A program made the translations under genes and the position numbers. Source: Ophelia neglecta (taxonomy: Eukaryota). From it: 64,000 bases of DNA. Positions 1 through 64,000 of this stretch are shown here, one piece after another; position 1 is the stretch's first letter, and each line of letters begins with the position of its first letter. The notes below the pieces were generated by a model that saw only the letters and a program-made list of their open reading frames with translations, ran no database searches and had not been told where the DNA came from. The stretch lies in contig OZ260662.1 in NCBI GenBank assembly GCA_965285935.1, positions 18,848,001 through 18,912,000 on the forward strand. Reading direction: 5' to 3'.

Positions 1-549
1 CTCTATGCACTGAAGAGGCTACTCGCCCTCCCTACACACCTGCATATAGAACAGTGGTTGACGGGAGAAAGCAAGCAGTGTCCATTTAGTGCCTGCTATA
101 AAACACTAATACGTCACCGCGCCCTGACATTTATTGAATAGGTTACGCATTGGTTATTGTTAAAGAAGTCGTGGGCGAATTTTCATTGCGAGCAGCCAAT
201 CTGCCGCTGTTTGCCTGATGTGTAAACTCAGATCTATTGGCAAGGGCAATGCAGCAGTGTGGTTTGTCGCCGTGTACGTGTGCTATTATCACCTATGGGT
301 GATATCATTGCCAGTAGGTTGGTCTCGAGCCTAGTATGTTCACCACACCCGGCATGTACATTTATTTTCAGCCGGCCTGACGCTTTGTGTGTTACAATAA
401 CCTTTTGTTTCTGGGTTATTAGTGCCAGGAAAAGCTCTCCTCGGAGAAATTAGACCACAGCTTCTGAGTGACGACATTCGGCTTGCTGCGTCACCACTTC
501 CGACCAGCGCTCTTTATACAGCTCGTCTTGATCATCTGGGAAATCGATC

Positions 550-770
550 ATGTTGTCGCACAGAGTTCGATCGAAATCGTGCAGCACGGTCAGAAAAGGC
601 ATGTTCCTCAATTCAGTGAAGGCACAAGGGGGACGGTCCCCGCCCTCCACCAGTGGGAACCTTTCCGGCCACAATCTATTTGCTAACGGATACTTCGGAC
701 ATTCTTCCCATTCGACCCTTGGATCTCCTTTACTTAACCCAGCGGACGCTTATAGGCGCCGAGCTCTAAG
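550..770 (+). CDS. GARNL3: GARNL3 exon 1 (predicted start)
   Basis: ATG at 550 after in-frame TGA at 529; MLSHRV...YRRRAL; donor AG|GTAAAG in phase 2, matching exon 2; no recognisable homology. Confidence 0.65.
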
Positions 771-3700
771 GTAAAGTACCGGAACATGATTGTCAATCCG
801 ACATCCTTTCGGTTTTCAGACAGCCATTTTCAACTCAACATACTATAATTATAGGAATTCATAGCTTGAAATCGTCAACACTAACCATTTAAATATCTAC
901 ACACTATTTTAAATGACAGCGACCCACTAACTTCTATGCCTTATCTTCCGACACTTGACACAACCATGCCAACGCCTGACAGATGAGAAAGTCCACATCA
1001 GTTTGCCTATTTCAAGAACTGTCGGGTTTAATTCCAAATGACAGACACGTCGACACCACTACAAGATCGGCTAATAGGTTTTGAAACGAGAGCGACACGC
1101 GAATTTCTAGCCTTATCTCCTGACGCATGACACAAGTATTCCCTTAGATAGCTTGACAATTGCCTGACAGAAGACACACAAGGAGCCCCCCTCCCCCTTC
1201 CCCGCACCCCTACGGTTATAAATTCTCATTTGATGAATGACCCAATACACCAAGCCACAAGTTGCCACCGGTTTTTCAACCGAATATATGTTTGAATTAA
1301 TTTGTGATGTTTTCATGACAGTCTTGTACCTGTGTTCAGAGGCGAAAAAATAAACAACGACACGCCCCGGGGTGTGCACGGCGTACCGGTGTAAAATTTC
1401 TTTTATGTTTCCTGACAGGTAGGACCCGGACTTCATGTACTAACCCTTACCCAAGCCGGGGAGGAGGTTAAACTGAAATGTGTTGATAGTCAACGACTAT
1501 AAAATTAACCTTACACTTTGTTTATGTCATAATCGCCTCGCGGCCACATTCATTATACAGAGCCCGAATGATAAGTTAATCATGCATTCATCCGCTGACA
1601 CCTATTATACGCATTATCACTATTATTGTCGTTCCTTATTATTTTAGTATATAATTATATAGGCCTATATCAGTACAGTTGTATGCAGACATACGTTGTG
1701 TCTTAACTGCTTAATATAAACCACTGTCTGCATGACAATGAATATATTATCCAGATCCTCAAGTTCCATTTACTTCAGTGTGCTTTATGCAAATGACATC
1801 AGTGTCATCACATATCGCACAAACTATAATATTTGCTTCTGCACCACCCTTAATCACTTGTTACATAAATAAAATACCAGTCTTTCCTGCGACTGTTGTG
1901 CTATCGGGCATGCTTAAGCAAGGGAAAGGGTATTGTGGTCTTAAATAGCAAAATACACGATCATTATCGCGGAATTCAGCGCACACAAAACCACTTCATA
2001 ATGAGTTTCCAAAAACTTAATTTTGCCTTTGGCATTTATTTCCATTTCTGTCATTTCTCATTATTTATATGTTGTTTTCTATCTCTTCCTGCAATGGGCA
2101 GCAACATAATTGGCCTACATGCTCTTTCTGGCTCCAATGGGAGTGCCGTGCGGAATACATCAAATTGGCCAATGCTACCGTACTTCTCCACAGTATCTTA
2201 TGCTGCCAGTAAGTGTGATTGTTCCCCCGGCGGGACCAGGGAGCTCTAAGTCAGCTCCAGCGCTCACCTCCGCGAATGCAACGATTTGATTGGGGTCTAG
2301 GTTTAGAAGGCTTCAGGAGATGAAAGAAGTCTTGTGTGTGTGAACATACATCCAAAGTGGTACATTGTAGTTATGTCGCGCACTACATGGATAATTCACG
2401 ACACAGCTATGTACCTGCTTCAAACCAAAATGTAATTTTTTAAGGCTCGCTGGAGCGGGGGGTAGGGGTGGATCTGAAAGAGCCGATCCTCCAGGGTTTC
2501 ACCGTTTACTACTATGGTAATATTATAATGTATAATAATGACAAACTATTCTAGTAATATGACACAGTATCCTTTAAACGGCGAAAACTTCGTAGTACTC
2601 AATTATTCAAGCACCCTTTAATTGCTTGCCGGAAATAAATGTGTGTCACTATTTTCTTTAGTTTTTTAAGTTCGTTTTATGTAAGTTTTATTTAGCGATT
2701 TCAATTGATGTTTTAAGCATATGTTATATATTGTAAACGTCATTGAGCTCATATACGAGGAAATGAGCGCCCTATAAATGCCAATATTATTATTATTATT
2801 ACTTTATTATCATTATTATCGAGCGTAGCTCGTGGCTAGGCCCAGCCACGCGTACCTATCACATGTATTTTATTCATGCTTAATACTTTGTTTTTCTTCT
2901 ATGTCTATGCTGCATAATATGATCAAAGGAACGTACATTCATACATATACATACGTGTGGTGTCGACGTTTTCGCCGCTTGCAAACTCCTTTAGATCGGC
3001 TATGTACTGAATCTTTTATGGGCACTTGGCATGCAATCCGTCATAGGCTAATGATCCCCAATTATACGGGGGAGCCGCCACCAAAAGTCACAGGAGGGCC
3101 ATAAATAATGACAAGCATCGACTGTAAAATATGATAAGCGTGTGATATTAACATTAAGGATAACGAGCCTAGAATAAAGTACTACATTATAACAAAGCAT
3201 CTCAAGCTACGGCTGCCAGGCTTCCGTTGTTGATGCCTATTGTAGATTAAATATCTGTTGGAATTTATATGCCGACTATTTTGTGTTAAGAGGACATGCA
3301 AAATTTGTGTTTACGAAGCGTTCAGTTGAAGAATAATTTCTGTTATGACAAACATCTAAAATGTGCTTCTGTTATCACATGTGAAATTCCTTTGATGACT
3401 CAAGCTGTATAAAACAAAAACAGGGGAGGTCACTTCGTTGAAACCCAATTAAATCTTTGTCCGCGTGTCTGCAACAAATAAAACGTTATATGAGCTGTGA
3501 CATTCTGAAAACAAAGGTCGAACAAGTGTCTTATCGTTTGATATGTGAGTCACGTTGGCACTAGTTACAAGAAACCCGTTCTTTATGTCAGTCGTACACT
3601 GACCCAAATTACACCTTTTCAACCGGCTCCAATATTACAAGTTTCATTATGGCCAGTTTCACCTCATCTCTATTGACCGGCACCTTTACATTATATCCAC

Positions 3701-6700
3701 GTAGTAGCCCCTTTTGATACCATAGAATTCGACGTTATCGTTAAGGTCAATAGATAATGAACTTTGTCGGTCTATCACCCTTGTGAATTATGCCGTTTAA
3801 GTACATGTGTATTCAGTGATAAGCCGTTGCAACGGCGAGTACATACTCCATCAACAAAGCATTTATGGGTTGAACATAATTTCTAAAGGGGGGGCGCTGA
3901 CAGGGGTGGAAGCTGCATTTGTAAAGCATGGTCTCTTCCTTTTCCGACATTATAGCGATCTATAATATTTTGTTCATTCACAGTTAGTACCTACGGCTGT
4001 TTTCTAGGGTTTTGCATCTGTTGACTGTCCCCATGTCGCAGTAAACAATGTTTAGGCCAAAGCCTTGGGCAGCACATAATTTGTCCGGATGCATATCTAT
4101 GGTGATTCCACTTTACCCCAACTGGCGAATTATCTTATGAAGACGGCTAAGAGTGCAACCTTCTTGGCTAATTACCATAATGGTCCAGTTTCTGGTAGCA
4201 GCCTTATGTTTTGAATTTGGTTAGCGTACTGCCGATAAGCTTAGACAGAGTTAATTGGTATTTCCATTAACCAGGATTAAGTTTTAACCAACATCGCTTA
4301 GTTTTAAGACCAAATCTAGCTTCCAGACAAACCCCATTAACAGGTTAAGAACGATGAAGCACTTTTCTCCGGATCATTTATCCGAGTTGAGAGCTAAGAC
4401 CGCTTTCAGAAAACGGGCCAAGAACGTGTTAAAAATGCTATAGAAGGATTGATCTACGCACAAATTGTGCACGACAACAATTTCTTAATCATGGCTGGTT
4501 CACTTTTAAAAAGTAGTATTTAATAGTACTATCGAGGAGTTTTTATACCCTTTTCCTTCTTATAAATATGAAAGGATATACTACCCTAGTCAAGAACCTT
4601 AATTAATCGCCGTCCCTCGACGCTAAACATCCCATGGAAAATCGTTAAGGAAAATGTCGAAGGCGTAAGAAAGATATAACCAATCCAAAGCCTTACCCAG
4701 TCCCCAACACTGACCAGCTCTTAACATCATCCTAACCCTAACCCAGGGCCGAACAAAACCCTAAAGACACGTAAAACATAGGTGAAACAATATATAACCT
4801 TAACCCTCGGCAATAAAAATACTCAATATATTACCTTAACCCTCGGCAATAAAAATACTCAACACTAAGCATGTCGGCATTACCACTAAGATGACACTTT
4901 GCAGAGTAGAAACATGAAAAATCAGCCAACAAATAGTTTTTCTGTTGTTTACGTGTATATGCATTGTGACTGGTGAGGCTTCTAATATATGTTAGTGCCG
5001 CATTTGAACACTGCGCATTGCATAGAAGAGAAGTGCTATCCCTATAAGTAAGCTAGGTTCACGTTTGGACCCGTTGTGCTATACTTGTTCCCAAATATAA
5101 TCATGACATCGTACCATGACATCGTACCATCGTATCTGTAGTCACTTTTGGCATGATACGAGTTTGTCTTTTGTTTGCCTTTAGAGCTCAGCCATATACT
5201 AACTTCGTTTACATCATTCAATTGCTAAAGGCATCACCAAATATTCATATATATATATATCAATAAACACCTGAAATTGCAGAGCCGTGCCGTTTAGTGT
5301 ATCACTGGAAATTTTGATTGGTATGCCAGTCTGACTTACCTCCGTAAACAGATTGAGATTATGTCTATTCGTGATCGGCGTTATTATTTTACAAATATAC
5401 TGATCTATAAATGTCTTTAGGGTCTTGCTCCTATACATTTATATGACAACATAGTAATTTCCTTCAACCCCATACACATAGCACTCGCTATACCACAAAT
5501 AGTCCCAACTTGTCTCATACTTTTCCCGCCTGAAAATAGCAAAGTCATTTATAGACCAGGCGTCGCATCTGTGGAATGGGTTTCCAATGCGGTTGCTGGA
5601 AATCTGTGATTATATTCACAATTGCATGTTATATGAATTTGTCTTATGTTATCTGGCTCAATTTGCATAGTTTCTAACTGGCCTCTTGGTAGAACAGGTT
5701 TACCCTGAAATGGCTACCCAGTATAAGGATGTTCAAATAAAAAGATAATTAAAGATGTGTAGCTTTAAGTACAGAAAAATGTTTTATAACTTGGGTTTAA
5801 TTTATCAAAAATGCCTGGGGATATTTGTCATTCTTTTTCCCGCAAAGAGCTCCAAACGACCGTTATATATGATACGTTGTTGGCATGGAACGATTGTAAC
5901 GCCCACATGTTTTGTCTGAAGATTGGTAATTATCGACACTCGCCGGAAATTAATGTCTCAATGGCTCCCTATTCAAAATGTTTCACCCAAATAGTAAAAG
6001 TGGATAGCAATGCTGATGACAGTCGATGAGATCTAGAGCAATGGTGATGGTTTCCCTTCAGTAAAGTTTAGTATAAAAGGATTTGAGACAGGCTTTGCGG
6101 AGGGATTGCCTAATATAAGCTCATGGAAATTTAGTGTGATTATGAAAAGATAAATATGTTTAATTTTTGCCTAGTTTTCGGGCTTCCCTGTTTTACTCAT
6201 CTGCACCACACGTGGGTATTAACCACCATGTCTCTGATCCATTTGATTTGTCCTGAGTAAAGTCTGTGCGCCAGGAACTGCTTTTTAATACTCTTTGTGT
6301 TTTAAACGAATGGAGCTATGGTCATCGGATATGATCACTCGTTGGGCAGACGGCATTTCTTTGAGCTTACTACTATATTATTTATTGGCGTATGTTTAAT
6401 CCTTATTACGGAAGTAACACTTGCCAAGTTTGGGAGAATGGAAAATGGTCCAGTACAATAAATGCCTAAACATTAAAGATCATTCGACACATATCTGTTG
6501 AAAGTAGGCGAATATGTGCAAATGGTTGAGAATATAATGTTGACATTTAAATTGTTGCTTTGTTAAATTAACATAGATCTGTTTGCCTAAATGACATAAA
6601 CATCGTGTCGTGTTATTATGTTGCATGAATTAGGTAACCTAAAAAGATGTTTATCCAACTGGAATTAAACTAATTTTAATTGTTTCAGTTCCCCTGCTTC

Positions 6701-9700
6701 AGACTTGGCTGCTCGAAGAGGCGTATTCAGCAGACGACACTACGGTTCAGTAGAACTTGTAAGTTTTCAAATTTCCAACGCTCCATTTATTAACCAGCTA
6801 TAAGTCTGATGGAATAACTTGGAACATGCGCGCATGTGTATTATGATAACAGCATTTTTGTATTGCGTGGGATATGTATGTCCTCATTGCCAGAGAAATG
6901 AATGCTGGCAAGATAGGCTTCCAAATCCGATTTACGTTCAGTATTGCTCATACTCGTTAGCGAAAATGCTGAAGAACAATTCTATTCCAACAAAAACAGT
7001 TTCAATGTAAAGGATGTGGTTGAAGAGTATGCTATGTGCTAATAATAGCTTATTCATCATATCCGATTGCACGAAATACTCAGTTGTCGGTAAAATCAAA
7101 CGTGCCCTATCCCTAAGATCTGAATCATAAAGTATGCATTGTCTTAAAAAAAAAAATTAATAGAGCTAGCACTTATAAATAATGCCCATTCCTTTAAATG
7201 AAATTCCCAAATCATGCCCTTTTCATTGTTTATAAATATTTTCACAAATCATACTGTCACACTATACAAGATTCATAAATCTGGACTTGAACGTTCTTAA
7301 ATTCCCAATCCAAACTGGAAACGCGGGAGAGTAATCTCTTACAAAAGGTGTAATAAAGAACAATGCATTAAATGGGCTAGAAATAACAATATAGGTCTTA
7401 TGCCGTCTTACACAAATCAATCAAAAATCCCTTAACTGTAAATTAGCAATTAGTGTAGACTATAACTCATACAGATCTGACATGCGATTCCATTGTTCAT
7501 CATTATAACAGGATTGTTTATTAATTGGCTAGCATGGAGTGATAATTGATGATAGCACATAATCCGCGGGATCTCAAGCAAAACCCATGCTGATAACCAA
7601 CACACCGTTTACTAAACAGGTACAACGATCTCATAGAAACAGTATTAATTAGGTATGCTAGCAATCGCTTTCATATACCATAATACTAGCATCGAGCAAT
7701 ATGTACAATAACTTCATAGTCTATTATAACTGTGGTCAGCTCTCCCCTAACTGTTAAGTAGAATATTGTTCTGATGCACACAAACATTGTAACATTGTGT
7801 AAGCATTTTGTACGTTAACTGGTATAAGTAATATGGTTTGGCATTTGTGTTCAGTTGGTCCATTGTAGAAACAGTACTGGGTACCTGTTATATTTGTTCA
7901 ATAAAGAACTTTCATTAAAAGGCTGTGTATTTATTGGCCTTAAAGCTTGTCTTTGCAGACAGTTGACCACACAGTGGTTATTTTTTGTATAAAAAACGTC
8001 ATTCCCCAAACAGCCAAACAAAATGGCACCAGATGTTTGATAGCATAAACAAATTAAAGCAGATTGCTTATACCACCTAGGCTAGGGATTGCTTATATGG
8101 GGAAAAGTAAATTAATACTTTGGCACTTCAGAATTATACTAATATTTGATGTAGGAAGTCGACTATATCGTAATATTGAATAACAATAATCAATTGGCTA
8201 TGCGTATATTGCATTATCAAGTCTTCATGGGTACGGTAATTAAATGCAAACGACCGCCTACCGATATCGGTACCAAGCAGCGTTCATCGTTGTTAGTACA
8301 GCACAAAGCGTGCGATTTAACAATGAATCCACCATGGTCGATGCTAAAGCATATTATATCTGGCACACGTGTTCCAGCTGAGACCAGTTCTTACTCTGAA
8401 TTGGTCTCTATTGTATGGTTGTCGGAGGTATCTTTATTGTTCAAGCAGTTCATAATTAATTCCTCATGTTAGTTTAGGTTTGTTGATTATGTTATGACAA
8501 AGTATTTGGCTACAGCATATTAAAAAAGTTACTAACCTTTTTAAGCTTAACAAATCTTCGTAATTCAATACAAAGGTCAGTTACACTATCCTAGCGATCT
8601 GATTCAAATAAATTTCCAGTATATTTCTGCCCTAGTCTGTATAAATTTCACTACATTTTTGTAGTATAATAATTGATATGCGAGAATATATAATCACACG
8701 AACAACACTAGATGCGCATACTAAAATATTACACCAGTTTCACTGAAGGAAATACAATAATTCAATTATTTATATGACAATCCCAGGGAGACAGATACAT
8801 TCCTCTAAAGAAAGCAAGAAGGTTCACTTCAATAATCTTGTGCTTTGGAGACTATTGCCCCTGAGGTCTCATTTCTACGAGAGGCTAGTCCGCCGTAGAC
8901 TCTCCTAATATCGCTATCCTATATCGACCTATGACGCGCGTGTTGGTGTTCTACGTCCCATGTGTTAAGAAAGACAATGTTTTTTTAGACAACTCACTGT
9001 GATTAATACATATATGCCTAATCATACTATACCCCAACATTTAGAGACCAATATGCCTAATAAAATTAAATAAAGAATATTGAAAATTGTCTTGAAAGCT
9101 CCGAAAGCAATTTAAAAGACTTTTAATGCGAGGACCCCCTTATCATCCGGAGGGCAAGACTTTAAGGAAATCCTAATAGCCATATTCATCTCATAGCTTG
9201 GACATTCCCCTGGCCAGGTCGCATGTGTAAGAATAAATTAAGTAGGCCAGTAGCGTAGGCGGCCGTCATTTTTCCACGATGACCACAGATCCTTCCTACA
9301 ATCTCCGTCCAGCAGTTCACACACACGAACGAACCAGTGAATTGGTTTTGGGATTATAAAGATTTGCTTACAGATAAGCCTAATTGCTGGTGATATAGTT
9401 AATCTCTGGTCGTGTCACCAATCCGGATGCTGCCTCAAATGCGATGTGTCCCTTATTGATTTTATCCCTAGTGTCATGGGCTATTGCCAAAGAAATGTAG
9501 GTCCATATGTTCGCGATGTCAGTCTGCGAGTCCAGTTGTTGGTTGCTATTCGATTGAGGTCGGACAATTGGTCTTTGCGACCAGAGAGGTGCACAGTAAA
9601 AAAAAATGATGCAAGTGATTACCCGCATTCGATCACACCACAGGTGTTTACCACACAGGATTTATTAACACAGTACTCGTTAGACCAGCAGTTATCGGCT

Positions 9701-12700
9701 CTCTGCTTTGTCAATTCAGCTAGTAATTGTTTAATACCTGTTAATAATTAGATGTGTTCGCCTATGGGAGGAAGCGTCCAAATTTGACAGAGAAGTTATC
9801 GAGCTGTAATCCGTAATAATAAACCGCACTGACAAACATGGTTGAATGGTTCAACTGGTAATAACGTGTGACACGACGTCACAAACAGGAAATTAACCTT
9901 TCAAGTGTTCTTCCAAAAGAGGCTCGGCTGTTGATTGCTTTTCTCGGGTTCCACAATAGGGTCTCGTGCACTTGGCCAAGTGGAATCTAGATTGTGTTTC
10001 ATAAACTCAATACTGGCTGCACACTTGAATCTCGTATCGTTGATTATATTACATGTATATGCAATTTTGCGTCAGGGATTGTATGAAAAAATGCAGCAAA
10101 TTGTCACAGGTCAGCCTTTGCTGGCCAGTGAAGATTAAAACTGATGTTATGAATTCAAATTCTTCAAACACATGTCCGTAATGGAAATAACAAATGACAT
10201 GAAGGCAAGGTTTTTTTTATCTCGGACACAAACCATTACCAAGAAAATATTCTTTTGGTATTTAATTTATTTACCGTTAATGATTCATTCGGTAAATAAT
10301 TATCTAATAGTTAATAGTCTTGTTAGTCCATAATTGACCGGTGCATAATATGTGTCGTTCCCCGGTCGTTAAGTCCCCCGGACTCACACGGAGCCCTAGT
10401 GTGATAAGACCCCAAGGACGTAAAATACTATCACGTTGGGACCGACGGACGTAATAAAACAAGCGTTCAGGGCCGGGTCGCAAATATTCCAGACTATTTC
10501 GACCTGTGAGCTCAACATACTAGAGCGGGGGACACGCAGGGTTAAGCATAAGGAATATGAACACGAATATTTTTATTGCCACTTGTACACTGCATAGATA
10601 GGTAAATTTACATATATTCAAATTAGGTTATTTTAACGTGTTCATATAGTATGATATACGCGTATGGTTCCTTTTTGGTGAAGTTGTTATATTCAGCAAT
10701 ATATAAGTAAATGAAATAACATATGTACAATTTGAAAGTGAAAAATTATAGGTGCATAGTTCTAATATTACAGCATTTAGAGGGATAACATATATAAATA
10801 ATGTGTAATTAGCTTATGAGATGATAGTATTTATACATGAGTTGAACGTATGTAAATATATCCGGTGACACTTAGCCTTCATAAATATGACGAATAGATT
10901 AAATGCTTGAAGTAAAGGCACATGTTAACGAACAACGTGATATATACATGCACATATGTATGAGTATTTACATAACAGTGTCGGGTTCATTTTACAAGGT
11001 TGCAATAAAAAAGTCGTTCACCCACTGTGCATTCATGTCTCTTTGGCGGCAGAGTTCTATATAAGCATTCTTCCTTATTGTGTCACACTCTCGGATGTAT
11101 CAAGCTAGTCTGTTTAGCGTTCTGCGCCATCTCGACGTTAGCAGTCTTACCACCGTCTGCTTTGTTGGGACCAGCCTGTAACAATTGTCGATTAATATTT
11201 TTCGCTGATTAGTGAATCTGTCACATTGTAGCAAAAAGTGGCAATCATCATCAACCATACCACAATAATTGCACAGTTTATTATTAGTAGGGCTGTTTTC
11301 CAGCTACAGGTTCCTAACCCAACGTAGCAATTTCTCAGGCGATACCTGGTTAGTTTGATGGCATTACCGTAGCCCAGATTTAACAAATGTCAGGCGGGTT
11401 CTCCCACGTCAGACTTCTCTACACGGTCTCGGTATAATTTGCCCTTGCTACTTTCGATACACATGCTAAAGGATATCATGAACGTATGCTCCCTGGAGAC
11501 GTCTTTATATCCAACCATGAAGGACTGTTTGCTTGTTATCTGATTGGTCCGCCATTCCATACTGAATCCATGTCGAAACATTGTCTCTAACACCGGTGCC
11601 CCACCTGTGATCTCTAGACGACCTTCGCAACTCAAACAACAGCTTGCTAGTTAGTTTATGTCTGTGTGTGGATCGATCAGGGAGGCCCAGTATCCCACCA
11701 CCCTGCTGTCTATTAGATCACTTACTGGGGAGATGCATTATTCCATTAATAGTGGTTGTTTTCTTTAGATGAAGATGATGCTTTACAAAAGCCAATTGAA
11801 ACCGGTCCAGTTGTGGGCTGCGTCCATAAGCCCATATTTCCGCCCGTATTCCAGGATTGGTGTTACCATAATGTTAAGGTAGTTGTAAGTAGTCCGGGTG
11901 GACCTTTCGCTCTGGCGATTCGAAACCGTTTACTCCGTTTCTAATAAAATTGAGTTCATGAAGACGTGGAAAGTCATGTCTTATTGGACGTACCCAAGTT
12001 GGGAGGTGGGGGTGGGGGGGGGGGGGTTGAGGGGAGGTAGAAGAATCTGACGTTTATCTGCTATATAAATCTAAAGAATTTCCTATCCTCAGAAGAAAAC
12101 GTGTGTGTTTAGGATGTTTTATTTTGGAACAATAAATTTGCATTTAGGATAAAATCATAAAGAACAAATCTTCTGGCCTCCGCCCACCTAACCCCCACCC
12201 CCAAACTTACTATCTAAAGACGTGTTCATAGAGTAGAAACAAACAGGCATATCTCAACAATGCAGGAACTATTTCATTTTTGATTTTATAAGCGATTATC
12301 ATACACGATGATAAATTATTATGAAAAGGATCAGTCCATCAGAGCTTGAACACTTTAATCTATAAATTGCTATCTTACATTTGATATTATTGTATTTTTA
12401 AATTAAAGGGATGGGTAACACAATAAGCCCAGTCCTATTTGACCAAGCCTAAATGAAATATACGAATATCATATTCGTGAACACATCAAGTCTAGATAGA
12501 CTGTTGCAAATAACAGTTACAACGTCCTTCTGAAATATTTGTCCACCAAGTAGGTTCATGACAATTTCACAAATGAGGGATATATCGACATTGTGTGACA
12601 CATTGTTCTTCCTTGTGGCGTTGTTACAGAGCATCGTGACTGGTATTCATTGTAAAGAGTGGTCTGTTTTGATCCTCAGTGTACATCTTTTTGGTGTCAG

Positions 12701-15700
12701 AATGAGGGTCAAAACACGGGGTTATAGGGAAAATAAGTGTCAGAACACTATGTTGGAGTGAGAACGGGCTTCGTAATAATAGATTGCGTATGGGGGTCTT
12801 ACTAAGCGCTTAGAGTGGGAATCGCCTTGTGATTAGTCGACAGTATTTTCTTCTCTTATCACATGATAGATAATATATTACTTTTTCTTTTACTGGAACG
12901 GTGCCTTGAATTTGAATTTTGGCATGGTCTGCTGTTTACTGACCAGCTTAATCACATACTTATTATTGGTATCCCCTTTGATGTTACCAGTTCCACTGGC
13001 CCTTTATTATCGGAGTTCCTTCTAGCCAAGCTTCTACTTTACACACCGTCTAGACCTAATCTAACTTATGTAACAGTGGCCGTTTTGATTTCCATTTGTA
13101 CCATTGTAAAGTCAGGGCTGTGGATTTTCCCCTCCACTGCAACGCTACAGGCCACCCTACAGACTATGTTTTAAATTAAGTTAAAAGTTAGCCAAAACAG
13201 CAGTGATCATATGGGTGTAAACCTGTGATATTGCACGCCAATAATCACAAATATTGTGCCATAATATTAGTCATATGTTAGCTATTCCAGAGGCTGTGTG
13301 TCGACTACAATTTGTTTGTGTATGGATCTTACTTGATATGGTGCTAAAAAGAAGATAATGACTATACATGTATACATTAAAAGTGTGCTTATTGTTTCAA
13401 TCGCTGGTATTCATGAGAATGAAGACTCGCCTTCTTTCATGAATGTACTAGGAAAGTTTGATATACTGTTTGCGTTCATACTGGTTAGCATCATTAAGTT
13501 GGTGCATGTATATAGCACTTCTAATTGAAGCGCCCATTGAATTAAGCCACTGCCTCGGTCATCTTCTTGAGCAAAACAACAATTAAGTTAATTGCGCTCT
13601 TGTTGTTGACAATGTATTACAATGTAAAGTCGGTTACTTTTATATGTGAGTTAATACATCTATTAAAGGCCATTTTGTTTTGGCATTTTTGACCACCTCG
13701 TATTACATCCAATTTTTTTTTGTACACTGAGTAGACATGATGGTCACAGCACAATTTGAATTTAAAAGCGTACTTTACATTCCGATCAGGGAGTGGGTGG
13801 ATGTGTTTCCAAATAAGGTCGTGTGGGGAGTGAGTGGATACTTTTCAGAATATAGTGGTAATTGGTCCAAGGACCTGCCCCTGGGAAGACTAGCGTCACC
13901 ATACTAACGACCCCTTGTAAACATTCTGGGACCTTATCTACTTGATCGTTCATGCCAGGAATCGATATCATCTATGGTGGCTTCAACCCTCGTAGGACTG
14001 CTCTTGCTGTTTTCTAACAGCAAACCTTTACCGCTTGCTCTGCAAAATGTGAACTGAACTCCATACATTTCACATTAAGGGCGGCAGGACCCATTAAGGA
14101 TGCCACTGACATCCCTTATCTTCCTCTGCCGATTTCCCATGACCAAGGCAATGAGTCTTATTGGATTCATTCATTCAATAACCATTATTGTCCTCCTTCT
14201 CTCGGATAATCGCTTTTCGTGTCATAACTAAAACCCACGCAGGCCTAGTTCCACTGCTTTGCCATAAAAAAAGCAATATCATTCAAGGGAGAATCCATTC
14301 CTCACAGCTCTTTAATTACACTGGCTTATGGTATTAGAGACATGGTCTGCACAGAGACAGGAAGCGGCTGAGCGCACATGTCCTCTTTTATGTAAGGCGT
14401 AATAATGCATCCGTAAAAAAACTTCAAAATGCCGTCTGCAATAAACAAGTTTGCTTTTTCCTGAACATGGTAAATGCAGTTTTCAATCCAATTGCGGTTA
14501 TATATACATCGTTCATGTATACTTGTTCTGCCTATTAAGATTAAATAATTAAACTATATATTTGGCCAATATTTAATTACGAACTGTCTAAGAACTCCTT
14601 CCTTCATATTCGTTAGCAGCCAATCACTGGAGGAGCTCTGTTGCCATTGTCAATACGAATAGTAGGAAGACAAATGCGTCTCTTGAGGGATGTGTTGGCC
14701 GACAGCAGTGCCGCAAAGCAGGTTTTTTGGGATTCTTTTGCGATAAATAATGCAAAGAGACAGCGCTTAAATAGTGCGCTGGAAATGATTAATGATTGTT
14801 TGCGATACGGCCTAGGGAGGCTTTGGAGACGTTTTCTCATTAGACTTCTCCCATTAATAGATATTTTATAAAAACGTAACGCGGGTCTGTGTCTGAGCCT
14901 AACCGGAAAGTACGTTAGTCCGCTACGCGTGCCAAAAGACTGCTACGCTCGTGGGGGATTAAGTGTGTTCGTGTGGCTGTGTGTTTGCTAAGGATGGGGA
15001 GGGGGGTGGGGGGGGGGTTGAGAGATTCGAGTGCGTGCGCAATGTCAGTTCTTTTGACAATGATTACGTTACGCGAGATGCAAGCGTGACGTTCCCGGAT
15101 GTACCCTGAGCCTTCGGGGAATTTTTCTCAAGGTGGCTTCGCACAGCTCACGTAGCTACGTGAAGTGCTATATTTTTAGCTCATTTAAGGTACCACAGCT
15201 AATACAGTGCGAACTCCCGGCAGTAATTCTACAAGTTACCATAAACAAACATCAGTTGCTGAAAACTTGTAACGCAAATGTTCAGTTTACCCTGAAAATA
15301 TATGTCTTCGACTCTGAGCTATGACACTTTACTCCTTGGCAGCCCAGTCATCGTTTTAAATCACTTCTGTTCTTTTCTCTCACATCAGGTGTCGGTAAAA
15401 CGGCACCGACAACTTCCTGAGGTCCCAGGTTCTACACAAGGTCAGCCATTGCATTCATTTCTTCCCAAATCTGCCATCCCATGTGACAACGCGTGGACAC
15501 AACTAATTTCCGGCGCGTCAAAATCAGCGTTCATATGTAATGACAATTTATTTCGCAGCACGTCGCGAGAGTGTAGATCGGTGCTTCCCCAGGGGGGGGG
15601 GGGGGGGGGGGTTCTACACTCATCCCGCTCTTTGGACAAGGGAACCAGTTCCAACCAAACACTTTGTTTTAGCCGACCACCGCAAGTCGAATGTTTCAAG

Positions 15701-18700
15701 AATCAAAATATTTGGAATTTTATATATCTGTACGCACAGTGAATCCGCCAAGCATCAAGGGTAACAATTTGATACTTATATAGTGGTCATTTTTCAACCT
15801 GAAGAATTATTCTGTGATTATTGCCAAAAGCTGTCATGGAATCAGACCTTGTTTTCGCCGCTGATTCAAGTATATACTCCCTGATTTGGAAAAAAATAAA
15901 TGCAGTGGAACTCCGACAGACTGAGTAAAGAGCACGAATACTGCTTTAAAAGGTCCGAAATAATCGGAACGCTATATACATCCGACTTGTTAGAGTTTTT
16001 TTTATGAGACTAAGTTTTATTATTGACGCCAAAAAGGAGGTTTGCACAATGAATGCCCATATCCCGCTTAAATCGTGATCTTTGTCAAGTCTAGAAAATT
16101 GAAATAGCATATATTATGTAAATCTAATAAGTTTTGACGTGCAGCTAGGCCATGTGAAGATGACAGAGGCACGGACACCCCGGAAGTGACTCGGGACTAA
16201 TTTCCATTGCTAGTACAAAACGTCTGCGTTCATATTTTATCGCCTTGACCTTAACAAGCTGCTGTACAGGACTGGAATTGTGGCTAGATGTTTGAGGGCT
16301 GACGTTTCCTGTTTTCTCGGACTTTAGGTACTACTTGTGATTGTAGAATACACTTTGCGTAGCGTTACCCACTCGCAGATAGTATTCACACTAGAGGAAC
16401 CGGCAATGTCAAATCAGTAATCACAATTTATTGATTAAATCAGACCAAATTTACCAGGAAAGCTCACTTTTAGTTCACACAATAGCTAGAATTAAATTTG
16501 TATGAAATAAAAATCGATCGCGTGCAGCGCTCAAAATAGGCCTAAATAACGAGAACATTGCCTGTTCATTATGAGCTAGCCTTTAATTTCCTTAACGATC
16601 TCTTTCACGCGTACTGATATGACATCCCATCTCGCCTCACTCGCATGCTAGCTGGCCCCCGCAACACGTATTGGTGTCAATGCAATCCTTCCACTCCTCT
16701 CACATATGACTCTGTTCAGAAATGCCTGCATGAGCAGGTTCTGTTATTTGTAACTGATACCGTATGCCTTCAATTACAGCTGATATCAACGGATCCCAAT
16801 GGCACCTCACAGACAGTAGGACGGTTCAGGGTAGAAACAGGAGAACATGACAGAGAGGAGGTAGGAAGTACATTAACTTGTTAAACCCCATTATTTATGT
16901 ACCAGTGGGATGAAGCTCGACACCAAATTCAAGGTGGAAATGGAACATTATCCAAAGGATGTAAATCACTTCCTCTGAAGGGACGACATGGCTTTGATGG
17001 TGTCATAAAATTGCAATTTGCAAAAATAAAACCCAAGATAAAAAAGTAGGCCTGCGCTGTCCATGTGCGCACGGGTAGATGCATATTTGTCGGGGAAGTG
17101 ACCTAGCGGCTACCAATTGACCTCAGACGTACAACCAGACGAGGATGGAGATAAAGTACAGAATGTTCTAATTAAAGCAACTGATATACATTAAAATTGA
17201 CAGAGGGCGAAAGACACCACCGTGTAGGTAAACGGCATTAGCAAAATGTTGGAACATCTACAAGTCGGGAAGGCGGAATTGGGGGCGGGAGGGGTCAACG
17301 GTCAAATTTAAAAACAAACCGTGATACGGACATATTATTAGGACAGGGAGCTTATCGTTAGACATTGATCAGCAAACTTATTTTTTAATTCTACGCCGTA
17401 CTGACGAGCCAGGACTGACATGAGTTGTTATAAACAAACACTAGTTTTTGAAAGTTTAAAAATCGCAGCATAGAGCGTCCTGAAGGGCTTGCTGCTCAGA
17501 ATGTAGGTGCCAGTCGGGGATGATTTAATAATTCTAGTTCAGCCTGCTAGCACGGAGGTTACAGCACTGCATACCAATAGTCTGCACTTGAATGTGGGGC
17601 TAGACTACAGATTTGCAGCGGTTCCGTGTTCATGGCGAAACCTGTAGCTATCACACAAATGTGAAATTTACCTGAATGGAAAGCCCTCTAAAATGTTAAT
17701 CATCCCTGAAAGTTTTGTTTTGATTACTTCAACAAGCACTAAGTAAGGGCTTTTAAAACATCATTCCTATGTTAAATTCCCATATGAACAGCTGAAAGTA
17801 GCCCCACTTATCCCAGCCTTACCACTGCCTTTTAATTGCAATCAGCTTTTGGAGGTAAGAAAAGTGGTTGTTGGTCAGCAGTATGAAACATATCCGACTG
17901 GCCCTATTGTCACAGAAAAGCTAATCGACAAAATCAGTCATGTAGATCAACATTGAAGCTAAGGGAATGTATGTGACACGTGCATAACTGATGCAAATAC
18001 AATAAAACCATAAAAATGAATATCATTAAAAGCCCACGATCTTAATCATGGGACCAGATGTGTTTGTAAGACTAACGGCATTAAGCCTGTCAATAGCCTG
18101 TTACATTTACTTATTTATCGACGCAATAAACATTGTATGAAGTAGTTTAATGGCCGTTCTTTCACATACTTGACGCTACCATTGGGTTTTATGCGAACGC
18201 GATATGATCATGTCATCATTCTGTTGGCAGATAAATGATCTTCATGAAATCCAAGTAATGCGCTGCCAAACTCGTTTAATCATCATTTAATCCATAATGT
18301 TTGCAATCGCCCTAGGTATTGGTTAATCTAGTTATTTTCTGAGAAGAGTTTCATTAATTTTTGGCAGAAAGCATTCATTAAATGCCTTATTAACGGTGGC
18401 CCATACCACTGCTTAATTCCATTGCAGGTTTCCAGTCCAATGCACAGCCCTATTCATCTTGAAAACCCCGAATTTCAGACGAGATGGTATTTCAAATATT
18501 TCCTCGGTAAACGTAAGTAGAATCGACCCCTTATTTTTAGATTATGTAGTTTGTAACTCGCTGGTGGAAAGATGAAGATAGTCTGCACATCTACCTCATG
18601 GTAGATTAGGTAATTCATTTCCCGGAACGCTTTGAATATCCAGTTAAACGGAAATTAATATCCGATGTGTTGAAGTTGAAATTATTCTGTTGTTTTCAGT

Positions 18701-21700
18701 ACACCAGAATTACATTGGAGCCGATTCGGAGAAGGAACCATTTTTTCTGTCGGTTGTATTAACAGATGCCAATAACCACAACGTACCACAGTATCGGGCG
18801 ATATTGTGTCGAAAAACGGTGAGATTTAATACCTCGTGAATGAAGAACATCATTGGCCTCTGACTCAATAATCTGTGTTCCTTATTTTCACTCAGGTTGT
18901 GCTAAACCTAAAACAGATGCGATGCCATAAACGAAATGCACCTTTTTGCACCAACACATGAAAAGCCTCTTTATTGCTTAACTAATGAGATAACCTTTTT
19001 CTTGATGTTCGGATATGAAATCGGCCCTTTAACCTCGTATATGCCAGTATATTTCTCATATAACCTCGAGCATGCGGAGCGAGTTTTGACAGGTGTTTAG
19101 AAATAAAAAATTGCAATATAAGGCTTGAAGATTTGATGTCACCACTGATGGCGTTATCATCAAGTTAATTATTAGAATTATCAATTGTTTTTGATACCAA
19201 ATGACAATATGTGTTCTGTTCCTGTTGGCTGTTTTCTTTCATAAATCATTGGAATGCCACCGACTACCCCCCCCCCCCCCTCCCCAACCCCAGCTTCCAC
19301 CAATCTATTTCGATTTCTGATCAATGGCTCTTGTTCTTCAATGGATTATAGTTTTTATTTCCTTTCCAAATGATCATCAAATTGCATTTTTTAAATTTTT
19401 TAAATTTCACCTTTTGTCTTGCAGGGTAACCAAAAGATATATCTACCCTACAGCCCTAGTAAACCCATGACAGTTAAAGGCATATTAAGGTACTGATTAT
19501 ATCGTTTGATTTTGTACTGATAAATTATGCAAAACTAATTCTATTTCAAGTATTTAGTATGTCATTGCCCTATTGAATTGCTTAACGCGAAAAATATTAT
19601 TGTCAGGAAGTTCACATGCCAGGCAGTAGAAATCTGTGCTGGTTGGACACCACGAAAAGCAAAACGCTGTTCCGAGTGGACCTAGACGCCAAAGGGCGAT
19701 ACAACTCTCTGCTTAGTGGAAAGTAGACTTTAGAGGGCAATTCGTCTCTCTACTGAGAGAACAGTGGAACCAGAGGGCGTTACAACTCTCCGCCGAATGG
19801 ACATTAGAAACCAGAGGGCGTTATAACTCTCTGTGAGGATAGTAGACGCTAGAGGGCATTAAATATCACTTCTGAACGGATGATAGACGCCAGAGGGCGT
19901 TAAAACTCCCTGTCGACTGTACAGTGAATGCCAGAGAGCGTAGGAGCTCTCTGCTAAAGGGACAGTCGAAACTAGAGGGCGTTACAATGTCTTTGCTATG
20001 TGGACAGTAGACGCCAGAGGGCGTTACAGCTAACTGCTAAGTGGACAGTAGACGCCAGAGGACGTTACAGCTATCTGCTAAGTGGACAGTAGACGCAAGA
20101 GGGCGTTACAGCTATCTGCTAAGTGGACAGTAGACGCCAGAGGGGGTTACGGCTATCTGCTAAGTGGAGGTAAACGACAGAGGGCTATACAATCCTCTGC
20201 CGGGTGGACAGTAGACCCCAGAGATCGTTACAATGCTCTGCAGATTTGAGAGTAGACGTATATGACGTAGCATCAGAGCTCTGCGGAGCTGCTAGTAAAC
20301 GCCAGAGGTCGTTGTAACTAACTGCTGAATGGAAAATAGAAAACAGAGGGCGTAAACACTCTACTGAAAAGCCAGAGGACGCAACAACCCCTTCGGGGGG
20401 GAGCGTTACATCTCTTAGCAGCTTAGTGCATAGTACATGCAAGAAAACGTTACAGCTCTCCGCTGGGTGGACAGATGACGCCGCATTACAGCTCTCTGCT
20501 GGGAGGGCAGTAGACGCCACAGGACATTACAGCTCTCTGCTGGGTTGACAGTAGACGCCACAGGAAGTTACAAATATTTGCTGGGTTGGCAGAGGACGCC
20601 ACAGGACATTACAGCTCTCTGCTGGGAGGGCAGTAGACCCCACAGGACATTACAGCTCTCTGCAGGGAAGGCAGTAGACGCCACAGGAATTTACAACTCT
20701 GCTGGGTTGGCAGAGGATGCCACAGGACATTACAGCTCTCTGCTGGGAGGGCAGTAGACGCCACAGGATATTAACGCTCTCTGCTCGGTTGACATTAGGC
20801 GCCAGGGGCCATTACAGCTTTTTGCTGTGTGAAAACCAAATATAAGCTACAGTGATTTGTTCACAATTATCAATCCCTCTAATAATAAAAGAAAAATAAT
20901 TAGTATCCACTATTAACGAGTTAAATTAGTGATAGCCGCACGCATGTGCATGTGACGTATCATTTATTTACTTATTACATATATGCAAACTTAATCTTAC
21001 TGGAGCCATGCTGTTTAAAGTAATGTATATCATCTCTGCAGTCATTTTGACGTAAATAAAGTGGAGAAAGGACCAAAAGAGATATTCAACCCTGAAATCC
21101 AGAAAGAATTGCTTGTATTAGAAGAGCAAGAGGTAAGTTACCCATTGGAAAATATATAGAGATAAAATATGTTAAGCTAAACAATAAACACGTATAGCCA
21201 ATTCATCAGTGTGTGGCAAAATAAATGTAAAGCTATTTATCAATATACAATGTATTTGACTTTGATCATTATTGCCTGCTTATCATAGAGTAGTTTGATG
21301 AAAAATGTACATGCACTTCGGTGGGAAAAAGCCTCTTTATGTACAGATAATCTTACTTTTTATAGGGATCCGTGAATTTTAAGTTTGGTGTACTCTTTGC
21401 TAAAGAAGGCCAGGTCTCGGATGATGAAATGTATAGTAACGGTAGGGGCGGTTACTGAAACTTTTTATGCTGATTAGAAAAACCAATCATGTTAGTATAA
21501 ACCAGGACATCATGGCACGCGGGAAAACATGGCCATAATTGTGCGATAATCGAGAATTATAGAGAAAACTTGTGCACGATTTTTTTCGCTCACCATATAT
21601 TAATAAAACTGGTAGTTTTCTATCATGCGTGTTTGATCACAAAAATGTTATTGGTTCAGGGCATTGATTTTGACATCATTATAAGGATATTAGTGGAATT

Positions 21701-24700
21701 GGTTTGTTATGAAAGCAGTATCATTATATTGTTTTTTCATTTATTTGCAGAAACAGGAAGTGAAGAATTTGAAAAGTTCTATAGTTTACTAGGAGACGAA
21801 ATAAAACTGAAAGGTTGGGAAAAGTATAAGGGCGGACTGGACACTAAAAGTAAGCTTGTGTAATTTTCCCCTTCATTGTTGAAGAAAGTATAATTGAATA
21901 AATATTATAGTCGGAAAAAGTTAGATGGTTCACGTTTAAAAAGTCTGATATATATTATTACAGATTGTCGTGAAAAATGAAAATTATGTGCTATGTCCAC
22001 AGACCAAATTTGTTCTTACTTTTATTTACAAGTTGCTTGAACTTGTCATCATGATGCCAATCGTTTCGACGAATCGCGTCACGTTTATTATTATAAAGGA
22101 CGGCTGAAGTCATGTTTTTCTTGTTTGACTTAGTGAGAAAGCGTAACTAATTTGTCAAATAACGGGGCCCTCACTTGGTCGCAGTGTAATTATCAATTTC
22201 TAATTGCAGAGAATGAGAATTTGTAAATCTCGCCTTGCTGGTGGTCTTTTATTATCACCATTTTAATTATCAAGTTCTAATATATTTTCATTGACCTTTA
22301 ATCATTGACGGTGTGTTAGCTAATTCATTAATGGTATTAGCAGTCTTATTGTCAGCAAGTATATGTACAATCCCGAGTCAACTTGAACCTAGTATTTGAG
22401 TAAGGAAGAACGTATATTTCACTTCTTTAAATGTTAAATGCTGGCAGTTCATAACTAAGACATATTTCATCAGATTTGTACAAATATTATTGAAATTCAT
22501 TCTTTTGTTTTATTTTCGGATATCTTGGAAAATGAGGGGGGGGGGGGGTTATATCATACACATGTTGTTATTATTATCTTTTCTTCCTTTGTGCTAAAAA
22601 CACTTTTTTTCTAAACAAACTTCTTTCGTATCTACTCAATACAAATTAGGGACATATTAATCAGATCAGTGCTTGAAGTGTTAGGCATATAGTATTGTTT
22701 CATTATTGATATAGGAAAATCTTTCCAGCACACATATACTAATTTATCGTTAATAATGAATGGCGACCCAAGAACCCCCGCATGGACAAAACAGTTTAGA
22801 AGTTAGTTCTGTATGACAAAATAACAATGTTTTTGTAATTATTGATTTTTTTTATATATATTCATAAAGGTAGGCGTAGATTATGTTGGTCAGGAAGGTT
22901 CGTTTAATAATGGTTATCAGCCATGCCTGGGAATATATTTTTATGTTTAACTTCGTCAAATTAGAGATCAGCTACAACCAAACTAAATACTATTACCTAG
23001 TTTAAAAAGTACGTCTGTGCGCTCATCATACTTTTGCCAAGCGTTTTTCTTCTAAACACCGTCTGTGTAATTAAAGAAAAAGAGGTGTGCAATTATTTTA
23101 TCCAGTCCTACGTTTTACATTTTGGCTGAAATAAGACAAATATTAATATTCTTTCTGGCAGTTTAACTTGTTTTGCATTGTTTTCCAAACAAACATTGTG
23201 TTCCTTGCAAATCAAATTATCCGGGTCTTACTTTTTATGTCTCTTTGTTAGGCGACACAACTGGCACCAGGAGCATATACACAGTATACGAGGGCCACGA
23301 GGTGATGTTCCATGTGTCAACTCTCCTGCCCTACTCAAAGGACAACAGGCAACAGGTGTGAACACATTTAACAACACCACCTAATATCTCCATCAGTAAC
23401 CGCTTAGTTACACATATCGAAAGCTCTTTCTGTCATACTTAGTATGTGCTTGTCAGTAATATCAGTAATTTCAGTAATATTTTCTTTTCTTGATAATATT
23501 CGCAGGTTGAAAGGAAAAGGCATATCGGTAATGATATTGTCAATATTGTTTTCGTGGAATGTGACTCAGACAAAATGCCGACGTTCAAGCCTTCTATGAT
23601 GAAAACACATTTCACACGTATCCTTGCTTGTTCGAAGATAACTGATGGTACCCACTCCTTAGACCCTCATTACATTATACTATTATTATAACGCAAGTTT
23701 TGTTTTAAATATGCAACATGGACAGACAAATTAAAAACAAGTAATTGTGTTATTAAATTACATGATGATAATTGATCGGTTTCATAAGTGTATACATGTC
23801 ATTATTTTTGTAGCCGAACCAGTATTCAGTATGTGTCGCTCAGCTATCTTATACAGTTTGCTTAGATGTTATGCACATTTATTAGCACTGCTACACGAAC
23901 ACCATGATACTGATTAGGAAACAAGTGGGATTGGACGCCAAGCTCACAAACTCTTCATTTGTAGTTTTTAACATATTTTATTTCGAAAATATTGACAACA
24001 TAACGGTTCTTGTTGTTGTAGAGATTATTAATTGATTGCCCATGAACCGGTTTCTTGGGCAATCAATTAATAATCTCTACATATCTGCTCCACATACTTG
24101 TATTCACAGGTGCAAATATTGATGGAACCTGATATATTTTGCCGATTCATCACAATGAAAGGTTAAAATCAATTTCAATGTAATAAACACTTCTATGGGG
24201 AATCTGTCTGTTTGCTGGTGTCCTGTTACGTCGTAATGTTATTACATCTGTTACTGACGATGCTCCGTCGACTGGAGTTGAACACCCGAACATGAGTTCA
24301 GAAAACGGGAGTTTTTTTCCACTAGTATTGAGTACAGCTAGGGGACTTCGAGAAACGAATGATATCTAGACTGGAATATTAAATCATCTATAAATGAAAA
24401 CTGACGCTTATGAAAAAAAACATATAATTGGATTGCATTATCCTCAAGTTGTTTTCAAACGTTTCATGGTCGTGTTTCCATTGTAGTCATTTTTAAGGTT
24501 CTCATTCAGTTATACAATTGTAAACAAGTGTGTCTAGGTCACAGGTGTCTTTTCATTGCTAAATCATGTGGTTTCGGCCAAGAACTGGATAGACATGGAT
24601 TTCCTTAACGCACCTGGAAGATATTTACGCAGTGGTCACCTACAACAAGCAGAGTAAGAGTTACAGATTAAATGTGTTTTCCGAGGATTCAGTGCCACTT

Positions 24701-27700
24701 TTCGGCCCTCCCTTGCCTTGTCCTCCCTCCTTCACCGACTTCGCAGAATTTAGAGATTTCCTACTAGTCAAATGTAAGTTATTTGGTGTATTTTTCACAT
24801 ATGTTGAACAAAATAGGAAATCATATAAAGGGAATCGTTTGATGGCTGACAACTTGACCTTAACCTCTGCTTGAAGATCAGATTTTCAAGCCTATGTACG
24901 GCAAGATAGACATAAAAAAAAGCATAGAACACTAATAGGAAGTGAAATGTAGGGAATCTTTTGATAACGACAACCTTTTCCTTGACCTCTGCTTGAAGGT
25001 CTTATCATTTAATCTGAATTTTCAAATATGTTAAACATTAAGTCATATTCGGGGAAAGAGGAGCCCCCAAATAATGCAGCTAGAATGTAGTATATTCAGT
25101 AATATATGACGTAATATATGAAGTAATATATGTTAGTATATATCAGTAGTATGTGTAAGTAGTATAAGGAAGTAGTATTGACTGGATCACTTGGATCTAA
25201 AATGGAAGCCTACATGGAAGTATATGTTTGGCATTTTATAGAGCTTTCCAATTCGACCTTCGGGTCCATTTCAACAGCGCTGTCTTTGCTTAATAAGCTT
25301 GAATTTACACCTCCTCTATAATCTATAGGTATCTATATCAATTCATCTTATGAAGTTTTGGAATTGTGAGATGAATCAGCCATTTCCTATTGGCTGTTAA
25401 GCCATCAATTTGCATGGCATTCACAGATCGCTGGGTCCTTATGGTGCAGTTTGTGGGGCTTGTTAGGTTGCTAGTTTGAATATCTTGGGCTGCGCTGCCG
25501 AAAGCTCTTTAAGAGCAAACAGACTGGTGGTGTAATTGTTTAAATCTTGACATATTTTAGTTGCCATGGCAACAGAGCCTGTATTGTTTTGTGGATTAAG
25601 CAAAAACCCGATAACTTTTAATTTTACACAGTAGACACTTCACAGGCTTACTCTGTCTAGTGTTCATTCCTGCTAACCACAATCATATTTATTGCTTCAG
25701 TCCTTTGGCAACACAATATTTCTCTATCATTCTATTATAGTGATAAACGGCGAGAAAGCAGCTTTCAATGTGCCTGTTTTTGCTCAAAAGAGACAAAGAA
25801 CTCTAGAAATGCTCATAAAGAACCTATACCAGGAACACATGTCGGAAAACAGCAAGGTTGGTGGAAGATGTTTCATAACCTAGTTGGGCAAATGTTAATA
25901 TTCATGTTAATTTATACCTTGGAAATATCATACTGTTTAACAAATGCATTAAGTTGTATACAAACTCTTATATATCAAAATGATTAAACTGTTATGGATG
26001 TTATATTATTTTATTTTTTCCTTCATTTTGGCGTTTCAGAATAACATGCTAAATAGACGAGCCTTCAGTGACTTAATTCCAGAAAATGTTCACGGGTCCC
26101 GACGGAAAGAAGAGGCACGACAATTGGAATTTCTGAGAATAGGACAGGTACGCAGCAACTGTTTTTCGAGAAAATTCAGTTACTTCTTATGGAAGTATCA
26201 TTTATAATACGTAATCCATTATTTGGTGTATATGAGGTTTCATTGCATTCTGTATAGTTATGATACTGAATATCTGACCGTCCGTTAAACCTATTTTTTT
26301 CAGTCACTAAAACTGAAGACTATTTTACGCGGTGACGCCCCTACCAGCCTTATTACAAGTGGTGCTTTGTTCAAACATCAGGTGGGTAAAGCGGTTTTTG
26401 GGTGGTTTAATACTGAATCTTAATATTTGATTTAGTGAATGAATGTCTCCATCGAGTTAGAAATAACTGCTAATAACTGAAAAAATGATAATCACGGAAC
26501 GCCTCGATCACATTCCGAATAGTATCATCTATAAAGAAAAGGTGAAGCAGCCATGTATCGTGGAAAATGCAATACGTTCAGTAGTTCAATCACTGTTCCT
26601 GTCGAGGGTTATAGAATGACTGCCGTTGATGCACAATAAAACTAAATTATACGAAAATACCCGAGTAAGATATCATATGGAAAATAACGGATTGGTGATG
26701 CTGGTGTGTGCCGTACAAGCTCTGACAAATTGATTCAGGGTGTCAAGCTACGGTCACCGGTAATTCTGAGGTTAACCAGCTGTCTATCTGTGTGTGCCCT
26801 GGCCAATAGCTCAATCAATAGATATCACTCTCTGACAATATCTGGGCACGTACTTCAAACCAAAATAAAATTTTAAGTGATTAGCCTTCCCAATGGAGTT
26901 CTTTCTTTCAAACGACAAGTTAAATGTGAATACATCGCAGTTTTCATACATAATCCGTGTGGAGACGAACCTGTCCAAAAAAATATGTTACATAAGCCCT
27001 TGTTCGTTGCTTACCAATGCTTAGCTTACTTTGATCTGATAAAACAATCCAATTTCAAAGCTATTACCTCTTTAATGGAATTGTACCCCGCGCGAGTCAC
27101 TAGTTTGGAGTACTAAAGTAGGTGGCTCCACATTCACCACTGTTGAATTCATTGTCTTCCAGCCTTGGGAACCACAATGCTTCCTCCGAGACTTCATCCA
27201 CGAAATTATATGTGGAGACAGTTGGGGGGATAAACTAATTGTGGCCACTACCGTCGGCACATTCGTTTTAGAAGGTGAGAATAATGATATCATTATGCAG
27301 AAAAATAACCTCATAATTTTTGCCTTACTCAAAATTACGTTGTTCGTCTAAATAAATTGTCATGGTTACTAATAGAATTAATCCGTCCCCCGGCGGCCTT
27401 CGTTCTGGGTTAAGATAAGAACCGAGTTCCTAACGTATGATTATATAAGGTGTGATTATGGCTCTGTTGTTTTCCTGTGTTGATTTTCATTGCGAATTGA
27501 CTAGCGGTGGAACATATGCCAAATCTTAGTGTAAGTTGGTTAGGAGAGGGTAAAACAAAGTAAACAATTGTTGTTCTAATATTTCATAAAAGAGATACCA
27601 TTTCTCGTTTTTACTGGTAGTATAATGAGAAATTGGGCTTGTCGGCATAATAGTTGATAAATTGTTATCATTGGAACACAATATAACCTTAAGTTCTAAA

Positions 27701-30700
27701 TCAAACTTTACATTTATGGCATTCATATTGAACGGTTTAGGTTAATTTACATGCCAATCGTTATCACATATATGAGTTTCGATTAAATTATGTTGGCAAA
27801 CTCTCTTTCGGAGCGAGCCATCTTGAAATGAAGTTGCCTGGCATGTACTTTGAATGTTCTTTTCGTTGAAGCATGGTTTGAATCCTTGTGAAAAGAATGT
27901 TTTTAGTAATATATTAAATATTAATGAGCAAAAGACGCTGTGCAAATAGAAATGCATCGTTTGACTTACGATGATCTGTGAGATGAGGGTTGGGGGGGGG
28001 GACTCTCTTCATTTCGATGCGGAAGCAACGCTGTGCCATTTTTCCTGCTCAAACGTATTAATATCGGTTTTTACAGAAGGTGCCCTGCCCAGGATGGTTT
28101 TCGACCGAACTGTGGTCATTAAGCAGATAAACGTTATCGAGGCCCATGGCCTTCTCATGTTTCGAGGAGACAAAGGTAGGTGGCAGCACGTGTTTCCAAA
28201 TGTCGGAACACGTGACCAAATCGTGTGTAGTCCCCTGCTCGATTACTGGTCTAATAGAGGGATGGGGTGGGGGTGGGGTGATTAGTTTCAAGACATTGGG
28301 GGAATACTGTGTGCTTTTGTCACTAATCCCAACTAACTGATCCTATAGGAAACTTGTTTAGTGATTTCAATTCTATATGCGAACTAAATGTATTGTAATC
28401 ATGTATAATACCTTCAATGAACGTAATAGCGTAGCGTAGAAATTTTACTCTTTGTACTAGTCTTACTGACAACTTCAAATCTAACACTATGGAAAGTAGC
28501 GCAATTAATGCTTGGGAGAGGGGGCGCAGACTTCCTAACATTTTCCGAACGCAATAGCGTTATTGGATGCTGTATACAGCTCGCGTGCAGATGAAATCTT
28601 TAATTCCCTTTATTGTACTGTTGGTATTCTAAGTTCAATTACGGCCAATCTAGTTTTCACCATGTTGATTCAGCAGGGCTCAATATGAGTGTGACGTGAA
28701 CGGACAAGTTACTGTTTAACCTCCCCTGTAGCATACCATTATGGCCAAATAGGACAAAAGGGCTGACTACCTAAACATCCATAGAAAAACACAAACATAT
28801 ATACGGCCTAAATGTATAAATAGTGGAGGTAAGGCTAGTGCCAGTAAGATAGGCGTCTGAAGAAAGTGGTCCTTATAGAACTGGCGACATAATGCAATCT
28901 AAAGGAGGAGAGAGGTTGAAGCAATTGTACTACCACGCCCCCCTTCAGCCATAGAATCTTACTAAGCGGCACCGAATAAAAATGTAGTGTTTTTTTCAGG
29001 AAAGGAAAACCGCGTTCATGTATTTCGACTGACTGAATTTGAGGGAGAATTCAATGAGGAAGTCGTTCGCACTAAAGTTGATATCAAAGATCACAAGTTG
29101 GAAAAGACGAGAGGTAATTAGCTGTGTATATATCGTTTATAAAACGTTATTGCTGTTCGTCATATTTATTACTTTGCCATAGTTTGCACGTGGTGTTCTG
29201 GCAACATTATGTGTGCCATAGATCATCTAGGACGAATGTTATATCTTAAACTTCCGAAATGGTCTGTTATGGTGAAGACTATTAGATTGTGGTGTTCTTA
29301 TTTCAAATCCTGAACGAGACACCGAAAAACAAACGTTTTAGGCTTTAGAAATGTCATTGATCTCCACGAAGTATATACAGCTAGACAGTTTTAGTGTTCT
29401 GCTTCAGTTGTCATGTCGAACGGTGCCATACTTTCAGGCTGCCAACTATACGCTGTTAGCCGGCCTGGAGGCAGTCACCTCCGCCTTGTAGCAGCCGTCG
29501 GCAAGCGGCTGGTGGTTCTTATGTGGAAGCATTCCAGTGCCTGGTCTGCCTGGTGCCCTACCAGTGACAACGAGGTCGTCGATAGCTTCCAGTTTCTCAG
29601 GGTAAATATATCACTGTTAAGACTAATCAAATTTTAGGGGTCACCGGACTTTCTAGAGGGGCGTGATGATCCCAGTGAAGCCAGTTGTAAGAAATATGCA
29701 CACTCTGGCACTTGACTTATACATTTAAGGGATAGGTCTGAGATTTAGTATGAACTTTCACCTATTTTATTGTAATTTTTATCTAGGAAAATAGACAATT
29801 ATTCTTTCAAAGTTTCAGAATTTTCCATAAAAAGCAAAACATGACGAATTAGACTAATGGGTAGTCTCCTACATTAAGGGTTATTTAGGAATATCTCCCG
29901 ATTTAGGAAACATGGACAATGGAAACTTTGGTTTTAAATGAACTTCAGAGATACTACCACCATAGACCGTTCCAGTAAAACGTTGCGACCATAAGTTTTA
30001 ATTATCTGTACTTTTAGTAGCGAAAATCCTGATTGAATAGAATCTCTCCTTTGCAAATGTGATATTGAAAAAGATATTGATATCAATAAGGCCACAAACA
30101 CTGCGGTTGCAATTCTTCTCTATAGCGCGATTAACCTTTCCAAAGGTTAGCGAGTCTTAAAAGAGGAACCCTAAAAACACTAGGTTCACTTTGAAAGCAC
30201 TGCTTTTAAGCATGCCAAATTAAATTATAAAAATTTCCAAATTAAGCTGTGCTGTTCTTAAATATCTACATAGATTACACCAGACAGGGATTTTCACAAG
30301 TCCATGGCTAAACTCTAGTCAGACTGCGCTTGAAAGAAGCGGCTGTCACAAAATATTTGTTCTCAGAGGTATGGGAATACAAACCCCATGGTTAAAAAAT
30401 ACATATTAAATTAAGGTTGACCGACCAGGTTCTTTTGAGAACAACATCGCCCAACTGCACAGTAATTGCGCTCTTACGTGATGTAGATTTCGTGTAAGTA
30501 ACCACTGCTTGCCTCTAGGAACTGGCCGGTAAAACCGGACCCCTAGAGCCGAAAGGTATTGTACCTTGTGTTAAGATCAAATATTAGGTGATGAATATCA
30601 TGCTAGTCTTGAATATAAAAACAGAAATATTAAGGAACTGCGTAAGCAATATTTACCAGTATTCTGCCATCAGCGCCCAATTATATTCAAATCTGTCAGT

Positions 30701-33700
30701 CTCATTAATGACAAAGTAACGTGGTCTATGTTGTCGATATTTCTTTGCAAAATGTTGAACCTTTCCAACTAAGTATTTACCCTAAGGTTTGTATGTATTA
30801 TTGTATTATTAGGATTGTACCCCATGCCTCGTAAGAGGCCGTGCGTTTAATTAACCAACCAAACCCTCCCGGGTTTTTAACATTATACCACTACTTTTCA
30901 AACATTAGAAATTGTACCAGTTATTGGCCTGTTATTGTATCAGTTATTGCTCTGAAATCAGGCCCTATTGTCAATTGATACTAAGCGTATAAAAGACACT
31001 ATTACTTTTCATTATGTGTCATTTTAATAGAGGACTATTCCTAATAGATGGTTTTAAATTGACTGCGGCAAACTCATTGTTCTTCATCTTTAGGAACTGC
31101 AGTCTTTCGAGACTCCTCAGATTATTACACTGGTAGACGGCATTAAAGGAGACAATCAGATTTGTGTGGGCTACAAGAATCAGTTCGATTTGATAAATGA
31201 GAAGAATGGAGACACTTTACAGCTGTATAATGCCGATGCTCCAAAGACAAATATCATATCGGCCCTAGACATTTATGAAGACGACGAGGCGGAACTTCTT
31301 CTCTGCTACAACCGTATGTTCTATAACAAAACTCAAGTTGCATCATACGTAAAGTAATAAGGATAACCAGCAAAAAGCTTATTGCGTTCTGTGTGCTGTC
31401 AATTCAATCTACTATAGTCGGATATATTTCATTTTAAAATATTAATTTGAAAGGTAATATCCTATGGCTTTTGATTAAAAGCGTAGGCGCGGAGCCTTGC
31501 GGAGGTGAATCCAGAAATTAGAACAGAGCACTAGACCTATCAAACCTGTCCCTAACCCTTCCCCTAACCCTAAAATAAACCCTCCGTCCTAACCCTTTCC
31601 TTGCTGACGATTATTTGCTTCATGCCACTCAGAAATACTCATGACCTCCGCCTCCGCATAGCCTCCGCACCTTCGCGTTTAATCAATTGCCTATCCTATA
31701 GAGGCGCCTTTCGGTAAATGTATAACCCATAATTAAATATCTGTAGTAACTAATATTTCATGCGAGCGCTGTTATTTCGTGGCCCAAATAGCGTTTGTAT
31801 TCTAATATGACGTTCGAGGAATGGAGAGTTGGCAATTTATAATCAAATAAAAATCATCGCAGTGGTAATGAAGCTGTGCTTTTGGCTGATGTTTACTAGT
31901 AAACTTAATAGGAGCACTATCTCAACTCTCCGTGACATTTTTAAGCTCTAGGTGTGCCATGATGAATCAATATGAATAATGAATATACCTTTCATGGAAA
32001 GGACGATTGCTGGTCAATGCTTATGCCATTATACAACATATTGACACTTTATACTTAGGGAGATTTCAAAGTAAAGTTGTGTGAGAACGTCTAATCATAT
32101 TTCAAAATGACGCATTTTACTTAATAAGAGATTCGGGGAACTGAAATCATAATTTTCCTTTCATGAAGGGCGTATTTTTTGCCTATCTTGACCATTTATA
32201 ACTTGATTGAAGCTATGAAATATATCATACACGTTAGGGGAACCTTATGCACCATACAACATATAACAGGCAATATAACACACGAACTTCTCTTCTTCAG
32301 ATATCAGTCATTTCCAGAAACTAACAGAAGAAAGTTCTCAAGAATTTGACTTCTCCTGGAATTCTGCTCCGAAGGCAATCGGTAGGTAAATTATGGAAAC
32401 ATTTCATTCTTTACCGACATTTAACGCACTTGAAACCCGTAATAGCATACTTTAAACGTTAGCACGGTATTTTAAACTTAATTGCCGTAATATCAATGAC
32501 AGTACTTCATCAACAACAGATAACATTAGATCGTGAGAACACCCGCTAGCTATGACGGGCTAGACCCGCCTAGTGGTCAGAATGTCTACTAATATTCATA
32601 CTAGTAACCTGGGTTGTTTACATTGTGTGTCTTTCCCTAACAGCTGCCCCTACCAGCATTACGTTAATTGAACCTGGTCCGTTGTCCAGCTTCTTAACCA
32701 ATGAGACTATTTCTTTTTCAGTGTGTGCCTTTCCATACGTTTTGGCGTTTACTCCGGACACAATAGAAATTCGTCTGATTATAAACGGCAACCTCGTTCA
32801 CACAATGACCATGCCTGACCTGCTGCTGATTACCTCCAAGGTAAAACAACATCAGGGCCCACTTAAACCCGGGGACAGTTGGCCATGGATCGGAGGGGTG
32901 TGTGTTTGTGTGAGAGTGCAAGGGGGGGGGGGGGTTCTCATTCATTCATTCACTTATATGTACCGCATGAGCCGAAGCTTCTTCGAGGTAACTTTTCAAA
33001 TTTTGTGTGCGTGTAAAAAACTCTTATGATCACTTCTTACTCGCGATGCTGGTTGATTAAAACTGGGCACGACTGGCTAATTTAATATCACAGTAACGGT
33101 TTAAGTTCTGCATATTCAAATAATATAACAGAAGAAAATCCTTTAATGGCATTAACCTAAACTGCGGTAATTCGGTATCCGTGCCTATCATTCAATAAAA
33201 CCGCGGTTTGCAATATTTGACCATGTTGTCCACAGAAAAGATAACCATGAACGATTAATAAATATATACAACGAAATTAATTGTATATTAATTACATAAT
33301 GTTTTTGCTGAATGTGAATGTAGAAAATTTTGGTCATAACTGATGTTGGTGTATCTGAATTTTAACTACACGTGGTACTTGGTATATATAATATGTTGTG
33401 AAATTGGGGTCAATCAATACCTAAAAGAGAGAACCCATATATGTTTCTAAATTAAATAAAGATGAGCCAAACACAATGAGTCGGATAATATGCTAATTAT
33501 ATTAACTCTTGTTTTCAGTGTGATATTTTCTTTTCCTCCTCTGCACCCGATATGGTGGCGGCAGGAATCAGTCCCACGGGCAAGGGCCCTGACCCTCCGG
33601 GATCCTCCCCGCCACCATCGCCAAACAGCCTCGCCTCACATAAATGTAAGTCATCGTATTCCTGTTACCTGAATCAAACTAAGGGTAGCTAATCATTAAT

Positions 33701-34663
33701 GCTGACGAATAACTAATAATGATAATAAAGTAATGCAAATTGATAACTGAGAAAATTAGTTTCTGAGTAAAGTGTAATAAACTTATTTGGTTTTCAAATG
33801 TTCATATTGCTTTATCCGTGCAGGAGGATTCTGTTCGGTACATAATACTTTACATGATTCCAGGCCCATTTTCAAACACATCCAACATCTATAAGATCCC
33901 GCTGACATGTCTGGTGGGCCAGATAACCTCAGACAAGAGCCTCCAGCCGCCGCCATCCCCCTTGCCACAGCCCCAGTCTTTACTCTCGCCTCTGGTCAGC
34001 ACCCCGGACCGACCACGGAGCCCCCAACCAACCACACCCAAACGAAGCCCACTTCTGAGGACCAAGCGACTTGGACCGCTCACACAGCTGCCGCCAGAGG
34101 TGGGAATCACGTGACCACATTAACGCGCAGGAGAACTACCTATTTAAGTCACTGTATGCATAGGCATCGACAGTCTGTTAACACAGCACTTGTTTGCGAC
34201 CCTGTATTGTACACTTCAATGTACATCAGCCCAGCTACGTTTTGAAGTGTAGCAACAGACAGAGTAGCTTCAATGGGCCAATGGAAGAAAACTAAAGGGT
34301 TTTGCCTGCTGCTTCCAGAAACATATGTAGACTGCATGGACAGTTAGTTTAGAAATACATGTACTAATTTGGTCGAATCATTTTTTATTTTATGTGTAGG
34401 GTAAATAACTTGCCTGAAAGTTACTAACATACACGAGCTTCAAACTAACTATTTATACCACGCCATTATCGTTTTATTGCACATTTATATTTATATTTGT
34501 TGTATTTTCTGTTTTCTTTGTTTGATTTTAGGGTCCGAAATCTAGAAACGGTTCAAATTCCTCCACCGGCAGCGACTCTGGCATTCACCTAAGCCGTTTG
34601 TCGGAGACAAGCCCCCCTGAATCTCCACTTTGCTATTCACTTGACGATGAAGTAGTTGTATAG
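550..34663 (+). CDS. GARNL3: GTPase-activating Rap/Ran-GAP domain-like protein 3 (Rap-GAP + CNH domain), 25 coding exons, ~993 aa
   Basis: Exons joined by hand, all GT-AG with compatible phases: 550-770, 6689-6758, 16780-16860, 18428-18512, 18700-18818, 19425-19489, 21042-21132, 21366-21441, 21751-21849, 23252-23355, 23506-23617, 24621-24773, 25741-25856, 26040-26147, 26304-26381, 27163-27274, 28077-28175, 29000-29113, 29438-29601, 31094-31313, 32301-32381, 32722-32840, 33519-33645, 33864-34099, 34532-34663 (2982 nt). Motifs recognised from vertebrate GARNL3: [53 protein letters not shown] (catalytic Asn thumb), [32 protein letters not shown]. Confidence 0.95.
2731..2801 (+). mobile_element. 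L2/CR1-like LINE or SINE 3' tail remnant
   Basis: TGTAAACGTCATTGAG...GAGCGCCCTATAAATGCCAA followed by (TAT)n tail. Confidence 0.4.
4181..4420. mobile_element. degenerate MITE (PIF/Harbinger-like termini)
   Basis: TGGTCCAGTTTCTGGTAGCAGCCTTA versus reverse complement of the right end TGGCCCGTTTTCTGAAAGCGGTCTTA (19/26); no clean TSD. Confidence 0.5.
4788..4862. repeat. 36-bp tandem duplication
   Basis: ACCTTAACCCTCGGCAATAAAAATACTCAA occurs twice in tandem. Confidence 0.85.
6689..6758 (+). CDS. GARNL3: GARNL3 exon 2
   Basis: tgtttcag|...[23 protein letters not shown]|gtaagt. Confidence 0.9.
10551..11960 (-). mobile_element. 5'-truncated, decayed non-LTR retrotransposon (LINE, RTE-X-like) 3' end within GARNL3 intron 2
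   Basis: Minus-strand translation across frameshifts gives [14 protein letters not shown]...[19 protein letters not shown] (RT thumb), [19 protein letters not shown] and [21 protein letters not shown] (C-terminal CCHC); ends with AATAAA and ATTCGT-like repeats near 10551-10580. Clade assignment is from memory of the motif pattern. Confidence 0.75.
16780..16860 (+). CDS. GARNL3: GARNL3 exon 3
   Basis: [31 protein letters not shown] bounded. Confidence 0.88.
18428..18512 (+). CDS. GARNL3: GARNL3 exon 4
   Basis: [28 protein letters not shown]. Confidence 0.92.
18700..18818 (+). CDS. GARNL3: GARNL3 exon 5
   Basis: [39 protein letters not shown]. Confidence 0.93.
19425..19489 (+). CDS. GARNL3: GARNL3 exon 6
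   Basis: [21 protein letters not shown]. Confidence 0.92.
19660..20830. repeat. diverged 41-bp minisatellite (~28 units) in GARNL3 intron 6
   Basis: Unit GTGGACAGTAGACGCCAGAGGGCGTTACAGCTATCTGCTAA (period seen at 20041/20082); second variant GCTCTCTGCTGGGAGGGCAGTAGACGCCACAGGACATTACA from ~20490. Confidence 0.92.
21042..21132 (+). CDS. GARNL3: GARNL3 exon 7
   Basis: [30 protein letters not shown]. Confidence 0.93.
21366..21441 (+). CDS. GARNL3: GARNL3 exon 8
   Basis: [25 protein letters not shown]. Confidence 0.94.
21751..21849 (+). CDS. GARNL3: GARNL3 exon 9
   Basis: [32 protein letters not shown]. Confidence 0.94.
23252..23355 (+). CDS. GARNL3: GARNL3 exon 10
   Basis: [34 protein letters not shown]. 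Confidence 0.94.
23506..23617 (+). CDS. GARNL3: GARNL3 exon 11 (catalytic helix)
   Basis: [37 protein letters not shown]; missed by the ORF track; followed by the U12 donor. Confidence 0.94.
23618..24620 (+). other. U12-type (minor spliceosome) GT-AG intron of GARNL3
   Basis: 5' site GTATCCTT at 23618; branch point TTCCTTAAC at 24601-24609; AG at 24619-24620 with no polypyrimidine tract; the junction restores HFT-H-IYAVV. Confidence 0.92.
24017..24081. repeat. perfect 26-bp inverted repeat with 13-nt spacer
   Basis: TGTAGAGATTATTAATTGATTGCCCA-N13-TGGGCAATCAATTAATAATCTCTACA. Confidence 0.95.
24621..24773 (+). CDS. GARNL3: GARNL3 exon 12
   Basis: [50 protein letters not shown]. Confidence 0.93.
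25741..25856 (+). CDS. GARNL3: GARNL3 exon 13
   Basis: [38 protein letters not shown]. Confidence 0.93.
26040..26147 (+). CDS. GARNL3: GARNL3 exon 14
   Basis: [36 protein letters not shown]. Confidence 0.93.
26304..26381 (+). CDS. GARNL3: GARNL3 exon 15
   Basis: [26 protein letters not shown]. Confidence 0.92.
27163..27274 (+). CDS. GARNL3: GARNL3 exon 16 (start of CNH domain)
   Basis: [37 protein letters not shown]. Confidence 0.92.
28077..28175 (+). CDS. GARNL3: GARNL3 exon 17
   Basis: [32 protein letters not shown]. Confidence 0.92.
29000..29113 (+). CDS. GARNL3: GARNL3 exon 18
   Basis: [37 protein letters not shown]. Confidence 0.92.
29438..29601 (+). CDS. GARNL3: GARNL3 exon 19
   Basis: [31 protein letters not shown]...DSFQFLR. 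Confidence 0.92.
31094..31313 (+). CDS. GARNL3: GARNL3 exon 20
   Basis: [16 protein letters not shown]...[14 protein letters not shown]...[15 protein letters not shown]. Confidence 0.93.
31466..31691. mobile_element. 226-bp MITE with ~42-bp imperfect TIRs, 8-bp TSD and internal CCCTAA-like repeats
   Basis: Left GGCTTTTGATTAAAAGCGTAGGCGCGGAGCCTTGCGGAGG versus reverse complement of right GGCAATTGATTAAACGCGAAGGTGCGGAGGCTATGCGGAGG; TATCCTAT at 31458-31465 and 31692-31699. Confidence 0.85.
32301..32381 (+). CDS. GARNL3: GARNL3 exon 21
   Basis: [26 protein letters not shown]. Confidence 0.9.
32722..32840 (+). CDS. GARNL3: GARNL3 exon 22
   Basis: [39 protein letters not shown]. Confidence 0.93.
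33519..33645 (+). CDS. GARNL3: GARNL3 exon 23
   Basis: [42 protein letters not shown]. Confidence 0.88.
33864..34099 (+). CDS. GARNL3: GARNL3 exon 24
   Basis: [19 protein letters not shown]... Pro/Ser-rich; donor GAG|GTGGGA. Confidence 0.85.
34532..34663 (+). CDS. GARNL3: GARNL3 exon 25 (terminal)
   Basis: Strong pyrimidine tract and AG; [18 protein letters not shown]...[12 protein letters not shown], phase 0 consistent. Confidence 0.8.
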   Translation, partial: GPKSRNGSNSSTGSDSGIHLSRLSETSPPESPLCYSLDDEVVV

Positions 34664-36080
34664 GGGATTAACCTCACTTAAAATTAACTTACTGGTACTC
34701 GGTTTGCCCAAATCTATCGCTTCATGCTTGCTAAATCCAGAGATAATCCCCTTCTCTCTATGGATGGTCTGAGCTATGCAGAAAGGCAGGTCAATGCCAG
34801 AAGGCTCTGACTTTGTTCCATGAGGCTAGGAATTTGGCATGTTACGGATTTAATTCATGCCTTGTAATGTTCTTATAATTTGTACATAGAACTGGTTTGC
34901 ACGATCAAGGAATAATAGTGGGTTTAACTCTTAACACAACATGCCTCTGCAGAGGGCAGAATGGCTTTTAGTTACAGGTATTCAAAGTTGAAAGGGTGAA
35001 ACACTTTGCTATCATTTCACCTGGTAGCGCATGCGTCCGAGGAAACGTTGACAATTTATAACAGTCTTTCAATGTAATTCCAGTTTGCCTCGTCTCTTAA
35101 CGTCGCACATCATCAATGATAAGATGGGTATATGAATACACCCTGATTAAAATAGATAAAGCTGAATGAATTTCCGACTATTCGCTTTGAAAAGACGTTT
35201 ATTCAATAACGACAGGACAAAACAGCATTTTAAAAACCATATTGTGTATATTATATAATGAATCACATATTTTATATTTATTATTTTCATAGTTTCAGTG
35301 ACCTTTGCACAACTTTCTTTGTTTGTTATGACCACACAGTATTTATTCGCGTTAACGTGGCTGCTCTACTCAGTGTGAAGTAGTAATAAGTACCTTAAGT
35401 GTATTTTGAGTGTTATTATGAAGGAAACTGCTCTCAAAGCTGCTTTCGTCGACCAAAAGATATTTACATGTATAGTGTTTTGCAATAACATGTTTAATCG
35501 CATTCCTTTTCGGATAATATATCCTGATATCATATTATCATCGATAACAGTATACATATTTCTTCAATATACACATGTTAGCACCGTTCGTATATATAAT
35601 TATATATATGTCATACTATTATTACATCTTCGCAAGTTCATGACGAGCCGGGTATTATACAGAAAGCTTGTACCTTAAAACTTTGTTGGTGTCTTCAAGG
35701 TAAAGATCAAGTTTAACTTGTTGTTCAGTGATTTTGTGTGGGGACTGTTTGCTTGTTCATTTGTGATAATGCTTTGCTTGTTCCGTATTGAAAACATTTT
35801 ATTATACATGCACAATTTACACTTGTTTCATATTTTCGCACTTTGATGTTATTACTTGCAAATGTGGATACTACTTGCTGTATAAAATGGCGTCTATTTG
35901 TCATTTTAATAATTATTAAGTACTTTACTATTAAGGCCACATGACTTGAATGTTTTGGATTGGTTGAAATATATAACTTGTTTTTGCACAACGCTCATTG
36001 TACAGCACATCGTTTTAAATATGAATGTTATATCATGATTTGTATGGTGTATTTATTATACAAAAATGGTGTCATAAATG

Positions 36081-36086
36081 AATAAA
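36081..36086 (+). terminator. candidate polyadenylation signal of GARNL3
   Basis: AATAAA about 1.4 kb after the stop, followed by GT/T-rich sequence. Confidence 0.45.
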
Positions 36087-39000
36087 CGTGTATTTTGTGG
36101 TAATAATTTTGACTCTATTCATTCAATAGATCTTATATATTATCTTTATTAAGATAAAGAACAGTGGAAAAAAAGGTTTATCCAAAACACAAGTTTAAAG
36201 TCCATGTAGGTTTTAACAAAAACCAATATATATATATATATGTTATCATACTAAACATACAAGTAACACAATAGTTAAGAATTCTCGAATACATGTAATT
36301 AGATAAAAGAAAGATACATAACCGATAACATGACAAATTAAGAATACGCATTTGTTTTTTCACGATGGCATTTTCATAATGGTTAGAGATTAAACGCGGA
36401 GTTATAAAGTCCCAGGCGGAAGTTGATGTCATTCAATGACGTCATTGAAGGAAGGCAGGAAGCGAAAACTTTAAAGGGTTCGAACTTGGTTTGGGTTTCA
36501 TTTTAGGCACAAGGAATGGGCTAAGAGTATGGTTATTCAAATCTAGTGCTGCCTCCTAATCTCAGGTTTCAACTTCTCTAAGCCTCCCTACTTCCGCAAA
36601 TGAACTTCAACAGTGGTTTCGATCTGCCAGGTTTACCCCATTGTTTTCGTCTCCTTGGATTTTTATGTACACTTTTGATGACACTCTGACAATAAACAAT
36701 GCAGCTGTGTCATATTTACCTGGCAGGGGAATCGCTTGCCCAGGTTCAAGCACAAGTGAATATTTTGCCCGTTTTGGGGTTTATATGGTAAACACAGTAG
36801 CTGGGTTATTTAAATAATATTTCTGGATAAATTTAGAAGGCGCGAAGCAGGAAATACTAATATTGGGGGCGGTGAGATCAAAAGGCAGAGGGGGTGTATA
36901 TTTATATGCGTACACGGATTGTTTTATTACCATCAATCTCCAGCTCCCAGCAGTAAATCAAGTTGTAAAGCAAATACAAGTTAATGAAAGCATAAATTTG
37001 ATATCACTTATAATGAGAAGTAGTCACCAGTTTTCCATTATGTAGGTGAGCACGCAAAACAAATGAGACAGTTTTCAACGTCCGACAGAGATGAAATATG
37101 CTCTCGAAGAGTCTATAATGGTCTTCGCTCTCTCAAAATATATTGAAAGTAATGGTGATATTGTCTCAAAAAAAGGTCCTGTACACGGTGCTACCTACGC
37201 TATGTGCCTGGACCTGCCGCTCACGGGGAATGACTTGCCCCTAGCCCTAGGATGAGTAGAATTGATCACTCAAAGCAAATACAGTCTAATACGGCGTAGG
37301 TGTTCAAACAATGGCAACAAGGCCCTACACAAGGACAGTCTAAAAGGAATCATCCATCATATTTTGGCTGTCCTCGAGTTTGATCAAATCCAAAATAATC
37401 GGATTCGACAAGTCCTCGAGGCCGTGTGTTATATTTAGATAAATTGGTGGATTACTTGAACTATGGGAGTGTTCATTATTGATGCCCTGGCTAGAGGTGG
37501 GGGGGGGGGGGGAACTTGAATAAAGGCTCAAAGGGAATAAATGCGTGCCTTTTGTTGGATTTTAAGAAACATATTGGTCGCAATGCATGGAAATGTAGAT
37601 ACGTATAAGCTGAATATTTTTTGCATAATACCTGGATGTGGGCTTGATTGATGAAATACTAGTAGCAGCAATAAACCTCTGAAGGTTGATAAGTGTCCAA
37701 GTAAAAAAAGGGACATGATTACCACCTTTTTAATAGGTGAAATTCTCTTTCAAACGTAAAACATATGCTACGAACTACACTTATCATGCTTCTATACCCT
37801 GACATCTGGGAATACAGTGAATACTAAATTTTCATCTTAATTTAACGAAGGGTTCTTGCCAAACTAAGGAATATCCGAAAGAAGTTTTCACTTTTTGTCA
37901 AAGGAATTTTCCTTGAGACAGCTTGGAGCTTTTAAGAAAGAAAATGGATTTAACTAAGAAAAAGAAAACAAATGAGGGAAGAGCATGGGCATTCAGGAGG
38001 TTATATTTTTTTTCTGATTAAAAAGCAGGTAAAATTGTGTTTCTCCAGAAAGGACATGTAATTGGAAAAAAGGAAACTTTGGGGCTTTACTGCAACTTTC
38101 CGGGTAATTGAAAAAAAAATTGCATACCAATTAATACATTCTGGCGTTTGGTGGACTTTTTTTTAACTTTGTGTAAAGAAAATATTATTTTTGTTATACA
38201 TCTTTACAGACATCTTATCGAACTGAATTATGCTGCAAGCACTGAATGCATGAATACAATTTGTAAGCAAACATGTACAACACTTGTGCATGGCATAGAG
38301 GATACACACAATTTGCTAATCAATTAACTCAATGAGATTAATTATTATTAATAGCATACTTCAAATTGTTTCAGCACAACAAAATATACATATATATATA
38401 TATATATATCAATGGAGTCTTAAATAAATTAGCTTACATGACAACTGAATTTCTTAAATTAGTCTTGTATAAACGTCAAATAAAAGAACAGTTTAATTTA
38501 ACTAACATTGCCTTATATGTAAACACAAGGACCTTTGTGTTAACAGCGAAGGCGAAAGGTGCGGCGAAAACAGCATTGGTAGCACAATAATCAATAATAT
38601 CCGTCATTTTATCACCCAAACCTTACCCAAACATCTCTGATTTGTTCTTGATACAAGGGGTAAGGGTGGGGTTATTATTGTGAATCAAAGCCCACAACGG
38701 GTATCCGTTGCATCCATTATAAAACCAGACTTACCGACCAATTTTCTTGTTAGTAGTATCTCTGTTGTCTATCTTACGACGGGTTATGCTATTAAAATGA
38801 GGATGAACTGAGTGAGCAGTTATATACTCATGCCTATGGAATCTCTGTCTACGCCTTCTTATGCAGGCGGACGATTTGGCACGCACACTTATGCGACCGG
38901 AGAGCATAATTAATATATGTATAAAATATAGCCACAAGTGGAAATTCGAATTTCATTCCAAGAAAAGTAAAAGCCGGAAGGTTATCCTTTCCATATTTGA

Positions 39001-41338
39001 CCTTACTGGCAAATGACCCTACTAGGATACGAACACTATCATACAAGTTATGATACGAAATCTCCCCTTCTCTGCCTACATGCTACCAAACTCTGTTTTT
39101 TTGGGAGTGTGTGTCGCATAATTGAGGAGTAAAATGCTTAAGCTCTGCTCAAAACAAGATTTGGAGCAACTATTGGCAGCCGCAGACACTATTGGGTATG
39201 ATTTTGTCGACGAGATATTTCTAAGATGCAAAGCCTAGGTACAACAGCTTAGAATAATATGCGATAAACGAACCTGTCTTACAAACGGGAAATGGTGCCA
39301 TCTTGTGCTATATAACATAAGAGATAAAGAGGGGGAGGAAAATAAAATCTCGATGAAAGACGACACATTGAGGATGACACCAAGACTGCGCTTAACACCA
39401 GATGTCCCGTATCTTATATAGAGACTCGGCTTTAACCCACAAAATGTCAGAAAATTGGAAGATCTTGCAAGACCAATCTGTTCGTAAGCAAAATATTGCC
39501 AACGGTGAGACGAGTTATGCGATGACATTCGTACCAGTATTATAACAGGGACCTAAACTAACAAACCACATGTGTTTCGGTCAATAGCTTTGAACGAACT
39601 AGATCCGGCTTCCTTCGTGGAAATAAACAGTGTTTCAGATCAGGTTATCGGACCAGCCATTCAAGTGGGAGTGAGCAATCTTATCGATCTGTCTTATTGT
39701 CTAAGGGAACCCCCGGTTCGAGGTATATTTTCCTAGGCAACTCTCAAAGACTGAAAAATATATCAGCCAGTGGAAAACTTCTTTTTCAGACACTAGAGAA
39801 TAAAAGTTACTTTTATTGACTAATCGATATAAAAATTAAATATGCAGTTTTATATTAATCAAGGCAATGGTATCATGAACAATACTGTTATGGAAACCTT
39901 AAATTCACCTCAATGTTCAATATGAGTAGAAGTTATATAACCAATAATAACTACTCTGAGTTCCTTTTACATTTTAAGCTATTGCAACTTGAATGTTTGC
40001 ATATGGAATTACTTACAATGTATTTGCTGGTTTTCATAATACTACTTGCGAATTTAATTTTCCATTTCAAACCAATAATAATATTACTTCGGGTTCGCAT
40101 AATGTTTGCTATTACAGTTTTGCATTTACAATTACTTCAATTTGTTTTAACCACTCTAAAGAAAAAAACCAGTATGGCAACAAGAAGAGGCATTATCACA
40201 GAGGTATTTAAACACAGCATCTTCAATGTGCAATGTTGAAATCAAAGGCAAGGCACCTGTCAGGAGATCGTAAGACGTATTAGTACACAATTGCTACTAG
40301 CCTTTCCCGCCAATCTCGGTGCTGCTTCGCCTCAAGATTGTCTATTTCGGACTAGTTTCCTTATAGTGGGCGAACTATGCATGTGCACTACTATGGATAA
40401 AAGAGGAAAGTAAGTTTGACACAGTTCATTCCAAATAAACTGGTACACTACACTGCCTAGCGTAGCGACGTTCTAACCATAACATTCTTGTAAACGGAAT
40501 GGGAGGTATGGAATTGAAACAACAGGGGCTGTTTACTTAGGCTACCCATCAAATTTCCATCCATCTGTAATTTATAGCGGCCATACTGGTTCCTTTACCT
40601 GGACCAACAAAGGGACTAAACGTCGTAACCTTCACAAGCGAACGGCACGTGAAGAAAGTGCAGTGGCATTTGTGTTTCAAACATCAGAATATTGAGTACC
40701 AGGCATTGCTGCCTTGGATTTGAGGCACTGCCTTAATCATATTATTAATTACTTTTACTTTATAATTTCCATTGAACGGGCTCGGATAGAAGTTTAAACT
40801 TTTGCTTTGGTGACCAACACATTTCATTTTACACAGCCACAATGTGTCTCAAATGATGTTATGGCGTCTTCCGACATGTGCCCTGTTGGTGATCTTAACA
40901 TTTCAACCCGACCTCTCTTCGCCCCGCGGTCGTGTAGATAGACACAGCAATCATACACGGCATTTCGATGAATCAAAACTACCATACCATTGCGAGGTTT
41001 ATCTAAGAACAGACCCAGATTCTAACTCTTTCAGGGGCAACTCATCAGGGAGAGGAAAAATGTTATGGGGCAATAAACCCCCATCCAAACCTCTCTCTAG
41101 CTCCTAGGGGTCTAAAAAAAATAATGAACACTCCCAAAACATAAACCATTTGCCAGTCTGGTTTGTTTTAACTACATCTATTCATACATCCACACTTCTG
41201 ATTGTATTCAGCGACGATAAATCTAGCTACAATTAAAAAAGTGAACAATACGAAGTGCTTGACACCCATCGAAGTCTATAACATAGAAAACAGTAGTCAC
41301 TTCTCAACGGATTAGGAGTAGAATTTGGCGTGCTTCCA

Positions 41339-41382
41339 TCAAAGTTTAACGCTTCTTCCGCTAACTTCTGACAATGACGCAA
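41339..41382 (-). CDS. probable terminal exon (VASLSEVSGRSVKL*)
   Basis: acceptor tattttgaatttcag in phase 1, TGA at 41339-41341. Confidence 0.55.
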
Positions 41383-44300
41383 CTGAAATTCAAAATAATA
41401 TGTTGTCCAGCATAATAGTAGTATATTATCGAACCGCAGCATTGCGTTTAAAGTTATGTAATTATGATATATGTTGGAGTGGATGGTTGATACTGTTAAG
41501 TCGGAAATGTTCGCTAGTAATTCATGTCGCTAGTTGAGCTGCTTTATTCATACTTACGAAAATAAATGCCTAAAATTATGAAAAGCCTTCTAGATCCATG
41601 TATTCGTATTGGAACGAAGTTATTAAATTCCATAAAAATCACAATTCTTATAAATTTGCTAAATAAATTTCCTACATTTACAAATAAAAGAAATATTTCG
41701 CCCAAGGTTCTTCGACTTATGACGGTTGAGCTTCCTGTGTATTGGTTAAATTAACCCTTTCAGCTCCGAATATCGCTTATTAAAGGAGTATATGAAAATA
41801 GGGTGCGGCAATTCTTATCTTCATTCCATTTTCAGAACGGAAATAAGCAGGCGGTTAGGGGGCCTCTCTGGAGGGCTCGGGCGGTGCCTGACTATCATTA
41901 TATTAATATTATGTGGCCCAACATGACTTGGCAGTGAAAGGCTAGAAAATAACTTCGTGTGGAATATAGTGCTACATAAGGAAATCACAATCAGAACAGT
42001 TCACTACCAGGAAAGTCGCAAAACTTCTAATTGCCGAACAGTTATAGCTTATTTCTGACGTTTCAACAATTAACGTTACCTTCACTGTCGCTCCGTACCG
42101 TGAGGAGCTCACTTTCCAATATGTCCACATGTAGTTGTATTCTGCAGGCGCCTACTTCCCGAAGCACTTCCTCGGTGACCAGGAACTCAGTTAGATATTC
42201 TGAGAGCTCATTACTTTGGGACATCCTGTACATGTCGTAAACGTCTTCTCTGGTGGCGCACTGTACGACTATGTACGAGCCTCGTTTTGAGATTTCAGTG
42301 ATGAACGCCTTGTTGTGAGCGTGCAGGAACTGAACTAGACCATGCATACCAGTGCGGTCCTGCTCTTCGAGGGCGTCCAATAATCGGAAGAAGATCTTGC
42401 TAAGGGTATAGTCTTTGAGAGTAGACTTTGACATTTTCTTTTTGGGTCTGTCTGGCATATTTTCGGGTTTTTGTTGGCCTTGGTTCTCCCACATGTCGAC
42501 AAATGAGCAATCAACATAAAGAATTGTCTCCCCTGCAAAAACAAAAACAAAACCTCATGAGAGCGCACACATTTGTAATAAACAAAGCTCAGCCTTCATA
42601 CCCAATAAATCTTAGAAAAAATCTCTAGCAACTGTGACAACTGTTAATCGAGCAGCAAAAAAAGACGTTTCATCCAAATATAGTATGCAGTCATTTGATC
42701 AGGGAAAACACTGCATTCCAATGTGAATCTCATTCACGGCCATTTCAAATATCTGACGGTTTATAAGAAGGAATATGTTCATCACAGTATAAGTGACACT
42801 AAACCTTCACAGGGAACATTACACACCTCAAGATACCCATTTTTAGATCAAGTGACACGGTCCATCGCAAATCAAATGAATGTCAATTGATTTAAGGAAC
42901 GCCTTTTTTTTTATCTATCCAGAAATCAGTAGTTTATGACACATAAGCAAAAATCATCTTCTGGAATGTTATTTATTAAAGAAGCGCGCGAAGGCAGTTA
43001 AATATATTTACCCCTACTCCCCCGGGTCCCCTACTTCACATTCTCCGCTGTACCCTTAACACCCCTCCCACCCCACCTCACCCCAAACCAACCACCCGAC
43101 CACCCCATCCCCCGACCACCGACCGATCCGACGCTGGAAGATGAAGGGTGTTTTATTCCAATTTTTAGAATCCATATTTTGTTAAATGCGGGAACGCCGC
43201 CAAATTCAGCGGCTGGAATTAAGTTTCTTACGTGTATACCTTTAATGTTAATATCGCTGCCATACCTTTCCGTTTTCTCCTCTTCGGCGGCGGCACATTT
43301 GCTGTAGTTGCATACGGAGTTAGTTGATCTAAAAAAGCATAAGAAGGTAGCATGCAATCAGTAAACCACATTGATATAATATGATTTTAAGCGATAAATT
43401 CTTTCTAAGAGATGATGCTACTAATGCATATTCTATAATCATACCAGCGAGGTCTAGAAGGCCGCATTCCTTCACGGCTTGAATCAATCTCCCGACCTTA
43501 TATTCTTGAAGCGGCTCAAGGAGGCGCCACTTGTACATTGCTTCCATTAACTTCTCGCGCGGACGTCCCTTGAAACGGCCTTCGATGTCGCCAATGTCGG
43601 CATGAGTCAGACCCAGTCTCCTGGCAATCGGTCGCCAGCCATGTGGTGCCATCTCAACAACCGTATAAAATGCCTCGCGCATCCTCACTGCAAGTACACA
43701 CATCACACAGATAGTTGCCGTAGTGTAAAAAATAATAATAATAGAGAACATACACAATCAACCAGTTTTTAAAGGGAAAATATATTTCGTTTTGTTTTCG
43801 TTTCCCGACTAATCATGAAGGTTAAAAAAACTGTTTATTTAAGATTTTATCAACGTGCTGGCTATAGTGAGAAGCCATTTATCGTTTGCCACCTGTCAAT
43901 ATGGCTTAAGTTATGCAATGAAGCATGAAGCTATGCTATCTTCAATGTGTCTTCCGATGAACTATTTGGCTGCTAAGATTTTGCCAGTGGCTTTTTACCG
44001 GAAGCTGCCTTGGAATATAGCAGATTTCTCCTCCCTTTCGTCGCCAAGAGAATTCGTTTTAAATAACCCTGTTAGTACCTTCGCGATCTTCATGTGGTGC
44101 CAATATCTCGTCCACCGTGCCTCTGGAATATAATAATTTCTGGACTATATCAGCCATTCGTTTGTGCCTCGCTCTCGTCAGGGCGTTTAGGAAGTCACGT
44201 GACCTAGTAGCGCGCGCTGATTCCTTGTACCACTTTCTCAGCAGATTCCAGCATCTCATCTGAACGTCAGGATAGTCCTTACACAATCTGTCGATATCTT

Positions 44301-44922
44301 CTTTGGATGTTTTAAGCTCAACAGCTAGTGTCTTCCAATCAGGTGCCACATTGTCACAGACTATATCTAATACATCTATCCACCCTGATAAAAATAATAA
44401 CTATTATCACTATACCGATAGTAACACAGTTCGGTTATTATTAAGTGCATAAACAGTGTTACCTGTAAATTAAGGCCAACAAAGGGACTGGATGATACTT
44501 GTCTTATTTCTGAGATAGTCAGTTTAGACAGGTTATTTAACATTGAAAGTATACAGCAATATCCTTATACTTGTGGTCAGAATTGACAGGTAGTCTGATT
44601 ACAGAGGTAGTCTTTAAGGCAGGTTTCACTGTATAAGCACTTAATTTTAGCCTGTACACAACTCGCATACCGAAATATCAATGCGAGCCGAGTGCATAGT
44701 ATTTAAATAGGTTTATTGATACTGCCAACTTAATTTAATGAATACCTCCCCAACACAGGTGAAGCCTAAAAAAAAGTCTTCTTACCTTGAGTTGTTTGTA
44801 CTATATTCAATGACGTTTTAACTATATTTCGCTGATTTATTTAACAGGTAAACATACTACTAACTTTTCTCTGCCTTACTTTCCTTTGGCTGAGTACTTT
44901 TGACATTTCTCGGCGTTGTCAT
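41339..44922 (-). CDS. tandem death-domain protein with NLS and C-terminal TRADD-N/DEDD-like domain, 6 coding exons, ~383 aa
   Basis: Minus-strand exons 44922-44880, 44384-44079, 43687-43445, 43328-43266, 42532-42080, 41382-41339; all introns phase 1 GT-AG; 1152 nt. DD1 IVCDNVAPDWKTLAVEL...MRCWNLLRKW...FLNALTRARHKRMADIV; DD2 WRPIARRLGLTHADIGDIE...LMEAMYKW...LIQAVKECGLLDLAD. First and last exons are less certain. Confidence 0.85.
42080..42532 (-). CDS. TRADD-N/DEDD-C-like domain exon
   Basis: ttttgcag| GETILYVDCSF ... GSYIVVQCATREDVYDMYRMSQSNELSEYLTEFLVTEEVLREVGACRIQLHVDILESEL; donor G|GTAACG or read-through to TGA at 42063. Confidence 0.85.
43266..43328 (-). CDS. 63-nt linker exon with NLS PPPKRRKRK
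   Basis: tttttag|...DQLTPYATTANVPPPKRRKRK G|gtatgg; phase 1-1. Confidence 0.8.
43445..43687 (-). CDS. death domain 2 exon
   Basis: WRPIARRLGLTHADIGDIE ... AMYKW ... LIQAVKECGLLDLA; phase 1-1 exon. Confidence 0.9.
44079..44384 (-). CDS. death domain 1 exon
   Basis: W-x-x-L-A-x-x-L and LLxxW death-fold pattern; phase 1-1 exon. Confidence 0.88.
44454..44631. mobile_element. Tc1/mariner-pogo-type MITE remnant in a death-domain gene intron
   Basis: CAGTGTTACCTG...CAGGTTTCACTG|TA imperfect TIRs. Confidence 0.6.
44880..44922 (-). CDS. death-domain gene first coding exon (MTTPRNVKSTQPKE)
   Basis: ATG at 44922, donor A|GTAAGG in phase 1; acceptor at 44969; possible upstream UTR exon with donor CAG|GTAAGG at 46186. 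Confidence 0.6.
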
Positions 44923-46554
44923 TCCTGGCTTTTAGCAGGTTATTACGCCTCCATGTATACTACTGCACCTAGGAAAAAACAAGCAAGGCTGTTGGATGCA
45001 TTAGGTTTAAGGGAGGGCGGTTCAAACTGTGGTACGTACCATAGGATTTTTCAAACCGAAACTGCTAGCGGAGCCTTACCGAAAGCTCTTTCCAGGATAA
45101 TGCTTTGTAACGTCCACAACTGAATTGCATACTGTTCCACTCTGGACCCTTCACTGCTTAAATGTACATTACAAAAAAATTAGCATCACATATAGGCGGA
45201 CTTATATGGATCATTTTAAAAACAATACTTCTCCATTTGTTACATGGTTTTAAAGTTGCTGCTGTGTACTATACAGGCTGAATGCGTAAAATGGAAAATC
45301 TTTAAGTTCACCTTCTGTGGCGGACGCAGTGCTTAATAAAATATAAACGCCCAAAACACACATATTTTATTTTATTAAATTTCACATTAAATAAGTCATA
45401 AAAGTCGTCTGCCTTTTGATGTAAGCAAGTCATGATGACATCCCGTGAAAGTACGCTGTACACGGCCGACGGGTTTTGAAGGCTGTACATGTAGCGGATA
45501 CAGGATTGCCACACCCCCCCCCCCCCTTCCCCTGACGCGCCCGGGGGCAAATGGTGTCAAGCAATTTGGTCCGCCTGGGGCCCAAAAGGAGACAAGAACG
45601 GGACCCCTCCCCCCTGACACCCTGGGTAAATCCGTCTCTGCTTATCCATTTAATTAATATTGTTTGATACTTGTCAAACTACTTGTAATTTGTACATAAG
45701 AAAAGAAAGTAGACATGCAAGCTAAGGCTTGAGCTTGTTAGATATAATTATAATGTTATATAATGATAACAAAATAATAACGAACAACAAACAGTTTATG
45801 AGGAAAGCCGAATGTTTAAAATATAACAGTGTCCTTTTATACAAGGACACTAACCAAACATATGATTTCCCGGGGGATGGGAAATTGCCCCCCCCCCCCT
45901 GCCTCCCCCCCCCCCCGCCCAATAATTTTAAAAACGCGAAAGACTCAGTCAAAAGGACTTGGCATTTCTAATAGAACAAATTAAACCCCGGAAAATTTAC
46001 TCGACAAGAAAGCCTAACTTTAATTCAAATTCTAATGTAAATGCCGGCATCCCGGTCCCTGGAAATCATTCGTAACTTGGCTTATAAATGTATTTAACAA
46101 ACTCAAAGCAACTCCAAGTTTAAACTCCCAACAGAAATAAGTGGCAGTATTGTGACCCTCAATATAAAGTACAGTTATGACCTTACCTGTCGTCTGCTCC
46201 CGTTAGCTAGATCGGAAATGGCTAGCCCCTTGGAAGCACTATCTTATTCAAATACCTTTAAACTAACTTATACTAGTCAACACTAGTCAACACTGTACAT
46301 TTCTCCAATAAAAAGTATATAGTTAGGCTGGTATACACGTGCAAATCAAATTCTTGTTGTCCCAGAGTCTAACGCCTGAGTCCACAAATCACTGGGCATT
46401 ATATTTACACACGCACAAAGTCTATAACCCATTAGCTCGACACTTAAACAGTCCTCAGCAACGACCAAGGCGGACTGGCAGGTTAGGTAAATAAATTACC
46501 ATCGAATTAGCTATGGGGTATATCGGGGATATTGAGAAACTGATTGGGTCGAGT

Positions 46555-46560
<6 letters not shown>

Positions 46561-46603
<43 letters not shown>

Positions 46604-46616
46604 GTGGAGGGGGGGG
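46561..46616. repeat. (GA)n microsatellite followed by G-runs
   Basis: About 16 GA units then poly-G tracts. Confidence 0.9.
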
Positions 46617-49600
46617 TGTTGTTTTGAGGGGGACTTATGATAGACACCCGCTTTTAATAACCGTTATATTATAATATAAACTTCTTCTTAAGGCTTTATC
46701 TTGTAACTTAAAGTTTAGCAATCAACAGTTATAGAGTTTGCCATGCAAAGATGCAACTAAATATTAATGACTTGAAACATTGGAAAATTGCCATGGAGAG
46801 TCTTCTAGATAGGGGGGGGGGGTGACCTCCCTCCGCCCAAAGAGAAGGGATCCTCCCCCCCCCCCCCCCCCCCCCCGGTGAACACTTTATAGTCCAGTTC
46901 CTTGGCAAACGTTGCTCTGGGGGCTGTCTTCAAATTTCCGGTTATAATAAAAAGAGAGAATACCACCAGAAGCGTTCATGGGAAAGTCTACACACCCCAC
47001 ACCGTCTCAGACAGCGCCCCTCCCCCCCCCCAAATTTACAAAAGTGGATCCACGACTTAATACTTAACCCTCATTGTGAGAACTTTTCAGCCATAGCTGA
47101 ACAATAATAGTTCTCCGAGCGGCCCCATGGCCAAAAGATCAATAGACTTCAGTTGTTATGTAAATAGGTTATCGCTCAACCCGCTAAAGGCCTAGAAGTA
47201 TGAATTACGGTTTATTTATTAAGACCTAGATTAGCAAATAACTGAACAGTACTATAGAATTATCAAGTGAAATGAAAAACAGACGCCACAAAGCTAAGAG
47301 CTTTAGTCATTCGTCAGTACGGCCGACAAAGGAAGGTGTCGCTAGAGCGAAAACATGAGCGCAAAGCCAACACGGCTCATTGGAACCTTTAGTAATAGTC
47401 TGATTATACGTTGGTTTGATATGTTCGACCTTTGATAATCTGCAAGAAGTAAAGTATTACGAAGGAACGACCAATGATTCAGTTCAAGAGGATATACGAT
47501 GTCATAGCCAATCTGTGTTGCGGTTCTTTGTATACAAATAGTCTGGTTAGGGTTGAGCATAAGCCGTGTGTGCATAAAGGAGACTATATACAATATGCTT
47601 AGTTTGTGATTATTTATTAAAATTGACTGGAATTACAAAAAAAAGTGGTTTGGTATATATTTTCACGTTAATACTACCACCATACCGCTTAGCTTAATGT
47701 TAGCTTCATAAATAGGGTCAATAGCTTCTGGCCAGATGGGGGAAACGGTACCTGGATGATGTATATGATTCTTCCTCTCAGTTAATTACAGTTAGGTGAG
47801 TAGTCCAAGAAGTATACGCCACGATTAGTAGTACACGTACCTTTCAACGAAGTAGATTTTCTTTTTGTTACGTTATCATAATTATGACATCGAGTAGTGT
47901 CAGACACGACCTGAAGTGTATCTAACAAAGCATGATGATGCATGAGTCCTGCACAAAAAATCCTGTAGTTAAAACATGACAAATGAAGCTCGGTTATGAA
48001 CAATCAAATTTTACCTGTTTATAATTGCTGTGGATCAGACCGAAAGTGATGTAGAAGCTTAGACAGCTCTGGGCTGTTTGTAGTCTACTAGTCATTAAAT
48101 CTATAATTCTGCATGTATCATGTAATTGCATATGGCTTAAAATAAATATGATATGCCTAATCAGAATGGTAGGCCATACATACGCCTATAATAGAGACAC
48201 GTTACCTTCGATTTAATAAACATCCGTGTTTCTTATCAACACGGGCCGGACGCCATCTAATAGGGGAGGGTCAATTGTAACACCCTCCTATGGGGATGGG
48301 GGGGGGGGGATCATTAAAACTAAAACACCCATGAAAAATAGATATCATATGCATAAATTAATGAAGGAAAATACCAATTTATTTCGCACTTCGCGCAATA
48401 ATTAAGAATCTTAAGTATAGAATGCAAAGAACCAATTATTTTGACGCTTTGAACAATAATCTTGCTTCATTTTCCTTCGAGTCAATAGTTACTAGCACAG
48501 GACTCGACCGAGATACACATTTCAATACTTCACGCCGAGAAGACACGATTACTGGAATGTTTCGAGGCTGTTCATTAGCAGATATTACCTGACTAGTTAT
48601 TACCTGACTAGTTATCCCGCTTCATTACCCATACTTGGTTTCTAAGTATAACGGATGAATAATTTTCCGTTTTTCAATTGTTATCCGCGCAGAAAATATA
48701 CAAAAAAGTAAGTTTTCTGCGGCTTTTCCGCATTGCTGGGGCTTCCTCGTAGTTTGTTTACAAATAGGCTCGTCCGAACACTTCTGCGCATGTGCGACCT
48801 GATTCGCAGCTCATTAGCCTATGAATACCGCGGTTAACCCCTCGCGGTCGAAGGCCCCGATTACAATCTTTGGGTGTATACATCTCTGGTACAACGTCCT
48901 AATCAAGTGCCCCCATCCTGCTTCACTAAATCATTAATTCAAACACTGACTGAATAGGACAAAGGACCATACCATCAACCATTGATCAAACTGATAAATA
49001 TAAAACATTTTTTTTAGTTAAAAGTAGAAATTATCCTAAAGGCGCCTGAAGTTAATTTGCAAGTGTATTATATTCCTCCTTCAGTAGTCGCCTTGTCTTA
49101 TACACTCCGATACTACTTCTGAGGTTTTAGCTAATAATTCCAGTTCGTGAGCTCATTGCCAATGTACACGGTTGACGTATAAGCCCGGGGGACTGCCAGT
49201 AGCAAACCATTGTACATACTCCTTAACTAAGGATAAAGTGCGCCATTAATGGGAGACACGCTAGCTCTGTTCACGTCAATCAGACAATTATTAGTTAAAC
49301 CCCTGCTTGAGGCTACGAGTAGGGGCCAATGAGGTAATGAGCTCCTTCCGAACAAAGCAAAAAGCGGGGCGGTGGGGTTGGGGAAGGGGGCGGGGGGGAT
49401 TGTTGTCGGAGGGCTGGGGAGGGGTGAGGCGCATGATGCATGGGTATAAGTGCCAGCGTTATTGAAACAACGCCAATACCTGCGGACCAGAATATTTTTC
49501 TTTTATTGACACTGGAAACTATCACAGAGCAAGAACTTCAACTATCTACTGTGAAAAACTTGCTCCTACACAGAACCGAACCAACATTCTACTTGTATAT

Positions 49601-51499
49601 TACATAACATATAAACAATTGTAGGTTATAATTCCATTCTAATAATAAATTCCCAGTGGAACCTGGATTGTTTTAGTTTCGTCCAAAGATATTTTTGACA
49701 TAATAACAATTACAAATTGTATAATTATAGTCTTTTGAATATACGCTTGTCTTGACTTATAAGGTGTTAATGAGTTAAGGTACTCATACATACCACATCG
49801 TTTATGTTAAATAATCGTTTAGTTAGCGTCTACCATTGCTATTGTTACCTTATAAGTGAGGGTTGCATAACAAATTATTTACATTTTCTATTGAAGCCGA
49901 TTGAGGTTCGTGCCCAGTAATTAGTGTAGCTACACATTTTTAAACATGTTACCAACCGTTGAGATATTATGTACCTTAACACCTCTGCCACTCTGTTTCC
50001 GGATGCCAGGGCGTTGCGGACAGGTTGTCGTGTAAGCGTGCGTCCGGCGAAGACTAACAAGGGACACGCCTTGGTATCGTTCGTGTTTTTTAATACTAAA
50101 ATAACCACACTCGATCATAGTGTTTCCTGTTTAAGTCGTCCCTGCGACACTCACTTCGCTCTATTCTAAACTAAGTCAGCAATGGACCTACCATTAACCT
50201 TTTGGTTTCCCAGAAATGCACAGAGTATGTCATAAAGAACATCCGCATATATATTTCGTCTTATCCGTATCGCTTTTTTTGTACACCGAAAGGAGGCCTA
50301 GACACTAAACAGTTTCAAATGTTATTTGTGTTCTAACATTTTTGCTGTAATAATGGCCCCTGTAGCATGTAGATTATAAGCATTTTTTTATTTTTAAACT
50401 TTTGGATAAATATTTATTAAAATTGAGGCAAAAGCTCCAGGTTACAACGGACTTTTTCAAATTCGCGATAAAATGTTCACAACTATATCCAAATGTAACA
50501 CCCCTATTGAGGACTTGCGGACTGAAATTAAAGATTCAATCAGGCCTGAAGTGAGTAACGTTAAATCTACTAACGACGACTCTCCATTATGACTGCTCGT
50601 GTGTTGGTTTGAGCAGCCATTGTTTTAAAACCTAGGAACTAAAAGACTGCAATGGCTTTGAGTGATCATTCCAACTCATACTGATAGAAAAGTGTATGTT
50701 GCCGCTGCACCAGATTCAGTTACAATAAAAGCGGCACTGGTTCGCCTAATAGTTTACATCTTACTTACCATCGAGGAGAATCAGTACCCGTTTCTTCTTT
50801 GATATGCGTGGACCTTTCCATGCTTCTCAGGTCTTGTGTTTATCTGAGTACCGGTATCTGGCGCCCGGTTGGCCAAAGCACTCCCCGTGTACGGAATGGT
50901 CAGATAATGAGCGGGTATAGCGCTAGGTGGAAGCACCCGTTTTTTGAGACAATTTTATCACTAGTCTTAACAAGTTTGTGAGAGCGTAGACCAGTATAGA
51001 CTCTCCAAGGGCACTTTTCACCTCTGTCCTACGTTAACCACTCAGTCGTTTGTTTTGTGTTCTGCCCGCATCGTGGAAAATTTGGGTCTACTGCACATAG
51101 CAAGCGATATCAATTGTTTGCTTTCATTAACTATTTTTTTTCATTACAAGTTTATTTTACTAATTGGGAACCGGAGATTAATGTTTTGTTGTGTGTGGGC
51201 CTATCGCTGCTGGTTCCCTGATGATTTCGGACCTATTTTATGAACTATTGTCGACAGATTGCTTTCCTTCTTTTGTCTGCCGGGTATCCACTTCCGTTTT
51301 TAAGGGCTGAGTAGGCGTGCACGAAGTGATGATCGAATAGCATCAGTGAGTGTATCTACTGGTTAACCAGTTAACATTCGAGAGATCATTTTCCCAGCCA
51401 GAATGATTCCAAATGTTGACTGGCAGTGTTTATGCTATTGCATCGGTCGGGGCGTACTAGTTATAGGTAAATCGTGGCTCGTTTCTCATTAAAGGTATA

Positions 51500-51861
51500 T
51501 GTAACTGCAGTAATATCACCGCTAGTTTGTATATGGTGCAACACTTATGCCACCTGGTGAGTGTGGTGGCCGTCTTCCGCCAGTCACCGGTCACGTGGTC
51601 ACATCTGCCATTTTTCGCAGTCTCACTCCGTCACCGTGACATGCGGATGGCTGCGCTGACCAGTCCACAGGCCAAAGAGGTAACTGTTCTTATTGTTCAT
51701 TTGTACTCGTTATTTGTGTCTTATGTTAATCTATGTTAATACGTGACAGATGTGTAAATTCTATGTATTCTTTCAGTTTTACGGAGCTACGAACACCAAT
51801 AAAACTCCTGTTAAAACCTCACGCCTGTTCATGCGTCTTCTGTAAGCTCGGCGCAGCTATA
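51500..51861 (+). repeat. 5' LTR (362 bp)
   Basis: TGTAACTGC...GCAGCTATA; AATAAA at 51798; 8 substitutions versus the 3' LTR by manual comparison. Confidence 0.96.
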
Positions 51862-52878
51862 GTAAAACTCTTCGTCTCGGATCCATTGGTTTGGCTTCCC
51901 TATGCCTAACTCTGGTAATGCCCAACACCATAGACCGTGGGCAGCCAACCATGTATGCAGTCTGCAGTGGCCAGTTAGCCTTCTCTGTGCCAACGTATTT
52001 CGACTCTGTGTCAATGTATTCGGACACTTTCTCCTGCTCATGTGAACCTTCAACACAAACGTGCTAAATCCTGGCACCCTTCCTTCAACGTTCGGGAATA
52101 TCGCCCATCCAGAATCGTCCGGTTGTTCGTCAGGTCTAAACAAGATAGTACTTTGATGGAACTTTTGAACACCGTCCAAGCCATTCACTTCGACAAGCCT
52201 ACACATATTCTGGTAACGCCTGGCATTTATTCTCAACAGTATTGAGCACTTGGTTCCAATGTGACCATTCTGTGGTCTGCCGATGTGACACTTGTGTAGC
52301 GCCATATCTCCGGGTTATCCGCCATCTTGAAAACATTATTGCCTGCCATAATTATTGAAGAATTTGTAATAAAGTGAGAGTTATTATTTGTTTAACATTG
52401 AAATTAGATTATTGAACATTTATTGCAATTTTCTCAGGTTACCAATGAATTATGATTTCAGGATTGAGAAATGCCATTAATTATCGAATATTACTGAATG
52501 CCTACACACCTTGATACTATAGATATTGATTGAATTGATTGTACTTTATTGTAATTGCATGTTTATGGAATGCGTGTAGGTAATTCTTCACATGTCTTCA
52601 CATGTCATTTCGAATTTACGTGCATTTTCTCACATATAAGCCGAAAGGTAAGTCAGTCTTAGACGTTGGCTGCACCAAATTGCTGTACTCTGTGGGAATG
52701 GCTCGAGGTTTGTTCGTGACAGGCTATTGTTGTATAACTTGTATCACTGTTTGCTCATTACTATTCATGGCATCGTTTGTCCTACATGTAAGTGCTAGTT
52801 TCACAACTACATGTGGCGATTAAACTATGTCTTGTCATCTCTTCATTGTCTAACCCACATAGTTTCATCTACATAATT

Positions 52879-55185
52879 ATGGATGTAAATAAAATAAGCA
52901 AGGAAGAACTCCTTGAGATTCATGGGTTTGGCGAAATACGCCCTACAAAGTTCATAGAGTACAGAGATTCTCTAGGCCGTCCTTTAGATAATACTGATAT
53001 ACCCCTCATTGAAGGCATCCCAGAGGCTGTTGTCAGAACAGCTCTAACCCAGGGTATTCTCTATTTGCCTGGGAGCCGGCCCGCTAGTAAAACCCCATCC
53101 AAGACATCATCTCATCCCATCACCATCTCTCGGAAACATTCGCCTCGCCATACAAAGGGATCAGCTTCTCAGAAGAAGTCTGTCTAATCCCATTCGTCCT
53201 CTGGTGGTGGTAAGAGTATACATTCACTTGCTTCAGCTAAAATAGAAGCCGCACTTGAAGCTGCTTCTGACAAATCGAAGTTGAAATATTTTCAGGCTGA
53301 GTCAGAACAAAGGTTAGCTATTGAAAAACAAAAGTTGGCATTAGAACAACTGGAAGCCGTAAGATTGTTAGATACTGCACAAGCTCAACTAGATGTTGTG
53401 GCCCAGCTAGAGAAGGAGGAGAACGGAGATTTCTTTGAGTCAGATTTGCCGGGTGAGGCAGATGATAATTTCGCACTCACTAGATTTTTGCAACAGCCAG
53501 AGATTTCTGAACCAGCTACTGCGCCCGTCGTTCACGAACCAACGTTAGGTTCAAGGGCAGCTAATATGTCCGACACTCTGCCAACACCTGGAGCAGAGAA
53601 TGTTTCTGGCGCCTTGCAGATCCCTGTCTCTCTCTCTCGGGGTAATAGCCCTGCTCTTTCTACTTCGCCCTATGTGACATCTCCCTCTATGAAGTTGATT
53701 ACTTCGGCAACATCATTAGTTGCTCAGCAGCCTGCAGCGACAACCGTTGTATATCCAGCGGTGACATCAATCCCGGTCTCCTTGATATCGACCGAGTCTA
53801 TGCCTTTGTCGAATAAATTCGCCCAAGTGGACTTGCAAGGTTTTGACCCCCTCTACCCTTTAGTTGAGGGAAACTCGCCTGTTGTTTCTCCTGTGCCTAG
53901 GCAGCCCTCGGTGCTTGCACATCCGTCTTTGCAGCCTCGGTTGAATGCAAACCCATATCTCTCGTCTGTGCAGCCTTCGATGGCCACACATCCGTCTCCT
54001 TCGTCTGTTCAAGGACCAGCTTATGTAATGGCTCCCTCGGGAGAAATTTCTATGCCGAACACTGCAGTGGAAAGCACTCTTTCTGTAACTGCCCCGCCGT
54101 GGCATCCGTCTCCTATCCTTCGACATTCTGTTACTCATGTTGGCCAATCTGAATCAGAACATTTAGGATGCTTCAAGCCAACCAGGGCTCCTGTCATGTC
54201 TGCTAGACACAGGAATCGTATGCTCAAGTTGACCATGACAATTCGCTACTATGTTTGATATCAGAACAGCTTGCACTGGGAAGATTGGCTCCCCCTGAAC
54301 CTGGTATTTTTGGTGGAAATCCACTTCAGTATCCAGCTTGGAGGGCAGCCTTTGCTACTTTGGTGGAACAAAGACATGTTTCGCCAAAGGAACGAGTTCA
54401 CTACCTGAGGCGATATCTGTCCGGTACAGCCAAAGAAACAGTAGATGGTTGTTTTATTCTTCCATCGGATGATGCCTTCGAGGAGGCCATGTCTCTGCTA
54501 GAAAAGAGATTCGGTGATTCATTTGTTTTAGCCAGAGCCTTCCGGGACAAGTTATGTACTTGGCCAAAAATTCAACCTCGAGACGGTTTAGGTCTCAGAA
54601 GATTTGCAGATTTCGTCCGCCAGTGCAATGTGGCAATGAAATCTCTTGGTCCCTTGTCAATTCTTAATGACGAAAGGGAGAACCAAAGGTTGTTACAAAG
54701 GTTGCCAGATTGGTAAATTGTTCGCTGGAACCGTGTTGCATCTGTTAGTAGAAGGGACAAGGGCGTTTTTCCCCCGTTTCACGAGTTCGTTGAATTTCTG
54801 GTAGCCGAGGCAGATATTGCCTGTGATTCGGTAACGTCCCTTCAGGCGCTGAAGGACACTTCTGTACCCACTGGTTCTTCGTCGGCACCCACTCCTGCCA
54901 TCAGGACTGTGGTGAACAGGGGTGGTGCTTCTAAAACAGTTTTTGCCTCCACTGCTCAGAACAAAGCTACTACATCTTCAGCTCCTAGGTGTGCTTTCTG
55001 TAAAAAGGCACCCTCTAGATTCTTGTATAGGTTTGTCATCTAGACCTTTGGAAGACCGAAAACAATACATCAAGGAAAATGGACTTTGTTTTGCTTGTTT
55101 GAACCCAAACCACACCTCTAAGTTTTGTAAAGACAGAGCGACATGTAAGACATGTTCTAAGAGGCATCCAACAATACTACATTGA
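52879..55185 (+). pseudogene. gag: BEL/Pao gag region, disrupted: N-terminal HhH domain, coiled coil, Pro/Ser-rich linker, capsid-like (DUF1759-type) domain, three zinc knuckles
   Basis: ATG 52879; in-frame stops at 53185, 54714 and 55183; frameshifts near 54200-54255 and 55005; motifs PEPGIFGGNPLQYPAWRAAF, CAFCKxHPLDSC, CFACLNPNHTSKFC, CKTCSKRHPTILH. Confidence 0.88.
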
Positions 55186-58100
55186 GATGTTCCGGTAGGA
55201 GGGAATCCAAGCAGGTTTTCAGAGCCAAGGTCCGGTCTTGAAACGCCCAGTACTGTTTCTCCGCCTACGGCTGGTGCTTCACGTATCTATACGCCATCTG
55301 TCTCGCACGATATTACTCTTGATACTTCTGGTGTGGCTTCCAAGAGTACTATGATCTTGCCTGTCTGGTTGTCACACGTCTTTAACCCAGGCAGGGAAGT
55401 CCTGGTCTATGTTCTTCTCGACTCACAGTCTGACTCAACGTTCGTGCTGGACTCAAAGTGCGACGATCTAGGCATTGCTGGTCCGTCGGTTAATCTTTCA
55501 CTCTCTACTATGTCCAGTTCTGGTCACGAGATCACAAGCAGCCGTATCACGGGTCTACTGGTAAGAGGCCACGATAGCGACCATAGAATCAATTTGCCTC
55601 TTGCTTACACCAGAAACATGATGCCTGCTGACAGGTCTCATATTCCGTCTCCAGCTATGGCCAAACAGTGGCCGCATTTAGAATGTATTTCAGACCTTTT
55701 AATGCCAGTTGATGGGGAATGTAAGGTCGCTCTTCTTATCGGATATAACTGTTTGCGAGCCCTTGACCCAAGAGAGGTTATACCCCCAACCAGCAACGAA
55801 CCCTTTGCGCAGCGGACCGATCTAGGGTGGGGGATCGTAGGGATCGTTGAACAACACAATTTTGAGACTGATGAAATAGGCGTTAGTCATCATATATTTT
55901 CTACTGAGCTACCGTCAGTTGCAATTTCTTTAAGAACTGGAGTAAAAGAGGTCACTACAGAGAGGGTTATTAACCTTCTAGAATCTGACTTCAGTGAAAG
56001 GGCAGTAGGACCCTCCTTGTCATTCGATGACAAGAAATTTCTAAACTTGATGCATGAAAACATTTGTAAACTACAGTCTGGTCACTATGAGATGCCACTG
56101 CCGTTCAGAGACGGTGACCCAAGTTTACCATGTAACCGTAATGTCGCTCTCCGTCGCCTGCAAAGGCTGAAGCTTAGTGAGGACTATGTCTGTTTCATCC
56201 AGGATATGATTTCCAGGGGATACCCCGAAAGGGCGCCCAGTGAAACAATTCCTGGACATGTGTGGTATTTGCCCCATCACGCAGTTTGCAATCTAAATAA
56301 ACCAAAACTTAGGGTTGTTTTTGATTGCAGTGCCAAGCACAATGGTGAATCTTTAAACGATCACCTCTTGTCTGGACCGGATTTGACAAATACATTACTT
56401 GGTGTCTTGTGCAGGTTTCGAAGGCAACCGGTAGCATTCATCTGCGACATTGAAAAAATGTTTTATCAATTTTTTGTTACACCCAGACATCGGGACTACT
56501 TACGCTTTCTGTGGCGTGAAGAGGGGAAGGTTGTCGAGTACCGTATGACGGTCCATCTTTTTGGGGCTAGGTCTTCTCCTGCCTGTTCTAACTTTGGCTT
56601 GAAGCAATTGGCAGGGGACGGAGAGTATGAGTTTGGGTTGGAAGCAGCCGAATTCATTCGGAATAATTTCTATGTTGACGATGGGCTGGCATCTCTTTCA
56701 ACGGCTGAGGAAGTCATCAAGTTGTGGAACAGCGCTAAGGGCCTTTGTGCCAGAGGTGGCGTGCGACTGCACAAGGTCGTGTCGAATTCAAAGACTGTTA
56801 TTAATGCTGTTGCTCCAGAGGATAGAGCCAAGGATCTTGCCAATTTTAACATGTTTTCAGATGATCCTTTGCCTATAGAGCGAGCACTTGGTCTGTACTG
56901 GTGCATTGAATCCGATTGCTTCAGATTTAGAATTTCGCTACACGACAAACCTCTTTCACGGAGAGGCATTTTAGCTACAGTCGGGTCCATATATGACCCA
57001 TTAGGGCTACTTGCACCAGTTGTTCTTGTTGGCAAAAGGATACTCCAGCGTCTTTGCCGAGACGGTGTTGGTTGGGATGATCCAATCGCGGACGGGATTC
57101 GAGCCGAATGGACCCAATGGCGGGAAAGCCTGTTTGAATTGAGTGAATCGCATGTTCGGAGGACTTTCAGGCCCCATGAATTTTCTGTTCTGGCAGTCGA
57201 GATACACCATTTCTCCGATGCTAGTTTCACCGGCTATGGCCAGTGCTCGTATCTCCGACTTGTTGGCCCAGATTCTCGAGTTCATTGTACTTTGGTTATG
57301 GGCAAGGCTCGAGTGGCTCCTCTCAGACAAATCACCATTCCTCGCTTGGAACTCATGGCCGCTGTAGTATCTGCAAGGGTCAGTTCAGTCCTTCAACGAG
57401 AGCTGTGCTATGAAAATGTGAGGCACTTTTTCTGGACAGACAGTCAGATTGTTTTGAGCTACATAACGAATGACATTCGTAGGTTTCACGTGTTTGTGTC
57501 AAATAGAATACAGCAGATCAGAGATAATTCCGATCCTTCTCAGTGGAGATTTGTAAGGTCCAAGGACAATCCGGCTGACGAGGCTTCAAGGGGACTGTCT
57601 GTCCCTGATTTCCTACGCCATTCTAATTGGGTCCCTGGGCCCACCTTTCTTTGGAATGCGGGCAATGTGACTGCACAATATAATTCTGAATACCCATTGT
57701 TCCCCGATGATCCCGAGATTAAAACATCAGTTAATGTATCATGCGCAGCAAGTTCCGTACAACCCACAAGAATGGTCCCCTCTTATCTACTGGGTTATTT
57801 CAGTGATTGGATACGTGCAAGGCGAGCCCTTGCGCTCTGCTTGAAGTACAGACAGAAACTCCAAGGTTTACAAGTTGACATATCTGTGACTGTTCAGGAT
57901 CTGGCCACTGCTGAGCGAGAAATCGTCAAGCTTGCTCAGGCAGAGTGTTTTTCTGAAGAGATTTCTGTTCTCCTCGCTATTGAAGGGGATTTGGCCATTC
58001 CTGGTAGAAAACAGACAAAACAGCGGAAGGTTGCCCTGAGAGGTACAAGTGCCTTGTACAGACTAAACCCATTCATAGACGAGTTTGGTGTGCTACAAGT

Positions 58101-59288
58101 CGGTGGTTGGATCAGACAAGCTGATCTTTTGGAGAGGGAAAGGTTCCCTGCTGTGTTACCTCGCAATCATTTTATCTCAAGGTTGATAATTGATTATTGT
58201 CATAAACTTACCCAGCACCAGGGTTGAGGCATGACTGTAAGCGCCATCAGACGGAAGGGCTTCTGGATCGTCGGCTGTAGCTCTGCCGTTGCCTTTCATA
58301 TTCATCGTTGTGTTTTTTGTCGACGATTCAGGGGGCCTCTTCTTACACAGAAAATGGCCGACCTCCCTTTTGATCGTGTTTCCCATGTGCCACCCTTCAC
58401 ACATTGTGGTGTGGACTACTTTGGTCCTTGGCTTGTCAAGGAAGGCCGCAAGACACTGAAAAGATACGGTGTGTTGTTTACATGTTTGTCCTGCCGAGCC
58501 GTGCACATTGAAACTAGTTGTTCTCTTGACACGTCGTCGTTCCTGAATGCCTTGAGGCGTTTCATGTCTATCCGTGGGCCAGTCCGTATACTGAGGTCCG
58601 ATCAAGGCACCAATTTTGTAGGTGCTCAGAATGAATTGAAAGCAGCATTACAGGAGATGGACCAAGACGAAGTCAAGAAATTCTTGCTACGTCGCGATTG
58701 CGATATAGAATTTCTTATGAATCCCCCGAGTGCAAGTCATTTTGGTGGCGTTTGGGAACGGCAAATCCGCTCCATCCGAAACGTTTTGTCTTCTATCTTG
58801 TTTCAGTCTGGTTGTCAGCTGGATGACGAAGCCTAACGCACATTCATGGCAGAGGCTGCAGCCATTGTAAATAGTCGTCCTCTGACAACCGACAATCTAA
58901 ATGATCCGACTTCTCTCTCACCTCTGACCCCAAACATGATTTTGACAATGAAATCTGGTGTCATCGTTTCTCCTCCCGGTGCATTTGAGCAAGCCGACTT
59001 GTACGCCAGAAAACGGTGGCGCCGGGTCCAACGTATTCTGGTCCCGTTGGAAGGCTGAGTATCTTAACACTCTCCAGTCTCGGCAGAAATGGGTACAGGT
59101 TAAACGTAACCTTCGCAATGGTGACGTCGTGCTATTGAAAGAGGAGACTCCTCGTAATCAGTGGCAACTGGCCAGAGTTGTACAGACATATCCTGGTGAC
59201 GACGGTCACGTGCGTAAGGTTAAAATCGTACTTGGAGATTCATCTCTTGACCAGTCAGCAAACTAGTATTACTTGTTGAGTGCGACTA
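55186..59288 (+). pseudogene. pol: BEL/Pao pol region, disrupted: aspartic protease, reverse transcriptase, RNase H, integrase, C-terminal DUF5641-like domain
   Basis: 964-codon open stretch 55333-58227; in-frame stops at 58225 (HQG*GMT) and 58834 (DDEA*RTF); frameshift/deletion near 59030 (RWRRVQ//FWSRW) and near 59255 before KLVLL. Confidence 0.95.
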
Positions 59289-59456
59289 AGTTAAGTCGTC
59301 TCATCCGTTATTCAATCTAATTTATGTCTACTAACATGTATGATCATCCTTAATGTCTGTCACGAACACGTTCTGTTTCAGGTTGCTAGCTTATGAACAT
59401 GGTATACGTGCGGGTCTCATTACTCGATTTATTGTATTTATGTTGCTACAAGTAGC

Positions 59457-59465
59457 AAAGGGAGG
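59457..59465 (+). promoter_or_regulatory. polypurine tract (plus-strand primer)
   Basis: AAAGGGAGG 2 nt upstream of the 3' LTR. Confidence 0.75.
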
Positions 59466-59467
59466 TA

Positions 59468-59829
59468 CGTAACTGCAGTAATATCACCGCTAGTTTGTAT
59501 ATGGTGCAACACTTATGCCACCTGGTGAGTGTGGTGGCCGTCTTCCGCCAGTCACAGGTCACGTGGTCACATCTGCCATTTTTGGAAGTCTCACTCCGTC
59601 ACCGTGACATGCGGATAGCTGCGCTGACCAGTCCACAGGCCAAAGAGGTAACTGTTCTTATTGTTCATTTGTACTCGTTATTTGTGTCTTATGTTAATCT
59701 ATGTTAATACGTGACAGACGTGTAAATTCTATGGATTCTTTCAGTTTTACGGAGCTTCGAACACCAATAAAACTCCTGTTAAAACCTCACGCCTGTTCAT
59801 GCGTCTTCTGTAAGCTCGGCGCAGCTATA
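59468..59829 (+). repeat. 3' LTR (362 bp)
   Basis: CGTAACTGC...GCAGCTATA, preceded by a purine tract. Confidence 0.96.
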
Positions 59830-59984
59830 GTATATGATAAAATTATTATAGCCTTGGTAAAAAAGATAGGGAGAGTAAACTAAATATTGTATAATCCTTG
59901 GATTTTGGGGCTACTGGGAATGGACAAACGAGTTCAGGGCCGCTTTTTTTTGTACCAGTCAACCCTAGAGTCTTGTACAAGCCC

Positions 59985-61021
59985 TGTTTAGTCCATTCAT
60001 GACTGTCAGAGCTCCGTTTAGTCCGTGTTTGACTGCCAGAGCTCAGATTAGTTCGTGTTTGACTGTCAGAGCTCCGTTTAGTCCGTGTTTGACTGTCAGA
60101 GCTCCGTTTAGTCCGTGTTTGACGGTCAGAGCTCCGTTTAGTCCGTGTTTGACTGTCAGAGCTCCGTTTAGTCCGTGTTTGACTGTCAGAACTTCGTTTA
60201 GTCCGTGCTTGACGGTCAAAGCTACGTTTATTCGTGTTTGACTGTCAGAGCTCCATTTAGTCCGTGTCTGATTGTCAGAGCTGTCAGAGCTCCGTTTAGT
60301 CTGTTTTTGACTGTCAGAGCTCCATTTAGTCCGTGTTTGACTGTCAGAACTCCGTTTAGTCCGTGTCTGATTGTCAGAGATCCGTTTAGTCCGTGTTTGA
60401 CTGTCAGAGCTACGTTTAGTCCGTGTTTGACTGTCAGAGCTCCGTTTAGCCCGTGTTTGACTGTCAGGGCTCCGTTTAGTCCGTGTTTGACTGTCAGGGC
60501 TCCGTTTAGTCCGTGTTTGACTGTCAGAGCTACGTCCGTGTTTGACTGTCAGAGCTCCGTTTAGTCCGTGTTTGACTGTCAGGGCTCCGTTTAGTCCGTG
60601 TTTGACTGTCAGAGCTCAGTTTAGTCCGTGTTTGACTGTCAGGGCTACGTTTAGTCCGTGTTTGACTGTCAGGGCTACGTTAAGTCCGTGTTTAATTGTC
60701 AGAGATCCGTTTATTCCGTGGTTTCCTGTCAGAGCTCCGTTTAGTCCGTGTTTGACTGTCAGGGATCCGTTTAGTCCGTGTTTGACTGTCAGAGCTCCGT
60801 TTAGTCCGTGTTTGACTGTCAGAGATCCGTTAAGTCCGTGTTTAATTGTCAGAGATCCGTTAAGTCCGTGTTTGACTGTCAGAGTTCCGTTTAGTCCGTG
60901 TTTGACGGTCAGAGCTCCGTTTAGTCCGTGTTTGACTGTCAGAGCTCCGTTAAGTCCGTGTTAAATTGTCAGAGATCCGTTTAGTCCGTGTTAAATTGTC
61001 AGAGATCCGTTAAGTCCGTGT
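59985..61021. repeat. 30-bp tandem array (~34 units)
   Basis: Unit TTTGACTGTCAGAGCTCCGTTTAGTCCGTG with few variants and small indels. Confidence 0.97.
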
Positions 61022-64000
61022 ATCAATTTTTAACGATAAACAAGCTAAGCGCTAATGAGGGACATTATTAAGGTGTATTGTTCTGCGTGTTTGACGGTTG
61101 TGTCTGCTCATTTTGCGCAAAATTTTCCGAACTTCCGACGAAACAGAACATTCAATGACTTCTTCCAAAGCTATTGGTGAATGGCAAGTAAAAAAAACAG
61201 TACATCGACAGAAGCGGTGTGTATTGCTCTTTTCAACGAAACACAACGTTTTAGGTCTTAAACCATCATATGTTCTTATCATGAGGGTGAGTTAAAACCG
61301 ATTGTTTGAGGGCGACCGGTGTTAAATACGGTCACTTATTTCTAGCTGAGTTACCTTAATTGCTTCTTCTAGTGATGTATTCATTTGATATCTCGCCAGA
61401 AGTTAACCGTTTGAAATGCCATTTTAAAGTTGAATTGATAGTTAATGTCATGTATATCCTATCTTGCCGGAGAACATATTCTTATATCGTCATAAGGTTT
61501 CATAATAGAAAGCAATTTGTCTTTGAATTTGTTTTCCCCTGGGCATAGCAATAATTCTCAGATTTAGCAGGAAAGGAAATTTCGAGGTTATGAAAGTCTC
61601 AAAATCTCGTTATGAAGACAGATCAGGTGTCGAAAAGTAAAGATTTATTGCTCGTTGTGTGACACTTTTACCATTTGTGCCACGAGAATGAATAGGACGA
61701 ATGGCATATTTGTGTAGTTATTTTGATATAGTGATGACGTGCACTTCCCTTGTTTGCAACTCGGGAAGGATGCGCAAATAAACATTGAGTCCCTTGAGTC
61801 TGGTGAATAATTGGTAACAAAGTAGCTGCACCTTCCACAAACGGCGCGGACACATCTGGGCTTGCCGTCTAAGAGCTTCTTTATTCAAGGAACACGGTGT
61901 TGCACACATGATACGCATTAATACTTTAGAATAAGGGGAATCCATTTCCGAAAGGAATTTTCAACTGCGTTTCTACAGATCAAAAGCAATGTCTTCAATA
62001 GCTATAATAACCCGTATGCTTTCTCTCTTTATCGGTCTCTTATATATCAAACAACAATTTGTTTGTCAATGTATTCAGAGGCGTTTCTTGAAATGCAAAC
62101 TTGTGCATCAAATATGACATTGTATTGATAATTTTCTATCATTGGTGTTGATTGTCTCAACTAGACAGTAATTTGTTTTCTGTTTTACATCCTATGCCAA
62201 TTACATTATCTCACCCTGTAACCTAATTTTAAAGGTGCCACACGTGCGGTCTCAGTTCCTGTGGTAATACCCCCCCCCCATCCCCTCGAGCTTAGAGACC
62301 ACATGTAAATGTATGTCCATTCTATGATAGATGGCACCAGCTCTGGGATATATAGACTCGGGGACGGTTTCCTTTTCCGGCTCGCAGGCAGGCCTATAGG
62401 CGACTGTGGCCTTCTTGCTGATTTATTGTCTCTTGCCGGGTTTCATCCATCCACGTCTCCAGCCATGATGGCCTTTGTTAAAAGTCCGACATTTTTACCG
62501 AAAGCTGATCCTCTAAAGATTTCAGTTAGTTAACACTGACGTGAACTAAAAAATAAATGCCTAAAGTTCCTATCTTGCTTCAAGAAAATAACATTGAATG
62601 ATATATATTTTTGGTTGGAGTAAATCAGTTTGCCGAATTAACAAGTTCTTGCGCATTAATTGCAGTAAAGATAGGATAGTGTATAGATACACTATACACC
62701 CAATTTAGCATAAGATAGACACATATATTAGGGCCTAAACTGATGAGCTGACTAAAAGTGCATATTAGTAGGATAATAGGCCGTCTATTCCAAAAGGGTA
62801 CTATGGCTGATTAGTTAAGCATATTTTTTAATATTCAAATACAAGCAAAGGACTTCCGGCTCAAATCGTTTCCATTATTAGTATAAAATTGATTACTTAT
62901 ACAAATACTTAGCGCCGCAATCAAGATGAAACATCATGAAGGTAATAAGTGTTCAAAGAAACTTTCAAAGATGCTTGCAACCTTAAGAAAGGAAGCGGTA
63001 ACCCATTAGGATATCACGTGAAGAAATAAGTGAAGGCAAAAGTAATCATTGCTCCGGTAGGACTTGTCATATAGAATTTTGCGCTGTTGGATAATTTTTT
63101 TTTAACCTTGTTGATTTAATGACCGCAAATATTGTTTTTGTTTCCGGTATAAACATTTTCTTTGTTACTCATTTCGAATCGTATGTTGTTACTAGTGCCA
63201 CGAAGACATCTATACAATTTATTCAGGTAAAAACAAAGAAAAACGTATTTTCTTTATTCTGTTTAACGCAGATATTTTGTATGACGCATTATAAAGAAGG
63301 CAACATTACGCCAAAGGCAACATTTTCAATGGAGGCTGAGTTTACAATTGAAACTAAAATATATATTTTTTTGGTCGAAATGTTTTCGCCTAGCTGCCAA
63401 GTTACTATACAACTCTGCCAAACAATTCTGTTTTTCAGTCTCCAATCATTGCCTTTTGTCTTTACTTGTTACATTTGTCTAACAATGCAAGTAGGAACTT
63501 GGAAAGTCCATGTATATTTACGTACATTCTCTTTACTAATTACCTGCGGATGTAACTGCCACTGGTTAAGGTTACTATTTTGGTTTTGTCGACCCAGGAA
63601 GTAAGAAACACTAAGTACGTAAGCTTTGGTGCGTGGGTTCGAGTGACAAGCAATTAAGAGAAACTTAGTCAGCCGACTGCCTGCTTACTCTCGTTTTGCG
63701 CTGTTGGATATTTGGTTTTTAATGTATACTGCATACAAACAACTTGATGAATGCATTTTGGCAACAGCAGAGTGTAGAGTGATATCCATCACGACCCTAC
63801 CTTCGCCTACCTCCCCCAGCCCCCTCCGCCAATCCTTAACCCAAATCCACATCCCTCAGAGAATTAAACCGTCAATTCTGAATAAGGGAAACTATATTAT
63901 TTTATTTTGGGCTGTTTCTGATTCACACGTTCGTCAAAAGATATAAACAAAAAATTCTTCTATTCTTTTGGTGCTAATAATAACCATAGTGATGACGTAA

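Follow-up and report, generated by a model that had tools for sequence, protein, structure and literature searches.

We identified a BEL/Pao retrotransposon that lacks a tRNA-type primer site and in which removal of a small putative intron inside the long terminal repeat (LTR) would join two RNA segments into an exact complement of the 11 nt directly following the 5′ LTR. The same arrangement is kept in about 30 related families from corals to fish, pointing to an undescribed way of starting reverse transcription in which the element primes on its own RNA. The comparison of sequences supports this reading, but splicing, the transcription start and priming itself are inferred.

Structure of the element

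The window, a 64,000 nt stretch of the Ophelia neglecta assembly GCA_965285935.1 (contig OZ260662.1, positions 18,848,001 to 18,912,000, forward strand), contains direct repeats that are the LTRs of a single element on the + strand. The two LTRs are about 2% diverged, start with TGTAAC and end with GCTATA, and their edges are fixed by comparison of the 5′ and 3′ copies, by the 5 bp target duplication, and by solo or 3′ LTR copies elsewhere in the genome whose flanks diverge right after GCTATA. About 40 genomic copies share the same edges, and one solo LTR (L028) shows its own 5 bp duplication, GGTGG. The interior carries DUF1759 (PF03564, 5e-13), Peptidase_A17 (PF05380, 6e-44), rve (PF00665, weak) and DUF5641 (PF18701, 6e-25) in that order, which makes the element BEL/Pao with the order PR-RT-RH-IN. 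These domains lie in at least six separate open frames with at least five frame breaks between the pieces, so this copy is degenerate. The coordinates of the features are collected in Table 1.

Table 1. Features of the BEL/Pao element and its putative split primer (positions within the window)
Position	Strand	Feature	Basis
51495-51499	.	Target-site duplication GTATA, left copy (right copy 59830-59834)	The same 5 nt flank both LTRs
51500-51861	+	5′ LTR, 362 nt	Alignment with the 3′ LTR; shared edges in genomic copies
51670-51674	+	G/C-rich motif followed by A (GGCCA), just 5′ of the paired exon-1 tail; role unknown	Similar motif at a fixed distance in most related families
51675-51679	+	Last 5 nt of putative exon 1 (AAGAG); pair with 51868-51872	Only LTR position that extends the match by more than 3 nt; sits on a GT donor
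51680-51776	+	Putative spliceosomal intron, 97 nt, GAG/GTAACT to TTCTTTCAG; GC 29% against 53% for the flanks	Position, GT-AG ends, pyrimidine tract and low GC kept in about 30 related families
51777-51782	+	First 6 nt of putative exon 2 (TTTTAC); pair with 51862-51867; proposed primer 3′ end is C at 51782	Covaries with the post-LTR sequence across families
51798-51803	+	Polyadenylation signal AATAAA, 15 nt after the proposed primer end	Signal between acceptor and LTR end in 22 of 29 families
51862-51872	+	Primer-binding position GTAAAACTCTT, directly abutting the LTR; complement of the spliced junction	Conserved in all 5′ LTR-internal junction copies; 11th base T or A
52792-59266	+	Broken gag-pol region with DUF1759 (Gag), Peptidase_A17 (within a 964-aa PR-RT-RH frame), rve and DUF5641	Separate open frames
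59456-59467	+	Polypurine tract region CAAAGGGAGGTA, just before the 3′ LTR	Same 12 nt precede the LTR in the other internal-LTR junction copies
59468-59829	+	3′ LTR, with the same intron-like segment at 59648-59744	Donor, acceptor and both primer halves identical to the 5′ LTR

The initial annotation had described a post-LTR sequence without TGG, a GT-AG intron-like segment in the LTR, and a spliced junction that is the exact reverse complement of the 11 nt after the LTR, and this observation is confirmed. The first TGG occurs 27 nt after the LTR, and the unspliced LTR offers only an 8 nt match (AGTTTTAC, 51775-51782). The joined sequence AAGAGTTTTAC occurs in the window only as the reverse complement of the primer-binding position. 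A GT-AG junction match of 11 nt or more anchored at that position was reached by 0 of 1000 decoy targets taken from the element's interior. Most of the coordinates given earlier were correct, with two corrections needed. The second AGCT of a proposed AGCT/AGCT helper helix is at 51855-51858 rather than 51854-51857, and the 11th pair is polymorphic in this family, as position 51872 is T in about 10 genomic copies and A in about 17 while the exon-1 end stays AAGAG, leaving most copies with a 10 nt match. A tRNA scan found no tRNA gene in the window, and an Rfam search of 51300-52900 gave no match.

Covariation in related families

Since the acceptor lies in TCAGTT, an initiator-like motif, we first expected a Tf1-like arrangement in which an unspliced transcript starts at 51775, and only related families could decide between this and a spliced primer. 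A protein search with the 964-aa pol frame found relatives at 42–53% identity in molluscs, echinoderms, cnidarians and fishes, and the DNA around nine of them was examined, with LTRs defined in each by self-comparison and by target duplications. Together with the element of the window this gave ten families with well-defined LTR pairs, from the window, two ENA contigs, Mytilus, Patiria, Patella, Porites, Nothobranchius, Oryzias and Lytechinus. Other BEL/Pao families of the O. neglecta genome were not included in the comparison; the 30 pol loci retrieved from it (L031-L060) do not reach their LTRs.

In all ten families the LTR holds a stretch, preceded by a pyrimidine tract and YAG, that is complementary to the first 5–7 nt after the LTR and varies in step with them. 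TTTTAC is matched by post-LTR GTAAAA, TTTTCAC by GTGAAAA, TTCTTAC by GTAAGAA, TTCTCAC by GTGAGAA, TTTGAC by GTCAAA, and TTGAC by GTCAA. We then scanned every LTR position for the one that best continues the complement, and the top position falls on a GT donor. With the loci of related families labelled L061 to L069, the donors are CCAAAGAG/GTAA in the window, L062 and L063; GAAG/GT in L061 and L069; GGAG/GTAA in L064 and L065; CGAG/GTA in L067 and L068; and CGTTG/GTGAGA in L066. In every case the following post-LTR bases are the complement, namely CTCT, CTTC, CTCC, CTCG and CAACG. The joined match is an exact complement of 10–11 nt anchored at the first base after the LTR, and is reached by only 0–6 of 1000 decoy targets per family. 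L061 and L063 come from one sample and the same assembly, yet their post-LTR sequences differ (CTTC against CTCT), each in step with its own exon-1 end.

To widen the sample, metagenome contigs were scanned with a pol alignment, which returned 80 loci at 38–52% identity, many of them assemblies with the two LTRs collapsed into one. Only positions of the form [AT][CT]A/GT were examined, and a GT-AG junction complement of at least 10 nt with the acceptor 40–300 nt upstream was required. This gave 32 hits at 887 positions in the zone upstream of gag against 2 at 1548 positions inside coding sequence, a 28-fold enrichment. Of the 33 loci with enough upstream sequence, 25 carry the signature and two or three more do so at relaxed settings, though six to eight of the 33 show no signature.

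Altogether there are 32 distinct junction sequences, each matching its own post-LTR sequence over 10–14 nt when spliced (mean 11.2 nt) against 4–10 nt unspliced (mean 7.5 nt). Exon-1 tails include AGAG, GAAG, GGAG, CGAG, CGTTG, AATCG, TGATAT, AATGT, ATAAGT and AAAGTG, and exon-2 heads include TTTTAC, TTTTCAC, TTCTTAC, TTCTCAC, TTTGAC, TTGAC, GATTAC and GACAAC, with each pair mirrored by its own post-LTR sequence, so that compensatory changes occur on both exon sides. Eleven junctions have exon-1 tails that do not end in AG (TGATAT, AGATAT, CGATAT, AATCG, CGTTG, AATGT, ATAAGT, AAAGTG and others), and in these the unspliced match is only 4–7 nt. Covariation between the primer-site bases and the spliced junction, especially on the exon-1 side, had been set out in advance as the test of a self-primer completed by splicing, and it came out positive, including on the exon-1 side. 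The interpretation put forward in the initial annotation is therefore supported.

Splice-site features of the putative intron

Although donors and acceptors were chosen only for GT or AG and complementarity, they show the properties of a spliceosomal intron kept at a fixed position. The chosen donors have A, A, G and T at +3 to +6 in 62–72% of cases, against 16–35% at other GT sites in the same LTRs (p 2.5e-12), giving a GTAAGT consensus. The chosen acceptors have 70% pyrimidines at −17 to −3 against 51% at other AG sites (p 5e-13), and all 29 are YAG. Intron GC is 0.32 against 0.40 for the flanks and is below that of the flanks in 27 of 32 families, while length runs from 97 to 530 nt with no sequence conservation.

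One relative (L143) has a short LTR without the intron and carries a contiguous 13 nt complement at the same kind of LTR edge, and is either an ancestral form or a product of a spliced RNA. Intronless LTR copies were also sought in the window's own genome by searching the two exons separately, but in all of about 38 paired LTR halves the intron is kept, with the halves 97–105 nt apart and never adjacent. New copies therefore inherit the intron.

Reads joining the donor to the acceptor had also been named as expected evidence. A search of sequencing runs returned three of unrecorded type that hold the element, and these showed unique flank at about 10–30x and the element at about 150–500x, which means genomic DNA; they show the unspliced LTR, and no join skipping 51680-51776 was found. 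Spliced RNA has thus not been observed, no RNA data having been examined. A Logan contig (L070) considered as a possible transcript is an LTR-collapsed assembly that keeps the intron.

Other features of the leader

In the 22 of 29 families with a poly(A) signal between the acceptor and the LTR end, the signal lies at a median of 26 nt after the proposed primer end, which leaves a short R segment for strand transfer. The proposed primer always ends in AC and is usually followed by G. A G/C-rich triplet plus A lies 1–2 nt before the paired tail in most families, with positions −5 to −3 being G or C in 23–24 of 29 families and position −2 being A in 22 of 29. It could be a transcription start or a helix extension, although neither has been proven.

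The helper helix proposed earlier, an AGCT/AGCT pairing that would extend the fold, is not supported, as it is not conserved and pairing between the sequence 3′ of the primer and the LTR end is no better than in mismatched family pairs (p 0.89). On the other side, pairing of the sequence 5′ of the primer with that 3′ of the site is slightly better than in mismatched pairs (p about 0.008), which is weak evidence that the G/C-rich motif pairs with bases just after the site and that the helix continues beyond the 11 pairs; taken together, these two results do not tell us whether a second, U5-IR-like helix lies next to the primer duplex. Minimum-energy folds of spliced leaders were equally undecided, containing the junction-primer site duplex in only 4 of 10 families and not in the window's own.

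Proposed mechanism of priming

We consider it likely that this BEL/Pao lineage primes minus-strand DNA synthesis with its own RNA rather than with a host tRNA, and that the priming sequence exists only after a spliceosomal intron inside the R part of the LTR has been removed. In this view, transcription starts upstream of the donor, splicing joins AAGAG to UUUUAC, and the 10–11 nt junction pairs with GUAAAACUCU(U), which directly abuts the LTR. By analogy with Tf1, in which the first 11 nt of the RNA pair with the primer site and RNase H cuts between nt 11 and 12 (PMC7175516), the element's RNase H would cut after the C at 51782, and reverse transcriptase would extend that 3′ end through U5 and the rest of R. 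The roughly 40 nt between the cut and the poly(A) site would then serve for strand transfer. The sequences themselves demonstrate the complementarity, its position at the LTR edge, its maintenance by compensatory change in about 30 families across four phyla, and the splice-site features, whereas that splicing happens, where transcription starts, the cut (RNase H cleavage was not assayed), priming itself, and whether it acts in cis or in trans are our inferences.

The strong-stop DNA would copy only U5 and the part of R beyond the cut, so the intron of new LTRs would come from the 3′ LTR of the template. The model therefore needs an extra assumption, either that the 3′ LTR of the template RNA stays unspliced or that the spliced RNA primes an unspliced genomic RNA in trans. 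An intron spliced far downstream of the stop codon marks an mRNA for nonsense-mediated decay, which would remove genomes spliced in the 3′ LTR and is one possible filter, though not one examined here. In the window itself splicing adds only 2–3 pairs, and the primer would carry exon 1 as a 5′ extension unless transcription starts just before the paired tail; how plus-strand transfer copes with that is unexplained. A more speculative possibility, which we hold only tentatively, is that a whole clade of BEL/Pao retroelements found in Cnidaria, Mollusca, Echinodermata and fishes uses the host spliceosome to license reverse transcription. Only RNA that has lost the LTR intron could then act as primer, while only RNA that keeps the intron in its 3′ LTR could be the template for new copies, so replication would need two RNA forms, and the spliced one may act in trans as an element-encoded primer RNA.

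Alternative explanations

The alternative that survives best, though we think it unlikely, is that the pairing is real but is not a primer. The post-LTR sequence could bind both exon ends, in pre-mRNA with the intron looped out or in spliced RNA, to control splicing, translation, dimerisation or packaging, with reverse transcription primed by something else. Covariation shows pairing and not priming, folds do not always favour the duplex, and the possible continuation of the helix would fit. However, the complement starts exactly at the first base after the LTR in every family, a position set by the primer's 3′ end in all known LTR elements, no other candidate primer site is conserved nearby, and the intronless L143 keeps a contiguous complement at the same place.

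Tf1-style self-priming without splicing, our own first reading, is very unlikely. Here transcription would start at the A of the acceptor AG, the first 8 nt of the RNA would pair with the primer site, and the intron would simply be promoter DNA. In its favour, TCAGTT resembles an initiator motif, L061 has TATAAAA about 32 nt upstream of that A, and the unspliced match is 8–9 nt in many families. Against it, in the 11 families where exon 1 does not end in AG the unspliced match is only 4–7 nt against 10–13 nt spliced, the exon-1 side covaries, the AG is always preceded by a pyrimidine tract, and the donors carry the GTAAGT consensus.

It is similarly improbable that a host RNA is the primer, for example a tRNA fragment cut in the anticodon loop as in copia or Ty5, with the LTR similarity being secondary. 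GTGAAAAC-type sites recur in several phyla, a sequence ending in GUUUUCAC resembles a tRNA-Glu(UUC) anticodon loop (a resemblance not tested here), and BEL/Pao elements are described as tRNA-primed (PMC8742986). Host tRNA and small RNA sets were not searched, so an unusual tRNA fragment is not formally excluded, but at least 32 different site sequences each match their own LTR junction, including different sequences within one sample, and no TGG abuts the LTR. Chance complementarity in an AT-rich LTR, suggested only by the 2–3 pairs that the exon-1 side adds in the window alone, is refuted by the decoy tests, the enrichment over coding controls and the covariation.

Comparison with known systems

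The closest known systems are Tf1/Tf2 and the Tf1/sushi group of Ty3/gypsy elements, which use self-primed reverse transcription (Levin 1995, 1996; Lin and Levin 1997, as summarised in PMC7175516). As in these elements, there is no tRNA primer site, about 11 nt of the element's own RNA are complementary to the sequence abutting the 5′ LTR (here only for the spliced form, except in L143), and a cut by the element's RNase H would be needed to create the primer 3′ end. The element does not belong to the Tf1/sushi lineage, as its pol is BEL/Pao and the nearest proteins all carry PF05380. In Tf1 the primer is the contiguous first 11 nt of the transcript, whereas here the complement is split by an intron of 97–530 nt inside the LTR and would exist only after splicing; whether it forms the very 5′ end of the transcript was not measured. 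The extra helix next to the duplex that Tf1 needs has no conserved counterpart on the U5 side, and on the other side there is only the weak evidence given above.

With canonical BEL/Pao elements (Belpaoviridae, genus Semotivirus) the element shares LTRs, a 5 bp target duplication, a polypurine tract, Gag with DUF1759, and the PR-RT-RH-IN order with the Pao protease. The ICTV profile describes an 18 nt primer site complementary to the 3′ end of tRNA-Arg or tRNA-Gly and replication primed by a host tRNA (PMC8742986), but this clade has no such site, with no conserved TGG-type site in the relatives, and carries a self-complement instead. In copia and Ty5, whose primers are taken from an internal part of initiator tRNA-Met, the primer site also does not begin with TGG and is short, but those sites match a host tRNA and are the same across copies and families in a host, while here each family's site matches its own LTR junction. 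Retroviruses such as HTLV-1 have a splice donor in R, so that a spliceosomal signal lies inside the LTR; splice sites in the HTLV-1 LTR are mentioned in bioRxiv 10.1101/2023.01.28.526022. There the intron ends far downstream and yields subgenomic mRNAs, whereas here both putative splice sites lie within the LTR and the exon junction itself would be the functional sequence.

Priming of reverse transcription is a defining step of retroelement biology, and self-priming is documented only for the Tf1/sushi branch of Ty3/gypsy. The BEL/Pao survey and the Sinbad paper do not discuss primer sites, and full-text searches for self-priming, primer sites or LTR introns in BEL/Pao found nothing relevant, although most subscription journals were outside their reach and absence there is not proof. 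If our reading is right, self-priming arose in, or was kept by, a second superfamily, it is spread across at least four animal phyla, and its primer is created by splicing, which links retroelement replication to the host spliceosome in a way we found described nowhere in the literature searched. It would also explain why automated annotation reports no primer site for these elements, and it gives a simple sequence rule for finding their LTR edges and active leaders.

Repeats and related copies

An array of about 32-40 copies of a 30-nt unit begins some 50 nt after the 3′ LTR, and a second array with a 41-nt period was found elsewhere in the window. The whole genome (G000) is very rich in BEL/Pao, with 817 first-look candidates for the Pao protease, many of them inside open frames of 1600-2100 aa, although their pol is only 27-44% identical to that of this family. 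At least nine copies of an internally deleted derivative lie head to tail on C7 of this genome, about 5.5 kb apart. Each LTR is preceded by the polypurine tract of the previous unit, so this is a tandem LTR-internal-LTR array. In the relative from Porites lutea (L066) the repeated unit is 1257 nt, but the LTR proper ends at 5982; the repeat therefore includes the leader and the start of gag, suggesting a tandem or nested arrangement.

Locations of repeats, variants and motifs in the window and in related copies
Feature	Sequence	Positions
Array of 30-nt units	Window	59883-61100
Array with 41-nt period	Window	19826-20868
Head-to-tail internally deleted derivatives (loci L003-L008, L011, L013)	G000, C7	87805000-87856200
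Leader deletion variant	Window; genomic locus L010	51867-52177 (window)
First open frame after the leader	Window	52792-53187
G/C-rich triplet followed by A	Window (and the same place in 29 families)	51670-51674
AAAACTC in R	Window	51800-51806
Region of the short LTR without intron (L143)	ERZ1740069 NODE-24	7240-7545
Repeated unit (L066)	Porites lutea	5466-6722 and 12454-13710

Leader and LTR variants

A deletion variant of the leader skips 309 nt, with TTCGA in between, and is present in the DNA contigs of two of the three sequencing runs examined (X2 and X3) and in one genomic copy. The leader is 930 nt long, and the first open frame after it gives a weak helix-hairpin-helix (HHH_3) match that falls below Pfam's cut-off.

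A related element, L143, whose pol is about 39% identical, has a short LTR of about 290 nt with no intron and carries a contiguous 13-nt complement (TAAGAAATTCGAC) of its post-LTR sequence. In the window, R contains a near copy of the primer site core, AAAACTC, and in the minimum-energy fold of the spliced leader the U-rich junction pairs within R (about 51800-51817) rather than with the primer site itself. Just ahead of the paired exon-1 tail, at a distance of 1-2 nt, lies the G/C-rich triplet followed by A, and it is possible that this motif is a transcription start, or one side of a second helix.

What the first reader, a model, noticed from the sequence alone, without database searches (positions are those of the whole stretch)
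52879..53060. ComEA-like helix-hairpin-helix domain at the N-terminus of a BEL/Pao Gag
Seen: MDVNKISKEELLEIHGFGEIRPTKFIEYRDSLGRPLDNTDIPLIEGIPEAVV follows the ComEA-type double-HhH pattern (xNxxSxEELxxhxGhG...hhEYR...DhxxhxGI). It is in frame with the downstream Gag coiled coil, separated only by one TAA at 53185. Established: HhH modules bind DNA without sequence specificity; the accessory N-terminal module usually noted in BEL/Pao Gag is a PHD finger. Inference: a captured nucleic-acid-binding module for cDNA handling or integration targeting.
Basis: partly seen in the sequence, partly recalled or inferred. Interest (0 to 1): 0.7.

Follow-up and report, generated by a model that had tools for sequence, protein, structure and literature searches.

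The report
BEL/Pao Gag with swapped-in HhH domain
One branch of BEL/Pao jumping genes in this animal genome has a coat protein whose usual front end is replaced by a conserved helix-hairpin-helix domain of the ComEA DNA-binding type, likely taken from Gypsy jumping genes in the same genome and predicted to help the particle grip DNA.

Summary
Confirmed. Residues 1-64 match Pfam HHH_3 (E 6e-4, below cut-off). A five-subfamily profile hits EEPD1 and ComEA structures (E 1e-5, 7e-5), and the predicted fold matches ComEA best (Z 8.1, rmsd 1.9 Å). The TAA at 53185 is damage in this copy: 21 of 25 siblings read through, none stop, and relatives carry the domain at the start of one ~2,100-aa Gag-Pol frame. 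Nonsynonymous change stays low while synonymous sites are saturated. The five HhH subfamilies form one clade among relatives that start with a predicted three-helix domain instead (HhH in 0 of 120 external, 0 of 60 other in-genome BEL loci). About 13 Ty3/Gypsy families in this genome carry the same module, and two are the BEL domain's closest matches, so Gypsy-to-BEL transfer is likely but not proven (p-AU 0.17). The ComEA DNA-contact position is an invariant Arg; the second hairpin is degenerate. DNA binding and chromatin tethering are inferred, untested. The scan earlier noted HhH-Gag in a sea-urchin Gypsy, not in BEL.

The parts
51495..51499 (+). 5' target-site duplication (GTATA)
   Evidence: the LTR end is fixed by a sibling with a different flank
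51500..51861 (+). 5' LTR, 362 bp, TG...TA ends
   Evidence: 8 mismatches to the 3' LTR
51862..52878 (+). about 1 kb AT-rich leader before the Gag start codon
   Evidence: sequence
52879..53070 (+). ComEA/HHH_3-type double HhH domain, Gag residues 1-64; HhH1 G16-F-G18 with R21; HhH2 degenerate (G-I-P)
53071..53223 (+). basic Ser/Lys/Arg-rich linker; holds this copy's TAA at 53185-53187
   Evidence: 18-29% identity between subfamilies
53224..53478 (+). helical, coiled-coil-like segment shared with HhH-less BEL relatives (bounds approximate)
   Evidence: alignment; identity 31-60%
53479..54200 (+). Pro/Ser/Thr-rich low-complexity spacer; frameshift near its end in this copy (bounds approximate)
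54309..54650 (+). Gag core, DUF1759 (capsid role inferred); stop at 54714-54716 in this copy
   Evidence: (E 6.6e-13)
54985..55182 (+). Cys-His box region, damaged by a frameshift near 55005; stop at 55183-55185
   Evidence: three boxes intact in relative L031
55186..59263 (+). pol: protease, RT, Peptidase_A17 region, integrase, DUF5641; stops at 58225-58227 and 58834-58836, frameshift near 59030
59468..59829 (+). 3' LTR, 362 bp
59830..59834 (+). 3' target-site duplication (GTATA)

Best explanation
In one clade of BEL/Pao retrotransposons Gag begins with a conserved ComEA-type double helix-hairpin-helix domain in place of the usual N-terminal helical domain, likely acquired by recombination from a co-resident Ty3/Gypsy lineage, and predicted to give the assembled particle a multivalent, sequence-independent grip on DNA that likely tethers it to host chromatin before integration. 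Shown: fold class, in-frame position at the start of Gag-Pol, purifying selection, one clade, loss of the old domain. Inferred: donor and direction; DNA binding through hairpin 1 (G-h-G-x-x-R); avidity from many Gag copies; outward display on a long flexible spacer; the tethering role, by analogy with MLV p12 and foamy-virus Gag. My odds: real conserved HhH domain over 0.95, Gypsy donor about 0.75, binds DNA about 0.65, chromatin tether in particular about 0.4.
For: Fold: profiles hit EEPD1 and ComEA; pLDDT 82.5; ComEA 8dss Z 8.1, rmsd 1.9 over 59 residues; then Tex, ComEA 2duy, TEFM. In frame: L031, L032, L034 have one 2090-2113-aa frame from the HhH Met through DUF1759, Peptidase_A17, integrase and DUF5641; 21 of 25 siblings have a sense codon at the window's stop, 0 a stop, 4 lack the site. 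Selection: between BEL subfamilies pN 0.15-0.44 against saturated pS 0.74-0.98; domain identity 48-77% against 18-32% in the linkers. Single gain: the 5 subfamilies form one clade (100*; 99* with two gag-less copies inside). Replacement: none of the 5 HhH Gags matches a profile of the helical N-terminal domain that close relatives match at E 1e-20 to 1e-27; that domain is predicted as three long helices. Donor: a 23-row Gypsy RT clade (99*) has the HhH in 20 rows, the 3 others being deleted copies of HhH families, and 0 of 7 outgroup rows have it; Gypsy L043/L045 score highest against the BEL domains (mean 133 and 118, against 90 or less for ComEA-type and 56 for host EEPD1) and group with them at 82/92. 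Function: R21 is invariant in BEL and L043/L045 and sits three residues after the first G-h-G, the position I read as ComEA K63/K164, needed for DNA binding (PMC3879209, PMC9747964, passages). Lone (HhH)2 domains bind weakly and gain from numbers (PMC12988330, passages). The Ty3 capsid N-terminus runs outward (PMC6525542, passages).
Against: No binding, localisation or expression data. The domain is net acidic (-1 to -4), although many ComEA-type domains in that alignment are too. Hairpin 2 has Pro in place of the last Gly, and several other Gypsy families lack a basic residue after hairpin 1, so DNA contact may be lost in part of the family. The 67-column domain tree does not reject Gypsy monophyly (p-AU 0.173), so the transfer rests on similarity and nesting; L043/L045 were also found by searching with the BEL domain. 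No DNA similarity survives between BEL and Gypsy 5' regions. HhH-BEL copies are not significantly more distal on chromosomes than other BEL copies (p 0.27-0.28). Where the domain lies in a BEL particle, and whether protease removes it, is unknown.
Confidence: 0.42

Rival explanations
1. Same domain and origin, but it acts on the element's own cDNA: many copies bridge and compact the reverse transcript, as the host protein BAF does for retroviruses, limiting suicidal autointegration or degradation.
For: Same fold and selection evidence. BAF binds the DNA backbone non-specifically and compacts it, and autointegration threatens retroelements (abstract starts of PMC8606531 and PMC2644782); that BAF uses HhH motifs is recalled. 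Needs no insertion bias, which fits for BEL.
Against: The domain lies about 400 residues before the capsid core, at the end that points outward in Ty3; nucleic-acid handling inside is already served by the Cys-His boxes.
Confidence: 0.2
2. The HhH is now a folding or protein-interaction module that stands in for the lost three-helix domain (Gag trafficking, assembly, host-factor binding), with DNA binding vestigial.
For: It takes the exact place of a helical domain; net acidic; hairpin 2 degenerate; basic residue lost in several Gypsy families. (HhH)2 domains mediate dimerisation in XPF-ERCC1 (PMC12988330, passage).
Against: G16, G18, R21 and K24 are invariant across five BEL subfamilies at saturated synonymous distance; these are the hairpin residues used for DNA backbone contact in ComEA.
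Confidence: 0.2
3. It binds RNA (own genomic RNA or tRNA) or RNA:DNA hybrid and helps packaging or nuclear export, as HhH domains act in the transcription proteins Tex, Spt6 and TEFM.
For: Tex (Z 7.5), TEFM (6.2) and Spt6 (5.0) are among the top fold matches; Tex is tied with ComEA.
Against: Sequence profiles rank EEPD1 and ComEA first; BEL Gag has three Cys-His boxes for RNA (PMC554778, passages).
Confidence: 0.12
4. On origin only: BEL captured the HhH independently from a cellular or bacterial gene, or BEL was the donor to the L043/L045 Gypsy branch.
For: Gypsy monophyly not rejected (p-AU 0.173); BEL and L043/L045 domains are closer to ComEA-type sequences than most other Gypsy domains are. 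The host has its own HHH_3 genes.
Against: Host HHH_3 domains score 26-56 against BEL, L043/L045 score 118-133; BEL and L043/L045 share R21, P35-L36, D40, I44, P48 and a C-terminal L-x-F-P-like tail that cellular domains lack. The HhH spans a whole diverse Gypsy clade but one small BEL clade.
Confidence: 0.25

Closest known systems
ComEA DNA-binding domain / EEPD1 (HhH)2 (Pfam HHH_3 PF12836; PDB 8dss, 2duy, 9yi2)
   Same: Same predicted fold (Z 8.1, rmsd 1.9, 59 aligned); N-x(6)-L start, G-h-G hairpin 1 and a basic residue at the K63/K164 position.
   Different: Hairpin 2 is G-h-P; it sits at the N-terminus of a retrotransposon polyprotein; below the Pfam cut-off in BEL copies; DNA binding not shown.
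Canonical BEL/Pao (Belpaoviridae) Gag-Pol; relatives from starfish, molluscs, nemerteans, fish and corals (probably the Sinbad/Dan/Sailor part of the tree, not tested with reference elements)
   Same: Single Gag-Pol frame, DUF1759, triple Cys-His box, PR-RT-RH-IN order, DUF5641, LTRs, 5-bp TSD.
   Different: The roughly 125-aa N-terminal domain (R-x-R-x-x-T-E-K-G-like motif plus three predicted helices) is replaced by the HhH.
HhH-Gag Ty3/Gypsy clade of this genome (L043, L045 and others; external Gag P0271; earlier scan note on a sea-urchin Gypsy)
   Same: HhH at the very start of Gag; 29-42% identity without gaps between BEL and L043/L045 domains.
   Different: Different retrotransposon family: separate gag and pol frames, one zinc knuckle, a third ORF in several.
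MLV p12 and foamy-virus Gag chromatin-binding sequence
   Same: Gag-encoded part proposed to tether a capsid-containing complex to chromatin (PMC6021111, abstract).
   Different: Those are short peptides that bind nucleosomal histones; this is a folded DNA-backbone-type domain, and tethering is only inferred.
Cer1 CERV/Gag 'H domain' (C. elegans Gypsy; PMC10309623, one passage)
   Same: Described as a helix-hairpin-helix in a region that holds a leucine zipper shared with Gag; the only retrotransposon hit for the phrase.
   Different: Holds a leucine zipper and is not described there as ComEA-like; homology to this domain was not tested.

Membership tests
ComEA-type (HhH)2 / HHH_3 | Profile match to HHH_3 at the curated cut-off (27 bits) | tested here: not met
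   Window copy 20.3 bits, E 6e-4; 5 of 5 BEL domains match, best E 8.7e-5. Gypsy L057 and L058 Gags pass, at 30 and 29.4 bits.
ComEA-type (HhH)2 / HHH_3 | Reciprocal profile match to solved members | tested here: met
   EEPD1 and ComEA are the top hits at E 5e-8 to 7e-5.
ComEA-type (HhH)2 / HHH_3 | Compact two-HhH fold | tested here: met
   Predicted model, pLDDT 82.5; best match ComEA 8dss Z 8.1, rmsd 1.9, 59 residues. Foldseek E-values were weak (0.26), prob 0.98, TM 0.70.
ComEA-type (HhH)2 / HHH_3 | Hairpin 1 G-h-G followed by the DNA-contacting basic residue | tested here: met
   G16, G18, R21 invariant in 5 of 5 BEL subfamilies and in L043/L045.
ComEA-type (HhH)2 / HHH_3 | Hairpin 2 G-h-G | tested here: not met
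   G-h-P in 4 of 5 BEL subfamilies, D-I-P in the fifth.
ComEA-type (HhH)2 / HHH_3 | Sequence-independent dsDNA binding | not testable with these tools
   Needs a binding assay.
BEL/Pao (Belpaoviridae) | Peptidase_A17, DUF1759 and DUF5641 in PR-RT-RH-IN order | tested here: met
BEL/Pao (Belpaoviridae) | Triple Cys-His box; YVDD in RT | tested here: met
   Three boxes and YVDD in clade member L031; YVDD in the window frame; definition from PMC554778. Box 1 is frameshifted in the window copy.
BEL/Pao (Belpaoviridae) | LTRs with target-site duplication | tested here: met
   362-bp LTRs, GTATA duplication; ends are TG...TA.
BEL/Pao (Belpaoviridae) | Named clade (Sinbad, Dan, Sparrow and so on) | not tested
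   No reference elements were placed in the tree.
Gag-borne chromatin tether (p12 / foamy CBS type) | Binds nucleosomes and brings capsid to chromatin | not testable with these tools
   Only a crude position test: BEL not significant, Gypsy p 0.018 with non-independent copies.

The most novel reading that the evidence does not exclude
A DNA-gripping HhH module has moved between two retrotransposon families (Metaviridae to Belpaoviridae) inside one host lineage, displaced the native Gag N-terminal domain, and now acts as a Gag-encoded chromatin or cDNA clamp: a folded-domain counterpart of MLV p12 or an element-encoded BAF, showing that the Gag N-terminus is an exchangeable slot across reverse-transcribing virus families.
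Probability: 0.4. Interest if true: 0.75.

Novelty: new variant of a known kind. Interest (0 to 1): 0.6.

Why it matters
What the N-terminal part of BEL/Pao Gag does, and how these elements reach their integration sites, is little studied. A clean swap of that part for a recognisable DNA-binding fold, kept under selection in five diverged subfamilies, gives a small testable handle on the question. It is also a candidate case of a Gag module moving between two retrotransposon families, with donor and recipient in the same genome. My searches found no paper describing a ComEA-type HhH on BEL or Gypsy Gag; subscription journals, Repbase and GyDB entries and supplements were not covered.

Tried and rejected
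Chance resemblance: rejected (profiles, fold, selection). Separate short ORF or programmed readthrough at 53185: rejected, as 21 of 25 siblings have a sense codon and none a stop. Direct capture from the host's EEPD1-, Tex/SRBD1- or TEFM-like genes: disfavoured by low scores (the Tex-like exon fragment was not scored). Search for external HhH-BEL: none among 17 candidates of 1162-3698 aa, none among the 120 listed of 373 Gag-protease relatives, none in metagenome contigs (412 pattern matches, 0 confirmed); these searches need shared words, so absence is not shown. The 1.84-billion-protein profile search gave 4071 hits whose best 150 are all multi-HhH proteins, so single-domain Gags could not surface. 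The Gypsy Gag profile search ran on a capped candidate set and gave 2 hits, one (P0271) with an HhH-like start. ESM Atlas: no usable hit for the BEL N-terminus, only generic Gag clusters under 0.9 for the Gypsy Gag. Homodimer prediction: no answer, score 0.13. Position test: post hoc, main chromosomes only, loci within 0.3 Mb merged, copies not independent; Gypsy p 0.018, BEL p 0.27-0.28. Viral contigs was not scanned successfully.

Full report
1. Observation. It lies about 1 kb inside a full-length BEL/Pao element with 362-bp LTRs at 51500-51861 and 59468-59829 (8 mismatches) and a GTATA target-site duplication. DUF1759, Peptidase_A17, rve and DUF5641 follow in BEL order. This copy is dead: it has further stops and three frameshifts.

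2. Is it an HhH? The window's residues 2-52 match HHH_3 at E 6e-4, below the curated cut-off, and the only PDB sequence hits are two ComEA chains and EEPD1, all weak. Profiles of natural relatives settle it: EEPD1 5e-8 and ComEA 4.5e-7 with 7 rows, 1.4e-5 and 7.1e-5 with the 5 BEL rows alone. The AlphaFold2 model (pLDDT 82.5) matches ComEA 8dss best among 48,161 chains (Z 8.1, rmsd 1.9, 59 aligned), followed by Tex, a second ComEA, TEFM, DNA polymerase III and KIF22; Foldseek gave the same top folds at weak E-values. Hairpin 1 keeps G-h-G and an invariant Arg21, at the position I align with ComEA K63/K164, which is needed for DNA binding (passages of PMC3879209 and PMC9747964). Hairpin 2 ends in Pro, not Gly.

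3. Is it part of Gag? The genome has 89 matches to the domain. Among the 25 closest siblings, 21 have an in-frame sense codon at the window's stop, none has a stop and 4 lack the site. In three related subfamilies (L031, L032, L034) one frame of 2090-2113 aa runs from the HhH Met to the integrase C-terminus. Between the five BEL subfamilies synonymous sites are saturated (pS 0.74-0.98) while pN is 0.15-0.44. The domain keeps 48-77% identity, near the protease region (59-70%) and far above the flanking linkers (18-32%). It is a maintained part of Gag.

4. It is a replacement, gained once. No HhH was found in 120 external relatives (the best 120 of 373 found) or in six frames of 60 other BEL loci of this genome; some of these are 5'-truncated and so uninformative. 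On a protease-RT-RNase H tree of 145 rows the five HhH subfamilies form one clade (100*) nested among HhH-less elements. With 20 more loci the clade held at 99*, with two copies inside it that lack gag altogether. The relatives begin instead with an R-x-R-x-x-T-E-K-G-like motif and a domain predicted as three long helices. A profile of that domain, built from 76 of the 120 external proteins, matches 97 of the 120 and close in-genome relatives at E 1e-20 to 1e-27, but none of the 5 HhH Gags. Homology resumes at the Ser-rich linker and the helical segment behind it.

5. Where it came from. A scan of the genome with HHH_3 gave 65 matches. Of 20 fetched, 4 were cellular-type genes (EEPD1-, Tex/SRBD1- and TEFM-like by sequence, names partly recalled, and one unnamed) and 16 were Gag N-termini of Ty3/Gypsy elements. 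On an RT tree of 30 rows these Gypsy elements form a clade of 23 rows (99*, about 13 families); 20 carry the HhH, the other 3 are deleted copies of HhH families, and 0 of 7 outgroup rows have it (the tool flags long-branch joins at the base). The BEL domains are most like those of Gypsy L043 and L045 (mean scores 133 and 118; ComEA-type 60-90; host genes 26-56), align without gaps and group with them at 82/92. A tree holding all Gypsy domains together is not rejected (p-AU 0.173). So transfer from Gypsy to BEL is the best reading, from nesting and similarity, and not a demonstrated event.

6. How it likely works. Gag is laid out as HhH, basic linker, coiled-coil-like helix, about 270 low-complexity residues, capsid core, three Cys-His boxes. 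Lone (HhH)2 domains bind DNA weakly and gain from copy number (passages of PMC12988330); an assembled shell would supply many copies. In Ty3 the capsid N-terminus runs outward (passages of PMC6525542), so by analogy the domain would face host DNA on a long tether, doing the job that p12 does for MLV (abstract of PMC6021111). All of this is inference. Against it: the domain is net acidic, hairpin 2 is degenerate, several Gypsy families have lost the basic residue, and HhH-BEL copies show no significant positional bias. Rivals are BAF-like compaction of the element's own cDNA, a purely protein-interaction role, and RNA binding.

7. Literature. Full-text searches for helix-hairpin-helix or HhH with BEL, gag or retrotransposon gave 0, 3 and 2 papers. 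The only retrotransposon case is the Cer1 'H domain', described as holding a leucine zipper (one passage of PMC10309623). Term searches inside three surveys found no mention of 'helix' or 'helix-hairpin', or of PHD (PMC3118150, PMC8321522, PMC2774666), and likewise in PMC554778. PMC6238403 was read in passages for clade names only; PMC3286476's PHD mention is a host gene. Supplements, subscription journals and repeat databases were not seen and could hold a mention.

8. Verdict. A real, conserved ComEA-type domain swapped into the N-terminus of one BEL/Pao clade, probably from a co-resident Gypsy lineage; function untested. New variant of a known kind; interest 0.6.

Noticed in passing
G000:C7 about 87.80-87.86 Mb (L008-L014, L019, L042): Head-to-tail array of at least 8 units, about 5.5 kb each, of an internally deleted copy of the window's family that keeps the LTR, the HhH-Gag frame (up to 1261 aa) and the 3' end but lacks most of pol; units share single LTRs.
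   Followed up: partly
L045:7946-9490, L065:1-860, L067:1-1945, L069:4343-5281, L058:1-963: The HhH-Gypsy clade has a third ORF after pol. In L045 it starts with a B-box (PF00643, E 1e-4) and a coiled-coil-like stretch; L045, L067 and L069 share a C-P-x-C...H...H-L-P-W motif; L065, L067 and L058 have no Pfam match.
   Followed up: partly
L053:1-1188 (G000:C1 about 101.52 Mb): Single-exon-like frame (668 aa open) with one strong HHH_3 domain (E 1e-13) and no other Pfam match in the 396 aa scanned; not a Gag by what was seen; groups with the second EEPD1 domain.
   Followed up: partly
window 51500-51861 and 59468-59829: LTRs of this family end in TA, not the usual CA (usual end recalled); the same end is seen in siblings. 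8 of 362 mismatches point to a fairly young insertion.
   Followed up: yes
window 59990-61010: Tandem array of a 30-bp unit starting about 160 bp after the 3' LTR.
   Followed up: no
window 19690-20870: Tandem array of a diverged unit of about 41 bp.
   Followed up: no
window 36970-37350 and 50580-51140: Diverged inverted copies (71-75%) about 13-14 kb apart, probably two copies of an old repeat.
   Followed up: no
main chromosomes of G000 (places): HhH-Gypsy copies lie nearer chromosome ends than other Gypsy copies (median relative distance 0.13-0.17 against 0.31-0.34, p 0.018; copies not independent).
   Followed up: partly
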